Source: Candidatus Woesearchaeota archaeon (GTDB lineage Archaea > Nanobdellota > Nanobdellia > Pacearchaeales > GW2011-AR1). Taken from it: a stretch of DNA of 64,000 nucleotides. Under the pieces are notes generated by a model that worked only from the letters and a program-made list of their open reading frames with translations, did no database searches and had not been told where the DNA came from. The position numbers and the translations under genes were made by a program. This document shows positions 1-64,000 of this stretch, one piece after another. Within the stretch, counting starts at the first letter, position 1. Each line of letters begins with the position of its first letter. The stretch is taken from the NCBI GenBank assembly GCA_964355135.1, contig CAYHCG010000006.1, forward strand, positions 9,453 to 73,452, in the 5' to 3' direction.

Positions 1-1
1 A

Positions 2-1213
2 AGTGAAGAAAATATAGAAATTTATTCTTTGATAAGTGTCAGTATGACTCCTAGAGGCAAATTTTCACTTGCGGAGGGCCAGACGACTATCGAAGTTACT
101 GCCACTCCAGATGAAATCATACGATCAAGAACAGGATTCTTCAATTTTGAATATCAAATCAAAGGAGACGTATCTGGAATAATTAAAGATAATTTACTTA
201 TCAAGATTGTTGACTTAGCCGATGTGCTGGAAATAGAACCTGGGCCATTACATCCATCAAGTTCTCAAGCAACAGTTATTATCAGGAATAAAGAAAATAC
301 TCATTTAGAAAATGTTAAAATTGATTTCGATTCGCCTTTCTTTTCAGGTACACAGACGGTTTCTTTAGGGCCCTTTGAAGAAGTAGAAGTTAATTTGACT
401 GTAAATAAAGATAAGGAGAAGATTGTTGCTGGAGCTTATATTGTCTCAGCAAATATCAATGTTAAAGACGAGGAAACAAAGATAGAGGGAATTATTGATT
501 ATTTGGAATCCAGTGGCACTTCAGTTGATGAGTCTACTAAAGGAATAATTATCAAAGAGACCACCATAACAAAAACTAATCAGGGAAATACTCCTACAGA
601 AGCTACAATAGAAGTTGAAAAAGATATTATTTCTAGATTATTTACTTCTATGTCACTAGAGGCAGATAGTATAGAGAGAAATGGATTAATGATGAAATAT
701 TTATGGACTAGAAATCTTAATCCGGGAGAGAGCTTTACAATCCAGACCACAACAAATTATACTATTCCATTTATTTTGATTATTTTGATAGTTGCAGTAG
801 GCGTATTAGCTAAAGTGTATTCGCAGACTGCTGTTGTTTTGAAAAAGAGAGTAGCTTATGTAAAGACTAAAGGTGGTCAATTTGCCTTGAAAGTAAATAT
901 CCATGTTAAAGCAAAGAAACATGTTGATAATGTTCAATTAATTGATGTTTTGCCTAGAATGACAAAACTTTATGAAAACTTTGGAAAGAAACCTGATAAA
1001 ATTGATAAAGCAAGCAAGAGAGTTTACTGGAATATAGATAAATTGAGCGCAGGCGAAGAAAGAGTTTACTCTTATATTATTTATTCTGATTTAACTATAG
1101 TCGGAAGATTTGAATTGCCTGCCACTACTGCTGTTTATGAGAAAGACGGAAAGACTGCGGAATCCTGGTCGAATAGAACTTATTTTGTCGCTGAGACAAA
1201 TAAAGTTGATTAA
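2..1213 (+). CDS. 5'-truncated membrane protein with beta-rich N-terminal part, one TM helix and a DUF11-like C-terminal segment
   Basis: The frame is open from nt 2 to the listed TTG at 29, so the gene probably starts off-window. Hydrophobic stretch IPFILIILIVAVGVLAKVY. Segment VYWNIDKLSAGEERVYSY resembles DUF11-type repeats. Confidence 0.5.
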   Translation, partial: SEENIEIYSLISVSMTPRGKFSLAEGQTTIEVTATPDEIIRSRTGFFNFEYQIKGDVSGIIKDNLLIKIVDLADVLEIEPGPLHPSSSQATVIIRNKENTHLENVKIDFDSPFFSGTQTVSLGPFEEVEVNLTVNKDKEKIVAGAYIVSANINVKDEETKIEGIIDYLESSGTSVDESTKGIIIKETTITKTNQGNTPTEATIEVEKDIISRLFTSMSLEADSIERNGLMMKYLWTRNLNPGESFTIQTTTNYTIPFILIILIVAVGVLAKVYSQTAVVLKKRVAYVKTKGGQFALKVNIHVKAKKHVDNVQLIDVLPRMTKLYENFGKKPDKIDKASKRVYWNIDKLSAGEERVYSYIIYSDLTIVGRFELPATTAVYEKDGKTAESWSNRTYFVAETNKVD

Positions 1214-1261
1214 AATTATTTTTATAGTGACCTTTAAATAATTGTTTTAAATTATATAAAA

Positions 1262-1921
1262 ATGGGTGAACGTGCAACGAGAGTTTTAAAATGGATTTTT
1301 TGGATTTGGGTTGTACTAATGCTTTTATTACAGATTGCTAATCTTTTTATGAATGGGGTAAACAGGGGAACATTAATAATTTTCAGTGAATTTCTTATTT
1401 TTGTATGGTTTGGATTTATTTACTTTTTGAGAAAACCTTTATCTAAAATTATAAAGAAAATTCCTAATAAATATTTAAGGTTTGTAGTTGTCGGATATCT
1501 TTCTACGGTTGTTGCAGAACTTGTCTATATGTTTTCACATCCAATGCATAGAAATGTAGTGTGGGATCTTATCTTGACGGCGCCGTGGTATATACTCTGG
1601 ATGGCACTTTGGTTTAAAATATTAAAGAAATATGATTATAGTTTAGTTGAAGCATTTGTACTTGCAGGAGTTCATGGTCTTATCATAGAGGGTCTTTTGA
1701 ATAGTCCTTTGCTTGCATTAATGGGTCTGCCTTTATTCATAGCATTATATGGGTGTTTCTTTATTGTTCCTTATCTACTAATGAAAGATGAATTTAAAGG
1801 ACAAAAACATGCTAGTCTATGGAAGAAGATTAAGATGTCATTTGTTCCATTGATAGCATTTATAATAGGTTTTATATGGATATTTTCTTTAGTTAAAATA
1901 TTTGGTTTAACTTTACATTAG
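1262..1921 (+). CDS. multi-pass integral membrane protein, family not recognised
   Basis: 219-aa ORF with about six hydrophobic helices, e.g. WIFWIWVVLMLLLQIANLF and LIIFSEFLIFVWFGFIYFL. Confidence 0.5.
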   Translation: MGERATRVLKWIFWIWVVLMLLLQIANLFMNGVNRGTLIIFSEFLIFVWFGFIYFLRKPLSKIIKKIPNKYLRFVVVGYLSTVVAELVYMFSHPMHRNVVWDLILTAPWYILWMALWFKILKKYDYSLVEAFVLAGVHGLIIEGLLNSPLLALMGLPLFIALYGCFFIVPYLLMKDEFKGQKHASLWKKIKMSFVPLIAFIIGFIWIFSLVKIFGLTLH

Positions 1922-1962
1922 AAATCTAGGGAAATAATATAGAAATTAAAAATTACATAAAG

Positions 1963-2358
1963 TTAAATCTTAATCTTCTTAATTTCTTCAACTTTATTGA
2001 AATGGTGGTCTAAAGTTAGTATCTCTTTATTTTTAGTCGACAGAGCGGCTTGTAGAATTATAGAGTCTTCATAGTCCAGATTATATTTTTTCATCCATTT
2101 GGTTGCTTGAATCCTATCTTTTGAACTTATCTGATAAATAGTTAGGCCTTTGTATGATGAAAGACTCTTAATAAAAAGCCGAATAGAAGAAAGTTCTACA
2201 TTATTTCTATTCATTATTATAATTATAGAGTCTATAGTAAAATTAGTTAAGGCTGCTTCTTTTTTGCCTTCTTTTACTTCTTGGAGTATTTTCTTACATG
2301 CTTCTGTTTTCTCTTGATTAAGGAGTACCTCAAGAAAAATGTTTGCGTCTATTAGCAT
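1963..2358 (-). CDS. vapC: PIN-domain toxin (VapC-like)
   Basis: 131 aa. N-terminus MLIDANIFLEVLL with the conserved early Asp typical of PIN domains. It overlaps the upstream small gene by 29 nt. Confidence 0.7.
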   Translation of the reverse strand: MLIDANIFLEVLLNQEKTEACKKILQEVKEGKKEAALTNFTIDSIIIIMNRNNVELSSIRLFIKSLSSYKGLTIYQISSKDRIQATKWMKKYNLDYEDSIILQAALSTKNKEILTLDHHFNKVEEIKKIKI

Positions 2359-2611
2359 ATTTCTCCGTTAAGATTTTTCCAAAGCTGTGCTGCAATTCAA
2401 CAGATCCTTTTTTTACGTGTTTCATTAAACCAGCAATGGCATTCACAGGATCCTCTATTTCTTCCCCTTCGTTATAAGAAGATGCCCAACTGTTCATTGC
2501 TTCTTGAGCTGCGATGCTAATTGCTCCTTTTCTATAACCAAATTTTTTCATGGCTACCTTTCTGAAGTACTCTTCTATTTCATTTGAGACACTTATCTTC
2601 ATTTCTCCCAT
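2330..2611 (-). CDS. ribbon-helix-helix-like antitoxin partner of the PIN toxin
   Basis: 93 aa. N-terminal strand-helix pattern KISVSNEIEEYFRKVAMKKFG. Position and overlap are typical of VapB. Confidence 0.55.
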   Translation of the reverse strand: MGEMKISVSNEIEEYFRKVAMKKFGYRKGAISIAAQEAMNSWASSYNEGEEIEDPVNAIAGLMKHVKKGSVELQHSFGKILTEKYANRRKHFS

Positions 2612-2678
2612 AAGTACTTATGGGGGGAGGTTATTATATAAATCTTTTGTTAGTTTAGCCATTAATAAAAAATAAAAA

Positions 2679-4964
2679 TTAACCTGTGTATAGTGGACCG
2701 GTTTCTATACCTGCTTTGACTTTCTTAAGATAGTAATCTTCAATCTTCTTGTATCTTTGAGCGCTTTCTTTTGATACAGAGGCTTTTACTCTTGTTAATG
2801 CTTCTTCAAAGTCTCTTCTTGTAACTACCTTTGCATCTTTATCAGTTCTTAATGCATTTAACGCAGCTTCTCTGACTAATGATTCAATATCTGCTCCTAC
2901 GAAACCTTCAGTTAGTTTTACTAATTCTTCTGCATTTACATCTTTTGATACTGGAGTGTTTTTCATATGCACTTCAAGAATCTTCTTTCTGCTTTCTTCA
3001 TCTGGAATGTCTACCAAGATGACGCGATCGAATCTTCCTGGACGTAATAAAGCAGGATCTAACATATCAGGACGATTAGTTGCTCCAATGATTGTTACGT
3101 CTTTAAGACCTTCTAGACCATCGATTTCTGCAAGAAGTTGGTTTAAGACACGCTCGGTTACCTTTGTTCCATTGTCTACTCCTCTACGGCCTGCTAGAGC
3201 ATCTACTTCATCAAAGAATACAACACAGGGAGCGACTTGGCGGGCTCTTTCAAAGACCTTTCTTACGCCTTCTTCTGACTTTCCGACCCACATAGATAAC
3301 AATGAAGGGCCTTTAATATGTATGAAGTTGGCTTCTGATTCTTTTGCTACAGCTTTAGCTAATAATGTCTTACCCGTGCCTGGAGGACCGTAAAGTAATA
3401 TTCCTCTAGGCGCGCGGATGCCTAAACGAGTGAAACTTTCTGGATGTGTGATAGGCCATTCAACTGCCTCTTTTAGATCTTGTTTTGTTTTTTCTAAACC
3501 GCCGATTTCATTCCAGCCAATATTAGGAGTTTCGACAAAAACTTCTCTCATTGCACTTGGTCTTACTACTCTTAGAGCTTCTTCAAAATCTTCTGCGCGG
3601 ACAATGATTTTATCTAGAACTTCCTGAGGGACAGGTTCTTCTCCTTCTAGCTTTAATTCTGGAAGCATTTTTCTTAAGACCACCATTGCAGCTTCTTTAG
3701 TTAGTGATGATAAGTCTGCTCCTACAAAACCGTGAGTTTTTCCGGCTAATTTTTCTAAACTAACGTTTTTTGTTAACGGCATGTTTCTAGTGTGAATTTT
3801 TAAAATATCTAGACGAGCTTGTTTTGCCGGGACGGATATTTCTATTTCACGGTCAAATCTACCTGGTCTTCTCAAAGCAGGGTCTATAGAATTAACTCTG
3901 TTAGTTGCTCCGATGACTACTACTTTTCCTCTTGATTTTAAACCATCCATCATAGTTAAGAGTTGTGAGACGACACGCCTCTCAACTTCACCCTGAACTT
4001 CTTCTCTTTTAGGAGCTACTGCATCTATTTCATCAATGAAAATTATTGAAGGGGCATTTTTTTGAGCGTCTTCAAAAATATCTCTTATTTTCTTTTCGCT
4101 TTCTCCGTAGAACTTAGACATTACTTCTGGGCCGTTTAGTAGAATAAAATTGGCTTCTGTTTCATTCGCTACTGCTTTAGCTAATAATGTCTTACCCGTG
4201 CCTGGAGGACCGTGTAATAAAACTCCTTTTGGAGGGTCGATGCCAAGTTTTTCAAAAATTTCAGGATGTCTAAGAGGTAATTCTACCATTTCTCTTACTT
4301 TTTTTATTTCTTCTCTTAAGCCGCCAATGTCTTCATAGGTTACTTCCGGAAGAGCTTCATCTGAAACATCTACTGCTTTAGGACTTAACGTGACTTGCGT
4401 ATCTTCATTTATGAAACATCCTTGATTAGGAGTATTCGATACAACTACGAAACGGATTTGCTGGAACCCTGCGAATCCTGGGAAAGAACCCATGTCTTGT
4501 AAAAATTCTCCGAATAAATCAGGGAAGCCATTTGACATCATGTCTCTTCTTCTGTGCACTCCGCCTAAAGAAATAATATCTCCTTTTGTTATTGGTCTGC
4601 CTAGCAATCCATTTTTTAACATTTCAGGATCTGCATGAACTGTAATTCCTTGTTGGGCAGGAGCAATTGTAACTGATTTTGCAGGCTTAAGAACTCCTTT
4701 TTTGACAAAGACTTGTTCGCCTACTGAAACTTTTGCATTTTTTCTTATTAATCCATCTATTCTGATTATATTTTCCCCGACATCTGCAGGGTATGCTCTA
4801 TCGACTACTACGAAAGTTTCTCTGTTTCCTTTAACGGAGATTATATCTCCTCTAACTAAACTTAAAGATTTCATGAGCTGAGGGTCAATTCTGGCGACTC
4901 CTTTGTAAACGTCGTCCTGCAATGACTCAACTACTTTTAGCCTGATTTGATTTTCTTTTGCCAT
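2679..4964 (-). CDS. cdc48: Cdc48/VCP-type AAA+ ATPase (two AAA domains)
   Basis: 761 aa. Two Walker A motifs [15 protein letters not shown], two Walker B motifs ([16 protein letters not shown]), and a Cdc48-like N-domain (VARIDP...GDIISV). Confidence 0.95.
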
Positions 4965-5302
4965 TATTGGAATATTAAGCTCAACCTGCCGAAGTCTTCG
5001 AAGGATAATTTTACCACTTCGTTCATCTTTGCATGGTTTCTTTGATGGATGAAATCAACAATCTCCTTTGGAATGCTGACTGCATGACTGTTTCCTACCA
5101 TTCTTAGTTTAACTATATATACTTTACTTTTTATATGATTGTAGTGGTTATAATTACTTATATCTTCTGGGTGCATTATTCTTTCACCACATTTCTCGCA
5201 TTGTACTGCTCTGAGATGAAAACCTGATTTTTCGACGGTTATAGGAAGCATTCTTACGTCGCATTTCTCGCACATAATCTTTGCATCAAATATGTCTTTC
5301 AT
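4964..5302 (-). CDS. zinc-ribbon plus AbrB/SpoVT-like small protein, translationally coupled to cdc48
   Basis: Start moved to the internal ATG (MKDIF). Two CxxC pairs (CEKCD...CEKCGE). AbrB-like MVGNSHAVSIPKEIV. Its stop overlaps the cdc48 ATG (TAATG). Confidence 0.5.
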   Translation of the reverse strand: MKDIFDAKIMCEKCDVRMLPITVEKSGFHLRAVQCEKCGERIMHPEDISNYNHYNHIKSKVYIVKLRMVGNSHAVSIPKEIVDFIHQRNHAKMNEVVKLSFEDFGRLSLIFQ

Positions 5303-5317
5303 CTTGTAGCTCCTTTG

Positions 5318-5339
5318 TGTGTATACGTAATGTGTATAC
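5318..5339. promoter_or_regulatory. direct repeat TGTGTATAC x2 (13-nt spacing) upstream of the AbrB-like/cdc48 operon
   Basis: TGTGTATAC occurs at 5318-5326 and 5331-5339. Each copy contains the palindrome GTATAC. The repeats lie 16-37 nt upstream of the ATG at 5302 (minus strand). Confidence 0.35.
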
Positions 5340-5373
5340 TGAGGTTTATAAACGTTATGGATAAATAATTTGT

Positions 5374-6447
5374 ATGATGAAAAGTTATTTTGAAACACGA
5401 GTAGGCCACAACGAACATCTAAGAAGGCTACTAGCAGGTTCTAAAGAAAGATTTTATAAGGGCGTGACGGAAAGTCTTTTTCAAGTTGATTTTAATGGAG
5501 AAGTTTCTTTACTAAGAGATTCCGACAAAATGCAAAATATTGTTTATCTGGAAAAGATAAGAGCGGAAGCTGGCGTTTTTGCTCAAAGATACTACAACAC
5601 ATTTGTAAATCAGGCTAACATGTTCAGATTAAGCCGGAGAGACAGAGACTCTTGGAACAAATGGGCGGACAGGGTTAAACAAGTCACATGGGCTAGCAGA
5701 GATGTTACTCTTCCGGATGAATCAGAATTAACCCAAAGAGCGAATAAACTAAGAGTATGGCTAAATGACAATATTGTAAAGAGTTTTGAACAAAATATGG
5801 CTTTATATAAATTAATGGCTCCACATAATTTTTGTATTTCTCCTTTTGTTTCATCCGATTTGGAGAAATCGATGTCCGATAACTTTTTGGGAGGTCTGGG
5901 AGAGTATCGGGTAATTTCTGGGTGGCTAAAAAGCCCCCTATTAATTTATAGTTCGCCTGGATATAGGTTTGATTTAGGGATGTGGGTGAATCCAGATAGC
6001 AGATTAAAGTTAAAGATGTATTGCAAACATGAAACGGACGGATTATTGGATGTTTTAGATGTAGAGGCACAATTCAGAGGAGGCAGGTTTGAGGATATTG
6101 TACATTATGATATAAAAAAGAGAAATACTCTTATGAAAATTTCTAATGCTCATGTTGAACGGGGTGAAATAATTGATGAGAAGGATAGTATAGTAGATTT
6201 TGAGATGAGTGGGAATCCTAGGAGCGGTTCAGTTAAGACGAGAATGAGAACATTGGGAGGACAAGAAAGGATGGTTCTCACTGATTTAGATAGTGCTAAA
6301 AGACAAATATTTGTTGTAAAATATTGGGCCTCTAACCCCGTTATTGCCGGAGGCGAGTTATTGAAGAGAGGAATAGAAATTATCGAGAACGACGGAAGAT
6401 ATGAATCCTTGGTTGGACTAGCGAAAAAGAAAGTAAGCGCGAGATAA
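5374..6447 (+). CDS. hypothetical protein
   Basis: 357-aa ORF of normal composition with no motif recognised. Confidence 0.5.
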   Translation: MMKSYFETRVGHNEHLRRLLAGSKERFYKGVTESLFQVDFNGEVSLLRDSDKMQNIVYLEKIRAEAGVFAQRYYNTFVNQANMFRLSRRDRDSWNKWADRVKQVTWASRDVTLPDESELTQRANKLRVWLNDNIVKSFEQNMALYKLMAPHNFCISPFVSSDLEKSMSDNFLGGLGEYRVISGWLKSPLLIYSSPGYRFDLGMWVNPDSRLKLKMYCKHETDGLLDVLDVEAQFRGGRFEDIVHYDIKKRNTLMKISNAHVERGEIIDEKDSIVDFEMSGNPRSGSVKTRMRTLGGQERMVLTDLDSAKRQIFVVKYWASNPVIAGGELLKRGIEIIENDGRYESLVGLAKKKVSAR

Positions 6448-6512
6448 TATTTTTTTAAGTAAGTGATATATCCTAGGAAAAGATTAATATATTCTATCTT
6501 GTTGTAATCTAT

Positions 6513-6713
6513 ATGGATGGCTCCATTTATTTATCAGATTTAATAAGTACAGGTCCTGCAGAAGTCCCTAGAATAAGTGATGATGAGAGAAGGGATTTTT
6601 CTGAGAGGGTTAGAATGGAAATGGCAAGGCTAGGATTCGATAAGGCTAATGAATTGACTGAAAGATCAACTATATTGACTGGACAAGATTATAGGGCGTA
6701 TATTAATTATTAG
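6513..6713 (+). CDS. small hypothetical protein
   Basis: 66-aa ORF in an otherwise empty gap. There is no other support. Confidence 0.3.
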   Translation: MDGSIYLSDLISTGPAEVPRISDDERRDFSERVRMEMARLGFDKANELTERSTILTGQDYRAYINY

Positions 6714-6757
6714 GATTTTAAGATAAAGTTAAAATAGAGATTTATCTTGCTGATCTA

Positions 6758-7390
6758 ATGAAAAGTAGATTTAGATATCATGCATTGAAACTGTGTTTGT
6801 TGATGATAGTTATATTTGGAATACAATATTTCTCTAGCGGTTTTACAGAATTGTTTGTTTTAAATGAGGATGCATGGACCCAGCCTTGGAGGTTTTTGAC
6901 TTCGGTATTCTTGCACGGGGGGCTATTGCATTTGCTTTACAATATATTTGCGCTTGCATTGTTTGGAAGCATACTCGAGAGCATGGTTGGAGAAAAGAAA
7001 TTCTTGCTGGCGTTTTTTGTGACGGGAATACTTGCTAATTTGATATCTATTAATTTTTATTCTTCAAGTCTTGGGGCGAGTGGAGCGATCTTTGGAGTGC
7101 TGGGAGCTTTGGTTATTGTTAGACCACTGATGGTTGTATGGGCATTTGGGTTGCCTATGCCCATGTTTGTAGCGGGGATATTATGGGCAGTAGGAGATAT
7201 AATCGGAGCAGTAGGATTTTTGATTGGGAATCCTATGAATAACACTGGAAATATTGCGCATTTGTCTGGAATGTTTTTTGGTTTTATATTTGGCATGGTT
7301 TATAGAAGATATTTTAGACAAGTGAGAAACGTGAATGTTTCTATAGACGAAGGCGAAGTAAGGAATTGGGAAAGAAGTTGGATGAAATAG
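6758..7390 (+). CDS. rhomboid-family intramembrane serine protease
   Basis: Six hydrophobic helices. LHGGLLHLLYN motif, catalytic GASGAIFGVLG and a downstream AHLSGMFFG histidine. Confidence 0.8.
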   Translation: MKSRFRYHALKLCLLMIVIFGIQYFSSGFTELFVLNEDAWTQPWRFLTSVFLHGGLLHLLYNIFALALFGSILESMVGEKKFLLAFFVTGILANLISINFYSSSLGASGAIFGVLGALVIVRPLMVVWAFGLPMPMFVAGILWAVGDIIGAVGFLIGNPMNNTGNIAHLSGMFFGFIFGMVYRRYFRQVRNVNVSIDEGEVRNWERSWMK

Positions 7391-8245
7391 TTAGACGTCC
7401 TGTCTTGAATAAAGTAGGTAATCTAGATTGACACCTTTTCTTTGTGGATGGAATTTTGTTGGATACTTGTCATCTTCTTTTGGTTTCTCTCTAACAGGAA
7501 TGTGTCTTACGAATCCCCAGTCGCTTATTACATACACGGGCTGACCGTTTTCGTATTTAATTTTACTTCCACCTGAAGAGGCGTTTACTTGTTTGATTCT
7601 ATGTTGCAATTCAGTATGTTCTAACTCTTTCGGTTTGTAAGGATGCTTTTCTATGAATTGTTTTCTGACATCTTCACCAAAAACGTCAGAGCATATTTCA
7701 TCTGCTTGGCAGCCTGCAAGTACAAGACCGCGATGCAAATATGGTTTAAAGAAAGGCACGGCTGAACCTGAATGGCAGCTTGTGTTAACAAGAACGAAGG
7801 GAACGCTAGCGAATAATGGGGCGAAATCATAATAAGGCACGCGATTTTCTTTTTTATCTTGATTCATACATCCCTCTAGCCCATGGCCTTCATAAATAAC
7901 TACGGCATATCTACCAGGTACGCTTTCAACTGTGTCAAAGAAAACTTTTGTTCTCAACAAGAATTGTGATTTTTTCATGTCTCTTGCTGAAAAGCGATCA
8001 ATTTGGGCAGCAGGTATTGAAGTTTCTTCATGAAGATAATGCTTCCATTCATTGGCTTCGCGTTCAAACCTGTATTCATCTCCTTCGTGAGTTCCTGTTA
8101 TTAGTAATACAAAAGTATTTTCTCTATTCAAGCGTCTTGTTTTTTCGTCTTGGGGTATCTTTAAGGGGGCCTTTCTCATTATTCCTTTTACAGCTGGAGG
8201 TGTAGGTGTGTAGAAAGGAAAACTTTCTTGAATATTCGCGACCAT
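7391..8245 (-). CDS. hypothetical protein with clan-CD (legumain/caspase-like) His-Cys dyad pattern
   Basis: A hydrophobic strand then HG (VVIYEGHG), and 36 aa later a hydrophobic strand then Cys (FVLVNTSCHSG). Confidence 0.45.
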   Translation of the reverse strand: MVANIQESFPFYTPTPPAVKGIMRKAPLKIPQDEKTRRLNRENTFVLLITGTHEGDEYRFEREANEWKHYLHEETSIPAAQIDRFSARDMKKSQFLLRTKVFFDTVESVPGRYAVVIYEGHGLEGCMNQDKKENRVPYYDFAPLFASVPFVLVNTSCHSGSAVPFFKPYLHRGLVLAGCQADEICSDVFGEDVRKQFIEKHPYKPKELEHTELQHRIKQVNASSGGSKIKYENGQPVYVISDWGFVRHIPVREKPKEDDKYPTKFHPQRKGVNLDYLLYSRQDV

Positions 8246-8320
8246 AAAAATCCCATAAGTTACTAGTTTAAAAGTTTATTTATAGGAAAGTTTATATATC
8301 ATATTATAATACATTATAAT

Positions 8321-9070
8321 ATGGAAATGATAGTTAAACAGACTAGGGAAGTTGGAACATCTGCGGGTGTTTTACTGCCAAGGAGTTGGCTGAATAAACA
8401 GGTAGTGGTAACTCTTCTAAAACCTTCAACAGAAGAAATTATTAGAGATGTTATTGATATTTTATTAAAGGAGAGATTAAATTCTGAAGTAAAAGGCATT
8501 TATCTCTATGGTAGTTATGCTAGGGGAGATTATGATCCAAATAGCGATATAGACATTTTAGTACTTACTACAAAGAGCAATAAACTTATTAGATCGGGAA
8601 ATTATGAACTATTGATAGTCTCGGAAGACAATTTTTCTAAGAATTTGAACGAGAACCTTAATTATCTTGCTTTGCTTAGGGAAGTTGAAACTTTACTAAA
8701 TAGGGAGTTGATTGAGAATTATAAATCAAAGAAGATTAAATTTAATTCCAGAAAGCATCTGTTAGAAATAGGAAGTGTTGTCAAGATAAATAAGGGCACT
8801 GTAGAAATTTGTGGAAGTAATAGAAAGCAAGTACCTGATGGAGTAGTATATTCTATTGTTTTAAGGTTGAGGGAATTATCTCTCCTTAAAGACATTATTT
8901 CTCATAAGTCTTACTCTAAAAATGATTTTTCTAAATTAGTTGGGGAGAAAGCTTATTCTGCTTATTTAAGGGTCAAAAGGAATGAAAAAGAACTAAACAA
9001 TCTATCTGCGGAAGAAATAAATCCAATACTAAACATATCTGAAAAATGGCTAAAAGAATTAAAAGAGTAG
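8321..9070 (+). CDS. AbrB-like N-terminal domain fused to a MNT-type nucleotidyltransferase domain
   Basis: VGTSAGVLLPRSWLNKQVVV (swapped-hairpin-like) followed by GIYLYGSYARGDYDPNSDIDILVL (the GS...D.D nucleotidyltransferase motif). Confidence 0.7.
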   Translation: MEMIVKQTREVGTSAGVLLPRSWLNKQVVVTLLKPSTEEIIRDVIDILLKERLNSEVKGIYLYGSYARGDYDPNSDIDILVLTTKSNKLIRSGNYELLIVSEDNFSKNLNENLNYLALLREVETLLNRELIENYKSKKIKFNSRKHLLEIGSVVKINKGTVEICGSNRKQVPDGVVYSIVLRLRELSLLKDIISHKSYSKNDFSKLVGEKAYSAYLRVKRNEKELNNLSAEEINPILNISEKWLKELKE

Positions 9071-9303
9071 AGAAGGGAGTTGAAAGTCTCAAAGAGGAGA
9101 TAGAGACACACTTTAAGAAATTGGAAAACGATTTATTTGAGGGAAATATTGATAGAGGAAGATACCATGCGAAAGAAATTGATAAAAGTCTATTAAGGGC
9201 CTTAGAGATTAAACTTGGTATTTTAGGAATCAGAGACGATTCTTTAATGAAGTTTAAAGAAAGGTTGGAAAAAATTAAGAAAGATTTTGGATATATAGAA
9301 TAA
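9046..9303 (+). CDS. small helical/coiled-coil protein
   Basis: 85-aa charged helical ORF overlapping the end of the nucleotidyltransferase gene. No motif recognised. Confidence 0.35.
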   Translation: MAKRIKRVEKGVESLKEEIETHFKKLENDLFEGNIDRGRYHAKEIDKSLLRALEIKLGILGIRDDSLMKFKERLEKIKKDFGYIE

Positions 9304-9353
9304 CGTTTAAATAAAAAGTAAATGTTTTTAATATAAGGATAATATCCTGTTGT

Positions 9354-9746
9354 ATGGGTTCAAATAAAAGAGTAAAAATAGGAAAATCTAAAATTGTGGG
9401 GGCAGGAAGAGGAGTTTTTGCAGAACACTTAATCAAGAAAGGAGAGATAATTGAATATTGTCCAGTTCTTATTCTCCCAAAAAAAGATTATCCTATTGTT
9501 AAAAAGACACTTTTAAAAAATTACTATTTTATGTGGGGAAAGGTTACTTGCGGGATTTGTTTAGGTTTTGGTTCTCTCTATAATCATTCTTATGAACCAA
9601 ACGCAACATACAAGAAAGATATTAAAAAACAACTAATAAGGTTTTTCTCTATAAAGGATATTAAAAAAGGGAAGGAGATAACGGTCAACTATAATTATGG
9701 GAATTCCCAGAGTAAGAAAAAACTTTGGATAAAAGACATCAATTAA
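9354..9746 (+). CDS. SET-domain protein (lysine methyltransferase family)
   Basis: GAGRGVFA, NHSYEPNA (NHSCEPN-like) and ITVNYNYG motifs in a 130-aa protein. Confidence 0.8.
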   Translation: MGSNKRVKIGKSKIVGAGRGVFAEHLIKKGEIIEYCPVLILPKKDYPIVKKTLLKNYYFMWGKVTCGICLGFGSLYNHSYEPNATYKKDIKKQLIRFFSIKDIKKGKEITVNYNYGNSQSKKKLWIKDIN

Positions 9747-9808
9747 TCAAAACTTCCTTAATTAATGAAGGAGATTATGGATTTATAGAATAACGTTCGA
9801 ATCAAAAA

Positions 9809-9881
9809 TGCCCGATCCGGGATTCGAACCCGGGTTTAGGCCGCGAAAGGGCCTCGTGCTTGACCACTACACTAAACGGGC
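9809..9881 (-). tRNA. tRNA-Glu (anticodon UUC), no encoded CCA
   Basis: Hand-folded cloverleaf with acceptor GCCCGUU/AUCGGGC (one U-U mismatch) and D stem GUGU/GCAC. The anticodon stem is AGGCC/GGCCU with loop CUUUCGC. The T arm is CCGGG-UUCGAAU-CCCGG. Confidence 0.8.
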
Positions 9882-9979
9882 ATACACCTGTCAATAAAAG
9901 TTGTCTTTTAAATGTTGCTGTTTAACCGATCTTTAAAGGCAATAGAAAAACATAAAAACGCACTAAAAGTAGTATTAGT

Positions 9980-10921
9980 ATGGAACTAAAAGAAGCGCTA
10001 TGCGAAGAACTAATGAAGAAGAGCTATTCTGAACTGAAGGATGGAAGAAGAGTTTGGGATGTAGCAAATAGGAGTTTGCTCTACATGACTCCGGAATTAG
10101 TCAATACTTTCCTTAAAGTAAGAGAGCATCCTAGATATAAGAAGACTATTATTGAAATTGAAACTAAACTCTTAAAGCAAAATGCTGGAAAGTTTGCTAA
10201 AGAGCTAGAAAATACTCCTTTCAACTTGATTGATATGGGCTGTGAAGATGGGAGCAAGGCTAAAATATTTATTGAAGCCTTACAAGGAAAAGGAAATGTG
10301 AGATTCTGCTCTGTAAACGTAAGCAAGGCTCTTGCCGAGATGGCATCGAATAATTTAAAAAAGGCTGGCTTTAAGAACGTTACAGAATTTAAATCTCATG
10401 TTGCAGATTTCAAGTCTTTGTATGAAGTAGCTACAATGTTAAGAAGTGGAGATTATCAGAAGAACGCTATTTTACTGCTTGGATGGATCTTGTCAAGTTT
10501 TGAAATTCATGATTATTTATTTAACTTAAGCCAGGCAATGTTCAAAGGAGATATCCTTATGATAGGAAACGGCATAAGAATAGGAGAGAGATTTGTTAAT
10601 ATAGAAACTTACAGACATTCATTGTTCAAGGGATGGTTTGATCATTTAATAAGAGAACTCGGATTTAAAGAAAAAGAAGTAACGTATGATGCACGCTTTG
10701 CCAACGGAAGGGTTGAAGGATTTTATACACTAAAAGTAGGTAAAACTTTGACGTATAAAGGAAAGAAAATAGAATTGAGGAAAGGAGATGAGATAGTTGT
10801 TGCTTTCTTGTATAAGTATTTTGAGAAAGAACTTGAAGAATTCTGCAGAATGTACTTTAGAAGTGTTGAACTTGTTAAAGATGAAGATAGCGAATACGCT
10901 TTGATTATGTGCAGAAAGTAA
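9980..10921 (+). CDS. SAM-dependent methyltransferase, EgtD-like (Methyltransf_33-like) pattern
   Basis: LIDMGCEDGSKAKIFIEAL...RFCSVNVSKALAE parallels the ELGSGSS-K...LLEAL...Y.PVDIS pattern of histidine-specific methyltransferase-like proteins. Confidence 0.5.
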   Translation: MELKEALCEELMKKSYSELKDGRRVWDVANRSLLYMTPELVNTFLKVREHPRYKKTIIEIETKLLKQNAGKFAKELENTPFNLIDMGCEDGSKAKIFIEALQGKGNVRFCSVNVSKALAEMASNNLKKAGFKNVTEFKSHVADFKSLYEVATMLRSGDYQKNAILLLGWILSSFEIHDYLFNLSQAMFKGDILMIGNGIRIGERFVNIETYRHSLFKGWFDHLIRELGFKEKEVTYDARFANGRVEGFYTLKVGKTLTYKGKKIELRKGDEIVVAFLYKYFEKELEEFCRMYFRSVELVKDEDSEYALIMCRK

Positions 10922-10930
10922 AATTTGCCT

Positions 10931-11530
10931 ATGAAAAAATTATTAATTTTTGATTTTGATGGAGTACTTGAAGATACCTTCGACTGGAACTTTCGTGTTG
11001 CTAGGAAAAGGTATGCTAATTTAGATAAAGAGGAGTATAGGGGCTGGTTTGATGGAAATATCTATGAGCATCCTACTGTAAAAGCTGCAGGACCATTAAA
11101 TGTTATTGAATATTTTGAACAGTATAAAAAGGGTTTTGAGAGTAGGAAAGTAAAAAAGGAATTTACTGATATGCTTATTAAACTAAGAAGCAAGTATCAT
11201 TTAGTAATTATTTCTTCTATCGATGATGATATTATTAATCCATATTTAGAGAGAAATAAAATAAATCATCTTTTTGAAGAAGTCTGGGGGATAAAGAAAA
11301 AAACCAGCAAGGTTGAGAAATTCAAGGATTTTCTTAAGCTCTATAAGGTAAATAAGGACAAATGCTTGTTTATCACAGATACCTTAGGAGACATAAAAGA
11401 AGCTAACAAAGTCGGGATAAAAAGCATAGGAGTAACTTGGGGTTATCAAAACAAGGAAAGCCTGCTTAAGGGAAATCCTGTAAAAATTGTCGACTCTATT
11501 GAGGAATTAGAGAATTATCTACTGGCTTAA
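10931..11530 (+). CDS. HAD-superfamily hydrolase
   Basis: Motif I LLIFDFDGVLEDT. Downstream ISS and TDTLGDIKEANKVG motifs. Start set at the ATG at 10931. Confidence 0.8.
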   Translation: MKKLLIFDFDGVLEDTFDWNFRVARKRYANLDKEEYRGWFDGNIYEHPTVKAAGPLNVIEYFEQYKKGFESRKVKKEFTDMLIKLRSKYHLVIISSIDDDIINPYLERNKINHLFEEVWGIKKKTSKVEKFKDFLKLYKVNKDKCLFITDTLGDIKEANKVGIKSIGVTWGYQNKESLLKGNPVKIVDSIEELENYLLA

Positions 11531-11856
11531 TATATTCTAGCTGATTGAATCATTCTAGTGCCTGTGACTATGCCCCAGATCCAGGATATTAACATTAAAA
11601 CTCCGAAAGCAGCATAATAATAATAGAATTGTGGGAGATAATATGTATATGTGCCTATAGCGCCGATGAAGAATAGAATTATTTGCCAGACGCCTGCTTT
11701 TGTTTTTCCACCGATTAGACTGCCTAGCCCTGGAATAACTAGAAAGTTGAGTATTAAGGAGATTACTGCTAAACCCATAGAAGTATTATCCTTCTTCACA
11801 TCCTTGTGAGAAATTGTTGTAACTTTATACTTTGCTTTTTTTGATTTTTTTGCCAT
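11527..11856 (-). CDS. small membrane protein, TM2-domain-like
   Basis: Lys-rich N-terminus, then ISLILNFLVIPGLGSLIGGKTKAGVWQIILFFIG and a second helix ending WIWGIVTG. Confidence 0.5.
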   Translation of the reverse strand: MAKKSKKAKYKVTTISHKDVKKDNTSMGLAVISLILNFLVIPGLGSLIGGKTKAGVWQIILFFIGAIGTYTYYLPQFYYYYAAFGVLMLISWIWGIVTGTRMIQSARIY

Positions 11857-11918
11857 TTTCTCTCTTTTTTATAATTGAATTAAGAAAAAAGGATTTATAA
11901 ACCTGACGGGTTTTGTAT

Positions 11919-12230
11919 TTATTGTTTTTTCACAAATTTAAAATCTGGGAATGATTCTTCAAGACTTCCATTTTTTAATTTTGTTGCGAGATCACACTTT
12001 TTGGGATTTACTCTCAAGGTTAATGTGTTATCATGTTTGTCTCTTAAAGTTGTTTGGATAGTAAACCCTTCTCCTACGCTTTCATATCTCTTTCTTGATA
12101 AGCCGCCTTCGGTAACTTTTCCTTCAGTTGAAGAATAGCCCTGAGCTAATAAATATTCTCTGAAATCATCATGTACTTCGGCGACATACTCTGGATGATG
12201 CATGAAAAGTCTTGAGGCTTCTATTTTCAT
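11919..12230 (-). CDS. hypothetical protein
   Basis: 103-aa ORF with no motif recognised. Confidence 0.4.
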   Translation of the reverse strand: MKIEASRLFMHHPEYVAEVHDDFREYLLAQGYSSTEGKVTEGGLSRKRYESVGEGFTIQTTLRDKHDNTLTLRVNPKKCDLATKLKNGSLEESFPDFKFVKKQ

Positions 12231-12285
12231 TGGTTTATATTGAATAAATGGTTTTTAAGCATTGTTGCTTTACTTGAATTATATG

Positions 12286-12407
12286 TGATCTTGCTGGGAT
12301 TTGAACCCAGGACCCCCGCCTCTCTTCGACTTCTCGATGAGAATGTATGCTCTAATGAACATGCGTCATATAAGAGCGGTGCTCTAACCAGGCTGAGCTA
12401 CAAGATC
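12286..12407 (-). tRNA. intron-containing tRNA, anticodon read as UAU (tRNA-Ile); 47-nt intron at 37/38 (plus-strand 12322-12368)
   Basis: Hand fold with acceptor GAUCUUG/CAAGAUC (7 perfect bp), D arm GCUC...GAGC and T arm CUGGG-UUCAAAU-CCCAG. The anticodon stem CCGCU/GGCGG has mature loop CUUAUAA. The intron junctions sit in 3-nt bulges flanking a short helix (BHB-like). Confidence 0.75.
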
Positions 12408-12466
12408 AGAAATGGGGAGAAAATAAGATATTTAAAGTTTGGTTTTCTTGTTTTTATAGCTTATTT

Positions 12467-13717
12467 TCAATTAGAGTTGAATTCTAAGGTTTCTCTCATT
12501 TGAGGAAGATATTTTTTAGCTTCATTATCTAAGAATGCTATTGCTTGATCTCTTTTTGCATAGAGTCTTTGAGGTTCTCTAAGGAAGCCTCTTGTTTGGG
12601 GAACATTAGCAAAGAGTTTTTCTATATCTCCGTTATATACTCCTTTTAAGGCATCTTCATATAATGCTCTTTCCCAAAGAATTGAATGAGCTATTGTGCT
12701 CATGACCATAGTATAATCTACAGGAACCGAAACTGTTAGTGCATCTTTTTGTAGTTTGCCCCAACTTATTGCTTCTGAAGGAGGGCAGCTTGCAAGACTT
12801 CCTTCAGTTACGGGAGCGGTTGTAAATTGGACACCGATCTGATATTTTTTAGTTGGAATACATAAGATCTGTTCTAGAGCAGGTTCGGGCTGCAATAGAT
12901 AATTTTTAACTGCTCCTCCGCCGCATACAATATATGCCAATTCTCCATTTCCTTCATTTTCCTGACACCATTTATGGAATGCACAGAACTCATATACATC
13001 TTGCTGTAAATCAATTCTCATCTTAGGTTCTCTTCCTTCTAGTCTATCCATTAATGATAGTTTTACAGCATTAAGAAAAGTTGAACCGTCTGCTGGAGAT
13101 GGACAGAAGCCAGGCACATCATATGCAAATGCGGTTGCAGTTAATCCATGAGAGATATTTCTTTTTTCTTCCAGAGCATGCAGATATTTTCCAATATTGT
13201 TACGGTATTCTGTAGTTGTAAGGCTCTTTTGCATTTCGGGTTGATTAAGAACATGAGTCATGAATCTGTCTGTGTTAAATAAAACGCTTTCAGGGAAACC
13301 TATATCTGTAATTCTTATTATTTGAGCATCTCGGTATTCTCCGTCATCTCCTTGTATATCTACATCGTATATTTTTCTTTCGCCTTCTACTGCGTCATGA
13401 GCATCATGGTAAGAAATTGCATCAGATGCTGAAAAAGCGGAGATATATCCTTTTTCTAAAAATGGAACTAACCAGACTCTAGCGTAATCTGAAGCAGTGA
13501 TTGGTCCTGCTATTGCTGCAAAAATAGTATAATTGTCTCCAATTGCTTTTCTTATTAATTGATATGCTGTTCGGAGAAGCTTTCCTCCGAAAGCAGGATG
13601 TCCTCGCATCATAACTGTGTTCATACTTTCTCTTCCTGTTAGAGGTGTTCCTTGAGCAATACTGCCAAATAATTTTCTTTGATGTTCTTCTATTTCTCTT
13701 TCTAGATCAGCACTCAT
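12467..13717 (-). CDS. deoxyhypusine synthase family protein (divergent, long)
   Basis: IFAAIAGPITASD...GYISAFSASDAISYHD, VPGFCPSPADGSTF and CGGGAVKNY parallel the DHS motifs (G.t.n.isSG...vd.ivtTaG, iPvfCPa.tDGS, iGGGv.KH). Confidence 0.6.
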   Translation of the reverse strand: MSADLEREIEEHQRKLFGSIAQGTPLTGRESMNTVMMRGHPAFGGKLLRTAYQLIRKAIGDNYTIFAAIAGPITASDYARVWLVPFLEKGYISAFSASDAISYHDAHDAVEGERKIYDVDIQGDDGEYRDAQIIRITDIGFPESVLFNTDRFMTHVLNQPEMQKSLTTTEYRNNIGKYLHALEEKRNISHGLTATAFAYDVPGFCPSPADGSTFLNAVKLSLMDRLEGREPKMRIDLQQDVYEFCAFHKWCQENEGNGELAYIVCGGGAVKNYLLQPEPALEQILCIPTKKYQIGVQFTTAPVTEGSLASCPPSEAISWGKLQKDALTVSVPVDYTMVMSTIAHSILWERALYEDALKGVYNGDIEKLFANVPQTRGFLREPQRLYAKRDQAIAFLDNEAKKYLPQMRETLEFNSN

Positions 13718-13804
13718 TTTTTTATTTCCCTATTGTTATATTAAAGCATATGTATACTAAATGGAAATAATTAAATTTATTAAGTTTTATATGAATTTAG
13801 TATT

Positions 13805-14389
13805 ATGATAATTGGGGTAAGTGGGCCTATTGCGGCTGGGACAGATAGTGTGGCGGCCATATTAGTTGAACAAGGATTTAAGTGGTTTTCTTTTTCTGAT
13901 GTATTAAGAGAAGAGGCTAAACTGCGAGGACTAGAGATAAATAGGAAAGCTTTGCAAGATTTGGGAGATGAGTTGAGAAAAACCGGAGGGACTGGAGCTA
14001 TTGCTAAGAAAATAATGGAACAGTTTGTGGAAGGCGAAAACTATGTTGTAGGCAATATCAGAAACCCGGGAGAAGTAGAAGAATTAAAAAAATTAAATGA
14101 TTTTTTTCTTATTAAGGTTGATGCATCTTTAGAAATCAGATTTGAAAGAATTAAATCTCGCAAGAGAGATGATGACGTGCTTGACTTTTCTGAGTTTAAA
14201 AAAGTTGAAGAAAGAGACTTAGGAATTGGACAGGAAGAACATGGTCAGAGACATGCAGATGTTTTTGAATTGGCAGACTTTGAAATTATTAATGAAGGAA
14301 CAGAAGAAGATTTAAGAAAAGAGATAGAAGCTATTCTTTCATTAATAAAGAGAATGCAGCACGCAATGTCGAGAACTGAAAGTTCTTGA
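13805..14389 (+). CDS. P-loop nucleotide-kinase-like protein with degenerate Walker A
   Basis: MIIGVSGPIAAGTDS sits where GxxxxGK[ST] is expected. Kinase-like length and layout. Paralogous to 14503..15057. The last 8 codons and the stop lie inside the hairpin element. Confidence 0.5.
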   Translation: MIIGVSGPIAAGTDSVAAILVEQGFKWFSFSDVLREEAKLRGLEINRKALQDLGDELRKTGGTGAIAKKIMEQFVEGENYVVGNIRNPGEVEELKKLNDFFLIKVDASLEIRFERIKSRKRDDDVLDFSEFKKVEERDLGIGQEEHGQRHADVFELADFEIINEGTEEDLRKEIEAILSLIKRMQHAMSRTESS

Positions 14390-14465
14390 GCACAACAAAG
14401 ATGCAATCTTTGTGCCGTCAAAATATCAAATATTTTGAGGTGATCAAGATACGCATATCTTGACA
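14367..14465. repeat. four-hairpin palindromic element, copy A (MITE/REP-like)
   Basis: The element is TGTCGAGAAC..GTTCTTGA, GCACA(ACA)AAGA..TCTTTGTGC, TCAAAATAT..ATATTTTGA and TCAAGATA..TATCTTGA-CA. Its ends TGTCGAGA and TCTTGACA form an imperfect inverted repeat (one G-U position). A second copy lies at 32356..32453. Confidence 0.7.
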
Positions 14466-14502
14466 TATAAAGTTTTAAAAGCTAGGATTTTATCGTGATT
14501 TT

Positions 14503-15057
14503 ATGATACTAGGATTTACCGGGACACTTGTTTCTGGAAAAGGGACTGCATCTAAAATATTAAGAGACGAATACGGTATGCAGATTCTATCGTTTTCCGA
14601 CGAAGTAAGGAAATTTATTAATGAAGACCTTACAAATAGGGGGCCAGTTGATAGAGAAAAGATGCAGTTTTGGGGAAATGAAGTAAGAAGCCAGTATCGG
14701 ATAGATTTCTGGGAGGAACGACTTTTTCCACAGATAGAGAAGAGATATTCTCAAGTGGTTGATAGTTTCAAATACACTGATCAAATTAAAAATTTTATGA
14801 GTAAATATGATCCATTTATATTAATAGCTTTTGATGCTGACCCTGAACTAAGATTTAAATGGATGAGGGAGAGAAATAGACCTGGAGATCCAGAAACTTG
14901 GAACGAATTTCTTGAAGCTGATCGTGTTGATAAGGAAGGATATAAGGAAGGGATCGGACAAAATACAAAGGGATGTATGGAAATAGCGGATTATAAAATA
15001 TATAATAATGGAAGTATAGATGATTTAGCAAGAAAAGTAAGAGAGTTAATATTTTAG
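14503..15057 (+). CDS. P-loop nucleotide-kinase-like protein (dephospho-CoA/dNMP kinase-like)
   Basis: MILGFTGTLVSGKGTAS is Walker-A-like. 184 aa. Paralog of the upstream gene. Confidence 0.5.
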   Translation: MILGFTGTLVSGKGTASKILRDEYGMQILSFSDEVRKFINEDLTNRGPVDREKMQFWGNEVRSQYRIDFWEERLFPQIEKRYSQVVDSFKYTDQIKNFMSKYDPFILIAFDADPELRFKWMRERNRPGDPETWNEFLEADRVDKEGYKEGIGQNTKGCMEIADYKIYNNGSIDDLARKVRELIF

Positions 15058-15099
15058 GAAAATGGCTAAATTTATTAAGCATCACTTTTTTGAGTTGTT

Positions 15100-16293
15100 A
15101 TGTTAATAGGATTAGTTGGTAGGCCTAATACTGGAAAAAGCACATTATTCAAAGCAGCGACTTTGTCTGATATCTTAATTGCAAATTATCCTTTCGCAAC
15201 AATAAAGCCAAACCACGCGATGGGTTACGTTAAGATATTGGATCTTGCGCCTGATTTTGGAAAAGTAAGTAATCCTCGCGAAGGTTTTGTAAAAGACGGA
15301 GAAGGAGTAAAGGGCAAATGGAGATTTGTGCCTTTTGATTTGATTGATGTTGCAGGTTTAGTTGAAGGGGCTAGTGAAGGAAAAGGCTTAGGTAATGAAT
15401 TTCTAAATGATTTATCTGGAGCGAATGCATTTATTCAGGTTGTTGACATGTCCGGAGAGACAGATGCTGAAGGCAAGCCAACTGAAGGCCATTATCCTGG
15501 AAAAGATATCAGTGTGATTGAAAGGGAACTGGATTTGTGGTATAAAGGAATATTAACAAAAGTCTGGAAGACTTTTGCAAGGACTCTAGAGATGAAAAAA
15601 GAGAATTTTGCTGAAGCTATAGCAAAACAATTTTCAGGACTGAAAGTTAGTGCAGATGATGTAAAACATGTTGTTATCTATGCAAAGTTTGACGCAGAGA
15701 AACCAACACTGTGGAATGATGGAGAAGTTTTTAGATTTGCTAGGGAATTACGTAAATTTACAAAACCTATGATTATTGCAGCAAATAAAATGGACAGAGA
15801 AATGTCCAAGGAAAATCTGAAGAGACTTAAAGAGGATTATAATTATCCAATTGTTCCATGTTTTGCAGACGGAGAATTAGCTTTGCGGGAAGCGGACAGA
15901 GCAGGCCTTATCGAATATTTGCCTGGGGATAATGACTTTAAAATTTTGAAACAGTTAAACGAAAAACAAAGTGAAGCGCTAGAAAAAATAAGATTATTTC
16001 TTAAAGAATTTGGAAGTACGGGAGTGCAGGAAATTCTCAATAAAGTAGTATTTGATGTTTTGAAATATATTTCAATATTTCCTGCTGGAGATAAGTTAGC
16101 TGACTCTAAAGGAAATGTTTTACCTGATTGTTTTTTGATGCCCCCTAATTCAACCGCACTCGATTTTGCCTATAAATTACATAGCGATATAGGAAAGAAT
16201 TTTATTAAAGCAATTCATATTAAAAGTAAGAAAGCTGTGGGCAAAGATTATGTTCTACAGCATCGAGACGGGCTAGAAATTATGGTAAAATAA
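15100..16293 (+). CDS. Obg/YchF-family GTPase with C-terminal TGS-like domain
   Basis: G1 GLVGRPNTGKST, G2 YPFATIKPN, G3 DVAGLV, G4 ANKMD. C-terminal VLQHRDGLEIMV is TGS-like. Confidence 0.85.
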   Translation: MLIGLVGRPNTGKSTLFKAATLSDILIANYPFATIKPNHAMGYVKILDLAPDFGKVSNPREGFVKDGEGVKGKWRFVPFDLIDVAGLVEGASEGKGLGNEFLNDLSGANAFIQVVDMSGETDAEGKPTEGHYPGKDISVIERELDLWYKGILTKVWKTFARTLEMKKENFAEAIAKQFSGLKVSADDVKHVVIYAKFDAEKPTLWNDGEVFRFARELRKFTKPMIIAANKMDREMSKENLKRLKEDYNYPIVPCFADGELALREADRAGLIEYLPGDNDFKILKQLNEKQSEALEKIRLFLKEFGSTGVQEILNKVVFDVLKYISIFPAGDKLADSKGNVLPDCFLMPPNSTALDFAYKLHSDIGKNFIKAIHIKSKKAVGKDYVLQHRDGLEIMVK

Positions 16294-16327
16294 TAAGAAT
16301 TAAATATAGGAAATACATTTTTAACTC

Positions 16328-16483
16328 ATGAAAGATGGTTATCCTATTGATGCGAAAGCAAAGATTAAATCTAATGGGGAAGCAGATTTGTCAGAAATAT
16401 TTGGTTCTCTTAAACCTAAAAGAAAAATGTCTGGTCAGGAATTTAAAGATTTGGCTAGAGAAGGATGGAAAGATAATTTTTAA
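16328..16483 (+). CDS. possible 51-aa small protein
   Basis: An ATG..TAA ORF below the track cutoff (MKDGYPIDAKAK...AREGWKDNF). No further support. Confidence 0.2.
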   Translation: MKDGYPIDAKAKIKSNGEADLSEIFGSLKPKRKMSGQEFKDLAREGWKDNF

Positions 16484-16523
16484 TTTTGGCCGCTTATTCT
16501 AACGAAAAAATAGCTGCAATGGG

Positions 16524-16589
16524 TTGTGAGGCGCGAAGCGCCGAACGCGCTGGACATTCTGAATGTTATCTGCTTAAAAGTTCTCACAA
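16524..16589. ncRNA. candidate structured RNA (GC-rich three-way junction), strand unknown
   Basis: Closing stem TTGTGAG/CTCACAA encloses hairpins GGCGC-GAA-GCGCC (16530-16542) and ACATTC-T-GAATGT (16554-16566). It is a local GC island between convergent genes. Confidence 0.3.
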
Positions 16590-16636
16590 GGAGGATTAGG
16601 CGAAGCTAGATGCAAGATCTATTCTATTAAGAAAGA

Positions 16637-17395
16637 TTATTTCTCTGCAATTTTCCACAAATTATCAAAGTATTGTACAAAAGAATCCGCTGCCTCTTTA
16701 CTCTTTATTCTTATTACTAGTGGTTGCTCGTTGAGTATTATTATGGATACTACTTCTTTATAGATCATTATCTCACTTGGAGTGGATTGTTTTAGAAATC
16801 TTATCTCATAGTTCTTATTTTTCATAAAGAAATTGATTCTTTCTTTTCTATTTTTTACTCCTTCATTGAAGATAATTTTTGTAATTATTCCTTTTTTTGC
16901 TCTAGCTGTTGAATATTTTAAGAAGAATTCATCTGCTCTTTCCTCATTCTTCCCTATGTTTGCGCCGAATATATAATTTTCATCTCCCTTTTTACAGTCA
17001 TCTAATAGATCTTCAAAAACTGTTTTTAGGCCGTTCCATCCAGTAAAGACTTCTACATTAACTTTTTCATTATTATTTTGATAATTAGAAATAAGTTCTG
17101 GTAGCAATGAGTGAATTATCTCTTCTTCTTTTTTTATTTCACTTTCTTTTTGTTTTACAAAATCCAATAATCTATTAGGATTTGCAGCTTTAAAATGAGC
17201 AATGCCGTTTTTCTCTATTTTGGAAATAATACCTTTTTCTATAAGTCTATTGGTTATATCATATATATTTGACGGAGCTATTCTTGCTTCTTTTGCTAAG
17301 AGAGTTTTTGTGCTTTCTCCTATTTTTAATAATGCTCCGTACACTTTTATTTCCCCTTCTGTTAACCCTATTTTCTTTAAGTTATGTAATTGCAT
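16637..17395 (-). CDS. TrmB-family transcriptional regulator
   Basis: The N-terminal winged HTH LGLTEGEIKVYGALLKIGESTKTLLAKEARIAPSNIYDITNRLIEKGI is typical of TrmB. 252 aa. Confidence 0.85.
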   Translation of the reverse strand: MQLHNLKKIGLTEGEIKVYGALLKIGESTKTLLAKEARIAPSNIYDITNRLIEKGIISKIEKNGIAHFKAANPNRLLDFVKQKESEIKKEEEIIHSLLPELISNYQNNNEKVNVEVFTGWNGLKTVFEDLLDDCKKGDENYIFGANIGKNEERADEFFLKYSTARAKKGIITKIIFNEGVKNRKERINFFMKNKNYEIRFLKQSTPSEIMIYKEVVSIIILNEQPLVIRIKSKEAADSFVQYFDNLWKIAEK

Positions 17396-17537
17396 TATTT
17401 TAATTTGTAATTCTGCTATTTAATTCTTTCTAAGTAGTCCTGCACAAGGACACCTAAATTTAAGAATATATTATTTGCGTAGTTTATTATGAAAGAACAA
17501 AAAATTAACCTAGAAATGAAAGGAGACTTATATTACC

Positions 17538-18029
17538 ATGGCTGAAGATAGTGAGAATTCCCCTAGAACTTTCCTTATTTCACATTATATTGTCTTACCT
17601 GGAGCAGGTAACACAAGAATGCTCAGAGCGAGAATCCTAGGCGGAGATGCGAAAACAGTTATAGATCACGATACTAGAAAGTGGGGCGATGAAGCTCTTG
17701 ATTGCGGAGATATATTTGGATTGGTATGGCATCTTTCTGAGAATAAAATCATTTATAGAGATGAAGATATCATCCGGAGAGAAGGATTGGACATAGGCTC
17801 TTATAATAAAGACATATTGGAGTTAGTCGCAAAAGCACGAGGAAGAACTGGGCCTCCGCTCTATATTCCGACTCCTGAAGGTGAAATGGCGGCAGGGGAT
17901 TATCGGAATGGATATTATTATGCTCTTCCTGGAAGAGGTATGAGTGTTTTTAGAGATATGTTTTATGCGGCATCTCGAGGACGTAATCAATTTGGCTATT
18001 CACGTACAGATTCTAAGGATTTATTATAG
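17538..18029 (+). CDS. hypothetical protein
   Basis: 163-aa ORF with no motif recognised. Confidence 0.45.
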   Translation: MAEDSENSPRTFLISHYIVLPGAGNTRMLRARILGGDAKTVIDHDTRKWGDEALDCGDIFGLVWHLSENKIIYRDEDIIRREGLDIGSYNKDILELVAKARGRTGPPLYIPTPEGEMAAGDYRNGYYYALPGRGMSVFRDMFYAASRGRNQFGYSRTDSKDLL

Positions 18030-18054
18030 TAATATTTATAAAAAGTAAGAATTA

Positions 18055-18624
18055 GTGAAGGAAATGAAGACAAGAGAGGAAGCGCTGGCATTATTGAATG
18101 AATGGGTGAAGAGCGATAGTTTGAGAAAACATTCTTTGGCGGTTGCAGCTGCAATGGAAGGATACGCCACTAAATTTGATGTCGATCTTGATGATATTGA
18201 TGTATGGTGGATGACTGGCCTTTTGCATGATATGGATTATGAGAAATTTCCAGATATTAATGTGCATCCTATAATGGGTTGTAAGGAACTTCGAAAGAAA
18301 GAATATGACGAAAGAATTTTAGAAGCAATTTTAGGCCATAATTCAAAAACAGGAATAAAAAGATATAGTAAAATGGCTAAAGCACTTTTTGCTGTAGATG
18401 AATTATCTGGATTGATAACTGCTTTAGCGAAAGTGAGGCCTGATAATTTTGCAGGGATGAATGCAGACAGCGTAAGAAAGGTAATGAAGAAAACGGATTT
18501 TGCTGCTGCGATAAACCGGCAGGATATTGAACAAGGAATTGCAGAACTAGAAGTTAATGAGAATGAACATTTTGAACTAGTTATCTCTTCTCTGAATAAC
18601 GTTAAAGAGGATTTAGGATTTTAA
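18055..18624 (+). CDS. HD-domain phosphohydrolase
   Basis: H...HD pattern (LRKHSLAVAA...GLLHDMDYEK) in a 189-aa protein. Confidence 0.8.
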   Translation: MKEMKTREEALALLNEWVKSDSLRKHSLAVAAAMEGYATKFDVDLDDIDVWWMTGLLHDMDYEKFPDINVHPIMGCKELRKKEYDERILEAILGHNSKTGIKRYSKMAKALFAVDELSGLITALAKVRPDNFAGMNADSVRKVMKKTDFAAAINRQDIEQGIAELEVNENEHFELVISSLNNVKEDLGF

Positions 18625-18785
18625 TGTTTAGAAAAGCTTTTTAGAAATTTTTCTTCATATTGACTTAATATGCTCTCTTTTATTTCTTTTTGAGTTAACT
18701 TCTTTTTTAATTTTGGGCCACTAAAAAAATCTTCTATAAATTCTTCTATTTTGTCTTTTTTTAACTCCATTATCTTCTTATTCAT
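18621..18785 (-). CDS. possible 54-aa Lys/Glu-rich small protein
   Basis: Minus-strand ATG..TAA ORF (MNKKIMELKKDKIEEF...) filling the gap. Below the track cutoff. No other support. Confidence 0.2.
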   Translation of the reverse strand: MNKKIMELKKDKIEEFIEDFFSGPKLKKKLTQKEIKESILSQYEEKFLKSFSKH

Positions 18786-18836
18786 GGCTAATAATCAATT
18801 AACAAACTTTATAATCTTTTCATCTTTATCTCAAGA

Positions 18837-19052
18837 GTGATAATTAAAGTTAAAGTAAAACCCAATTCTAAAGAAGAAAAAGTTGAAAAGATATCTGAGA
18901 CAGAATACTATGTCGAACTCAAAGAAAAAGCTGAAGATGGAATGGCTAATGCGCGTTTGGTGAAACTACTTTGCAGGGAATTTGGCGTCGACTGGAGAGC
19001 AATAAAAATTAAAAACCCTAAATCTAAGGATAAATTAATTGAAATTAAATAA
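18837..19052 (+). CDS. DUF167/YggU-family small protein
   Basis: IKVKVKPNSKEEKV...DGMANARLVKLLCREFGV...IKIKNPKSKDKLIEI matches the DUF167 pattern (V.p.ak...G.AN..l...La..). Confidence 0.7.
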   Translation: MIIKVKVKPNSKEEKVEKISETEYYVELKEKAEDGMANARLVKLLCREFGVDWRAIKIKNPKSKDKLIEIK

Positions 19053-19058
19053 TTTTTA

Positions 19059-19487
19059 ATGAAATTGACAAGAAAAAAATATCTAAACAAAAGCAGAAGA
19101 CTAAAAGTTTCTGAGAGCGGGCAAAGATTATTATACAATTATTTTAGAATAAATACTGAGGAGTATTCTTTGAGGATAGGGGTTGTTTCCGAATGGGTTC
19201 CTTACGCTTGGGAAGAAAGAGAGCATGGAATTAGATTGATATCTAGGATCTCCGGTTCGGGTATTGAGTTTGCTGGAAGAAATGGGGGATTATTAAGAAT
19301 AGATGAATTATTAAGAACTCATGATAGAAATAGGACCATATGGAAATTAGAACTTGATTTGCATTTTAAATTTAGTCATTATGACTGTACTTTAGGATCT
19401 TTGCACGATTCCAAGTATTTTGCTTCTCTTTCAGCTCAAGGAAATGTAATGGTTACGGCGGACGATATGTTTATTACATCAACGTAA
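19059..19487 (+). CDS. hypothetical protein
   Basis: 142-aa ORF with no motif recognised. Confidence 0.4.
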   Translation: MKLTRKKYLNKSRRLKVSESGQRLLYNYFRINTEEYSLRIGVVSEWVPYAWEEREHGIRLISRISGSGIEFAGRNGGLLRIDELLRTHDRNRTIWKLELDLHFKFSHYDCTLGSLHDSKYFASLSAQGNVMVTADDMFITST

Positions 19488-19539
19488 AATAATTAAAGCC
19501 TTGAGCTAATTCAAGCTTAACCAACTCTAAAAAGAGACC

Positions 19540-19944
19540 ATGAAATATGAGGATGCGCTTGATTTGAAAGTGAGGATGATGGATATAGCAAGAACTTTGG
19601 AAATGGAACATATTGACTTGCAAAGAGTAGAATGTTTGAGAAGTTTTGGCTCATCTTCAAGGAGAACTATTGCGCGGTGCCATGCATTAGGAAAACTCAT
19701 GCAGAGTGCGATGAAAACTAAATCATTTTATGCGATTGAGTTTTTGGAAAGATTTGATAGAATGAGTAAAGCGGATCAGGACAAAGTTATAATCCACGAA
19801 TTAATGCATATTCCGAAAAGTTTTGGGGGAGGGTTTAGACATCATGATTTTGTTTGCGAGAAAAATGTGGACATAATGTATGAAAAGTTTGCTAGCTTAA
19901 AGTTTCCTAAACCTTTGAAAACTACAAAAAGTAAGTGGTGGTAA
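19540..19944 (+). CDS. small predicted zinc metallopeptidase (HExxH)
   Basis: The IIHELMHIPKSFGGGFRHHD motif in a 134-aa protein resembles the small archaeal predicted metallopeptidases. Confidence 0.6.
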   Translation: MKYEDALDLKVRMMDIARTLEMEHIDLQRVECLRSFGSSSRRTIARCHALGKLMQSAMKTKSFYAIEFLERFDRMSKADQDKVIIHELMHIPKSFGGGFRHHDFVCEKNVDIMYEKFASLKFPKPLKTTKSKWW

Positions 19945-20006
19945 ATTTTAGGTTTTTAGGATTTGTTTTGGGCGAAACATTTTAAATTTTAATACACGTG
20001 AGAAAT

Positions 20007-20111
20007 CTCCAATCTTTAGATTGGAGTTATTTGCTGTCGATTTTTCCCGGTTCTCCCCAAATCCCTAGCAAACTCCACACTTTAGTGTGGAGTACAAATC
20101 CGAAGGATTTG
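20007..20111. repeat. three short hairpins, two of them a covarying pair CTCCANNC-TTTA-GNNTGGAG
   Basis: CTCCAATC-TTTA-GATTGGAG at 20007-20026. CTCCACAC-TTTA-GTGTGGAG at 20073-20092. CAAATCC-GAA-GGATTTG at 20095-20111. Confidence 0.6.
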
Positions 20112-20343
20112 GTGATATAAAAGAAAAATGGAGTTTTAACTGCTAAATTACTACTTATTATGTATGATAATATAACATGTAATAAGTAAGAAAGTTGGCA
20201 TTTTAAGCAACATTTATAAAGCAAAAATAACACTAAATAAGTATATTTTGGGGTGTAAAAACAATGTTAAATTTAGGGGCGCAAATAATTAGAAATTCCG
20301 AATTTTTTAATTCAAAATATTTTTATTTAATCTTTAAGAAAAG

Positions 20344-20380
20344 GGCTGTCCAAACACCCCAAAATTGTTTCTGGACAGCC
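20344..20380 (+). promoter_or_regulatory. 9-bp stem hairpin in the leader of the giant gene, followed by a T-rich run and a GGAGG RBS
   Basis: GGCTGTCCA (20344-52) pairs with TGGACAGCC (20372-80), then TCTTTTCTT. GGAGG lies about 7 nt upstream of the ATG at 20411. Confidence 0.5.
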
Positions 20381-20410
20381 TCTTTTCTTATGTGGAAAGG
20401 GAGGTTTTAG

Positions 20411-23400
20411 ATGTCTGAAAAGCTTAAAAGATTTAAGGAAAGAAATAACAGTTTAGCTGAAAGAATATTTTTAGCCCAGAGATATAAAAAAGAAGTAATA
20501 GAAAAAGTACAAAAACTGGTCGCAAAGTTAAATTCTGGAGAAATAACTCGTAAAGATTATGATGAAAGTCTACAGAAAATATTTGGAGTTAGAACACCAA
20601 AAGAATGGCTAACTTATTATGATAATTACATAGAGACTTATGAAAGACAATTAAGTGAAAGCAATAGACAACTTAACAAAGAAAAACTAAAGAAAGCAGC
20701 ATTTGTTTTTGTGCCTATATTTTTAGTTTTATTTTCAGTTATCTTTTTTGTTTATTTCTCAGATAGAGCAATTACGGGATTGGCTGTGCAAAACAGTAAA
20801 GAAGTTTTTACACAAAACATTAATTCCGAATTTAGTTCTAGTGGAAGTTATACTTTTGAGGTTAAACAGAGTGGGAAACTAAATTGGGCTAAAGTTTCCG
20901 GCAATATTGAAGGGGAAGGAAATGTTAAAATTTACTTATTGGCAAACGGAGGTGAGATTTTAGTTTTAGATAGTACTGATTTAGAAGTTGAAGAAGTTGC
21001 TTTAACTGGAGGAGTCATTACTGGATTTAATGTTGAAGGTGCCGAGGACTCTGGAGGAGAGTCTTCTGATAGTTCAAGCGGCGGCTCTTCAGGCAGTCAA
21101 GCAAGTACAGGCGATGTAAGCTCAACTAGTGGAGGAAGTTCTGAAGCTCCTTCACCAACTTCAGAAAGTACTAGCGAAACAACTTCTAGTAGTGATTCAA
21201 GTGAAAGCGCTTCAAGTCCACCTTCTGAGAATACTGTGGAAACTCCTGCAACTACGGAAAGTGAAACTCCTGTTGAAAGTAATGAAGTTAGCAGTGGGAC
21301 AACCTCTGAAGAAGTAATTGCGGGAAATGAATCGCAAAATAATGAGGAAACTAATGCTACTGGCGGTGAACCAACTCAAGAGAACACTACAGTTTCAGGG
21401 CAAACAACAACTAAAGAAAAGAAAAAGAAATTCTCAGATTATTGCAAAGAGAGTTGCGATTTGTCTAATTTGGAATTGGACAGAGATAGTTATGAATTGA
21501 GAGTTGAAATAAATGGGGCGGTAAAATTAAATCTAGATAAGATAAGATATGAGATAGAATTTGAGAAGACAGGAGAAATTATAACAGAAGAAAATGAAAC
21601 TGTACAGAACGAAACAAAAGAAATTACTCCTGAAATTGAATTAAACGAGACTCTTCCTGAGCTAAACCTTACTAATGTAAGTTCTGCTCCATTAATATTA
21701 AAACAAATCCCTAATCTTGAAATAGAAGTTAATTCAAGCTTTAATTTGACTTTAAGTGATTACTTTCTAAATGCCGAAGATTATGATATTAATAAAGTTG
21801 AGAACATTACTTTTGATCTTGCTGGAGATAATCTAGAGATTCTTCCTGATAAGGGCTTTTTGGGGAACAGAACTGCTGAAATAATTGCAGAGAATTCTTT
21901 TGGCAAAAATGAAAGCAATGAGTTTACAATTAATGTTGTTGAAAACATGCCCAAAATAGGAAATGCTACATCTAATATCACAACTTTACAGTATAAGGCG
22001 GTTATCAACAGACCAACTAAGTGGATTAAGATTTTGAACGCAACAGGGGGAGACTTAACTATTGAGCTTCCTAAGGAAGCGGAAAATATAACTGTAAAAA
22101 CGGGAAGCGATGTTGGCCTGGCCCTACAGGAATATGAGGATTATGAAGGGCTGGTTGATGGGGCTGACAAAGAAGATTTAATTTCAGGAGGGATAACGGG
22201 GAATGTAGCATTAGATCTTAAAGAAGGGAAGGGCCTTATACCAAGGTTTATTGATTGGCTGAAGAACTTGTTTTCTAAGGGGATAACTGGTAGAGCAATT
22301 ACGGAGCAAACTCTTGAAGCGCAAATAACCGAGACTAGTGAAAACACCATAGTCGATGTTACAGATATTGTAAATCAGACTCAAACTGGGGAAGTTGCAA
22401 TAGAGTATTACACTCAAGGGCCGGCAGCTAGAGAAGAAAATTTGACTAATGGGAAGAGAGTGGTTGTTTCTGGAAAAGATGAATTAAACTTTACGGATAT
22501 TTTGGCATTTGCAGAAATTGAAGAAAAAGTAGAAGTTGCGGATAGCAGTACAATAAAAATTTATTGGAGGGAAAACGCGAGTTTTATTAATTTTAGTGTA
22601 GGAGATTTGGATGGAAATGGGAAAATAGATTATATTGAATGGATCGTTCCTCATTTAAGCAACCAGACTTATGATATCATACTCATCACCCATGCAGAAC
22701 ATCTTGATAGTAACAGGACATTTATTTCTGATATATATGAAAGTGTTAGGGAATTAGATGGAAATTGGTCGGAGAGTATTGTTGACGGAGAGTATGTTAG
22801 GGTTACTTTTGAGAAGAATTTGACTAATGTTAACGATATCACTGTTTATGCTAAAGGAATAAACGGAACTGGACAAATAGAGGTTTATGAGTTTAATGAC
22901 ACACGTTTACTTGCGACATTCACTGATATACTTAATGAGACTTATTATAAGATTTATTTGACAAACTTAAGTAACTCGAGTAATTATTCACAAGGAGTTT
23001 TTGATTTACGAATTTTAAATGCCTCAGTGGAATTTGATTTAATTATTGATCCAACTTTGACTTTAAATGCTACTGGTGGAACGGGAACAAATACAACTGT
23101 TGAGGCAGGAAACTTTACACATTTGAGCATTGGAAGCTCAACTATTGGATTTGTTAATAATACCAATGTTGTTGCTTATTATCCTTTTGATACTAATACT
23201 TCTTCAAATACTGCCTTTGATTATTCCGCGAATAATTTAGATGCTGGTTTTATTAATACGGGGCCAAGATATGATGCAGGATTACTTGGAAACTCTTATT
23301 ATTTCAATAATTCAGTTTGCTTGAACACAACAAACAGTGCAGCATGGAATGTTACTAATCAGGTAACTCTTTCTGCTTGGGTTTATAGAAATAATAGTGA

Positions 23401-26400
23401 TACGGGCAGTGACTCTATTTTTATGCGAGGAGGCTCAGTTGTAGCAAATACTGAAATTGGTCTTGGAGTATTTCAATCTGGACTTTTAAGATTACTTATA
23501 AAAAATACTACACAGACTAATGCTGGAACATGTAACAGCGGTTCTGCATTACCTACCTTTAATTGGACTCATATTGCAGCGACGTATAATGGAACAACGT
23601 CTGTACTCTATATCAATGGTGTTGCAGAAACTCCTTGTACAGTTACTACTGGGAATATTATCTTTGCTGGAAACTCTCCTAGTATTGGTTGCCTCAAAAC
23701 AACGGCACAAGCATTTAACAACAATTGGCAAGGATGGATAGACGACTTAATGTTTTTGAATACCACTTTAAATGCAACACAAATTTCCCAAATTTATAAT
23801 AATCAAAGCTTGAGATTATTTTCTCGCGGAGAGCAGATATTTTCTAATTTAAATGGCTCGGGTAGTGGGGCTGAAGAAGAAATTAATATAAGGATAAATG
23901 CGAGCATGAATTTTGGCAGTTCGATAAATGTATCTTTAGGGAATTCTTCTGGAGGAACTTATGTTTATGGAAACGAATATGCTTTTAGCAATAATGTTGC
24001 AAATAATATTCCTTTAGGGACTCCAAATAATTATTCTTTAAAGTTTATATTTTATGCAGGTAATTCTTCTGCAAACTCTTTTATATCTCCTACTTTAGAG
24101 AATTATATTCTTGCTGAAAGCATTTTAGTAGTTCCTTCATTGACTTTGAATGCCCCGGCCAATGCAAGTACATTTAAAGAGGGAATATTTAATATAACTC
24201 TGAATGCAACTATTTTAGATAATGCGGCGACGTCAGCATATATTTACGGAGTTAATTCTTCTAACACTGCGAACTTTTACAAACATGGATTATTGTATCA
24301 GGCATTTGGCTTAGTAAATGGAACTCAAATAACTTACAATTGGACTTCTCCCGTAACTGTTCCTGATGCTTCTACTGTTGTCTTGTATCATTTGGATAAT
24401 AATTCTGTTTATGGGGAAAACCAAACTAGGGCTTGGGATTATGTTTCTGGAAATGTTAATTTAACTGCTGTTGGAAATGCTTTTCCAAATGTAAGTGGGG
24501 GGAAATTTGCTGGGGGATGGACTTTTGATGGAAGTGGAGATTATTTGAATGATGCCTCAAATATTGGAGCTTTAAATGGTTATTATCAATCCGGAACATT
24601 TTCTGCATGGGTTAAGAGAGCGGGAGCGAGTTCGAATGGATATGAAACTATAATTCAGGAAGGAGATAATACCAATGGTTTTGTGATAACAAATAATTGC
24701 GGATGGGATAATATGACTCAGGTCGGAACAGTATACATCCCAGAATTTGATCCTGTTGTTGTAATAGCAGAAACACCTAATAGTATTATTTCTGATGGAA
24801 ATTGGCATTTGATTACAGGCGTTTTTGATAATATCATTGCATTTAAACAATATATTTATGTTGATGGAGTACTTAGGAGTTCTGCAAGTGTGGGGGCGCC
24901 TAGTGATAGTGTTAAAGGAGTAAAGGTGGGAGGAGTACTGTCTTCCGTAGGGCAGAGTTGTGACGGAAGTGCAAATGCTGGCTCATTCAATGGAAGCATT
25001 GATGAAGTTGGAATTTGGAATAGGAGTTTAAGCGCAACTGAGATAATGAGCATGTATAGATTAAATGCACCGAAGTATTTTTGGAAAGTAAATGTTACGG
25101 ATTCTGTTGGAAATAGTAATGAGAGTGAGACACGCGAGTTTTATGTGAATCCTCAGACTGTTCCTTATACTGCATTGAATGGGCCTGCGAACAGGTCTAT
25201 ATTTTGGAAAGATATATTTAACATTACTTTGAATGCGACTGGTTATGATAATGATGATAGTTTTACTATTGAGATTTACGGGGCGAATTCTACAAATGCC
25301 ACTCTCTTTTATAATTATGGATTACTTTATAGACAGCAGGGAGTCAGTAATAATACGGCAGTTAGTTATAATTGGACTAATTCACTTGTAGATCCGGATA
25401 TTTATCTATATGCAGATGCCTTGTATCATTTAGATAATAATTCCAGATTAGGGGAGAATGATACAAGAGTGATTGATTCTTATACTGGAGATGGCGATGC
25501 TTTTAATTTAACACCTGTAGGAAACGCATATCCAAATATGACGGGAGGAAAATTTGCAGGGGCTTGGGAATTTGACGGAAATGGAGATTTTCTAAATGGT
25601 TCAAACTCTTTGCGCCCTGCCGGTGATCCTTCTTTTTCTGCATGGGTACGGCGAGCAGGAAATAGTTCAACTGGATATGAAACTATTGTTCAGGATAATG
25701 CAGGAAGTGGAGGGTATTCTTTAACTGCCAGCTGTAATAATAGTTTATTAGCGTTTTCAGCATATGATGGTACTTTGTTTGCAAAAGCTTCAACATCTAA
25801 TTCTATTCTCTCTGATGGTCAGTGGCATCATGTTTTGGGCATTCATAGTTCTTCTTACTCTAAAATTCTTTTATATGTTGATGGAGTTTTAAAAGCAAAT
25901 GCAACTTCATCAGTAGCTGTTCCGATAAACGATCCACATAAATTAGTTATAGGGGGTCATGGGGCAGGAGATTATGGTAGTGGTCCAGGAGGGACATCTT
26001 GTGTCTTTGGCGGCTCTTCTAGTGCAGGTTCATTCAACGGAAGTATTGATGAAGTTGCAGTCTGGAATAGCGATGTTTTTCAAATAGACACTGGCAGCGG
26101 TTTACATCTTAATACTAGTAATTTATATAAACTTATTAAAGGAAAATATTATTGGAAAGCAAACATTACTGATTCCTTGGGGAATAATAATGAAAGCGAA
26201 ACTCGCGAATTCGTTGTTAGGGATACGCCTTATGTTTTAGTGAATTCAAATATGAATTGCACCGACTTAAAGACTGAGGCTGTAAATTATTATTATGGTT
26301 ATTCTTGCACTGCTTCTGGGTATTCTACTTGTGTTGGACTAAATGCAGATTTGAATATTACAAATGGAACTTTGAGTGTTCCTTCAAATTGTAACATTCA

Positions 26401-29299
26401 ATTTAATCAAAGCAGTAATGGGCAGTATAGTTTTATTATTGAAGGAACTGGGAAATTGAATTTGAGCGGGGGGAATATTACCTCATCTTCTTCAACAAGT
26501 AGATTCAATTTAACTTCTTCAGTTGGAGTTATCAATTATCCTGGAAGTTATGGGAACTTTAGTTCTGCGAATGTTGTGGGGAGCGCTAATTTCTCTGATT
26601 CAAGAATTAATTTTTACAATTTTAATATAACTGGGCGGATGATAATTCTGAATTCGACGGATATCGCAACTACAGGGTATTCTATTGGTAGCGGGGGTAG
26701 ACTTGATAGGCAGTGGAGGTTGAATGTTACTGTTTTGGCCTCTGGCGCAGTAGTTTCAGGAGCAAATGTAACTGCAAGGAATGTTTCATTAAATATATTT
26801 GATTCTAAATCCACAGGTTCTGATGGCGCAGCCTGGCTTAATCTTTCAGAGTATGTAGATACTGGTTCGGGTAAAATGCATCAAAATAATTATACGATTA
26901 ATGTTACGAAGAATGGATATTTTGCAAACAGTACCACTATTAATTTGACTAGTGATAGTAGCAAATTGATAACCCTTGGAACGTATGATACCATTGAAGT
27001 TTCAAGTACTGAAACTTTACATGACGTATTTGCAAGAATTAACGATGTAACAATTTTTAATAATCTGAGTTCTGCATCTAGACCTTGCAGATATGTTGCT
27101 AGTGCATCGATAAATATCACTAGCGGGCATTTGGTTATGGAAGGATGTACCTTGGAGATGAATAGTAGCTTAGATAGTACTTATAAATTAATAGTTGGAG
27201 GTGGTCGATTGACTGCTAATTACTCAAATATAACTAGATTCGGATCTAATAATTACGACTTTTACACTGCGTCATCTGCGGCGACGCAGGTTGTTTTGAA
27301 GAATAGTTTTGTTTCAAGAGCGGGACACTTAAATTCTCCAAATTTGAGAGGTTTGACTTTGAATACAAATAATGTGACTTTTATTAATAATACTTTAGTT
27401 GATGCAGATGTTGCAAATTTAGAATTAGGAGCAAATGGAATAGTTGTTGAAAAATCTTTATTTTTGGGTCCTTCTGGAGTTACTAATTATCCTATTTTTG
27501 TGAGTGCTAATGATTCTATCATTTTAGATTCAAATTTGTCTGGTTCAACTGAAGAAGATGTGAGATTATCTTCTAGAACAAACATTACTTTTTTAAATAC
27601 AAATTATACGGATGAGGGTTTGGAAGCTGGAGCAGTTAATGTTTCCTTATTCAAAAAATGGTATGCGGGTGTTAGGGTTATAAATTCCAGCGGTGGCGGG
27701 GTTGAGAATGTAAACGTTACATTCTATAACAATAGCGGGAGTTTAACTCAAAGTGCATTGACAAATTCTTCTGGAGATATAGATACGCAGAATGTGACTC
27801 AATATGTTTCTAATGGGACAAACAGATTTTATCACACAAATTACAATATTACTGCAACAAAAGTAGATGGCATAAATGGTACAATAAATGTTAACATAAC
27901 CCAGAGTACCAATTATACAATTAGTCTTTCAACTTCTACACCAACAGTAACTTTTGTTTCTAGTATAGGAAGTGTAAATCCTTTGGGCGCAAGCGTCAGG
28001 AATATTACTTTTAACTTTACTGTCCAGCACGGAGACGGAGGGGAATATATCAACATTACAAGTTCTAAGGCTAATTTTACTTACGGAACGGAACCAATTA
28101 GATTAAACGACACTTGTAACTTACTGACAGATCAAAATACATCCACTACTCGAAACTTTACTTGTACTATTGGAATGTGGTATTTTGACGTTGCTGGAGA
28201 TTGGAATGTAAGCATTTATGTTGCAGATACGAGAGGTAATTCTACAACAAATATAACTACATTTACTTATGCAACATTACAGGATTTTGTTGTTTCCCCG
28301 ACATTGGTCACATTTGGAACTATAAGTCCTATTGATGTCAATAAGACTCCCTCAAATGATCCTTGGATATTGAATAATACCGGAAATTATGATCCGGTAA
28401 ATATTTCTATAGTCGCATTAAACTTACATGGGGAGACGACACAGTCGGAGTTTGTAGGGGCAGGTAACTTTAGCGCGTCTAATAATACGAGCTCCCCACC
28501 TTCTCCTTTGGAATGTAGCGGAAATTCTTTAATTAACGGTACAAATGTGAACATAACTAATGCTATTTTACCTAGGGGAAATAATTCTCTGAATTATGTT
28601 AATTCGACAAGTGGGCAAGAACAGTTATATCTCTGCCTTAAACAAATTCCTTCTGCGCTTTCGCAGCAGACTTATTCCACAAGTGGAGCGGGGGCTTGGT
28701 CAATCAGGATTTTAGTTGGCGTCTTTGCAGTTGGAGGAGGAATAAACAGAAAGAGAAAAAAGAAGTCGAACAAGCATAATAATTTGCTGGAGCTTGATGC
28801 TGAAAACATACTCGAGGTGCTGGATAAAAGATTAAGAGAGACTTACGAATTAGGATTAAATGAGATATTAGATATTGCAAGGAAGAGAAATGCAAAGAAG
28901 GAAACCAATAGGGAAGTAAAGAAAGAAATAAAGATACCAATTGAGGTGTTCAGTCAGAAAATTGGAATTTCAGAATCAATCTGCAAGTATCTTAGGGATA
29001 ATCTCCATTTAAGATATAACGAAATCTCCAGAGTGGTAGGCAGAGATCAAAGAACTGTTTGGAATAATTATAGAAATGCAAATAAGAAGATGAATGAAGA
29101 AATTAAAGTCAATGAGAAAACCATGTATATTCCAATGAAGGCATTTTTGAATAATAAATTAAGTATGCTTGAAAGTGCAATCTTTTACCTTAGAGAAGAG
29201 AGATATAGAAATATAGAAATTGCTTCTATGCTTGGAAAGGATCCAAGAAACATTTGGACCATATATAATAGGGCGAAGAGAAAAACTAATGGTAATTAA
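20411..29299 (+). CDS. giant surface protein A (2962 aa)
   Basis: N-terminal ~95-aa cytoplasmic domain, then a TM (aa ~96-116, nt 20696-20758) and a Ser/Thr/Glu-rich linker. LamG/ConA-like motifs follow (WTHIAATYNGTTSVLYINGV; SFNGSIDEVGIWNRSLSATEI; GSIDEVAVWNS). After a beta-helix-like region (~26230-27900) and a terminal Ig-like module containing MWYFD come the hydrophobic segment AWSIRILVGVFAVGGGI (about 28694-28744), RKRKKK and the HTH tail. GGAGG RBS. Confidence 0.9.
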   Translation: MSEKLKRFKERNNSLAERIFLAQRYKKEVIEKVQKLVAKLNSGEITRKDYDESLQKIFGVRTPKEWLTYYDNYIETYERQLSESNRQLNKEKLKKAAFVFVPIFLVLFSVIFFVYFSDRAITGLAVQNSKEVFTQNINSEFSSSGSYTFEVKQSGKLNWAKVSGNIEGEGNVKIYLLANGGEILVLDSTDLEVEEVALTGGVITGFNVEGAEDSGGESSDSSSGGSSGSQASTGDVSSTSGGSSEAPSPTSESTSETTSSSDSSESASSPPSENTVETPATTESETPVESNEVSSGTTSEEVIAGNESQNNEETNATGGEPTQENTTVSGQTTTKEKKKKFSDYCKESCDLSNLELDRDSYELRVEINGAVKLNLDKIRYEIEFEKTGEIITEENETVQNETKEITPEIELNETLPELNLTNVSSAPLILKQIPNLEIEVNSSFNLTLSDYFLNAEDYDINKVENITFDLAGDNLEILPDKGFLGNRTAEIIAENSFGKNESNEFTINVVENMPKIGNATSNITTLQYKAVINRPTKWIKILNATGGDLTIELPKEAENITVKTGSDVGLALQEYEDYEGLVDGADKEDLISGGITGNVALDLKEGKGLIPRFIDWLKNLFSKGITGRAITEQTLEAQITETSENTIVDVTDIVNQTQTGEVAIEYYTQGPAAREENLTNGKRVVVSGKDELNFTDILAFAEIEEKVEVADSSTIKIYWRENASFINFSVGDLDGNGKIDYIEWIVPHLSNQTYDIILITHAEHLDSNRTFISDIYESVRELDGNWSESIVDGEYVRVTFEKNLTNVNDITVYAKGINGTGQIEVYEFNDTRLLATFTDILNETYYKIYLTNLSNSSNYSQGVFDLRILNASVEFDLIIDPTLTLNATGGTGTNTTVEAGNFTHLSIGSSTIGFVNNTNVVAYYPFDTNTSSNTAFDYSANNLDAGFINTGPRYDAGLLGNSYYFNNSVCLNTTNSAAWNVTNQVTLSAWVYRNNSDTGSDSIFMRGGSVVANTEIGLGVFQSGLLRLLIKNTTQTNAGTCNSGSALPTFNWTHIAATYNGTTSVLYINGVAETPCTVTTGNIIFAGNSPSIGCLKTTAQAFNNNWQGWIDDLMFLNTTLNATQISQIYNNQSLRLFSRGEQIFSNLNGSGSGAEEEINIRINASMNFGSSINVSLGNSSGGTYVYGNEYAFSNNVANNIPLGTPNNYSLKFIFYAGNSSANSFISPTLENYILAESILVVPSLTLNAPANASTFKEGIFNITLNATILDNAATSAYIYGVNSSNTANFYKHGLLYQAFGLVNGTQITYNWTSPVTVPDASTVVLYHLDNNSVYGENQTRAWDYVSGNVNLTAVGNAFPNVSGGKFAGGWTFDGSGDYLNDASNIGALNGYYQSGTFSAWVKRAGASSNGYETIIQEGDNTNGFVITNNCGWDNMTQVGTVYIPEFDPVVVIAETPNSIISDGNWHLITGVFDNIIAFKQYIYVDGVLRSSASVGAPSDSVKGVKVGGVLSSVGQSCDGSANAGSFNGSIDEVGIWNRSLSATEIMSMYRLNAPKYFWKVNVTDSVGNSNESETREFYVNPQTVPYTALNGPANRSIFWKDIFNITLNATGYDNDDSFTIEIYGANSTNATLFYNYGLLYRQQGVSNNTAVSYNWTNSLVDPDIYLYADALYHLDNNSRLGENDTRVIDSYTGDGDAFNLTPVGNAYPNMTGGKFAGAWEFDGNGDFLNGSNSLRPAGDPSFSAWVRRAGNSSTGYETIVQDNAGSGGYSLTASCNNSLLAFSAYDGTLFAKASTSNSILSDGQWHHVLGIHSSSYSKILLYVDGVLKANATSSVAVPINDPHKLVIGGHGAGDYGSGPGGTSCVFGGSSSAGSFNGSIDEVAVWNSDVFQIDTGSGLHLNTSNLYKLIKGKYYWKANITDSLGNNNESETREFVVRDTPYVLVNSNMNCTDLKTEAVNYYYGYSCTASGYSTCVGLNADLNITNGTLSVPSNCNIQFNQSSNGQYSFIIEGTGKLNLSGGNITSSSSTSRFNLTSSVGVINYPGSYGNFSSANVVGSANFSDSRINFYNFNITGRMIILNSTDIATTGYSIGSGGRLDRQWRLNVTVLASGAVVSGANVTARNVSLNIFDSKSTGSDGAAWLNLSEYVDTGSGKMHQNNYTINVTKNGYFANSTTINLTSDSSKLITLGTYDTIEVSSTETLHDVFARINDVTIFNNLSSASRPCRYVASASINITSGHLVMEGCTLEMNSSLDSTYKLIVGGGRLTANYSNITRFGSNNYDFYTASSAATQVVLKNSFVSRAGHLNSPNLRGLTLNTNNVTFINNTLVDADVANLELGANGIVVEKSLFLGPSGVTNYPIFVSANDSIILDSNLSGSTEEDVRLSSRTNITFLNTNYTDEGLEAGAVNVSLFKKWYAGVRVINSSGGGVENVNVTFYNNSGSLTQSALTNSSGDIDTQNVTQYVSNGTNRFYHTNYNITATKVDGINGTINVNITQSTNYTISLSTSTPTVTFVSSIGSVNPLGASVRNITFNFTVQHGDGGEYINITSSKANFTYGTEPIRLNDTCNLLTDQNTSTTRNFTCTIGMWYFDVAGDWNVSIYVADTRGNSTTNITTFTYATLQDFVVSPTLVTFGTISPIDVNKTPSNDPWILNNTGNYDPVNISIVALNLHGETTQSEFVGAGNFSASNNTSSPPSPLECSGNSLINGTNVNITNAILPRGNNSLNYVNSTSGQEQLYLCLKQIPSALSQQTYSTSGAGAWSIRILVGVFAVGGGINRKRKKKSNKHNNLLELDAENILEVLDKRLRETYELGLNEILDIARKRNAKKETNREVKKEIKIPIEVFSQKIGISESICKYLRDNLHLRYNEISRVVGRDQRTVWNNYRNANKKMNEEIKVNEKTMYIPMKAFLNNKLSMLESAIFYLREERYRNIEIASMLGKDPRNIWTIYNRAKRKTNGN
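28745..29296 (+). other. C-terminal tail of giant A with two sigma70-region-4/LuxR-like HTH units
   Basis: Unit 1 is about 28928-29092 (ISESICKYLRDNLHLRYNEISRVVGRDQRTVWNNYRNANKK). Unit 2 is about 29124-29290 (LSMLESAIFYLREERYRNIEIASMLGKDPRNIWTIYNRAKRK). Compare the sigma r4 pattern LS..E..V..L....G.S..EIA..LG.S..TV....hRA..KL. Confidence 0.65.
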
Positions 29300-29410
29300 T
29301 TAAGTGTAAATTAATTAAATATGGAAATTTAAAGTAAAAATATTTTCTGATAACCAATTAAACCTTATTAAAAATAATTAAAAGGTAAAACATTAATTAA
29401 CTTAAAGAAT

Positions 29411-30769
29411 TTATGCAAGTCTCTTTCTTTCTCTGCCTTGGTAAACTAAAGTTCCAGCTGTAAGAGTTAATAGTGCTAAGATTCCTGCTCCCCATGTTGA
29501 TACTGTTGGGATTGCTTGGTTATTTCCTTGATAAAGTTTATAAAATTCAGCGACATCAATTGGACCATTTGAATTAACCCAGAATACTTGTTTTTCTATG
29601 TCAGATAATTGCTCTCCATTTCTTTCTTTATCCAATGCTATTAACATAGCATTTTGGTCAACATCGTTAACTGTACCATCATTATTAGAGTCTCCAAATG
29701 GGGCAAATGCACCACAGTAGTGTCTTTCTGAACCATTAACAGTTACACACTTTCCATCTCCTATAAAAGGAGAACCAAAAAGAGGTCTTCTAGACCAGGT
29801 TACTTTTGCATCATTTGAATCTTCGCTTGCGACGTTGTTGCCTGCAGGCCAGACGTCCGATAAATATTGACCGTTCCATAAATATCCCGGAGCAGGATTA
29901 TTTGCAATGTTCATTTCTCCATTTCTGGAAGGAACTCCTGCTGATGCAACTCTCCCTTGGCTTCCAAGAATTGGCCCTGGGGTGCCGGTAAGAACGTTAT
30001 TTGGTACGGTTACTCCATTCATATCTATGTTAATATTTCCACCAAAACTGCCAAGACCCAAAACAATATTTTGACCAGAGGCAACGCTTCCGACAGTATA
30101 AAGTGGAGGTGAATATACAACTCCGGAAATTTGTTCAAAAGTATTGTTGCTGACTTGTGCCCAAGCTTTTTGATCATTGACTGCAGTACCGCTAGATTCA
30201 TCAAAGATTCCTCCTGCAAAAACTGCCCTTATGTAATTACTATCAACGATTACGGATGGAAGGGAGTTGGGACCGAAGACGTCTTTGTTCGTCCACTTAA
30301 TTCCTGTTTCGACATTTTGGATCGTGTTGCCTTGAATAATAATTGGATTAGAAGGATCAAAATTAGCATCAAGTGTTACTCCATGTTGTGCATTTTCCAT
30401 TATAAAACCATAACTTCCACTATTGATTGAATCTATCCTTAATGTTGTACCAGAGGTAACAGTCGCACCTCTCAATATTACGCTACCATCGGCAACTAAG
30501 TCAACTCCTTGATTGTTTAAATAAAATTTTGCACCTTGGACTTGGGGAAGTTGATAGGTTCCTGCGGCGAAATGGACGTCTTCGCCGGAGACGGCAGATG
30601 CGATTGTATTATTGATATCTGTATACGACATAGAATTATCAACGAATTTATCAGCATAAGCTTTTGTGCCTGCGAAATAAGAAGAACCGAGAGCTGCAGT
30701 AACGGCTAGATATTTACCAAGGTTACGACCGGTGCTCTTTACACTTTTTACGATATCGTTTAGTGCCAT
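29411..30769 (-). CDS. secreted parallel beta-helix protein with dockerin/EF-hand-like loop and PEP-CTERM-like C-terminal sorting signal
   Basis: Signal peptide ...AGTKAYA. Repetitive beta-helix-like segments (IQGNTIQNVETGIKW etc.). DSNNDGTVNDVDQNAMLIALD. C-terminus IPTVSTWGAGILALLTLTAGTLVYQGRERKRLA. Confidence 0.7.
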   Translation of the reverse strand: MALNDIVKSVKSTGRNLGKYLAVTAALGSSYFAGTKAYADKFVDNSMSYTDINNTIASAVSGEDVHFAAGTYQLPQVQGAKFYLNNQGVDLVADGSVILRGATVTSGTTLRIDSINSGSYGFIMENAQHGVTLDANFDPSNPIIIQGNTIQNVETGIKWTNKDVFGPNSLPSVIVDSNYIRAVFAGGIFDESSGTAVNDQKAWAQVSNNTFEQISGVVYSPPLYTVGSVASGQNIVLGLGSFGGNINIDMNGVTVPNNVLTGTPGPILGSQGRVASAGVPSRNGEMNIANNPAPGYLWNGQYLSDVWPAGNNVASEDSNDAKVTWSRRPLFGSPFIGDGKCVTVNGSERHYCGAFAPFGDSNNDGTVNDVDQNAMLIALDKERNGEQLSDIEKQVFWVNSNGPIDVAEFYKLYQGNNQAIPTVSTWGAGILALLTLTAGTLVYQGRERKRLA

Positions 30770-30949
30770 TTTAGTATGTGGTTTTTTTAGTATTTATACT
30801 TTGCTTATTTAGTTTATCCCAAACAACGTTTGCTTTGGATAGTTTAACTACTTTTAAGGGGTATATAAATCTTTCGCACCCTTTGAGAGTTATTAATTGT
30901 TTTGTAGGGAAACAGAAAAGCTTAAATACTGTTTTCTATTAAAACAATA

Positions 30950-32209
30950 ATGGAAGCAGTTTTTGAGGAATGGAAGGCATATGCGCAAAAGAAAGGGCTA
31001 AAACTTCGGAACGTAAGTTTAGATAGCATTAAGTCAAATTCTCAATTGAAAATTGTAGCTCTTACTGGATCAAGAAGGGCAGGGAAATCAAGTGTTTTAA
31101 TTTTATTTTACCAGATGCTTTTAAAAAGTGGAAATAAGGCCGCATATATTAATTTAGAAGATAGCCGTATAAAAAACAATAAAGATGTTTTAGATGATAT
31201 TCTTAAATGGTTTGGCGATGAAGGTTATTTGCTCTTAGATGAAATAACAAGCGTTAATGACTGGGAGGGATGGCTTGCAAGAAATCATGAAATGTTAAAA
31301 GGAAAGTTAAATATAATCACTAGCTCCTCAAGAAAAACACTTGCGAAACCTAGTAAACCTTTGCGCGGTAGAATGTTTTATTATGAATTATATCCTTTGT
31401 CATTTAATGAATTTTTACAATTTAAGGAATTAAATATAGAAAAAACTACTTCTGGAATTGGAAGAATAGAAAAAAATCTTGAAGAATATCTTATTTATGG
31501 AGGTTTTCCGGAAGCAGTTTTATTGGAAAATAAAACGGATAAAGTAAACTTATTAAATTCTTATTTTAGAGAAATAATTGGATTAGATGTTGCAGAAATA
31601 GCAAATGAGAAAGTTTCTACTGTTGAATTGTTTGGAAAATATGTTATTAGTTCTCCTTATTTTTCTGCTTCAAAATGTTTGAATTTTTTTAAAAGTTTAG
31701 GATATAAAATAGCAAAACAAACATTGCTTCATTTAGAACAACATTCCCAAGAGGGATATTTATTCTTTTTTGTCCCTATATTCTCTCATACAATGAAAGA
31801 CAGATCTCAGTATCCTAGGAAAGCTTATTCGGGTGATACTGGTTTTTTTTATTCAATAAATGGAAAAGTGGATTGGGGGAGATTATTCGAGAATTGTGTT
31901 TTTTTAACACTAAAGAAAAGGCTGTCTCAAAATCAGGAAATAAATTATTGGAAGAATTCTAAGGGAAATGAAGCAGATTTTATTATTAGGGAAGGTCTAA
32001 CGACAAAGGAAATTATTCAAGTTACTTATGAAATTGAGAATGAAAAGACAAAAGAGAGAGAGATTATAGGGCTTGTAGAATGTGCAAAAGAAGTAGGATT
32101 AAAAAAGGGCCTTATTATAACTAAGGATTACGAAGATAGTGAAGTCTTTAGCGGCATACATATAAAATTTATTCCTTTGTGGAAGTGGCTTCTGGAGGAT
32201 AAGGTCTGA
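30950..32209 (+). CDS. AAA-type ATPase of the COG1373/DUF4143 kind
   Basis: Walker A LTGSRRAGKSS, Walker B YLLLDEIT. The 419-aa length and C-terminal layout are typical of this family. Confidence 0.75.
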   Translation: MEAVFEEWKAYAQKKGLKLRNVSLDSIKSNSQLKIVALTGSRRAGKSSVLILFYQMLLKSGNKAAYINLEDSRIKNNKDVLDDILKWFGDEGYLLLDEITSVNDWEGWLARNHEMLKGKLNIITSSSRKTLAKPSKPLRGRMFYYELYPLSFNEFLQFKELNIEKTTSGIGRIEKNLEEYLIYGGFPEAVLLENKTDKVNLLNSYFREIIGLDVAEIANEKVSTVELFGKYVISSPYFSASKCLNFFKSLGYKIAKQTLLHLEQHSQEGYLFFFVPIFSHTMKDRSQYPRKAYSGDTGFFYSINGKVDWGRLFENCVFLTLKKRLSQNQEINYWKNSKGNEADFIIREGLTTKEIIQVTYEIENEKTKEREIIGLVECAKEVGLKKGLIITKDYEDSEVFSGIHIKFIPLWKWLLEDKV

Positions 32210-32229
32210 AAATAGGAGAAAATATAAAG

Positions 32230-32528
32230 ATGTGTTTATGTTACTATACTTATGAGGAAAAGTCTGCCAAAGATTATATGGAAGGCAAAATGACTATGAC
32301 TGAGGCAGCAAGAAAAGCAAGTTTAACGGTCTGGGAAATGGAAAAATATTTGATATGTCAAGAATTTTCAATTCTTGAGCACAACAAAAATTAAGGATTT
32401 TTGTGCCATCAAAATAAGAATTTTGAGGTGATCAAGATGCGCGCATCTTGACAGAAAAAGGTTACAAATCCGATTATTCTGTTGATGACTTAGAAAAAGA
32501 ATTAAATTTAATGGAAAGAAGGTTATAA
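32230..32528 (+). pseudogene. UPF0175-like small gene split by the four-hairpin element
   Basis: The 5' part (32230-32355) encodes ...MTEAARKASLTVWEMEKYLI. The 3' part (32454-32528) encodes EKGYKSDYSVDDLEKELNLMERRL*. The 98 nt between them (32356-32453) are the element, and removing them joins the two parts in frame. Confidence 0.5.
32356..32453. repeat. four-hairpin palindromic element, copy B
   Basis: Same hairpin order as copy A: TGTCAAGAATT..AATTCTTGA, GCACA(ACA)AAAAT..ATTTTTGTGC, TCAAAAT..ATTTTGA, TCAAGATGC..GCATCTTGA-CA. Substitutions relative to copy A are paired across the stems. Confidence 0.7.
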
Positions 32529-32572
32529 CAATGCGAGATAAACTTTAAATACGGGGTAGCTTTATAAGTGGA

Positions 32573-33553
32573 ATGAAAAAGGGGATAAAATGGAGGCATG
32601 TTGCTTTTCTAGGCGCTGCTTTGACTATGTTGTTTATTGTTGGAATGAGTTTTGCTTCTGCTGGAATTGTGGATTGGTTTGGGAAGGTGACTGGACACGC
32701 TACTTCACAAGATACTAACGTAACGGTTACAGTTTCTGGGACTACTGCTGTCACGATTGAAGTTTTGAACAGCACTCTAACGGGAGTTAATCCAACATCT
32801 GACAGCACGACTGCTGTTACCTTAACAGTTAGAGTTACCGATGCGGACGGGTATTTGGATATTAATACAACAAGCGTTCATGCTAACTTTACAAAGTCCG
32901 GAGAGGCCATAAGATCCAATAGTTCTTGCGTTGATCTTGCGCAGAATACGGCTACAGCTAAGAATTTTTCCTGTATCCTTTCTATGTGGTATTTTGACGG
33001 CAGCGGAATCTGGTCTATAACCGCTGCGGGAAGAGATTTAGGAAACACGACGCTAGTACAAAATACAACTAGTGTTTTTACATATGGCACTTTACAAGAA
33101 ATAAAAATGAGTCCTAATCAGATAACTTTTGCCTCTGTTGCGCAGGGAGCAGTCAATATAACTTCAGATAACGATCCTACTTTGATAAATAACAGCGGAA
33201 ACTATAATTTTGTAGGAGTCAATATCACTGCTGTAAATCTTAGGGGAGAAACTAATACTACTGTTTTCATCAATGTAGGTAATATTACAATAGGAAATAA
33301 TACTCATGCTTCGAATAAATATGAGTGCGATGTTGCTCCAGTTTTAGGTTCAAATGCTACCGCACTAGTGAATGGAACAACAGTTAATGTAAAGCACAGC
33401 GTTATTAGTAAGGGGAATAATTCTGTTAACGATGGGACAACTGGTCAGGAGCAGATTTATTATTGTTTTAGAACTATTCCAACAGGCATACTTTCACAAG
33501 CATATTCGACAGCTTATACAGGAGGAGCGTGGGTTGTTTCCGCGAATGTATAA
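32573..33553 (+). CDS. secreted Ig-like protein, stand-alone paralog of the terminal MWYFD module of the giants
   Basis: Signal peptide ...MSFASAG. NFSCILSMWYFDGSGIWSITAAGRD and GQEQIYYCFRTIP...AYST parallel giant A (NFTCTIGMWYFDVAGDWNVSIY; GQEQLYLCLKQIP...TYST). Confidence 0.8.
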   Translation: MKKGIKWRHVAFLGAALTMLFIVGMSFASAGIVDWFGKVTGHATSQDTNVTVTVSGTTAVTIEVLNSTLTGVNPTSDSTTAVTLTVRVTDADGYLDINTTSVHANFTKSGEAIRSNSSCVDLAQNTATAKNFSCILSMWYFDGSGIWSITAAGRDLGNTTLVQNTTSVFTYGTLQEIKMSPNQITFASVAQGAVNITSDNDPTLINNSGNYNFVGVNITAVNLRGETNTTVFINVGNITIGNNTHASNKYECDVAPVLGSNATALVNGTTVNVKHSVISKGNNSVNDGTTGQEQIYYCFRTIPTGILSQAYSTAYTGGAWVVSANV

Positions 33554-33554
33554 A

Positions 33555-34094
33555 ATGAATAAATATCGATTGCTTATCTTGCTCTGTGTATTGTCTGTAA
33601 TTGGCTTGAGTGTAAATGCTAATGCTGTCGGGATTGCATATAATGACTTTTTATGCCCGGATAGACCCATTATTCTATATGAAGGCGAAGAGAGAACTGT
33701 AAGCTTATGGCTACAGAATTCCAATGTCGAAGATGAAAAAGTCAGAGTAAAGATTCTTAACAATGAAGAAGGAATTATCGACATTAACGAAAAAGATTAT
33801 GTAGTAGAAGCTGGAACATATGATACTGAACTGAAGTTCAAGCTAAGAATTCCAGAAAATGTTTCACTAGGGACTCGCTATGATATGGTTCTTAATTTCT
33901 TAAATGTTCCAATGGAAGAAACTGGCGGAATAGCACTAACTACGGCAATGAATGTAAATGTCTGTGTCCAGGTTGGAGAATACGTCGCCACATCGCCTCC
34001 TCCAGGATTTAGTACAACTACATGGATTATCTTGGCGATAATAGCAGTAGTAATTTTAGCGGCAATTATAATTTTCATAAGAAAAAAGAAATAG
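33555..34094 (+). CDS. small secreted beta-sandwich protein with C-terminal TM and basic tail (family member 1)
   Basis: Start set at MNKYRLL. Signal peptide. CPDRP...NVCVQV Cys pair. C-terminus WIILAIIAVVILAAIIIFIRKKK. Paralogous to 34133.. and 40648... Confidence 0.75.
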   Translation: MNKYRLLILLCVLSVIGLSVNANAVGIAYNDFLCPDRPIILYEGEERTVSLWLQNSNVEDEKVRVKILNNEEGIIDINEKDYVVEAGTYDTELKFKLRIPENVSLGTRYDMVLNFLNVPMEETGGIALTTAMNVNVCVQVGEYVATSPPPGFSTTTWIILAIIAVVILAAIIIFIRKKK

Positions 34095-34132
34095 TTAAAC
34101 AGTTTTAAATATTGAAGAGGATTAGTTAGATT

Positions 34133-34690
34133 ATGAAGAGGAAAATTTTATTATGTCTCATTTTATTGTTGAGCTTGCTATTTGTAAGAAATGTCTTGGC
34201 ATTCGGTGTGGCTTATGCTGATTTTAGATGTCCTGACAATCCTCTAAAATTATTTCCGGGTCAGGAAAAGATAACTAGCCTATGGCTGCAAAACATGGCC
34301 GATGATGATGCAAGTGTCGCCGTTATTCTTAGAGAGGGCGCAGGCATAGCTGAAATGGAAACTCAAAATTACCTGGTCAAATCTAAAACAGAGGATACTA
34401 GCGTTCCTATCACTTTTAAAATTCCTGAAGATGAACCTATAGGTGCGAATCATACCGTTGTTATCGCTTTTGATACTATAATAGATGGAGAAAGCGGAGG
34501 AGTTGCTATCGGAACAGGAATGGACGTTAAAGTCTGTGTTCAGATTGTACCAGAGTATCCTGTTGAACTCTCTCCTGTGGATAAAGAAAGTGGGAAAGCA
34601 TGGTACTATGTGATTGGATTCGTGATTTTAGCTGCATTAATTGTAGTTTTTGTGGTAAGAAGAAAGAGGGCAAATAAGTCTTTGAGGTAA
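34133..34690 (+). CDS. small secreted beta-sandwich protein with C-terminal TM and basic tail (family member 2)
   Basis: Signal peptide. AYADFRCPDNP...GGVAIGTGMDVKVCVQIV aligns with the preceding gene. C-terminus YYVIGFVILAALIVVFVVRRKR. Confidence 0.75.
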   Translation: MKRKILLCLILLLSLLFVRNVLAFGVAYADFRCPDNPLKLFPGQEKITSLWLQNMADDDASVAVILREGAGIAEMETQNYLVKSKTEDTSVPITFKIPEDEPIGANHTVVIAFDTIIDGESGGVAIGTGMDVKVCVQIVPEYPVELSPVDKESGKAWYYVIGFVILAALIVVFVVRRKRANKSLR

Positions 34691-34824
34691 ATCATATAAA
34701 TTAAGCTCTAATTAATACAGAATAAGACAAATCTAATACGTTTTAATGGAGAAAAAGGCTTAAAATGGTAAGTTTTATATAGCATTTTTCATACAATATA
34801 AGCATAAGAGAGCTTAATATTGCA

Positions 34825-37800
34825 ATGACTGAAAAAATTGATTTTCTAAATGAGAAAAGAAAGGAATTACTGGAAAGAATTAATGTTGCGCAAAATTACA
34901 AAAAAGAAGTTGGCGAAAAAGTTCAGAAACTTGCAGCAAGATTTAGCATAGGAGAACTGAATTTTTTTGAGTATCATCAGGAACTGAAGAAAAATTTTGG
35001 AGATAAGTCGCCTGCTGATTGGATCGAGTACTATGACAAGTATATTGAAAAGTGCCGCACGGAGCTTAAAAAGTGCGGCGAAGAAATAAACGAGTTGAGA
35101 ATAAAAAAAGTTGCAAGATTTTCTCCTTTGATTTTGGTTATTTTTATCTTTGCACTAGTTCTTTATTATAATTTTAAAGATAGTTCTATCTTACTTTCAC
35201 CTTCCGAAATATTCACTGAAAAAATAAATTTTGTGGCTAGTGAAGATGGTTCATTTATGTTTGAGCCACAACAGGGAGGGAGACTTAGCAGTTTGAGAAT
35301 TTCAGGAGATATTAATGGAGGAGGAAATGTTAAAATTTATCTCCAAGCGAATGGAAATGAATTATTGATTTTAGATAGCGACGCTATAGGGTATAAAGGA
35401 ATAAGCGGGCTTGCAATAGAAGAATTCGATAGAGTTCTTGATGAAAATGAAAGTATTGAGAAAAATGCAACTATTTTAGTGGAAGAGAATATTGAAACTA
35501 TTGAAGTTAACGATAGTTTAGATGATATAGAAAATAAAACTGAAGCTAACTCAGAAATCAAAAAAGGATTTGTTAATTATTGCAATGAAACTTGTGATTT
35601 AGACAGTATTGATTTAGGAGACTCTTATGAAATAAAAATTGTGATAGGGGGAGAGGCCGAGGTTATAATTGAGGAGATTAACTATAAGATTACTAAGAAA
35701 GAGGTAAGAGAAGATATCGAAATAGAAACTCCTAGAAATGAGACAAATCAGACTGTAGTTAGAGATATAGAAAAAATTGAAAGAAAAAATGCACAAGGAA
35801 AAGAAGTAGTTGTGAAGAAAAAGCAAGGCGAGAAAAATATAATTGTAGAGACTACAGTTCCTATTGAGTGGAACGTGAAAGACGCAGGAAAAATCAGAGT
35901 AAGATGGAAAGAAGGAGGAGAAGAAATTAATTTTAATGGTGAAGATACAAATAATGACGGAATTATCGATAGTATTACTTGGGTTGTCAGTGATCTAGAA
36001 AGAGATCAAACTTATGAAATTATTGTGATCACAAAAGCAGAACATCTTGATACTGATAGAAGTTTTGTTAGTGATATTTACGATTTAGTTAAAGAGCAAG
36101 ATGGAGTTTGGAGTGAGAGTATTGGGGATGGAGAGTATGTAAGAGTTACTTTTGAAATCCCCCTTGATAGTACGAGAGATATAACACTCTGGTCTAGAAC
36201 GGTGAGTGGGAATCCTCGCGTTGAAGTGTATGAAACAAATGGAAATGTAACAGTTGCTTCATTTGAAAGTTTGAATGATGACGAATATAATAAGGTTTAT
36301 TTGACGGGACTTTCTGGAACACAAGAGACATTTGATTTGAGAGTTGTTGATGGTTCAATTGAACTCGATCATGTTATTGATCCTTATTTTTCTGATAAGG
36401 TTAAACTGTATTTTAATAATACTGCTACTCCAATTGGAGGAGCATGTCCTACTGGAAATAAAAAAATGGGAACTGCTGCACCCAACTCTGTTGTTATAAT
36501 CTGGCCTGGAGAGTTTGACAGCGGTGTTCCTGGGAATACGGATGCAGGGCAGTGGTATTCTGGGAGTGTTAACAGAGCAAATACGACATTATCTACTCAA
36601 ATTGCTAGCGCTACCCAGAGTTCAAGAAATTCAAATAGCTTCGGGCAGGGATGGATGTACGATGAGGATTTGACAGGACTGACTTTAGATGCAGGAAACT
36701 TTAGTTTTAATCTTTCTTTGATGGGTGGGCAGATGTCTGCAATAAACAGCGCAGAAAGGATCTTTGCCAGAATAAGTGTTGTTAATTGTAATGGTGGGAA
36801 TTTTAATTTAGTGCAAGATCTCACATCGACCAATATTGTTGGGGAAATAAGTCATACTGGGGGTCAAAACGGGTGGAAGGCAAATGAGGGAGGAAGAATA
36901 AACCATCCAGCTGTTTCTGCCGTCGTAAATGTCAATGTTAATTTTTCAACAAATCCTTATACATTCAAAAATGGGGAGATGTTGTTTATAGAATTGGGAT
37001 TTGGAGATGCTAGTAGCAACATTGATAGAACTATAGGATTGAGATACAATATTGCAAATTCTTTTGTTGTGACTCCTCCGTTTTTAGATAATACTCTGCC
37101 TTATGCTATTTTGAATGAACCTATGAATGACTCTAGATTTGTGGTAGGCGTATTTAACATTTCATTGAATGCAACAGTTGCTGATGAAACTATTTCTGAC
37201 TTGCTAAATGGGGAAATTTATGGGGTGAGAAACGGAAATGAGGCAGATTTTTACAAACATGGATTATTGAGTCGGAGATTTAATTTTACTAATGGAACGC
37301 AGGCGGTTTATAACTGGACTGCTCCTGTTGTAATTCCTGATGCTTCTACTGTTGTATTGTATCATTTAGATAATAATTCAAGATACGGAGAGAGTCAGAC
37401 CGAAGCAGTAGATTATGTTTCCGCGAATGTTAATTTAACTCCCGTCGGGAATGCTTTTCCTAATCAGACTAGCGGAAAGTTTGCAGGAGGGTGGGAATTT
37501 GACGGAAACGGAGACTACTTGGGTGATGCTTCCAATTTAGGGGCATTAAACGGAGTGGATAATGCAACTTTTGCTGCGTGGATAATGAGGGCTGGAGCAA
37601 GTTCTACGGGTCTAGAAGTTATTGTTCAGGAAGGTGGGCAGGGCAGAGGATTGGCACTGATTGCGAACTGCAACAATAACATGATGCAGTTTGGGGTAAA
37701 AGAAGGAGGCGTTTATTATGCTGCTAATGCATCTACTTTCTTGCTTAATGATGAGAACTGGCATCACTTGGCCGGAGTGTATGATGGGGATGCAGACACT

Positions 37801-39702
37801 ATTAAATTATATTTTGATGGTGTTTTAATGAATACTACTATTGCTACTACAGATATTGTAAATCCTGCTGTTGGAATAAGAGTTGGAGGAAGTGGTGGGG
37901 GAATTAGTCAGGGAACTTCATGCGCTTCTTCTAGTGTGGCAAGTTCATTTAATGGGACGATAGATGAAGTAGGAATATGGAATAGTAGCTTGACTGCTAG
38001 TGAAATAAAAGATCTTTATAGATTGAAAGTCGGAAAATATTATTGGAAAACTAACGTAACTGACCAGATTGGAAATAACAATGAAAGCGAGACAAGAGAA
38101 TTTACGGTAATTAATTCCCTACCTATTATATCTGATGTCAATGCAACGAACGTAACGCAGAACTTTGCAATGATCAACTGGACAACAGATTATGAGACTA
38201 ATAGTAGTGTTAATTTTGGCACGAATATGGCTTTGGGAACTAATATAAGTGAAAATATCTTAATCACAAAACATAATATTAGTCTAGCTGGTCTTTTATC
38301 AAATACACTTTATTTTTACAACGTAACTAGCTGCAGTTTTGATAATTTCTGTTCTACTAGCGGAACTTTTAATTTCACTACTTTAGCTTTATCTAATCAG
38401 GCTCCGGTTGTTAATTTTGTTAATTTTACGGATACAGGCGCTGTTCTGGGGGGAGTACAACCTGTTTTAATTAATTTCACTGTAAGCGACCAAAATGGTT
38501 TTGGAGATATAAATGACCCTAGTTCTAAAGTTGAAATTTACAATCTAAGCTTAACTGGCGCAGTAAGAGTAAATTCAACTTGCAGCGCAGTAGGTAATGT
38601 TGATGCAGATACAAGAAATTATAATTGCGTTGTTGGAATGTGGTATTTTGATCCTTATGGAATGTATACAGTGAACGTTACTATAAGAGATAATGCAGGG
38701 GCAAGAGCAGAGAATTCAAGCAGAGTTTTCCAGTTTATAGCTACTCCAGGATTTACTATGTCTCCTAATAGTATTAGTTGGCCTACCTTAAGTCCTGGGC
38801 AGAGCAATATACCGTCTATTGAAAATTTAACAATAAATAATACCGGAAACGTGGCTTTTTACAATGTTAGCATTACTGCTTTTAATCTAACTGGCGTAAC
38901 TGATTCAGGAAATTATATTCCTGCTATGAATTTCTGGGGCGGAGTAAGCTTTAACCAATGCAGCGCTCCTGCGACACAATTGAGAGACGATGGCAGCGTC
39001 AATATAAGTAACGCCTTTCTAAATACTGGGAATTTGTCTATTGGGGCAGGCGCGGGTCAGGAAGAAATATTTTTCTGCCTAGCTAGCGTTCCTGATCCTT
39101 TGCTCAAACAGACTTACTCTACTGAGGTTGGAAATCCCTGGCAAATTGAATTATTTACTGCAGCTTTGGTCTTGAGTGGATCAGTTGGCAGAAAGAGAAA
39201 AAGGAAAATAACTCTGGAAAATGAAGATTTACTTGAACTCTTGGGAGATAGGCTGGAAGAATTACTCGAATTAGTTAAGGCGAACAAATTAAGGGAAAAT
39301 AAGGTTGCAGAAAATAAAGAAATAGTTGTTCCTTTAGATATCTTTAAGCAAGAGGGCGGAGCTGCAGAGTCTTTATGCAAGTATCTTAAAGATAATAAAG
39401 GGATGAAGTTCAGCGAGATTGCGAGATTATTAAAAAGAGACAGAAGAACAATAAGCTTGAATTATAAGAATACGCAGACTAAAATACTGCCAGAGAATTT
39501 TGGCGAAAATGAATTTTACGTTCCTGTACGGATATTCTCCGATCGCAGACTAAGCATACTTGAGAGTCTTGTGTCATATCTAAGAAATAAGGGCTATAAG
39601 AATGTCGAAATTGCAAAAATGCTTGAGCGTGACCAGAGAAATGTCTGGACACTGCACTCCAGGGCAGCTAAAAAATTAAGAGTAGAAAATAAGAATATTT
39701 AA
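34825..39702 (+). CDS. giant surface protein B (1625 aa), paralog of A
   Basis: The N-terminal domain aligns with A (LERINVAQNYKKEVGEKVQKLAARF vs AERIFLAQRYKKEVIEKVQKLVAKL). TM at ~35113-35175. It carries the shared AEHLD module, a LamG unit (~37096-38109; ENWHHLAGVYDG...LYFDGVL; SFNGTIDEVGIWNSSLTASEI) and FN3 (INWTTDYETNSSVNFG...LYFYNVTS). It ends with the MWYFD Ig module, WQIELFTAALVLSGSVG + RKRKRK, and the tail. Confidence 0.9.
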   Translation: MTEKIDFLNEKRKELLERINVAQNYKKEVGEKVQKLAARFSIGELNFFEYHQELKKNFGDKSPADWIEYYDKYIEKCRTELKKCGEEINELRIKKVARFSPLILVIFIFALVLYYNFKDSSILLSPSEIFTEKINFVASEDGSFMFEPQQGGRLSSLRISGDINGGGNVKIYLQANGNELLILDSDAIGYKGISGLAIEEFDRVLDENESIEKNATILVEENIETIEVNDSLDDIENKTEANSEIKKGFVNYCNETCDLDSIDLGDSYEIKIVIGGEAEVIIEEINYKITKKEVREDIEIETPRNETNQTVVRDIEKIERKNAQGKEVVVKKKQGEKNIIVETTVPIEWNVKDAGKIRVRWKEGGEEINFNGEDTNNDGIIDSITWVVSDLERDQTYEIIVITKAEHLDTDRSFVSDIYDLVKEQDGVWSESIGDGEYVRVTFEIPLDSTRDITLWSRTVSGNPRVEVYETNGNVTVASFESLNDDEYNKVYLTGLSGTQETFDLRVVDGSIELDHVIDPYFSDKVKLYFNNTATPIGGACPTGNKKMGTAAPNSVVIIWPGEFDSGVPGNTDAGQWYSGSVNRANTTLSTQIASATQSSRNSNSFGQGWMYDEDLTGLTLDAGNFSFNLSLMGGQMSAINSAERIFARISVVNCNGGNFNLVQDLTSTNIVGEISHTGGQNGWKANEGGRINHPAVSAVVNVNVNFSTNPYTFKNGEMLFIELGFGDASSNIDRTIGLRYNIANSFVVTPPFLDNTLPYAILNEPMNDSRFVVGVFNISLNATVADETISDLLNGEIYGVRNGNEADFYKHGLLSRRFNFTNGTQAVYNWTAPVVIPDASTVVLYHLDNNSRYGESQTEAVDYVSANVNLTPVGNAFPNQTSGKFAGGWEFDGNGDYLGDASNLGALNGVDNATFAAWIMRAGASSTGLEVIVQEGGQGRGLALIANCNNNMMQFGVKEGGVYYAANASTFLLNDENWHHLAGVYDGDADTIKLYFDGVLMNTTIATTDIVNPAVGIRVGGSGGGISQGTSCASSSVASSFNGTIDEVGIWNSSLTASEIKDLYRLKVGKYYWKTNVTDQIGNNNESETREFTVINSLPIISDVNATNVTQNFAMINWTTDYETNSSVNFGTNMALGTNISENILITKHNISLAGLLSNTLYFYNVTSCSFDNFCSTSGTFNFTTLALSNQAPVVNFVNFTDTGAVLGGVQPVLINFTVSDQNGFGDINDPSSKVEIYNLSLTGAVRVNSTCSAVGNVDADTRNYNCVVGMWYFDPYGMYTVNVTIRDNAGARAENSSRVFQFIATPGFTMSPNSISWPTLSPGQSNIPSIENLTINNTGNVAFYNVSITAFNLTGVTDSGNYIPAMNFWGGVSFNQCSAPATQLRDDGSVNISNAFLNTGNLSIGAGAGQEEIFFCLASVPDPLLKQTYSTEVGNPWQIELFTAALVLSGSVGRKRKRKITLENEDLLELLGDRLEELLELVKANKLRENKVAENKEIVVPLDIFKQEGGAAESLCKYLKDNKGMKFSEIARLLKRDRRTISLNYKNTQTKILPENFGENEFYVPVRIFSDRRLSILESLVSYLRNKGYKNVEIAKMLERDQRNVWTLHSRAAKKLRVENKNI
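39190..39699 (+). other. C-terminal tail of giant B with two sigma70-region-4/LuxR-like HTH units
   Basis: Unit 1 is about 39321-39487 (AAESLCKYLKDNKGMKFSEIARLLKRDRRTISLNYKNTQTK). Unit 2 is about 39513-39677 (LSILESLVSYLRNKGYKNVEIAKMLERDQRNVWTLHSRAAKKL). Confidence 0.65.
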
Positions 39703-39740
39703 AAATACAAAAGTTGTATATCTACTAAGAGAAGAGGAAA

Positions 39741-40646
39741 GTGGTAAACAAAATTTCGTTATTTGTCAGCATAATTATTGTAATTGCCGTTGGGACTTTG
39801 GTATTCTTGCTTTTTGGAGCAGGGAATAATTTGATTAGATTCTCTCCTTCTCCTTTTAATGTGAGTGTGCAGGTTGGGAACTCTCCTCCTGTAGTTAACC
39901 TTGTCAGCTTTACTAATCAGCCGGCTGTCGTTGGCGGAGTACAACCTGTATTAATCAATTTTACGGTTAGGGATTCTAATTTAGTTACTGATTTAAATGA
40001 TTCAACTGCAAGAGTTGAAATATACAATCTAAGCTTAACTGGCGATGTACGAGTAAATTCAACTTGTGATGTTGTAGTAGACCTAGACGCAGACACAAGA
40101 AATTATAATTGCGCTGTTGGAATGTGGTATTTTGATCCTTATGGAATGTATACAGTGAACGTTACTATAAGAGATAATGCAGGGGCAAGAGCAGAGAATT
40201 CAAGCAGAATTTTCCAGTATATAGCTACTCCGAGCGCAGTTATTTATCCTAATGCATTGAGCTGGGATCCTATCGCTGTAGAGGATGTTGATAAGCCATC
40301 AAATAATGACCCTCTGATTTCAAATAATACTGGAAATGTTGATTTCAATACTTTGACTTTAACCGCCTTTAACTTGCCTGGGTCTATAACTTCTAATAAA
40401 TTTATTTATGCGGGCAACTTTAGCGTTAATGTTGCAGATAACTGCTTAGGCGGAGATATGATGGCAAATAATACAGGCGTTGGTTTAAGTGGGGGAGCAT
40501 TATTAATTGGTAACTTATCTAGTGGGGGAGGAATTGCGCAAGAAAATCTCTATTTCTGCATAAAGGCAATCAATTCTGATACTCCTGCGGAAACATTTTC
40601 ATCATCAAACACGGGAGGAATTGCGTGGAATCTTGATTTTAGCTAA
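39741..40646 (+). CDS. secreted/anchored Ig-like protein, paralog of the terminal MWYFD module of giant B
   Basis: GTG start. N-terminal hydrophobic MVNKISLFVSIIIVIAVGTLVFLLF. GGVQPVLINFTV...RNYNCAVGMWYFDPYGMYTVNVTIRDNAGARAENSSR is nearly identical to giant B. Confidence 0.8.
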   Translation: MVNKISLFVSIIIVIAVGTLVFLLFGAGNNLIRFSPSPFNVSVQVGNSPPVVNLVSFTNQPAVVGGVQPVLINFTVRDSNLVTDLNDSTARVEIYNLSLTGDVRVNSTCDVVVDLDADTRNYNCAVGMWYFDPYGMYTVNVTIRDNAGARAENSSRIFQYIATPSAVIYPNALSWDPIAVEDVDKPSNNDPLISNNTGNVDFNTLTLTAFNLPGSITSNKFIYAGNFSVNVADNCLGGDMMANNTGVGLSGGALLIGNLSSGGGIAQENLYFCIKAINSDTPAETFSSSNTGGIAWNLDFS

Positions 40647-40647
40647 T

Positions 40648-41220
40648 ATGAACAATAAAATAATAACTTGGGCAGGGTATTTTTTGGTATTCTTAAGTGT
40701 ACTAATATTAATTGCTAGAGTAGATTCTTTAGGAGCAGCAATTGAATGCGCGCCAAGAACTCCTTGTACAATGTATGCGGGAGAGGAGAGAATATTCAAT
40801 ATTCCTTTGCAGTCTTCTCCAGGAGAGGGAGATACCAGGGTAAGATTTGAGTTGATAGATAATGCGGGAGGAATTGCCGAAATTGTTGGAGATAGTGAAT
40901 TTGCGGTCCCTGCTGGTAGTACAGATGTCAATGCTCGCTTAAGAATTAAGATTAGAGAAGATGCGACTACAGTAGAGCATATCAATGTGATTATAAAATT
41001 CAGTGAAATCCCTGCTGAGAGTGATGGGCAAGTAGGCCTGTCTCCAAGTTTTACTATGCCCTTTGCTATTACTGTGGGGGGAGTGGTCCCTCCAGTAGCA
41101 GTTGAAAAGAAGGAAGGTTTTGGCGCAGGTGGAGCTTTCTTTTTGGCAGTTATGCTAGTACTAGTTGTTTTAGTAGCTATTACATTTGTTTTGGTCAAGA
41201 ATAAAAAAGAGTTAAACTAA
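40648..41220 (+). CDS. small secreted beta-sandwich protein with C-terminal TM and basic tail (family member 3)
   Basis: Start set at MNNKIITW. The AGGIAEIVGDSEF... layout parallels 33555 and 34133. C-terminus FFLAVMLVLVVLVAITFVLVKNKK. Confidence 0.7.
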   Translation: MNNKIITWAGYFLVFLSVLILIARVDSLGAAIECAPRTPCTMYAGEERIFNIPLQSSPGEGDTRVRFELIDNAGGIAEIVGDSEFAVPAGSTDVNARLRIKIREDATTVEHINVIIKFSEIPAESDGQVGLSPSFTMPFAITVGGVVPPVAVEKKEGFGAGGAFFLAVMLVLVVLVAITFVLVKNKKELN

Positions 41221-41311
41221 AAGCTATAGTTTTTCATGTTTTTAATAGAATTTATAACAATATTTAAATACTATAAAACACTACAAAACATAGTAAAAAA
41301 CAATATTGACA

Positions 41312-41551
41312 ATGGTAAAGGCGACAATAGAAATTCCGGAACGAGAAGATAGAATATTGAATATAGTTAAAGGTAAATATGGATTTAAGAATAAAACAGA
41401 AGCTTTGATTTTTATTGTAGCCGATTATGAAAAGAGTTTAGAACCTCAACTTAGACCCCAATATCTGAAGAAACTTAAAAAAATAGACAAGCAAAAAGGC
41501 ATCCCCTTTAACAACATTGAAGAGTTAAGAAATATGATTGAGAAGGATTAA
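41312..41551 (+). CDS. small antitoxin-like protein upstream of the RelE/ParE-like gene
   Basis: 80 aa (MVKATIEIPEREDRILNIVKGKYGF...). Ends 1 nt before the toxin ATG. Confidence 0.5.
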   Translation: MVKATIEIPEREDRILNIVKGKYGFKNKTEALIFIVADYEKSLEPQLRPQYLKKLKKIDKQKGIPFNNIEELRNMIEKD

Positions 41552-41552
41552 A

Positions 41553-41828
41553 ATGTATAATTATGAGATCAAACCCAATCTTGGGGCAATTCTTAAAAAA
41601 TTATCTAAAAAAGACAAAGTTCAATATTTAGCTCTTATGAATAAAATTCAGGAAATTATTAACTCTGGAAATATTGAGCATTATAAAAATCTCAAATATG
41701 ATTTAAGCGCATTCAAAAGGGTTCATGTGATGGGAAGTTTTGTATTGATTTTCAAGTATGATAAGAAAAATAACATTATTTCTTTCGAAGACTATGATCA
41801 TCATGATGTTATTTATGGAAAGAGATGA
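41553..41828 (+). CDS. RelE/ParE-family toxin-like protein
   Basis: About 91 aa. The layout with the KRVHVMGSFVLIFKYDKKNNIISFEDYDHHDVIY C-terminus is typical of RelE/ParE-fold toxins. Confidence 0.6.
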   Translation: MYNYEIKPNLGAILKKLSKKDKVQYLALMNKIQEIINSGNIEHYKNLKYDLSAFKRVHVMGSFVLIFKYDKKNNIISFEDYDHHDVIYGKR

Positions 41829-41860
41829 ACAATTATAAAGTCTAAAATACAGAGAATATT

Positions 41861-42304
41861 ATGAAGAAGTTGGATAAAATTGACAAAAAGATTGTTAATT
41901 TTATGAAATTAATTGGTTTGCCTTTTTTAAGGATATCACTAGCAGTTATTTTTATATGGTTTGGAATACTCAAACCGCTTCATTTGAGCACTGCAAATGA
42001 ACTTGTTACCAATACTGTCTACTGGGTAGATCCTTCCTGGTTTATCCCCTTTTTAGGATGGTGGGAAGTGCTCATAGGCGTTTGTTTATTGTATAAGCCT
42101 TTACTGCGATTTGGAATATTTATAATGTTTTTACAGATGATCGGGACTTTTCTTCCTCTTGTTTTACTTCCAGATATGATATATATAAAATTTCCATTTG
42201 TTTTGACACTCGAGGGACAGTATATCATTAAGAATTTAGTGTTAATTGCTGCCGCCATAGTGATAGGAAGTCATGTTAGAGATAAACAAGGAAAAAAGTT
42301 ATAA
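41861..42304 (+). CDS. four-helix membrane protein (DUF417/DoxX-like by eye)
   Basis: 147 aa with four hydrophobic helices (LRISLAVIFIWFGILKP...). Confidence 0.5.
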   Translation: MKKLDKIDKKIVNFMKLIGLPFLRISLAVIFIWFGILKPLHLSTANELVTNTVYWVDPSWFIPFLGWWEVLIGVCLLYKPLLRFGIFIMFLQMIGTFLPLVLLPDMIYIKFPFVLTLEGQYIIKNLVLIAAAIVIGSHVRDKQGKKL

Positions 42305-42320
42305 AGATACAATTGTGTAG

Positions 42321-44258
42321 ATGAAGATGATTAATAATAAGGGTTTGAGTAGCGCAGTCATTATTACTCTTAGCGTTTTGCTAGTTATCGGCGCTACGGT
42401 TATAGTTTGGGAATTTATAGGGCCGGTTATAAAACATTTACGAGGGATAAATACTTTTTCTCCGACAGGCAATCTTTCTAGCGAGACTTCGGGAGACTGT
42501 ACATTAACAGAAGCAAACTGGAATAATGATAGTGGCCTAGAGGGAGAAACTCTTGGAATGAGTGTTGAAGGCGAGAATTGTGAAGGCAAAGAAATAACGT
42601 TTAGAGTTTTTGAAGGGGATTCTTCTAATGGGGATGATGATGTCAACCTTGCTCCTTCGCCTGATAAAGCGATATTTATCAATGGAAAAGCCGAGACTGT
42701 GTGGGTAGCTGAGTGGCAGGCTGACTGTAATGGATTATGCAATCCCCCTGAATACTTTTTTGAAGCTTCTCTATCTGAGCAAAAAATAGAAAGCAATTTA
42801 ATTGAAATCGGAAGGACAGAGGGAGACTTGTCCCCTTTAGAAGACTGCAAGACTATAAAGTATCACGGGGATGGAAGAGTGGACATTGTAATATTTGCCG
42901 AGGAGACCATTGCTAACCAATATGCAGAACACATGCTTAGCTTTTCTCCTTTAAATGAAAATAGAGGCGCATTTAACTTTTATTATATTGATGATTATAC
43001 TCCAGATTGTGAAATTTACAAGGGTATTGCTTTGTTATGCAGATCGAAAGAAATGGTAAAGAGAGCTGCATCCTGTCCTAATGATTATATTATGGTTGTT
43101 GAAAGTCATCCTAGCTATGTAAGAAGCTCTGCCTTTATGAATGTGATGAGTATTAATTCTAATTTACCTCCTGCAGAGGTTGTTCAGCATGAATTTGGAC
43201 ATGTTTTTGCTGCATTGGCTGAGGAATATACCCCAGCTATCTTGCCTAAAAACTCTAAAAATTGCGTTGAGAGTTGTGACGAATTTAACGTTAAGGATGG
43301 TTGTTATCAGGGATGTTCAAAAGGAGAGTTTTATAGATCGATAGAAAACGGTGTAATGAGAACATTATCTTCTAATGATTTTGGTATTTTTAACAAAAAA
43401 CTAATTTTAGAAAGATTAGAAGACTCTGTTTCTTCAAGTGTGCCAATAACCGGGGGAGTAATATTGGATCCTAGTGCATGCAATCAAGAAAATTATTATC
43501 TAATTGAGGGAAAATATGACGCCAGTACAAATGAGTTAGACTTGCATAAGGCGACTCTTCAACCTGGCTGCGCGGGTACTAATGGATATGGTGATGTTGA
43601 ATATACTATCATTGAAGACGGAGACGATATAATCGTGGAAGGAAGTTTTAATCCGGTATATATTTTTAGCGATGGAATTGGAGAAGAAGGAGTTAACGGA
43701 GAAATTGAGGGCGATACTTTCGTAAATGAAAAAGAGTTTTACTTGAAAATTCCTAAGCCTGCTACAAATGGAACTAATCTAACTATTTATCCTCCTCAGG
43801 GCGGAGGACCAAGCGGGACATGCTTCTTGCCTGATACGATGATTATTACCCCAAGTGGAAATAAAATGATCAAAGATATTAAAGAAGGAGATGTAGTAGT
43901 AAGTTATAATGAAGCAACTGGCGAGAGGGAAAACAACGCAGTAACAAAAGTATTCAGACATCAAACTGACTCTTACTTAATTATCAATGGTAAATTGAAG
44001 GTGACCGCAGAACATCCTATGATGGTTAATGGAATATGGCAGGAGATTGGCAAGGCTAGAGTAGGAGATGCGTTACAGACTGCAGATGGGCAGCATGTCG
44101 TATACTCGATAGAAGACGTAGAAGAAAGTGTTGAAGTATTCAATTTAGAAGTTGAACGTGATCACACTTATTATGCAGAAGGGTACTTAGCGCATAATAA
44201 GGGGCCTGGAGGGTTAAGCACTCATTTAACTGTAGGTGAGGACGAGTACATTCTTTAA
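42321..44258 (+). CDS. signal-anchored zinc metalloprotease (HEFGHVFAALAEEY, M64-like by eye) with C-terminal Hint domain
   Basis: N-terminal hydrophobic AVIITLSVLLVIGATVIVW. HExxH plus EEY. C-terminal CFLPDT...TAEHP...YLAHN. Confidence 0.85.
   Translation: MKMINNKGLSSAVIITLSVLLVIGATVIVWEFIGPVIKHLRGINTFSPTGNLSSETSGDCTLTEANWNNDSGLEGETLGMSVEGENCEGKEITFRVFEGDSSNGDDDVNLAPSPDKAIFINGKAETVWVAEWQADCNGLCNPPEYFFEASLSEQKIESNLIEIGRTEGDLSPLEDCKTIKYHGDGRVDIVIFAEETIANQYAEHMLSFSPLNENRGAFNFYYIDDYTPDCEIYKGIALLCRSKEMVKRAASCPNDYIMVVESHPSYVRSSAFMNVMSINSNLPPAEVVQHEFGHVFAALAEEYTPAILPKNSKNCVESCDEFNVKDGCYQGCSKGEFYRSIENGVMRTLSSNDFGIFNKKLILERLEDSVSSSVPITGGVILDPSACNQENYYLIEGKYDASTNELDLHKATLQPGCAGTNGYGDVEYTIIEDGDDIIVEGSFNPVYIFSDGIGEEGVNGEIEGDTFVNEKEFYLKIPKPATNGTNLTIYPPQGGGPSGTCFLPDTMIITPSGNKMIKDIKEGDVVVSYNEATGERENNAVTKVFRHQTDSYLIINGKLKVTAEHPMMVNGIWQEIGKARVGDALQTADGQHVVYSIEDVEESVEVFNLEVERDHTYYAEGYLAHNKGPGGLSTHLTVGEDEYIL
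43821..44198 (+). other. Hint (intein/Hedgehog-type) domain, 126 aa, followed by a 19-aa tail
   Basis: Cys1 in GT|CFLPDTMIITP (block A), KVTAEHPMMV (block B TxxH), VFNLEVERDHTYYAEGYLAHN (blocks F/G, terminal HN). The +1 residue is Lys. Confidence 0.8.
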
Positions 44259-44292
44259 ATGTAAATTTTAAATAGATAGCTTATTGTTTAGT

Positions 44293-45951
44293 ATGATGAA
44301 AAAGAGGATTTGCATAGGGTTTTTAGTTTTGGTATTTTTTTCTATGTTAACTGTCAAGGCTGAAACTGCATTTTCTCCACAGTTTAATGTCACGGTTAGT
44401 GTGGTTGGGTTACCTAGTCTTGTTGTTGAAAGTCCTCGCAATGAAACTTATTTTTCAAATGAATCATTAAAATTGAGGGTTTTAAGCAATGGAGACTTAA
44501 TTTGGCACAATCTAGATAATGGATTTAATTTTACTTACAACGGAGAAATCGATCTAGCTGCTACAGAAGGGGGACATGTTTTACATGTTTTTGCAAATAA
44601 TAGTTACGGGACTAGTAAGAAGAACGTTAGTTTTAATGTCAATTTAAGTCTCTTTAGAATTATATATGGGGAGTATAATGGCTCCTTTAAAGGAAATTCG
44701 ACTGATTTTAATGGTTTTAGTTTTAATCAAATACAGAATTTAGGCGGAATAATCTTAGAAAATACAAATTATGGGAAAATAACTTTCTTAGAAAACGTGA
44801 ACTTAACAGCGGATGCTAATGAATCGGATAAGACATTGAATCTGGATGCTTATAGTGAACTTAGTTTTAATAAAATTGAACTGGATACTCAAAACTTGCC
44901 TAATTTTAACAAGGGCGCAACTTTGATTTTTTACAATTTACCCTTTACGAATCCTAGAATTTTATTAAATGGGGCTGAGTGTCCTTTAACTGTTTGTACC
45001 TTATTAAGTTATAGTGGGGGAACCTTAGTATTTAATGCAAACTCTTTAGGGAGCTTTTCCATTGAAGAGGTTGTTGCACCTATAGATAATTCTGGGACGG
45101 GTACTTCTGGAGGGGGCGGAAGTTCGGGCGGAAGCTTTGGAAGCGTTTTAGTGAGAAATGAGTTTTCTATAGATAAAGAAAATATAGCTTTATCCCTAAA
45201 AAAGAGCACTGCGAGAAGAGAGCAGTTTATCATAGAAAATACCGCTAATAAAGATTTGAACATAAAGATAACTCATAATCTGGGCGATTTCTTAAGGTTG
45301 AATGAAAAAGAATTTATCCTTAAAAAGGGAGAGAAGAAAATTATTTTGGCTGATTTTCTGGTTCTAGAAGACAAGAAAGAGGATATTTATCTTGGTAAAA
45401 TAATTGTATCGAGTCAAAGTACTACAAAGGAAGTTCTTGTCGCAATTGAAGTTGAATCTAGAAACCCCTTATTTGATATTAAAGTATCGATTCCAGAAGA
45501 TTATCTGAAAATTAAGCCGGGAGGGGAACTCGTTGCAGAAGTTAGCTTATTGAATATAGAAAGAGTTGGAATAGTCGATACAGAGATAAATTACATAATT
45601 AAGGATAGTGAAGACAACATTGTTCTAAATGAACATGAAACTGTGGCTGTGGAAACTCAATCAAGTTTTGTGAAGAAATTTAGGCTAGCAGGAACTCTCA
45701 AAGAAGGAGAATATGTATTGTATGCTAATGTAGCTTACTCTGGACAAGTAGGGAGTAGCAGCGCATTTTTTATGATTGACAAGGGCAAAGAAATTTCTCC
45801 ACGGTTAGCGTATATTTTAATTTTGTTGATTGTCTTGCTTACACTTATCTTATTTATTATAAAACGTCGTAAAAAAGATGATCAAAATCCTCCAAATAAA
45901 AAACAAGGAAGAAGGAGAAAGTTTTACTCTTCAACATTAAATAAAGATTGA
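44293..45951 (+). CDS. secreted beta-rich protein with Gly-rich linker and C-terminal TM plus basic tail
   Basis: Signal peptide FLVLVFFSMLTVKAET. Linker GTGTSGGGGSSGGSFGS. C-terminus LAYILILLIVLLTLILFIIKRRKK. The C-terminal half resembles 61584..62786. Confidence 0.7.
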   Translation: MMKKRICIGFLVLVFFSMLTVKAETAFSPQFNVTVSVVGLPSLVVESPRNETYFSNESLKLRVLSNGDLIWHNLDNGFNFTYNGEIDLAATEGGHVLHVFANNSYGTSKKNVSFNVNLSLFRIIYGEYNGSFKGNSTDFNGFSFNQIQNLGGIILENTNYGKITFLENVNLTADANESDKTLNLDAYSELSFNKIELDTQNLPNFNKGATLIFYNLPFTNPRILLNGAECPLTVCTLLSYSGGTLVFNANSLGSFSIEEVVAPIDNSGTGTSGGGGSSGGSFGSVLVRNEFSIDKENIALSLKKSTARREQFIIENTANKDLNIKITHNLGDFLRLNEKEFILKKGEKKIILADFLVLEDKKEDIYLGKIIVSSQSTTKEVLVAIEVESRNPLFDIKVSIPEDYLKIKPGGELVAEVSLLNIERVGIVDTEINYIIKDSEDNIVLNEHETVAVETQSSFVKKFRLAGTLKEGEYVLYANVAYSGQVGSSSAFFMIDKGKEISPRLAYILILLIVLLTLILFIIKRRKKDDQNPPNKKQGRRRKFYSSTLNKD

Positions 45952-45997
45952 TTAGAGAATTAGCAACTTTTAAATATTTATTAAATCTGCTCCAACT

Positions 45998-47416
45998 ATG
46001 AAAAAGGGGACTATTATTTTATTTATATCTCTATTGTTTATTTTCTCTATTTTCAATGTTAGCGCAGGGATATTTGATTCTATAACTGGGAGAGCAACAA
46101 CACAGCACACCAATGTTTCTGTGACTATAAGTGGCGCTCCATCTTTGGGAAGTATTGAAAATCTAATTCTCGCATGTGAAAGTTCCTCTTTGTCTTATAA
46201 ATTTAATGCAACCGACAGTCCTTCAGAAATACTAAGCTTTTCTCTAAGCAGCTCTGATCCATTTTTTGTGCAGACATTTTCTTCAACAACTAATTCTAGC
46301 AATGTAATCTATACGGGAGAATTATTTTCGACTACACTAGTCAAAAGCCAGGCAGCTCTGAATTATTCTAGAACGATTTTTGTTACTGATGGAACTTTCA
46401 GCGATAGCAAGGCGATCAATATTAGCGTTATTGAAATTAACAATGCTCCTTCGATGACTGCTATAGCGACTCAGAGCGTTAATGTGAGCGGGGGGAGCGT
46501 TAATTTCTATTATAAGGTAAACGTTAGCGATACAGAGAATGGGAATCAGGATTCAGGAAATATATCATTTAATTCAACTTTTACCTCTGGCGCAGAACTA
46601 TTCAATATAAGTGCTGCAGGAATAATTAATAAAACTTTTACTAGCGCAGATGTTGGAAGTTATTCTATACGGGTTTGCGCAACAGACTTGGGAATTCCTA
46701 GTTCACGAAGACATCCAAATATAACTTATTGCGGTCAGGGAGATGGAACTAATAGTTCGGATTGTGAGAGTTTTACTTTGACCATTAGCCAGACTTCTTC
46801 CAGTTCTTCACCTAGCTCGAGTTCTGCTGGCGGAAGTAGTAGCGGAGGCGGAGGAATTTCCTGTTTATCAAAGTGGGGTTGTAAAGAATGGGGCACTTGC
46901 CAAAATGCCTTTGCGGCTTTGCAAAGTGGTATTTTAACCGGAGAGGATTATAGAATAATAGACGCATATTGCATTCTTAATGGATGGGAAGACGAAGAAA
47001 GGTGTGGATTTACAGAAAGGACATGCATCGATGTCAATTCTTGCAATAACGATCAGAGTAAACCCCTTGAAGTTGGAGCATGCTTTTATACACAAGACCC
47101 CTCATGCACAGACGGAATAAAGAACTGTCATTCGGAACAGTGCGAGTTTTTAGTCGATTGTGGTGGCCCTTGTGGAGCTTGCGCAACTTGTTCTGATGCC
47201 GTGCGAAATCAGGGAGAGGAAGGGATAGATTGCGGAGGACCATGTCCCGATCTTTGTATTGCTTTTGCTTCTCCGGGTGACTCTATTTTTGAACCTTTTA
47301 AGAATTTTGACAAAATGAGAGTTGCAGTCATTGGATTAGTCTTGAGCATATTTTCTGCTTTGTTTATAGTTCTAGCCATAAAACTTGCTAGAGTTATGAA
47401 GTTAAGCAGAGGTTAA
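45998..47416 (+). CDS. secreted protein with cadherin-like repeats, Ser-rich linker, Cys-rich CGGPC modules and C-terminal TM
   Basis: Signal peptide ...FNVSAG. VIEINNAPSMTAI (cadherin-like DxNDxAP position). SSSSSPSSSSAGGSSSGGGG. DCGGPCGAC and DCGGPCPDLC. C-terminus VAVIGLVLSIFSALFIVLAIKLARV. Confidence 0.7.
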   Translation: MKKGTIILFISLLFIFSIFNVSAGIFDSITGRATTQHTNVSVTISGAPSLGSIENLILACESSSLSYKFNATDSPSEILSFSLSSSDPFFVQTFSSTTNSSNVIYTGELFSTTLVKSQAALNYSRTIFVTDGTFSDSKAINISVIEINNAPSMTAIATQSVNVSGGSVNFYYKVNVSDTENGNQDSGNISFNSTFTSGAELFNISAAGIINKTFTSADVGSYSIRVCATDLGIPSSRRHPNITYCGQGDGTNSSDCESFTLTISQTSSSSSPSSSSAGGSSSGGGGISCLSKWGCKEWGTCQNAFAALQSGILTGEDYRIIDAYCILNGWEDEERCGFTERTCIDVNSCNNDQSKPLEVGACFYTQDPSCTDGIKNCHSEQCEFLVDCGGPCGACATCSDAVRNQGEEGIDCGGPCPDLCIAFASPGDSIFEPFKNFDKMRVAVIGLVLSIFSALFIVLAIKLARVMKLSRG

Positions 47417-47736
47417 TTAATTGTTTGTATATAAAGTATATCTACTTTATAGAACAATAGTTATTTTATACGAAATGAATTCGTCTAAAATAAGAATTCA
47501 TGAGAAACTTGCTTTCGAATGAATTACTATCTGTGCTTAAGCACCTATGCGCGAATAGCGCATTAACTTGTTGTATATAAAGTATATCTACTTTATAGGA
47601 ATTTAGCTATTTTGTTTGAAGCATCAAGATGCAATACATCTTGAACGAAGTGAATTCGTATAAAATAAGAATTTATTCAAAATTTACTTTTGAACTAAAT
47701 TACTAAATGTGCGTAAGCACTTTGTCTAACAAGGCA
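47414..47736. repeat. tandemly duplicated intergenic unit (~147 and ~170 nt) rich in hairpins
   Basis: TGTATATAAAGTATATCTACTTTATAG is identical at 47425-47451 and 47571-47597, and each unit ends GCATTAA(A)C. Hairpins are GTGCTTAAGCAC / GTGCGTAAGCAC, ATGCGC-GAATA-GCGCAT, and in unit 2 TCAAGATG-CAATA-CATCTTGA. Confidence 0.7.
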
Positions 47737-50634
47737 TTAAACAATATCTGAACCTGGAGGAAGAGGCCCCTTGTTATGAACTAAAAAGTCTTCTGCGAAG
47801 TAATTGTGGTTGTTTTCAACTTGTAGATTGAATACTTCTACACTGTTTTTTATTTGCTTTATGGAAAATATTGTTTCTTCTCCATTGTTCAATGTTCTGA
47901 TATTATCTCCTATATTTGCTGAACCTATTTCTTGCCATTGATTATTGACAAATATAGGATGATTTGGAGTAACTTTGAGTTTTCCATTAATAATTAAATA
48001 AGATTCGGTCTGATGTTTGAATACTTTAGTAACTTTGTTACTTTCCATCTTATTGCTTACTTCATTATAACTTACTACTACGTCTCCTTCTTTAATGTCT
48101 TTTATCATTGCTTTTCCATTTTCTGTGGAAATCATAGTATCGGGCAAGAAACAAGCTCCCGAAGTAGGAGGATTTCTTACACAAGTGCCCCATTGACAAG
48201 ATGAATTACAAATCTTAGTTCCTGCTGCTCCATAACCTGCATCGCAATTCGTTTTCTTTCCTATAGGTTCACATTGTTCTCCCGCATCAATTATTCCATT
48301 GTTGCAACCTGCTGGGAAAGTAATTACTAATTGAGGTGTTGGATAAGTTGCATAATTCCCATCTGCGGGATGATAATTAATTTGTAAAATTGCATCCGTC
48401 CCAGGAACAAGGCCTGTAATATCATAACCTCCTCTAATGCCTAATACTGTCCAGGCGTTACCTCCTCTATTTATCCAGGATAATTCGGATAATGCCAAAT
48501 TGTTTATTCCACTAGAACCTTGGAAGATCGGAACTGAAATTGGGGATAGGGTTGTAAATTTGCTATAATCGCTCATTCCAAAGTTTGGAGGGGCCAACAG
48601 ATCAATTTTTGCAAGCTTTATATAATTTAAGCTGGAAGGTGAAGCGTTTGCTGACATAACAGATTGATGTATTTCTACTTTTGCAGATTGTATATTAATT
48701 GTTGTTGGGATAAGAGAAGTTTTAAATGGTAAGATGATTCTAGTAATTTCATTGTTATTGGTGAGAGTTTGTGCGTTTCTTAATTGCATGAGGGGTAAAG
48801 AACTATATTGATTGACATATGATCCTGCGGATAATGCTCTTAAGTTATCGAAACCTCCATTGTTTCCATTTATAGATTCGGCTCTGATGAACCCATCTAA
48901 GGAAACTGAAGGGATTTTTATTGTACAAGTTGTAGAGGTACATACAGTATTAATTTTACAATCATTTTTACAATAATCGGCATTGTTAGTATTGCTATCA
49001 TCACATTGCTCGCTCAAATAATTGAAGTATCCGTCTCCGCAAGTGTTATTGACACAATTATTACGGCAATTATCCCCGTTATTTGTGTTGCCATCATCAC
49101 ATTGTTCTCCTATTTCTAAAACTCCATTAGAGCAAGATGCTGGAGTCTGACCTGTACAATCTGAATTACATTGAAGAGGGTCGCCATTTAAAGAAAGGCC
49201 ATCATCACAAATTTCTTGACCATTTATTTTTCCATCACCGCAGGATTGTATTGGATTACAAGTATGGATGTTAGTGCATTGTAAGTTGCAATCTGCTGTC
49301 CCCAAGTAGCCTTGTTGATTATAACAAGAAGTACTTCCCCCATCACAAAACTCATTTAAATCTAGACGTCCATTTGAGCATGAGGGCCCTCTACACAAAT
49401 CTCCCAAGATATTGCAATCGCCAAAACCACACGGATCATTACTACATGCAACTAAATCTGAATTATAGTCTTCACATTTGTTTTTATTTAAACATGTGTT
49501 TGGATTGTTAGTAATAACACAATTATTTGAACAAGCATCATTATCAATTTGATTTCCATCATCACATTCTTCATATCCATAATTAAGAATTCCTCCTAAA
49601 CCTTTGCCATTAGGAGTTTGCAAGACTGAATCTCCGCAATAGGTTAAGGCGCAGGATTCATTACATTGATCAAAGTTAGCATTAACTCCAGAATCATCAC
49701 ATTCTTCTGGAGTTTCTAAAACTCCATTGCCACAACCAGGAGATAAAGTATAAACTACCTTTAAATTAGGATGAAAAGAGGTTTGAGGGTAATTTGAAGA
49801 TGTGAAACTAAACATTATATCTTCTCTATTATCCGATTGAGTTCCTCCTAATAGGTCTCTGCCAGTTATTAATCCTATATTTGTAAATCCGATTTTATTA
49901 ATCTTTGTTAGACCAAAATCGTTAAATGGAAGATCTAAAAATTGTCCAATATATCCATCTAATAATATTCTATCTGTCGAGTCTATTATTTCTGAATTAA
50001 ATTTATTAAAGTCTGAATTTGTTAGTGATTGGGGATTTGATGGATTGGCTTCTACAAGGGTTATAAAATTATTTGATTCGGTAGAATAATAATAGTGGAA
50101 TGTTGGTTTAATAGATAACGTGGATGATTGAATTAATGCATTTTTTGGAATTAGTTTTGTGTCAAATGATAAAAGAGATCTATATAATTCGGATGATATT
50201 GCAGAAGAAGAAAATATTCTTGATTCTGCATTTAATGAAGTACTCATTTTTGATACAAGATTTGAAGTTGGAGAATTTCTTAAATCGTTAAAATTATTAG
50301 TTAACATAGATTTTTGGAAAGTTGAATCTTCAGGGAGGGAATTTAAATTTGATTCGCAATGGTTTTCGGTTGGATTAAAGGTGTCAGTGGGTGCGCATTT
50401 AATGTCTCCAGAGATGTTTACTATTAGATAATTTTCATTTGCTTCCAGAGTTGTGATTGTAATTCCATTTGCAGAGTCTGTGAATGTTTGTTCCAGAAGA
50501 AGAGCTGCGGTGAGTAAATTTCCTCCGATTTGTGTTGGCAGGGTGAGATCAAGAAGTTGTGTATCTCCACCATCAACGTCTTTTTTCCATTGTATTCGAG
50601 CACCCTCATAACTGTAAGGAAGGTAGTCTCCCAT
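47737..50634 (-). CDS. C-terminal portion (965 aa) of a frameshift-split surface protein: Cys-rich CGDG..EECDDGN repeats plus terminal Hint domain
   Basis: At least five repeats of the type CGNGVLETPEECDDSG...C / CGDGKINGQEICDDG...C (Myxococcus-type Cys-rich repeat pattern). C-terminal Hint domain. The frame stays open upstream of the listed ATG to 50679. Confidence 0.75.
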   Translation of the reverse strand: MGDYLPYSYEGARIQWKKDVDGGDTQLLDLTLPTQIGGNLLTAALLLEQTFTDSANGITITTLEANENYLIVNISGDIKCAPTDTFNPTENHCESNLNSLPEDSTFQKSMLTNNFNDLRNSPTSNLVSKMSTSLNAESRIFSSSAISSELYRSLLSFDTKLIPKNALIQSSTLSIKPTFHYYYSTESNNFITLVEANPSNPQSLTNSDFNKFNSEIIDSTDRILLDGYIGQFLDLPFNDFGLTKINKIGFTNIGLITGRDLLGGTQSDNREDIMFSFTSSNYPQTSFHPNLKVVYTLSPGCGNGVLETPEECDDSGVNANFDQCNESCALTYCGDSVLQTPNGKGLGGILNYGYEECDDGNQIDNDACSNNCVITNNPNTCLNKNKCEDYNSDLVACSNDPCGFGDCNILGDLCRGPSCSNGRLDLNEFCDGGSTSCYNQQGYLGTADCNLQCTNIHTCNPIQSCGDGKINGQEICDDGLSLNGDPLQCNSDCTGQTPASCSNGVLEIGEQCDDGNTNNGDNCRNNCVNNTCGDGYFNYLSEQCDDSNTNNADYCKNDCKINTVCTSTTCTIKIPSVSLDGFIRAESINGNNGGFDNLRALSAGSYVNQYSSLPLMQLRNAQTLTNNNEITRIILPFKTSLIPTTINIQSAKVEIHQSVMSANASPSSLNYIKLAKIDLLAPPNFGMSDYSKFTTLSPISVPIFQGSSGINNLALSELSWINRGGNAWTVLGIRGGYDITGLVPGTDAILQINYHPADGNYATYPTPQLVITFPAGCNNGIIDAGEQCEPIGKKTNCDAGYGAAGTKICNSSCQWGTCVRNPPTSGACFLPDTMISTENGKAMIKDIKEGDVVVSYNEVSNKMESNKVTKVFKHQTESYLIINGKLKVTPNHPIFVNNQWQEIGSANIGDNIRTLNNGEETIFSIKQIKNSVEVFNLQVENNHNYFAEDFLVHNKGPLPPGSDIV
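47773..48153 (-). other. Hint domain, 127 aa, followed by an 11-aa tail
   Basis: GA|CFLPDTMISTE, KVTPNHPIFV, VFNLQVENNHNYFAEDFLVHN. The +1 residue is Lys (KGPLPPGSDIV). Close paralog of 43821..44198 at the DNA level too. Confidence 0.8.
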
Positions 50635-51821
50635 TGGAGGATGAGTGAGGGGAGGGCTGAAGCATCTGTTCCAATCGGCCTACGATATTCTATGCTATAA
50701 AATGATCCGTCTTGGAGGGGTATTTTGATCATCTTTGTTCCATTTGAAATTTCTATAGGTTCTATAGTATAATTCCCTTGTTTTGGATTATAATTCTGAA
50801 TTTGACTTTCTTTCAACCAACCAATGCTCTCTTTATGTAAAACATTAAAATGGCCTTTATTGCCCGCAACCCCCATTACATCTAATGAATCGCCATAAAC
50901 TGATGATGAACAAGGGCCTTGTGAAGGGAGATTATTATTACACCACCATCCGTTTGCATGCTGTAAACCAAGATTATGCCCAAATTCATGTGCAAGAACT
51001 CCATTATCTATATTTTCTGGCTTCATAACTAATGAAGTGGATAACCAAATTTTTGTATCTTGGAGATTAAACTCAGGAATTCCGATATTAGCAATCCCTT
51101 CTAAATTATTTCCACAAATTCCTTCTTCGAAGATGATTATTAATCTTGTGTAGGATTCTATGTTTATATTATTGTTCTGGAAGAACTGGGAATTTCTCAT
51201 ATCAGTTGGATTACAATAAATTTCATTTGCACTAGCCTGCGTCCAATCTAAAACCTCTCCAGTTAGCCATGCCCTATTATAAGAAACTTCTTTTATCCAT
51301 GAATTTAGAGAGTCAGGGTTTGTTAAATCGAATATATTTGCTATGATTTGTTCACGAGTAAGTGGGGGGGCAGATGTTCTAAAAATGGGGACAATTAGGG
51401 TTTTTTGTTCACCCAGATTAAAGTTTCCCCTGTTGTTGACTGAAGCAACATTAGCTTCATTTGATAGTATTTTTAGATAACCTGATTGACTTATAGAAAT
51501 TATTCTTAATCCTTGATCTACCTCTCCAAAAATTTCAATGTCTTTTCCAGAAATTAATTCTTTTGGTATTTTTGGGTAGTTGAAATTATCAATTATTTCA
51601 TATTTGAAGATACCTGAATGGATATAGTATTTAATTGTGTAAGTAAGGTCGATATTTTCTACAATTACAACTTCTGATTTACCATTTAGAGTCATAGGAG
51701 ATAAAGATATTGATGGTTCTTGCAAGAAATTGTTGACTATTGGAGCTAAGATAAATATTAATATGCCGATAAAAATTAGAATGGACAAGTAAGCGATTCT
51801 GCTGTTCACTCTTTTTTTCAT
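50424..51821 (-). CDS. N-terminal portion of the same split gene: signal-anchored metzincin-type zinc metalloprotease
   Basis: N-terminal IAYLSILIFIGILIFILAPIV. HEFGHNLGLQH fits HExxHxxGxxH exactly. Sensible sequence stops near ...IEYRRPIGTDASALPS (~50650). The remaining ~70 codons look out of frame. Confidence 0.7.
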   Translation of the reverse strand: MKKRVNSRIAYLSILIFIGILIFILAPIVNNFLQEPSISLSPMTLNGKSEVVIVENIDLTYTIKYYIHSGIFKYEIIDNFNYPKIPKELISGKDIEIFGEVDQGLRIISISQSGYLKILSNEANVASVNNRGNFNLGEQKTLIVPIFRTSAPPLTREQIIANIFDLTNPDSLNSWIKEVSYNRAWLTGEVLDWTQASANEIYCNPTDMRNSQFFQNNNINIESYTRLIIIFEEGICGNNLEGIANIGIPEFNLQDTKIWLSTSLVMKPENIDNGVLAHEFGHNLGLQHANGWWCNNNLPSQGPCSSSVYGDSLDVMGVAGNKGHFNVLHKESIGWLKESQIQNYNPKQGNYTIEPIEISNGTKMIKIPLQDGSFYSIEYRRPIGTDASALPSLILQWETTFLTVMRVLEYNGKKTLMVEIHNFLISPCQHKSEEIYSPQLFFWNKHSQTLQMELQSQLWKQMKII

Positions 51822-51876
51822 ATATTTTATAGATTTTTATTGTTTTTAATAGTTTTGTTTTATCGAATTTAGATAT

Positions 51877-51965
51877 GGATAACTGTATTGTTTAGATGAC
51901 AGATTTTCGGCAGTTGTCCATTAGAGAACTGCGTACAAAATGTCATGTAACTTACACAGTTATCC
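51877..51965. promoter_or_regulatory. 89-nt nested inverted repeat (three helices) in the divergent region upstream of giant C
   Basis: GGATAACTGT (51877-86) pairs with ACAGTTATCC (51956-65). ATGACAGATTTT (51896-907) pairs with AAAATGTCAT (51937-46). GCAGTT (51910-15) pairs with AACTGC (51927-32). Confidence 0.5.
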
Positions 51966-52103
51966 CTATATTAATTGAACATTTTTACTGAATGAATTAA
52001 AAAAATTGTAGGAGAACTGATTAATTTGATAAGTTCTGTTTAGAAATGCTTATATAGCTGTTTTTTCTAATTTCTTTGTTTAAAAATTGAGGTTGTCCTA
52101 CAC

Positions 52104-55100
52104 GTGGTTCATAAGAAGTACAAATGGAAAAATGGCAAGAAGTATGGTCCTTATTATTATGAAAATAAAAGGGTTGGAGATAAAGTTGTTACGACATATT
52201 TAGGAAGACATCACAAATTAGAGAGTAAAAATGAAGATAAGAATGTAGGAGAACTGACTGTAACAAGTAAGAAAAATTACTTTTTTATCTTGGGGATAAT
52301 ATTAATTATTGGATTTTCTTTTGTCTTTTATTTTATTGGCAAAGGGGTCTTTTTTTCACCTGATTTTAAAGCGATTGAGATTAATTTAGATAAGGAAAAT
52401 TATAATGCGGGAGAACAGCTTAAGGGAAATGTATTATTAAATTTAAGACAAGGAGAGTTGATTCCTATTGATTCTAAAGTGATGATTACTTTTGAGGGGA
52501 TTGAAAAGGAGATAAGTGTAGGGGAAAATGTCGGAGTTGATAAAAATAAGGGAACTTATTATTTAACTAATGGTGAATTAATTGGAAGTGGGGAAGGATA
52601 TGGAATTGCAGGAACAAAAGAGATTTATCCTGAAATCGAGTTTGAGTTAATTTTAACTGAAACTAATGGGGGAGAGGTTAATGCAGATAGTGAAGAAAAT
52701 GTTAGTGATGGTGTGATTGGGGGTGGGGGAGATGGTGAAAGTAGTGGGGGTGGGAATGAAGGACCAGCGATAGAGGAAAATACTGGAGAAACTCTACCTG
52801 AGAATGAAGAAGGTCAAATTCCAATAGTTAGTGAAGAGACTCCTCAAACTCAGACGGAACCGGAAGAAGCCCCTACAGGAGAGGTAACACTGGAAAGTGT
52901 ACAACCTGAAACGGGGAATAGTGAAACAGTTCAAGAGACTACACAAGAAGCGACTGTTTCAGATACTGCAGAAAGCAGTTCTGATAATGGGGGAGATAGT
53001 TCACCCAGTGGAGAAAGCAGTGGGGGAACAGAAAGTGGAGGAGGAGAAGTCAATGGGGGAGAAGTAAGTTTATCTCCAAATGAAGAAATCATATCTGGAA
53101 AAGTTAGAAAGGGAGAAGACTTTATTTATGAAATAAAAGAAGGGCAACTTGTAAAGGTAAAAGAGGGAAGTGTAAAAGTAAATGGTGAAAGTGTTGAAGA
53201 TAATCTAGTGGAGTTGAAAATTGAGGATGGGAAGGTAATTGTCTCTACAACATATGCTGAGATTGAAGAGGGTTTTGGAGAGGAATTTTTGGGAGATGAG
53301 TTTTTAGAAATTAGGATAAATATTGATGAACTAGGATTTATTGTAAATGAAGAAGGAAGTTTGGATGTAGGTTTAATTATAGGAGAAAGAGAGGTCTTGA
53401 AAACAACGAAGGAAATAATACTCAGAGAAGTAAACGAGAGTATTATTAATCAGAGTGAATTAATTGAGACACCAATTAATGAGGCCATAATAAATCAGAC
53501 CATAGTTAATGAAACCATTTTGAATGAGACTATAATTGAGACAAATGTTAGTAATTTAACTGGATATGGTGCAATATTAGGGCAACCGGTTAAATGGGTT
53601 AAGAGAGTTGAAGTATTGACTGGGGAAACTGCAGTAAAATTTGATGTTCCAAAGAGTGCTGAAAAATTAATTGCTAAGAAACGTGATAATAGGGGAAGAG
53701 AAGTGGAAATAGAAGATTTTGAAAAGGGTGAAATAAAGAAATTTGAATTTGAGGGTGAAGTGGATTCTGGGAAGAAGGATGATGTAAAAAGTGAACTAAA
53801 TGATTCAATTATTAATGAGACAATTGTTGAAGAAAACAAAGATGATAATATTTTGGATGAAAATAAGAATATTGGAACAGGGAATGAAGAGAATGAAAAT
53901 GTAGGAATTGGAAATGGTGAAAATATTGATTCTATTGTTGAACCTGAAATATCTTTATCTCCAGAGATAGTTGAGGGTAAAGAAATTAATGTTAATGTTC
54001 CTATAAATGCTTTAGAAGTTGTTTTGGAATATGAGACGCCCGCTCCTTATGCAATTGAGGAAGAGACTTCTAAGGGCAAGATTGTAAATGTTATTGGACC
54101 TAACGATGTACATTATGAAAATGTTTTGATATTTACAAATTTAAATGAAGGTTTGAATATAATTGATTCATCTAAAATTAGGATAATCTGGAAAGAAACA
54201 GGACAGGTGATAAATGTATTAAATGCAAACGATACGAATAATAATAGTATAATAGATTATATCCAGTTTGTTGCTCCGAGCTTGAGTAATCAGACTTTTG
54301 AGATTATTGTGATTACGAAAGCTGAACATCTTGATCAAAATAGAAGTTTCATTAATGATATTTTTGATAGTGTTAAAGCTCAAGATGGAATTTGGAGTGA
54401 GATAATAAATGATGGAGAGTATGTAAGAGTAACTTTTGAAATTCCTCTAGATAAAACAAGAGATATTACCTTATGGCCTAGAACTGTAAGTGGAATTTCG
54501 AGAGTTGAAGTATATGAAATTGATGGGAACACAACTGTTGCTTCATTTGAAAGTTTGAATGATAATGAATATAATAAAGTATATTTGACAGGACTTGCAG
54601 ATGGTGTAAGTCAGGATACTTTTGATTTGAAAGTTATGGGGGGAAGTGTGGAACTGGATCATGTGATTGATCCGCAGCCTAGCGGAGCTACAAGATCTTG
54701 CAATATGAATGGGTCTGCTTCAAGTACTGGAGTAAAATGTTTAAATGGAGCTGCTGGAAAGAATGAAGATTGGACTAACGGGACTATTGATTCTTGTATA
54801 GACAAAACTAGCACACCAACAGTATATGTCAGGGATATGTGGGTAAATGACTCAAATATTAAATCAGGAGATAGTGTCAATGTTAGTTGTAGTTTTGTGG
54901 GTGGAGGTTCAACAAGATTGGCATCGTTTTTTTATAACGATGGAGTAAGTGGATGGATTAATACAAGCTCTTTTCTCTATGGGACTGGATCTGGTAATAT
55001 TAATATTACCCATCCTATTAAAATTGCAAATAAATCAGGAATTCATTATTTTAGATGCTGGATATCCAGCGATAGTACTTCTTGTAATACTACTACTCCT

Positions 55101-58100
55101 TGCTGTGGAAATTCAATGGCAGATAATGATGATTTTTCATTTAGTGCATGCGGAACTGCAGGCGTCGCTACCTCCTCACTTAGTAATTGTTGTCCTGGAT
55201 TGATTGCTATTCATAATGGAACAAATTTAGTTTGTGGGACTGAAAGTGATTGTTCAAGCTACCCGAAAAGATATTGTCAGAATGCGACCGGAGACTATGG
55301 AATATGTGTTAATTATAATGCAACGGGATCGCTAATAACTGGAGTTTGCGATACTGTTGCTCCTGTTGCTTCGAATTCAAGTTCTGAAGCATTTTTATCT
55401 TGTGTTGCGGATAAATGGAGGAATTGTGATAACACTTTAATAGGGATAGGATTTTCTAATGATGGTATTTGTGTCGATAATGATGTATGTTCAATTTTAA
55501 GTGTTGGGGGGAAGAATGATACTGATAAGCAACCCGATACTTTAGTTGCGAATATAAGTTGTACAGACACAGACTATGGGTGCTTTAATTCATCCTATGA
55601 TGGAAGAACTTGTGTCGGAATTCCAATAACTCCCGTATCTTCTCCAGAACCTTCAAAAATTGGAATAATTGCTGGAAATAAAAGCGGGGGGGCTGGAGGA
55701 AATGGTGATGATGCTTCGCCTTGTTGTTATCAAGATACCTTCTTTGTTTTTGATGGAACAGGGGATCATATCTATGGTAGAAATGAAAGTGATTCTACAC
55801 CATATGAAGGATGTGGATATAATTTTCCTAAAGATGGATTAACTTGTGTGAATTATAGGCAATACGCTAATTGGGACGGTATAAATGATACAGATATTGG
55901 AGTTTCTGTAAACTCTACTTCTTGTGAATTGGGACTTGTAAGTAAAAACAGTTCTGGGAATTATTTGAATACATGTTCTGGGAATGAAAATGGAACATGT
56001 GATACTGATATAACTCTTAGCGGATATGTTCCTGATGGGACATGTTATAATACAAATGGTCAGGGAGTACAATGTGAGACAGATGACGCAAATGGCTCTA
56101 CGACAACAACAAATTGTATTTATAATGGGGAAATACTTCCTCATGGACAGACTGGGAATTATACTGCTGGGGGAAATGCGAGTATTTTATGTGCGAACAG
56201 TAATTTGTATTATTGTGTATATCAAGCTGATTTATCTCCGACTGTGGGGATAAATAGAACTAATAATTGTGATCCTGTTCCTGGAACTAATTTAATTTGT
56301 CAGAATGCGGGAGTTACTAAAGGGCTATGGCTTACTACGATATTTGATGGGGCTTCTTGTACTTGCAGTAAGGGAACTGAATGCAGCAGCGGCTTATGTG
56401 AAGAATTATCTGGACAAGGATATTGTAGGGGTAGTTGTAATTTTGCAGGCAATATGTGTTCTAATAATAGTCAGAGTTATTTGGTTGGGGGTACATGCAC
56501 GGACTTTGATGGATGTATTATGGGGCCTATTTATAAAAGCACTTCTCTTGTTTTACGTCCAGGGTGTACTAGTGGGAATGCAGGCGTGAATATATGTGAT
56601 AATAACGGAACTGGAGGATTTATTGTGGAAGGAATATGTACTAATAATGGTAGTGGATTTGGAGTTTGTGACACAAATGATACTTACTTTGATGATGAAG
56701 CAGGAATTTATTATGCAAATGTTCAAGTGAATATGACTAATTATACTTCCGAATTGAATAATGGGGGAGGATTCGGGGATAGTTGTGATAATAATGTCAG
56801 TAATGGGCTTTATAGTGCAGTTGGGATGGCTGTAAGTAATCTTGGAAATATGACCTTGACCTGCAATGCATTTAGCAGAACGGTTATGATAAATGCGACA
56901 AATTCATTATATGTTGGGAATTGCAGCCTTGGTGGTGGAGAGAGGTGCGATAATTCTACGGGACTCTTGGGGGGCAGTATAAGTGATTCATTTTTTGCTA
57001 ATGGAATATGTGTAAATAATTCAGATGTTGCTCATTGTTCAACAACTACTGCCGCAAGAAATAATTATACAAATGGGTCTTTATATGGGGCTAGTTTAAT
57101 TTATTCATCTAGTTGCACTTTTTTGGCAAATAATTCTCAATGTGATTTAGACGTAAGTGATTCATATTTTAATTTTACCAATAATACTGGAACAACTTCG
57201 GGAGTTTGTTATTCTGGAAGTTGTGTTCAATGCGGGCAATTTGAGATTGCGCCTACTCAATGTTCTGGCGGAATAGATGACGATTGTGATGGGTTAATTG
57301 ATAGTAATGATCCTAATTGTCAGCCCCCAATTGTAACTATAAATTTCCCTACTAATAGAACTTATTTTTCGAGTAATTTGCATCTGAGCTTTAATGTTTC
57401 ATTAAACATAGATACAGGTAGCGTTAGATATAGTTTAGATGGGGGAATAAATAACAAAACAATGTATAATTCAAGTGGGGGGATGATTGGGCGATATTTC
57501 AATGCGACAAATAGTTCTATTGCGGACGGTAATTATACTTTCAGAGTGTACGCTAACGACAGTTGGGGCAACAAGAACGAAACAGCGAAAGTTAATTTTA
57601 CATTTGAGAATACTGATTTGACGGGATGCAAGAATTTGACTTATGCAGGGCAGACTTACAGACTTATTGGAGATATTCAAACAACTTCAACATGCTTTAA
57701 TATTCTGGCCAATAACATTACTTTAGATGGAAATGGAATGAGCATTGTTTATGGGAATCAGTCTGGAGGTACATATTATGGTGTTACTGCGAACAATTTT
57801 AATGATTTAATAATAAAGAATTTGAGCGTAAGTAGGGGAACTTCTGCAGGGTCTAATGATTTAAGATATGGGATCTACTTAATTAGGTCGACAAATTATT
57901 TAGTTAAAGATATCAAAGCCAATAATAATTATTATGGGATTTATTTAAATGACCCTTCTTTAGGGTTCAGTTCTTACTCGAATTTAAACAACATCATTGC
58001 AAATAATAATTCAATTGGTATTAATGTCCGGAAAATACATTCACTTAACTTTAATAATATTGTCGCGAATAATAATAGCAATAGGGCGATTTATGTTCAG

Positions 58101-61100
58101 GATGCATCTTACAATATTTTTAATAATTTAATTGCAAATTATAATAATATAAGTGTAGAGTTCCGTGAACTCAGCCAGTATTCACAATTTAACACCATTA
58201 ACACTTTTGATTTCAATTATAACAAGAAGGGGATTGTTTTGGTTTCAAGTTATGGTAATACAATATCGAATGGGAGAATAAACTCTACTTCAGGAAATGC
58301 TGTAGAGGTATTTACGTCTAGTGTTTCTTTTGCTAATTACTTAAGTAACGTAGCTATTTCAAATACTAACTTTAGTTTTTATGACTTAAAGGTTTCAGTA
58401 CCTGATATAGGGGAGCTTTCTCTCAATAATATGCCTCATATCGGGAATTACAGTTTTGATGCAGGAGGCAACCTTATTACTATAAATAATTCATTTGGTG
58501 AAATTAAATTCCTGAATGGAATAACTGGATCTGGAACTAATTTAACTGCAGATGTGCGGATTGGGAATAACTCTGCAACAGTAATGAGTAATATAAATCC
58601 TGGGCTTAATAGAAGTGCAAATATTACTTTATATGGAATTGGAGAAAGAGGATTTGTCAGTCCAGTATTATTGAGAGACAGCCTTAACTGTGGGAATAGT
58701 TGTAACAACTTTACGGCTTTGAATGCTTCAGAAGTTAGATTTAATGTAACAGGATGGACTGATTATTCCATAGGGGAAGAGGTTTACCTTTCAGATTGTG
58801 GAGTTTTGAACGTAGCTAATAGATATTACAGGCTATTAAATAATATCACTACGACGGGAACTTGCTTTATCATCAATGCCACAAATGTTACTTTAGATGG
58901 ACAGGGTAAAAAGATAATTTATGGAGACCAACTAGGTTCTTCGTTTTATGGGGTCATTTCAAATGGGTATAATAATACTATTGTTAAGAATGTTACCATA
59001 AGCAGAGGCAGTCTTTCTCTTTCTAGTAATACGAGATATGGAATTTATTATTTGAATAATATTAATGGTAGAATAGAATATGTTAATACAAGTTCTAATC
59101 TTCGCGGAATATCTCTTTCAACTAGCTCAAATAATTCTATTCTTAATAATATTGCAAATAGTAATGCCTTACGTGGAATTTTGATTTCTGGAGGATCTAA
59201 TAATTCCCTTATAAATAATACTGTAAATAATAATGGCCAGGTAGGAATAGAAACTGCTTCGAGGAGCAAATTTATAAATAATACTGTAAATAATCATTCT
59301 TTATATGGAATTTACGTAACCGGAAGTTATAACAGTTTAATTTTGAATACTATAAATAATTCTAATTTAGGCATTTATATTTTGGGGGGTAATAATAATA
59401 TTACTAATAACACCCTGATTTTCAATAATGATGGAATAACTATTGGTGCTTCATCGTCTAATAATAGGCTAGAGAATAATTTATTTGTTTCAAATAATTT
59501 TGGAATTAGGTTAATTTCAGATTCGGTTACAAATATGATTACTGGAGGAATAATAAATAACTCTAGAAATAATGCAATAGATATAGGTCCATCTTCAAAC
59601 GACAATAATTTTACTAATATTAGTATTCTAAGCACGAACAAGTCATTTTATGATATAAGATTTAATAGCGCAGGTATAAATGGAAATTATCTAATTGATA
59701 TGCCTCACATTGGGAATTATAGTTTTGCTGGTGCGGGAGGAACGGTTTACTTCAAAAATTCTCAATATGGAGAAATAAGATTTTTGAGTGCGATTAATGG
59801 AAGCGGGACGAATTTGAGTAACGATGTGAGGATTGGAAATAATTCTGTGACTGTGTTGAGCAATAATAATCCTGGATTGAATAGAAGTGCGGATATTACA
59901 CTTTATGGAATAGGTAACAGGGGCTTTACCAATCCAACCATGCTAAGAAATGGAGTGAACTGTGGAAATATTTGTCGCAATTTTACGGCATTGAATGCAC
60001 CAGAGGTTAGATTTAATGTTACTTCCTGGACGAATTATTCAATTGGAAATAGCACTAATTCTGCACCTAATGATCCTTTGACGAAAATAAATTCAACTGA
60101 TGGAAGCAATAGGACAAAACAGGACTTACATTGCTTTGATAGATTGCTTGATGTAGATAATAACACGATGAATGTGAGCGTTGTTTGGTATAATAATTCG
60201 ATATTTAAATTCCAATTTGATTATAATAATAGTTATATGAATGGAACACTGTTTAATGCAACACTTGGACATTTTAATACAACAAAAGGAGAAAACTGGA
60301 GCTGTGCCTTGAGATTGTACGATGGACAACTTTATTCTGCTTGGAGGAATTCTACGAATTTGACGATACTAAATTCTTTGCCTAATGCTACGTTACTTTT
60401 ACCTACAAATAATAATTATACCATAGACAGGACTCCGGTATTCAACTGGAGTATTTTAGATGACGATGGAGATGTTGTAAGTTCACACTTTAATTTGAGT
60501 TGTTATTCGGGATGCTCATTAGATAACCGGAGCGTTATGGTTGGAGGAGGGCAGAATGCTTCTTATGAAATAGTGGGAGATTTACAATATCTAGTTGACG
60601 ATACTTATTATTATAACTGGAGTGTTAGAGCAAATGACAGTGTTGGTTTTGGAAACTGGGCTAGCGACTATAGACTCAATATACAGTCTTATGTCGCTAT
60701 CAATTTAACTAGGGATTATATCAATTTTGGAAGCATTACAATTGGGACTAATGATACAACGGACGACTCTCCGCTGCCATTTTTGCTTAAAAATATAGGG
60801 AACGTATTTGTAAACGTGAGTATAAATGCCTCTGATTTATGGATTAGCGCAGTAAATCCTACTCCTTATTATCAATTTAAAGTTGATAATTATGCTGGTC
60901 AAGCTGGAGCATTCAACTGGGCTGCTTCCACTACATCGTTTACGAGCGTGCCTAACCGCACAATAGTGCCTAGAATCATGAGCGGCTTTAATTATACGGA
61001 TACTAGAAATACTGCAGAGATTGATGTCAATATTACTGTTCCTCCAGGAGAAGGAGCAGGAGTGAAAAGCTCAATAATAACTTTTGTGGCAAGCAGAACA

Positions 61101-61103
61101 TGA
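52104..61103 (+). CDS. giant surface protein C (2999 aa)
   Basis: GTG start with a GAGGT about 10 nt upstream. A basic N-terminus (KKYGPYYYENKRVGDKVVTTYLG) and a TM (FFILGIILIIGFSFVFYFIG) are followed by a Gly/Ser/Glu linker. It shares the AEHLD module (54225-54674). It also has a long Cys-rich region with a DDDCDGLID motif, two tandem beta-helix units and terminal Ig-like domains. No C-terminal hydrophobic segment or HTH tail. Confidence 0.9.
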   Translation: MVHKKYKWKNGKKYGPYYYENKRVGDKVVTTYLGRHHKLESKNEDKNVGELTVTSKKNYFFILGIILIIGFSFVFYFIGKGVFFSPDFKAIEINLDKENYNAGEQLKGNVLLNLRQGELIPIDSKVMITFEGIEKEISVGENVGVDKNKGTYYLTNGELIGSGEGYGIAGTKEIYPEIEFELILTETNGGEVNADSEENVSDGVIGGGGDGESSGGGNEGPAIEENTGETLPENEEGQIPIVSEETPQTQTEPEEAPTGEVTLESVQPETGNSETVQETTQEATVSDTAESSSDNGGDSSPSGESSGGTESGGGEVNGGEVSLSPNEEIISGKVRKGEDFIYEIKEGQLVKVKEGSVKVNGESVEDNLVELKIEDGKVIVSTTYAEIEEGFGEEFLGDEFLEIRINIDELGFIVNEEGSLDVGLIIGEREVLKTTKEIILREVNESIINQSELIETPINEAIINQTIVNETILNETIIETNVSNLTGYGAILGQPVKWVKRVEVLTGETAVKFDVPKSAEKLIAKKRDNRGREVEIEDFEKGEIKKFEFEGEVDSGKKDDVKSELNDSIINETIVEENKDDNILDENKNIGTGNEENENVGIGNGENIDSIVEPEISLSPEIVEGKEINVNVPINALEVVLEYETPAPYAIEEETSKGKIVNVIGPNDVHYENVLIFTNLNEGLNIIDSSKIRIIWKETGQVINVLNANDTNNNSIIDYIQFVAPSLSNQTFEIIVITKAEHLDQNRSFINDIFDSVKAQDGIWSEIINDGEYVRVTFEIPLDKTRDITLWPRTVSGISRVEVYEIDGNTTVASFESLNDNEYNKVYLTGLADGVSQDTFDLKVMGGSVELDHVIDPQPSGATRSCNMNGSASSTGVKCLNGAAGKNEDWTNGTIDSCIDKTSTPTVYVRDMWVNDSNIKSGDSVNVSCSFVGGGSTRLASFFYNDGVSGWINTSSFLYGTGSGNINITHPIKIANKSGIHYFRCWISSDSTSCNTTTPCCGNSMADNDDFSFSACGTAGVATSSLSNCCPGLIAIHNGTNLVCGTESDCSSYPKRYCQNATGDYGICVNYNATGSLITGVCDTVAPVASNSSSEAFLSCVADKWRNCDNTLIGIGFSNDGICVDNDVCSILSVGGKNDTDKQPDTLVANISCTDTDYGCFNSSYDGRTCVGIPITPVSSPEPSKIGIIAGNKSGGAGGNGDDASPCCYQDTFFVFDGTGDHIYGRNESDSTPYEGCGYNFPKDGLTCVNYRQYANWDGINDTDIGVSVNSTSCELGLVSKNSSGNYLNTCSGNENGTCDTDITLSGYVPDGTCYNTNGQGVQCETDDANGSTTTTNCIYNGEILPHGQTGNYTAGGNASILCANSNLYYCVYQADLSPTVGINRTNNCDPVPGTNLICQNAGVTKGLWLTTIFDGASCTCSKGTECSSGLCEELSGQGYCRGSCNFAGNMCSNNSQSYLVGGTCTDFDGCIMGPIYKSTSLVLRPGCTSGNAGVNICDNNGTGGFIVEGICTNNGSGFGVCDTNDTYFDDEAGIYYANVQVNMTNYTSELNNGGGFGDSCDNNVSNGLYSAVGMAVSNLGNMTLTCNAFSRTVMINATNSLYVGNCSLGGGERCDNSTGLLGGSISDSFFANGICVNNSDVAHCSTTTAARNNYTNGSLYGASLIYSSSCTFLANNSQCDLDVSDSYFNFTNNTGTTSGVCYSGSCVQCGQFEIAPTQCSGGIDDDCDGLIDSNDPNCQPPIVTINFPTNRTYFSSNLHLSFNVSLNIDTGSVRYSLDGGINNKTMYNSSGGMIGRYFNATNSSIADGNYTFRVYANDSWGNKNETAKVNFTFENTDLTGCKNLTYAGQTYRLIGDIQTTSTCFNILANNITLDGNGMSIVYGNQSGGTYYGVTANNFNDLIIKNLSVSRGTSAGSNDLRYGIYLIRSTNYLVKDIKANNNYYGIYLNDPSLGFSSYSNLNNIIANNNSIGINVRKIHSLNFNNIVANNNSNRAIYVQDASYNIFNNLIANYNNISVEFRELSQYSQFNTINTFDFNYNKKGIVLVSSYGNTISNGRINSTSGNAVEVFTSSVSFANYLSNVAISNTNFSFYDLKVSVPDIGELSLNNMPHIGNYSFDAGGNLITINNSFGEIKFLNGITGSGTNLTADVRIGNNSATVMSNINPGLNRSANITLYGIGERGFVSPVLLRDSLNCGNSCNNFTALNASEVRFNVTGWTDYSIGEEVYLSDCGVLNVANRYYRLLNNITTTGTCFIINATNVTLDGQGKKIIYGDQLGSSFYGVISNGYNNTIVKNVTISRGSLSLSSNTRYGIYYLNNINGRIEYVNTSSNLRGISLSTSSNNSILNNIANSNALRGILISGGSNNSLINNTVNNNGQVGIETASRSKFINNTVNNHSLYGIYVTGSYNSLILNTINNSNLGIYILGGNNNITNNTLIFNNDGITIGASSSNNRLENNLFVSNNFGIRLISDSVTNMITGGIINNSRNNAIDIGPSSNDNNFTNISILSTNKSFYDIRFNSAGINGNYLIDMPHIGNYSFAGAGGTVYFKNSQYGEIRFLSAINGSGTNLSNDVRIGNNSVTVLSNNNPGLNRSADITLYGIGNRGFTNPTMLRNGVNCGNICRNFTALNAPEVRFNVTSWTNYSIGNSTNSAPNDPLTKINSTDGSNRTKQDLHCFDRLLDVDNNTMNVSVVWYNNSIFKFQFDYNNSYMNGTLFNATLGHFNTTKGENWSCALRLYDGQLYSAWRNSTNLTILNSLPNATLLLPTNNNYTIDRTPVFNWSILDDDGDVVSSHFNLSCYSGCSLDNRSVMVGGGQNASYEIVGDLQYLVDDTYYYNWSVRANDSVGFGNWASDYRLNIQSYVAINLTRDYINFGSITIGTNDTTDDSPLPFLLKNIGNVFVNVSINASDLWISAVNPTPYYQFKVDNYAGQAGAFNWAASTTSFTSVPNRTIVPRIMSGFNYTDTRNTAEIDVNITVPPGEGAGVKSSIITFVASRT

Positions 61104-61591
61104 TTAAAAATAAAAAAGTAATCGCAATGGATTTGATTTTAATAGTGGGAACTTTTGTAGTTTTATTTGGAATATTTTCTTTTTACTCTAGTAAACCAAT
61201 AGCTTTATCTCCTAGTGATGGATTTGAGACTAAGAATACCTTTGTTTTATTTGAATTTGAAAATGCGGAATCAATCTTAATAGACGACAATTCCCAATTT
61301 AGTTCTCCAACAACCTATTATGTAAAGGATAATTTTGTTATAAACTTGAAGCCGGGAATTTACTATTGGAAACTGGAAGGAGAAAAAGAATTAAGACAAT
61401 TTACTATTGAATCGGAAGTAAGTCTGAAGTTAAGAGATAATGGCGAAAGATATGAAATTGTTAATGCAGGCAATGAAAACTTGGAAGTCGATGTCTATGA
61501 ATTCGGAGAACTAAAAGAGAATGTTGTCTTAGATGTTTATAGCAGTCAGGAAACAAATGGGGATGCATTTGTTGGGAGGCAGAATGATTAG
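61100..61591 (+). CDS. signal-anchored small beta-rich protein, start overlaps the giant C stop (ATGA)
   Basis: N-terminal TM MDLILIVGTFVVLFGIFSF. GIYYWKLEG resembles the KYYWK strand that ends the LamG-containing units of A and B. Confidence 0.6.
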   Translation: MIKNKKVIAMDLILIVGTFVVLFGIFSFYSSKPIALSPSDGFETKNTFVLFEFENAESILIDDNSQFSSPTTYYVKDNFVINLKPGIYYWKLEGEKELRQFTIESEVSLKLRDNGERYEIVNAGNENLEVDVYEFGELKENVVLDVYSSQETNGDAFVGRQND

Positions 61592-62786
61592 AAAGGCTAT
61601 TTTATTGCTTATTTTGGTTTTGTTGACTGCTAAAGTTATGGCCTTAGGAATAACTCCTGGAAGGATGACCTTTGATTATGAGCCTGGACTAGAAAAGAAA
61701 GTAGACTTTTCCGTGGTTAATAATGAAAAGAAAGATGTACAATTCGTTATTTTAGTAAATGGGGAATTTAATCAGAGTATCTCACTTAGCGAGGTTTCCT
61801 TTACGATGTCTGCGAATGAGGAAAGTAAGGCACTAAGTTATACTCTAAAGATGCCGCAGGATTTGTCTCCTGGATTACATACTACCGAGATACAGGTATT
61901 GCAACTTGGCGAAAAATCTTCTAGCGGCGACTCCTTTGTGGGAGGTTTAGTGGGGGTTGCAACGCAGCTGTATGTCAATGTTCCTTATCCTGGAAAATAC
62001 GCAGAAGGAGAACTAAATATTGTAGCGGAGGATAGCGGGAAAATTACTTTTGCAATGCCTATAATTAATAGGGGAGGCCTGGATTTAGTAAGGGTCAAGG
62101 GAGTAGTTGATATTTATTCTTCACTAAATGAGAAAATTACTAGTGTAAATACTAATGAAATTTCATTAAGTAGCAAGGAGAGAAATGAAATTGCCGCTAC
62201 CTGGGATTCTTCTAAAGCATTGCCTGGCCCATATAGGGCTGTTGTGAGTGTATTGTATGATGAGAGAGTACTAGCTTTGGAAAAAGAATTCAATGTAGGA
62301 ACTAAAAAATTAAAGGTGGAAGATCTAGCGGTAAATGATTTTTCTCTAGGCGACATAGCTAAATTTGAAATCCTTGTAGAAAATACTTGGAGTGAGAGGA
62401 TAACTGATGTATATGCAGAGATGGTAGTCTATAATGAAGATAGAGAAAAAATGGCAGAGTTCAAGTCTGCGGATTATGATATAGGTCCTCTGAGCAAAGG
62501 TTTAATTGTTGCCTTTTGGGACACTAAAGGAGTAAAAGAAGGCACTTATGATTCTTCTCTGTTCCTTAAATATGGGGAGAATTCAGAACAAAGGGACTTG
62601 AAACTGGATATAAGCGATACAACCATTAATATCATCGGTTTTGGTTATACTTTGAGAGCTAGCTCTAAAGATGAAGAGGGACTATTGAGTACAACTAATA
62701 TACTAATTGGAGCTATAGTATTATTGATTATTATTAATTTGGCTTGGTTTACGTTCTTAAGGAAGAAATTTGTGAAAAAGAAATGA
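61584..62786 (+). CDS. secreted multi-beta-sandwich protein with C-terminal TM plus basic tail
   Basis: Start set at MIRKAILLLILVLLTAKVMA with a GGGAGG RBS. C-terminus ILIGAIVLLIIINLAWFTFLRKKFVKKK. Overlaps the upstream stop. Confidence 0.7.
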   Translation: MIRKAILLLILVLLTAKVMALGITPGRMTFDYEPGLEKKVDFSVVNNEKKDVQFVILVNGEFNQSISLSEVSFTMSANEESKALSYTLKMPQDLSPGLHTTEIQVLQLGEKSSSGDSFVGGLVGVATQLYVNVPYPGKYAEGELNIVAEDSGKITFAMPIINRGGLDLVRVKGVVDIYSSLNEKITSVNTNEISLSSKERNEIAATWDSSKALPGPYRAVVSVLYDERVLALEKEFNVGTKKLKVEDLAVNDFSLGDIAKFEILVENTWSERITDVYAEMVVYNEDREKMAEFKSADYDIGPLSKGLIVAFWDTKGVKEGTYDSSLFLKYGENSEQRDLKLDISDTTINIIGFGYTLRASSKDEEGLLSTTNILIGAIVLLIIINLAWFTFLRKKFVKKK

Positions 62787-62787
62787 C

Positions 62788-63069
62788 TTAGATAAAACTT
62801 ACAACTCCCTTTGCCAATAAAAGAAAAGTTGGGATCCAGAGAAGAATGGAAGGAAGTGTAAAGAATATTGCAAATATAAGCAGGAGTGAGGAAAATAAGT
62901 CAACTACGCTTAACATATCTCCTGTTATTATGAAAAGGCCTTTGGCAAATAACAATCCTGCTGCAAATAACATAAGTTGCAGCGGGAGGCTTGCCCCAAA
63001 TATAAGCATAAGGAATACAATTGCTGAGATAAGATCAATTGCTCCTAGGATTTTAACAAATACCATCAT
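62788..63069 (-). CDS. small three-helix membrane protein
   Basis: 93 aa, almost entirely hydrophobic helices. Confidence 0.5.
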   Translation of the reverse strand: MMVFVKILGAIDLISAIVFLMLIFGASLPLQLMLFAAGLLFAKGLFIITGDMLSVVDLFSSLLLIFAIFFTLPSILLWIPTFLLLAKGVVSFI

Positions 63070-63207
63070 GAATGCAGAAAATATGATTATTTATTGCTTT
63101 TGTTTTAAGACGATTTTATTTTTGTTACTATCAACGTAGAAAAAATTCTGCGAAAGATTTATAAAGCATTTGTAATTATGATATATTAGTTTTAAAAAGA
63201 GAGAAAG

Positions 63208-63420
63208 ATGGATAAACAAAAAGCGGCTGTGATTCTTTTGGTTATTGCTATAGTCATGTCTGCTATATCTGTAGTTATCAGTATTTCAAGTTTCTCTCAA
63301 CTAGAGCCAATGGGCGGTTCAACTAATAAGATTACTAATTACTTTTATACCACCGGCGCAAGTCAGAGTAGTGGTGGTGGGGAAATCGGAATAACTATCC
63401 TTCCTCCTGAGGGTCCATAA
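63208..63420 (+). CDS. small N-terminally anchored protein
   Basis: MDKQKAAVILLVIAIVMSAISVVISI then a Gly/Ser-rich segment. 70 aa. Confidence 0.4.
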   Translation: MDKQKAAVILLVIAIVMSAISVVISISSFSQLEPMGGSTNKITNYFYTTGASQSSGGGEIGITILPPEGP

Positions 63421-63422
63421 AA

Positions 63423-64000
63423 ATGGTAAATGAAAAGAGTTTAATGATTGTTGCGGTTATTGCCGTTATTGTTTCTGCTGTAGCAATGATGGTTGCTGTG
63501 ATAAATGCGGGCAATGTCAATAATTGGGTTCTAGGACTTTCTCCTGGGAACACTACAAATCAAACTTATGGTACTGTTAACGTTACTATAGTTCAAAATT
63601 TAGTTATAAACTTTTCTAGCGATAAAATTATTTGGGGAAGAGGAAGTGTAAATGCAGGTGAGACAAGCGCCATTTTAGATAGCGCTCAAAGCGTAACTGC
63701 TGTTAATGGAAATTGGAATAGAAGCGTTATGACTATTGGAGCTACGCCGGGAGAAGGTGACGGAGCTACTACCCCTCAGGGTTTTGTTTTACAGAATATA
63801 GGAAATATCAATGCACATCTTTATTTGAGAACTGATAAGGACGCTACACAGTTCCTTGGTCCTAGCACAAACCCTGTTTATCAGTACAATGTGTCAAATG
63901 CTGGAGGATGCGCAGTTGCTAATCAGACATTGTCTGCCCCGGGTTATGGTTCATACTTTGATGTCAACACAACAAACCCTGGTACTAAAGTTTGTAATCA
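63423..64000 (+). CDS. 3'-truncated signal-anchored Ig-like surface protein
   Basis: The frame is open from the ATG at 63423 to the window end. The N-terminus MVNEKSLMIVAVIAVIVSAV resembles that of 39741 (MVNKISLFVSIIIVIAVG). FVLQNIGNINAHLYL resembles FLLKNIGNVFVNVSI at the end of giant C. Confidence 0.6.
   Translation, partial: MVNEKSLMIVAVIAVIVSAVAMMVAVINAGNVNNWVLGLSPGNTTNQTYGTVNVTIVQNLVINFSSDKIIWGRGSVNAGETSAILDSAQSVTAVNGNWNRSVMTIGATPGEGDGATTPQGFVLQNIGNINAHLYLRTDKDATQFLGPSTNPVYQYNVSNAGGCAVANQTLSAPGYGSYFDVNTTNPGTKVCN

Follow-up and report, generated by a model that had tools for sequence, protein, structure and literature searches.

Gene structure and frame break

The window, that is, the whole stretch of 64,000 nucleotides analysed here, carries on its minus strand (51821–47737) the coding sequence for a large metalloprotease that ends in a Hint domain. 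This region had been read as one gene in a preliminary description, but it is instead occupied by two overlapping ORFs in different frames, which are listed here with the elements of the overlap:

50424..51821 (−): ORF1, 465 aa; signal anchor, metalloprotease catalytic region and approximately 70 out-of-frame C-terminal residues past the frameshift
47737..50634 (−): ORF2, 965 aa from the first ATG; remaining protease beta region, DNRLRE-like domains, Cys-rich repeats, Hint domain and tail
50632..50664 (−): frame-break zone, a C-rich variable loop (GCTTCAGCCCTCCCCTCACTCATCCTCCAATGG) with a net change of −1 nt versus the orthologues
50580..50586 (−): A_AAA_AAG heptamer in the ORF1 frame, within the overlap; a −1 slip at this point would fuse the two ORFs

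The joining of ORF1 to ORF2 requires a −1 frame change at approximately 50664–50632. Homology in the ORF1 frame ends at RRPIGTD (50685–50665) and is back in the ORF2 frame from GDYLPYSYEGARIQW (from approximately 50631), and the homologues of ORF1 (P0002, P0003, P0080 and L008) continue in that other frame. The ORF2 start chosen by gene callers is later still (856 aa), and the next gene downstream is convergent and lies beyond a 320-nt spacer. Two relatives retain intact single-ORF orthologues, both in syntenic islands, namely P0080 (1386 aa, 56 % identity across residues 1–1351) and the open frame of L008, a Ca. Woesearchaeota MAG (approximately 1391 aa from Met, 59 % identity across residues 1–1360), which indicates that the protease–Hint architecture is genuine. 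The reading favoured here, with a probability of about 70 %, is that a frameshift disrupts the large gene, which in its intact form would encode an exported multidomain protein of approximately 1360 aa from a DPANN (Woesearchaeota/Pacearchaeota-like) archaeon, ending in a self-processing Hint cassette.

Three assemblies from Hainich well H52 have identical DNA around the break, while a fourth assembly has three substitutions near the break and retains the frameshift. As the four assemblies represent one groundwater population from one well, at 5–8x coverage, they back the frameshifted sequence and not its fixation in the species. The window copy of the large protease gene is probably a frameshifted, recent pseudogene and, owing to the split, translation of the protease probably does not extend into its Hint domain.

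The split may also be functional, with the full-length protein produced by programmed −1 ribosomal frameshifting or transcriptional slippage at the heptamer, or with ORF1 and ORF2 acting as separate proteins, but this is rather improbable. A perfect in-frame A_AAA_AAG, expected approximately 0.024 times by chance, does lie inside the 211-nt overlap, ORF2 is open throughout its 965 codons despite the 35 % GC content of the genome, and the break recurs in four of four assemblies. However, approximately 0.45 canonical slippery heptamers of any kind would be expected in frame in such an overlap, both orthologues are single ORFs without the Lys-Lys codons of this heptamer, no stimulatory RNA structure was found downstream of the heptamer (z=−0.93), and a slip at this site would swap approximately 20 residues that align to the orthologues in the other frame. 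ORF2 as a stand-alone product would lack a signal peptide, yet it is built of disulfide-rich extracellular repeats. The heptamer at 50586–50580 is thus probably fortuitous, although its presence in the ORF1 frame, together with the openness of ORF2, leaves some chance that the window copy is active; a recent pseudogene is the most likely reading of this copy, with low-level expression by slippage as the most that can be expected.

Domain organization of the reconstructed protein

Besides its signal anchor and M6/M11-like metalloprotease (HExxHxxGxxH), the reconstructed protein has a pair of DNRLRE-like beta domains, seven acidic Cys-rich repeats and, at its C-terminal end, a Hint domain of 127 aa with an 11-aa tail. 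The beta domains and repeats are interleaved, such that copy 1 is followed by six Cys-rich repeats, copy 2, one Cys-rich repeat and the Hint domain:

51741..51794 (−): N-terminal hydrophobic segment, residues 10–27 (AYLSILIFIGILIFILAP), after MKKRVNSRI, read from the sequence
50958..50990 (−): zinc-binding motif HEFGHNLGLQH (HExxHxxGxxH); Pfam Peptidase_M6, 23.6 bits, cutoff 22
49735..50316 (−): beta-rich domain copy 1, DNRLRE-like, reconstructed residues 503–696, containing SDNRED
48958..49734 (−): six Cys-rich acidic repeats, C-G-x-G ... E-x-C-D-D-G-N ... C-x3-C, reconstructed residues 697–955, mapped by regular expression
48307..48885 (−): beta-rich domain copy 2, reconstructed residues 980–1172, from local alignment with copy 1
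48181..48306 (−): seventh Cys-rich repeat, degenerate (CNNGIIDAGEQCEP...C), directly ahead of the Hint domain

The signal anchor and metzincin motif of the preliminary description were both recovered, the former as MKKRVNSRIAYLSILIFIGILIFILAP and the latter at 50990–50958. The hydrophobic segment, predicted to be a Sec-type signal peptide or signal anchor, is almost identical in the L008 orthologue. The protease shares the HExxHxxGxxH motif and a downstream D-[VI]-M-G with zinc metalloproteases of the M6 (immune inhibitor A) and M11 (gametolysin) families of clan MA(M) that bear beta and repeat domains at the C-terminus. PF05548 (M11) is found in distant homologues, of which many possess Ig-like or cadherin-like C-terminal domains; unlike the window protein, most relatives have no Hint domain. 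As the TIGR03296 M6 domain matches under its cutoff (E=2e-10, 41 bits versus 110.8), PDB matches are marginal (E of at least 0.03) and scoring is confined to the zinc-site region, the sequence suggests an M6/M11-like assignment only weakly.

Beta copy 1, which has a weak NF033679 match (E=8e-5), is shared with P0002 and P0003; the cargo relatives P0002–P0004 are devoid of Hint domains. Copies 1 and 2 are an internal duplicate (local alignment score 124), and copy 2 is kept in P0080, L008 and P0087. The Cys-rich repeats match TIGR02232 (E=3e-17, four stretches) and DUF4215 (E=1.8e-7), and also occur upstream of the Hint domain in P0086, P0087 and P0082. Where at least five such repeats had been counted, there are six in tandem (49734–48958) and a seventh immediately before the Hint domain.

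The Hint domain and its relatives

The boundaries originally proposed for the Hint domain hold, with the Cys1 codon at 48153 and the terminal Asn codon at 47775–47773, followed by KGP:

47773..48153 (−): Hint domain (127 aa); Cys1 48153–48151, block B TPNH 47970–47959, terminal His-Asn 47778–47773
47740..47772 (−): C-terminal flank KGPLPPGSDIV, +1 Lys then a Pro/Gly-rich tail; stop codon 47739–47737

The tail is kept in L008 (KGPLPPGLDIQ) and L007 (KGVLPPGTDIQ). Pfam PF07591 (PT-HINT) is matched above its gathering threshold of 27.7 bits in both window proteins that carry a Hint domain (40.2 bits in the large gene and 54.4 bits in its neighbour), and the best solved relatives by sequence are bacterial-intein-like (BIL) domains (2LWY, E=6e-14; 6Y75/6TMM, 2e-12). 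The AF2 model of the domain (pLDDT 95.3) was matched by Foldseek to BIL2 and the Clostridium thermocellum BIL with TM scores of 0.90–0.92, and to the hedgehog Hog domain with 0.78. By sequence and model, the domain is classified as an A-type BIL/Pfam PT-HINT domain with Cys1, TxxH and a terminal HN.

The A-type BIL of C. thermocellum (PDB 2LWY; TM 0.90, rmsd 1.6 Å) is the best solved sequence match. A-type BILs and the window Hint domain have in common Cys1, the TxxH of block B and a His-Asn end after which comes a non-nucleophilic residue, and both reside in variable extracellular proteins rather than in conserved housekeeping genes (Amitai et al. 2003 and Dassa et al. 2004, as summarised in PMC5874633). 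The window domain, known here from sequence and model, differs in its DPANN archaeal host and its position at the extreme C-terminus, with just an 11-aa Pro-rich flank, and its family in the +1 Lys that follows 233 of the 308 HN ends (76 %) among the 150 closest relatives. The top structural match is BIL2 of the Tetrahymena thermophila BUBL locus (PDB 6Y75/6TMM; 29–31 % identity), which ranks second by sequence; BIL2 is eukaryotic and intracellular with ubiquitin-like flanks, in contrast to the protease cargo and short tail found here. Hedgehog/Hog (PDB 1AT0) likewise combines a secreted cargo with a C-terminal Hint domain and X|Cys cleavage via a thioester, but it shares 13 % identity with the window domain, which scores below threshold for Pfam Hint PF01079 (16.3 versus 29.7 bits), lacks a sterol/adduct-recognition region and possesses the terminal His-Asn of intein/BIL-type C-terminal chemistry.

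Close relatives occupy the C-termini of various extracellular proteins, from DPANN, CPR and Omnitrophota among other groups. Within the 150 closest, Cys1 is present in 322 of 330 domains and HN in 308, the block-B T and H being invariant. The layout of cargo, one or more Hint domains and a short tail occurs in 41 of the 150, on cargos with PKD, cadherin-like, subtilase, pilin-like, Laminin_G and DUF4215 domains; tandem arrays of up to 9–10 Hint domains also occur. No conserved neighbour or partner gene of the module was found across 79 genomic loci.

Two Hint domains in the window

A tblastn search of the whole window found exactly two Hint domains, the second being:

43821..44198 (+): paralogous Hint domain at the C-terminus of an M64-like protease (42321..44258), with +1 KGP and a 19-aa tail

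As proposed, homologous Hint modules thus terminate both metalloproteases, which differ from each other and lie 3.5 kb apart, and every catalytic residue of the modules is intact. The modules had been called near-identical; the identical runs MIKDIKEGDVVVSYNE, SYLIINGKLKVT and SVEVFNL and the same +1 KGP are indeed present, but overall protein identity is 64 % (85/133 aa), with 69 % at the DNA level (273/396 nt) and a longest exact DNA run of 22 nt. Their similarity extends well beyond a few residues and is far above chance (tblastn E=3e-57). Identity by codon position (74/80/53 %) places the differences mainly at third positions, which indicates purifying selection, and on this alignment the two domains are regarded as diverged paralogues, not copies.

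A comparison of Hint and cargo phylogenies had been suggested for the detection of shuffling; a neighbour-joining tree of Hint domains does not follow cargo, and Hint B clusters with the Hint domains of other cargos. In the two syntenic relatives L004 and L008, the orthologue of the M64-like protease has no Hint domain, which implies that the module has been shuffled.

Proposed function and alternatives

The most likely function of the domain, as judged from its sequence, is autonomous self-cleavage; maturation of the protease by this route is plausible, while a role in attachment is speculative. The chemistry and the biological purpose are what we infer from the ORF structure, orthology, domain identities, catalytic residues, fold, distribution and gain/loss pattern, and for this Hint subfamily cleavage, splicing and transfer are indistinguishable from sequence. 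In the intact orthologues, after export and folding, the Hint domain would undergo an N-to-S acyl shift at Cys1, aided by the block-B Thr and His, which would turn the cargo–Hint peptide bond into a thioester. The terminal Asn, aided by the penultimate His, would cyclise and the K-G-P... tail would be cut off, while water would resolve the thioester and free the mature protease from the Hint domain, presumably without a partner protein or ATP. Alternatively, the amine of the +1 Lys may resolve the thioester, whereby the short tail would be spliced onto the cargo; A-type BILs have no C'-flank nucleophile and self-cleave at either end, with an alternative splicing route possible (PMC5874633). 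In the window genome, the net loss of 1 nt at approximately 50664–50632 causes the protease half to stop at 50424 and leaves the Hint half without a signal peptide. The benefit of a terminal Hint domain that removes itself is hard to see, and the M64-like orthologues manage without one.

A covalent attachment or ligation device, in which an amine or hydroxyl nucleophile would capture the C-terminal thioester of the cargo and so tether or tag the protease, is unlikely. Analogies are offered by hedgehog cholesterol transfer and by BIL2, which is reported to move its N-flank to a Lys amine, forming isopeptides without ATP, a precedent for Lys-directed chemistry (Chiarini et al. 2021, as described in PMC8616854). 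Capture could be by the epsilon-amine of the +1 Lys (isopeptide 'splicing'), by an envelope lipid, or by a Lys on a protein of the S-layer or the host surface. The frequency of the +1 Lys, which includes every junction of many tandem arrays, the closeness of the BIL2 structure and the extracellular nature of the cargos in episymbiotic lineages are consistent with attachment. However, the +1 Lys might equally aid Asn cyclisation or be a mere linker, and in BIL2 Met occupies the +1 position and the acceptor Lys is part of a folded Ubl domain, for which sequence alignment shows no counterpart here. All that follows the Hint domain is 11 Pro-rich residues, with no adduct-recognition region, a conserved acceptor gene was not found at the 79 loci, and the Hint-less M64-like orthologues suggest that attachment is dispensable for function.

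The domain may, less probably still, be a selfish or neutral intein-like passenger that spreads among the 3' ends of surface-protein genes by recombination and excises itself without benefit to the cargo. Its patchiness among orthologous cargos, the discordance between the Hint tree and cargo, the tandem arrays and the conservation of every residue required for self-removal would fit such a passenger, but this 127-aa mini-Hint has no homing endonuclease or other mobility function, its family is tied specifically to exported proteins, and a C-terminal appendage would be harmless if unexcised, yet the catalytic residues are strongly conserved. For the secreted multidomain proteins of polymorphic toxin systems, PT-HINT was put forward as a module that frees a part of the protein by autoproteolysis (Zhang et al. 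2012, PMC3482391); unlike here, that part would be a C-terminal toxin and not a large N-terminal enzyme. A degenerate toxin locus, with the short tail as the remnant of a lost toxin, is very improbable despite the top Pfam family being 'Pretoxin HINT', given that the 11-aa tail is conserved in length and sequence, the short-tail layout recurs in relatives, no toxin domain, immunity gene or cassette follows the Hint domain, and the cargos are enzymes and adhesin-like domains rather than RHS or filamentous stalks.

Under the favoured reading of a self-cleaving cassette, the Hint domain would be a portable C-terminal module, gained by the neighbouring M64-like protease in this lineage alone. The earlier suggestion of a maturation or attachment mechanism dedicated to this island is contradicted by the presence of the same Hint type at the ends of a large number of unrelated extracellular proteins, encoded on other contigs and spread over many phyla, by the two syntenic islands in which the M64-like orthologues work without it, and by the lack of a conserved partner gene at the loci surveyed. 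As the family of the module is widespread and has been catalogued before, the locus represents a good example of domain shuffling rather than a new mechanism.

Organization of the large protease-Hint locus

The minus-strand locus 51821-47737, with a protease half (ORF1) and a Hint-bearing half (ORF2), is best interpreted, judging by its relatives, as a frameshifted copy of a genuine protease-Hint gene and not as an intact giant fusion. The preliminary description treated it as one gene, a reading that the ORF list and three-frame translation rule out for the present copy: two ORFs overlap by 211 nt in different frames, and a -1 shift leads from ORF1 into ORF2. The older unity of the two halves is nevertheless retained, given relatives that read across the junction. 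The main features are as follows (residues refer to the reconstructed 1361-aa protein).

Features of the protease-Hint locus
51821..50424, minus strand: ORF1, 465 aa, with an N-terminal hydrophobic anchor and a zinc motif
50990-50958, minus strand: HEFGHNLGLQH, an HExxHxxGxxH zinc site (sequence motif)
50634..47737, minus strand: ORF2, 965 aa from the first ATG, with beta-rich regions, Cys-rich repeats and the Hint
50586-50580, ORF1 frame: A_AAA_AAG slippery heptamer, at which a -1 slip would fuse ORF1 and ORF2
50316-49735, minus strand (residues 503-696): beta-rich domain copy 1, with a weak DNRLRE-domain match (NF033679) and an SDNRED motif
Residues 697-955, minus strand: six Cys-rich acidic repeats (TIGR02232, E=3e-17; DUF4215)
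48885-48307, minus strand (residues 980-1172): beta-rich domain copy 2, a diverged duplicate of copy 1
Between beta-rich copy 2 and the Hint, minus strand: a seventh Cys-rich repeat
Residues 1224-1350, minus strand: Hint, followed by an 11-aa tail

The N-terminal signal anchor and metzincin motif described previously both lie in ORF1, and the statement that at least five Cys-rich repeats are present is borne out by the repeat map of the reconstructed protein, which places six in series and a seventh apart. The 'long beta-rich region' resolves into two diverged copies of one domain, which also follows the protease in the Hint-less relatives P0002 and P0003. Family assignment of the protease region is limited to low-scoring matches: M6 (PF05547) reaches 23.6 bits against a cutoff of 22 and spans just 35 residues at the zinc site, TIGR03296 scores 41 bits (E=2e-10), well under its 110.8-bit cutoff, and matches in the PDB are marginal (E>=0.03). 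Remote homologues bear M11 (PF05548).

Origin of the frameshift

The closer relatives P0080 and L008 are decisive for the view that the two halves once formed a single gene. P0080 (1386 aa, from groundwater metagenomes) is 56 % identical to the reconstructed protein over residues 1-1351, while the open frame at L008 (CAYHPN010000027.1, a Candidatus Woesearchaeota MAG), of ~1391 aa from its Met, is 59 % identical over residues 1-1360, has a signal anchor near-identical to that encoded in the window and ends in the tail KGPLPPGLDIQ. Both lie within islands syntenic with the window, in the order giant surface protein, protease-Hint gene, 470-, 553- and M64-like genes, toxin-antitoxin pair, two small genes and Laminin_G giant. 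Among distant homologues, P0002 (818 aa) and P0003 (1080 aa) align with 92-93 % of a junction-spanning query and are likewise uninterrupted across the junction (...YSIEYRRPIGxD...GGDSQLLD...TFTDSKNGISIT...). Homology in the ORF1 frame ends at RRPIGTD (to 50665) and restarts in the ORF2 frame at GDYLPYSYEGARIQW (from ~50631); therefore, the window copy is short by one net nucleotide in a C-rich variable loop at 50664-50632.

The break could in principle reflect programmed recoding, an assembly error or gene decay. As regards recoding, the slippery heptamer is present, but the other hallmarks of programmed -1 frameshifting, a downstream structure and conservation in relatives, are absent: no stable stimulatory RNA structure was found downstream of the heptamer (fold z=-0.93), and neither the heptamer nor the two-frame arrangement occurs in the orthologues P0080 and L008, which are single ORFs. 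Moreover, a slip at 50586-50580 would swap ~20 residues whose homology is in the other frame. For these three reasons we think that the heptamer is a chance occurrence. An assembly error is unlikely, since the DNA of the whole gene is identical in three other assemblies and the same break is found in a slightly different fourth. The three (ENA ERZ1292616, ENA ERZ1292617 and the Logan assembly of ERR3858112) are 100 % identical to the window, an agreement between assemblies, not reads, of only 5-8x coverage from one population; all three samples come from the 0.1 µm fraction of Hainich well H52. The fourth, ERZ1292618 (locus L086), a replicate from the same well, keeps the same two ORFs despite three clustered substitutions relative to the window (50627 A>C, 50624 A>C and 50617 T>G), 5-47 nt downstream of the frameshift zone, and its remaining three differences in 11.6 kb are all close to the contig end. 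The substitutions represent either a minor haplotype or low-coverage (5x) error; DGR-type hypermutation is unsupported as their source, as A and T are changed on the same strand and the site is in a loop of the protease region. ORF2 alone lacks a signal peptide, yet it is built of disulfide-rich extracellular modules. The window copy is most likely a recent pseudogene.

The Hint domain and its relation to known families

The domain limits proposed earlier for the Hint of the large gene (Hint A, 48153-47773) are exact: the Cys1 codon lies at 48153, the terminal Asn is encoded at 47775-47773, and KGPLPPGSDIV and a stop come next. The top Pfam family for the Hints of both window proteins is PT-HINT (PF07591; cutoff 27.7), to which ORF2 matches with 40.2 bits (E=5e-10) and the neighbouring M64-Hint protein with 54.4 bits (E=2e-14). 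In Hint A the catalytic positions are complete, comprising Cys1, the block-B TPNH at 47970-47959, a block-F/G ...NHNYFAEDFLVHN and the terminal His-Asn followed by Lys (VHN|KGP). The nearest sequences of solved structure are the Clostridium thermocellum BIL 2LWY (E=6e-14) and the Tetrahymena BUBL BIL2 6Y75/6TMM (E=2e-12). An AlphaFold (AF2) model built on a 15-sequence alignment (pLDDT 95.3, pTM 0.88), used in preference to a discarded one built on three sequences (pLDDT 56.6), has the same structures as its best Foldseek matches (6Y75/6TMM/2LWY, TM 0.90-0.92, E down to 8e-12), followed by mini-inteins and then by hedgehog Hog (TM 0.78).

The combination of Cys1, block-B T-P-N-H and terminal His-Asn followed by Lys corresponds to the A-type BIL signature, and Hint A is an ordinary member of the BIL/PT-HINT group. 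A-type BILs are described in PMC5874633 as lacking a nucleophile in the C' flank and cleaving themselves at either end, with splicing by an alternative route also possible. The window Hint does not conform to the part that PMC3482391 describes for PT-HINT in polymorphic toxins, because no toxin follows it: 11 residues remain after the Hint, the next gene is convergent beyond a 320-nt spacer, and the orthologue tails, at 11-14 aa, likewise depart from the Hint-toxin-immunity layout. Unlike a canonical intein, it is a terminal mini-domain of 127 aa with Lys at +1 and no endonuclease, although ORF2 reaches the Intein_splicing cutoff (PF14890; 37.9 vs 35.8 bits) and the M64-Hint protein, at 27.8 bits, does not. 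Nor does the domain conform to the hedgehog/Hog type: PF01079 reaches 16.3 bits, short of its cutoff of 29.7, the structural match to 1AT0 (TM 0.78) is at 13 % identity, and just 11 aa follow the Hint, with no adduct-recognition region.

Divergence and mobility of the Hint module

The window contains only two Hints. Protein and DNA alignment of Hint A with the Hint of the M64-like protease (Hint B, 43821..44198, plus strand), a check suggested in the preliminary description, extends their homology far beyond a few residues (E=3e-57); however, the modules are not near-identical, as had been stated, sharing 85/133 residues (64 %) and 69 % of DNA positions (74/80/53 % by codon position), with a longest identical DNA run of 22 nt. 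They are clearly homologous and, by their pattern of sequence divergence, are diverged paralogues under purifying selection. Recent duplication or gene conversion is rejected on the DNA identity, the third-position value, the short identical run and the grouping of Hint B with the Hints of other cargos. Both belong to a tight clade with 57-86 % mutual identity, in which Hint A is nearest to P0082 and P0080 (68-69 %) and Hint B to P0087, P0082 and P0086, which have DUF4215/DUF1554 proteins as cargo; module shuffling, for which a comparison of Hint with cargo had been proposed, is thus apparent for Hint B.

In both syntenic islands (L004 and L008), the M64-like orthologue at the same position has no Hint. 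The L004 protein (g545) shares 49 % identity over residues 4-489 and has the C-terminus ...GGCLDHIDLDDRQLPV, and the L008 protein ends ...DLKNGDLTETIV. Since a Hint is also missing from three relatives of the large protease (P0002, P0003 and P0004), the domain is a portable C-terminal cassette, and parsimony favours its gain by the M64-like gene in the lineage of the window. The syntenic comparison provides a clean natural case of a Hint cassette added to one protease orthologue and absent from two others.

Genomic surroundings

The locus is embedded in a 30-kb stretch resembling the surface-protein islands that are typical of episymbiotic DPANN archaea. Across the syntenic islands gene order is kept while small defence/addiction modules are exchanged.

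Features of the surroundings
12286-12407, minus strand: intron-containing tRNA gene
20411-29299, 34825-39702 and 52104-61103, plus strand: giant ORFs of 2962, 1625 and 2999 aa around the locus
41306-41828: RHH/RelE-like pair, with PIN-VapB at the corresponding position in L004
47416-47519 and 47562-47694: two direct repeats, ~80 % identical, with a ~150-175-nt unit, in the spacer 47416-47736
L004, 8458-9909, 14212-15501 and 20598-21268: swapped modules, with AbiEii and AAA_14/DUF4143 genes flanking the protease-Hint gene

Among two giants scanned against Pfam, the 1625-aa protein contains Laminin_G_3 and the 2999-aa protein gave no match. The tRNA match is 122 nt long, so the gene has an intron; ARAGORN made no call at this site. 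This intron and the Woesearchaeota/Pacearchaeota relatives together point to the window being archaeal (DPANN) DNA. The spacer separates the Hint gene from a convergent 472-aa gene, and each of its repeat copies includes palindromes (TATAAAGTATATCTACTTTATA; GTGCTTAAGCAC / GTGCGTAAGCAC); the repeats may act as terminators, encode a small RNA or represent a miniature repeat element.

Distribution of the Hint family

With the Hint as sole query, a word-index search for homologues yielded only one protein, and an exhaustive profile search was needed, which returned 24,675 cluster representatives at E<=1e-3 (257 at E<=1e-30); roughly 6,500 Hints reach E<=1e-10. Among the best 150 of these 24,675 relatives, Cys1 is present in 322/330 domains and the terminal HN in 308/330; the +1 residue is Lys after 233 of the 308 HN ends (76 %) and C/S/T after only 19. 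The block-B T and H are invariant in the related-domain alignment (A3). In the same best 150, 41 proteins have the architecture cargo-Hint(s)-short tail, 37 begin with a short leader that is followed by 2-5 Hints in tandem and then by ~110-1060 aa of C-terminal sequence, and the remainder have mixed layouts. Proteins of the C-terminal type carry extracellular modules as cargo (DUF4215, PKD, Big_9, cadherin-like, subtilase, pilin-like N_methyl/TadE, Laminin_G and Metallophos), and their tails are short and Pro/Gly-rich.

Among the proteins most closely related to the window Hint, many contain 2-10 Hints in direct succession, joined by HN-K-G(1-4)-C; such multi-Hint proteins, all from outside the window, include P0061, P0062, P0089, P0104, P0065 and P0058. 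In one recurrent multi-Hint class, a ~25-aa leader precedes 3-5 Hints, and Tim44-like domains lie in the C-terminal region.

A scan of GTDB species genomes located the Hint motif in Woesearchaeota, Pacearchaeota, Nanoarchaeota, Thermoplasmatota and Methanosarcinales among archaea, and elsewhere in Patescibacteria, Omnitrophota, cyanobacteria, Legionella, Bdellovibrionales, Polyangiaceae and Planctomycetes; in one Woesearchaeota genome it occurs on three separate contigs, on one of which a membrane-spanning stub comes after the Hint. No conserved partner or acceptor gene and no recurrent neighbour family was found beside the Hint genes in 79 loci. The suggestion of a mechanism dedicated to this island is not upheld, as the same Hint type serves varied extracellular cargos in many phyla. 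Given this spread and the lack of a recurring neighbour, the module is restricted neither to this island nor to proteases, and it seems to work on its own. Literature searches turned up no account of Hint domains in the surface proteins of DPANN archaea, and we know of no biochemical test of the short-tail HN|K sub-architecture, in which Lys directly follows the terminal His-Asn.

Proposed mechanism and significance

By analogy with established Hint chemistry, a mechanism can be proposed that would suit a C-terminal domain removing itself from exported proteins. An N-to-S acyl shift at Cys1 would generate a thioester at the cargo-Hint junction, Asn cyclization would cut off the tail, and the thioester would then either be hydrolysed, releasing the cargo, or react with the amine of the freed or adjacent Lys, as in A-type BIL 'splicing'. 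In the genome that encodes the intact L008 orthologue, another Hint of this type lies within a 1060-aa open frame (L026 3955-7137; CAYHPN010000004.1, Candidatus Woesearchaeota) and is followed by ~250 aa with transmembrane segments; in this cargo-Hint-membrane stub layout self-cleavage would free the cargo from the membrane.

A more ambitious reading, which we consider improbable, is that the HN|K Hints that terminate surface proteins of DPANN, CPR, Omnitrophota and others, or form arrays within them, are ATP-independent ligases and not mere self-removing peptidases, in which a lysine amine resolves the Cys1 thioester. The amine could be that of the conserved +1 Lys, giving an isopeptide-linked product, or could come from a Lys in the envelope of the symbiont itself or on the host cell. 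The frequency of Lys at +1 is in keeping with attachment, already raised in the preliminary description, as is the formation of Lys isopeptides described in PMC8616854 for BIL2, the nearest solved structure; however, no adduct-recognition region follows the Hint, no partner gene accompanies it in the 79 loci, and orthologues function without it. If attachment did occur, proteases and adhesins would be covalently tethered, and organisms living on other cells would possess a sortase- or hedgehog-like attachment chemistry.

For the self-removing domain, small size (127 aa) and freedom from toxins and cofactors mean that these Hints, if active, could serve as self-cleaving tags. Overall, the preliminary observation holds in part, as does its interpretation. 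With respect to annotation, the locus is corrected to a frameshifted member of a known domain family and a known architecture type. Its notable features are the documented gain and loss of a cassette and an HN|K short-tail subfamily in episymbiotic lineages. Hints with intact catalytic residues and short Pro-rich tails form the C-terminus of many proteins exported by ultra-small episymbiotic archaea and bacteria.
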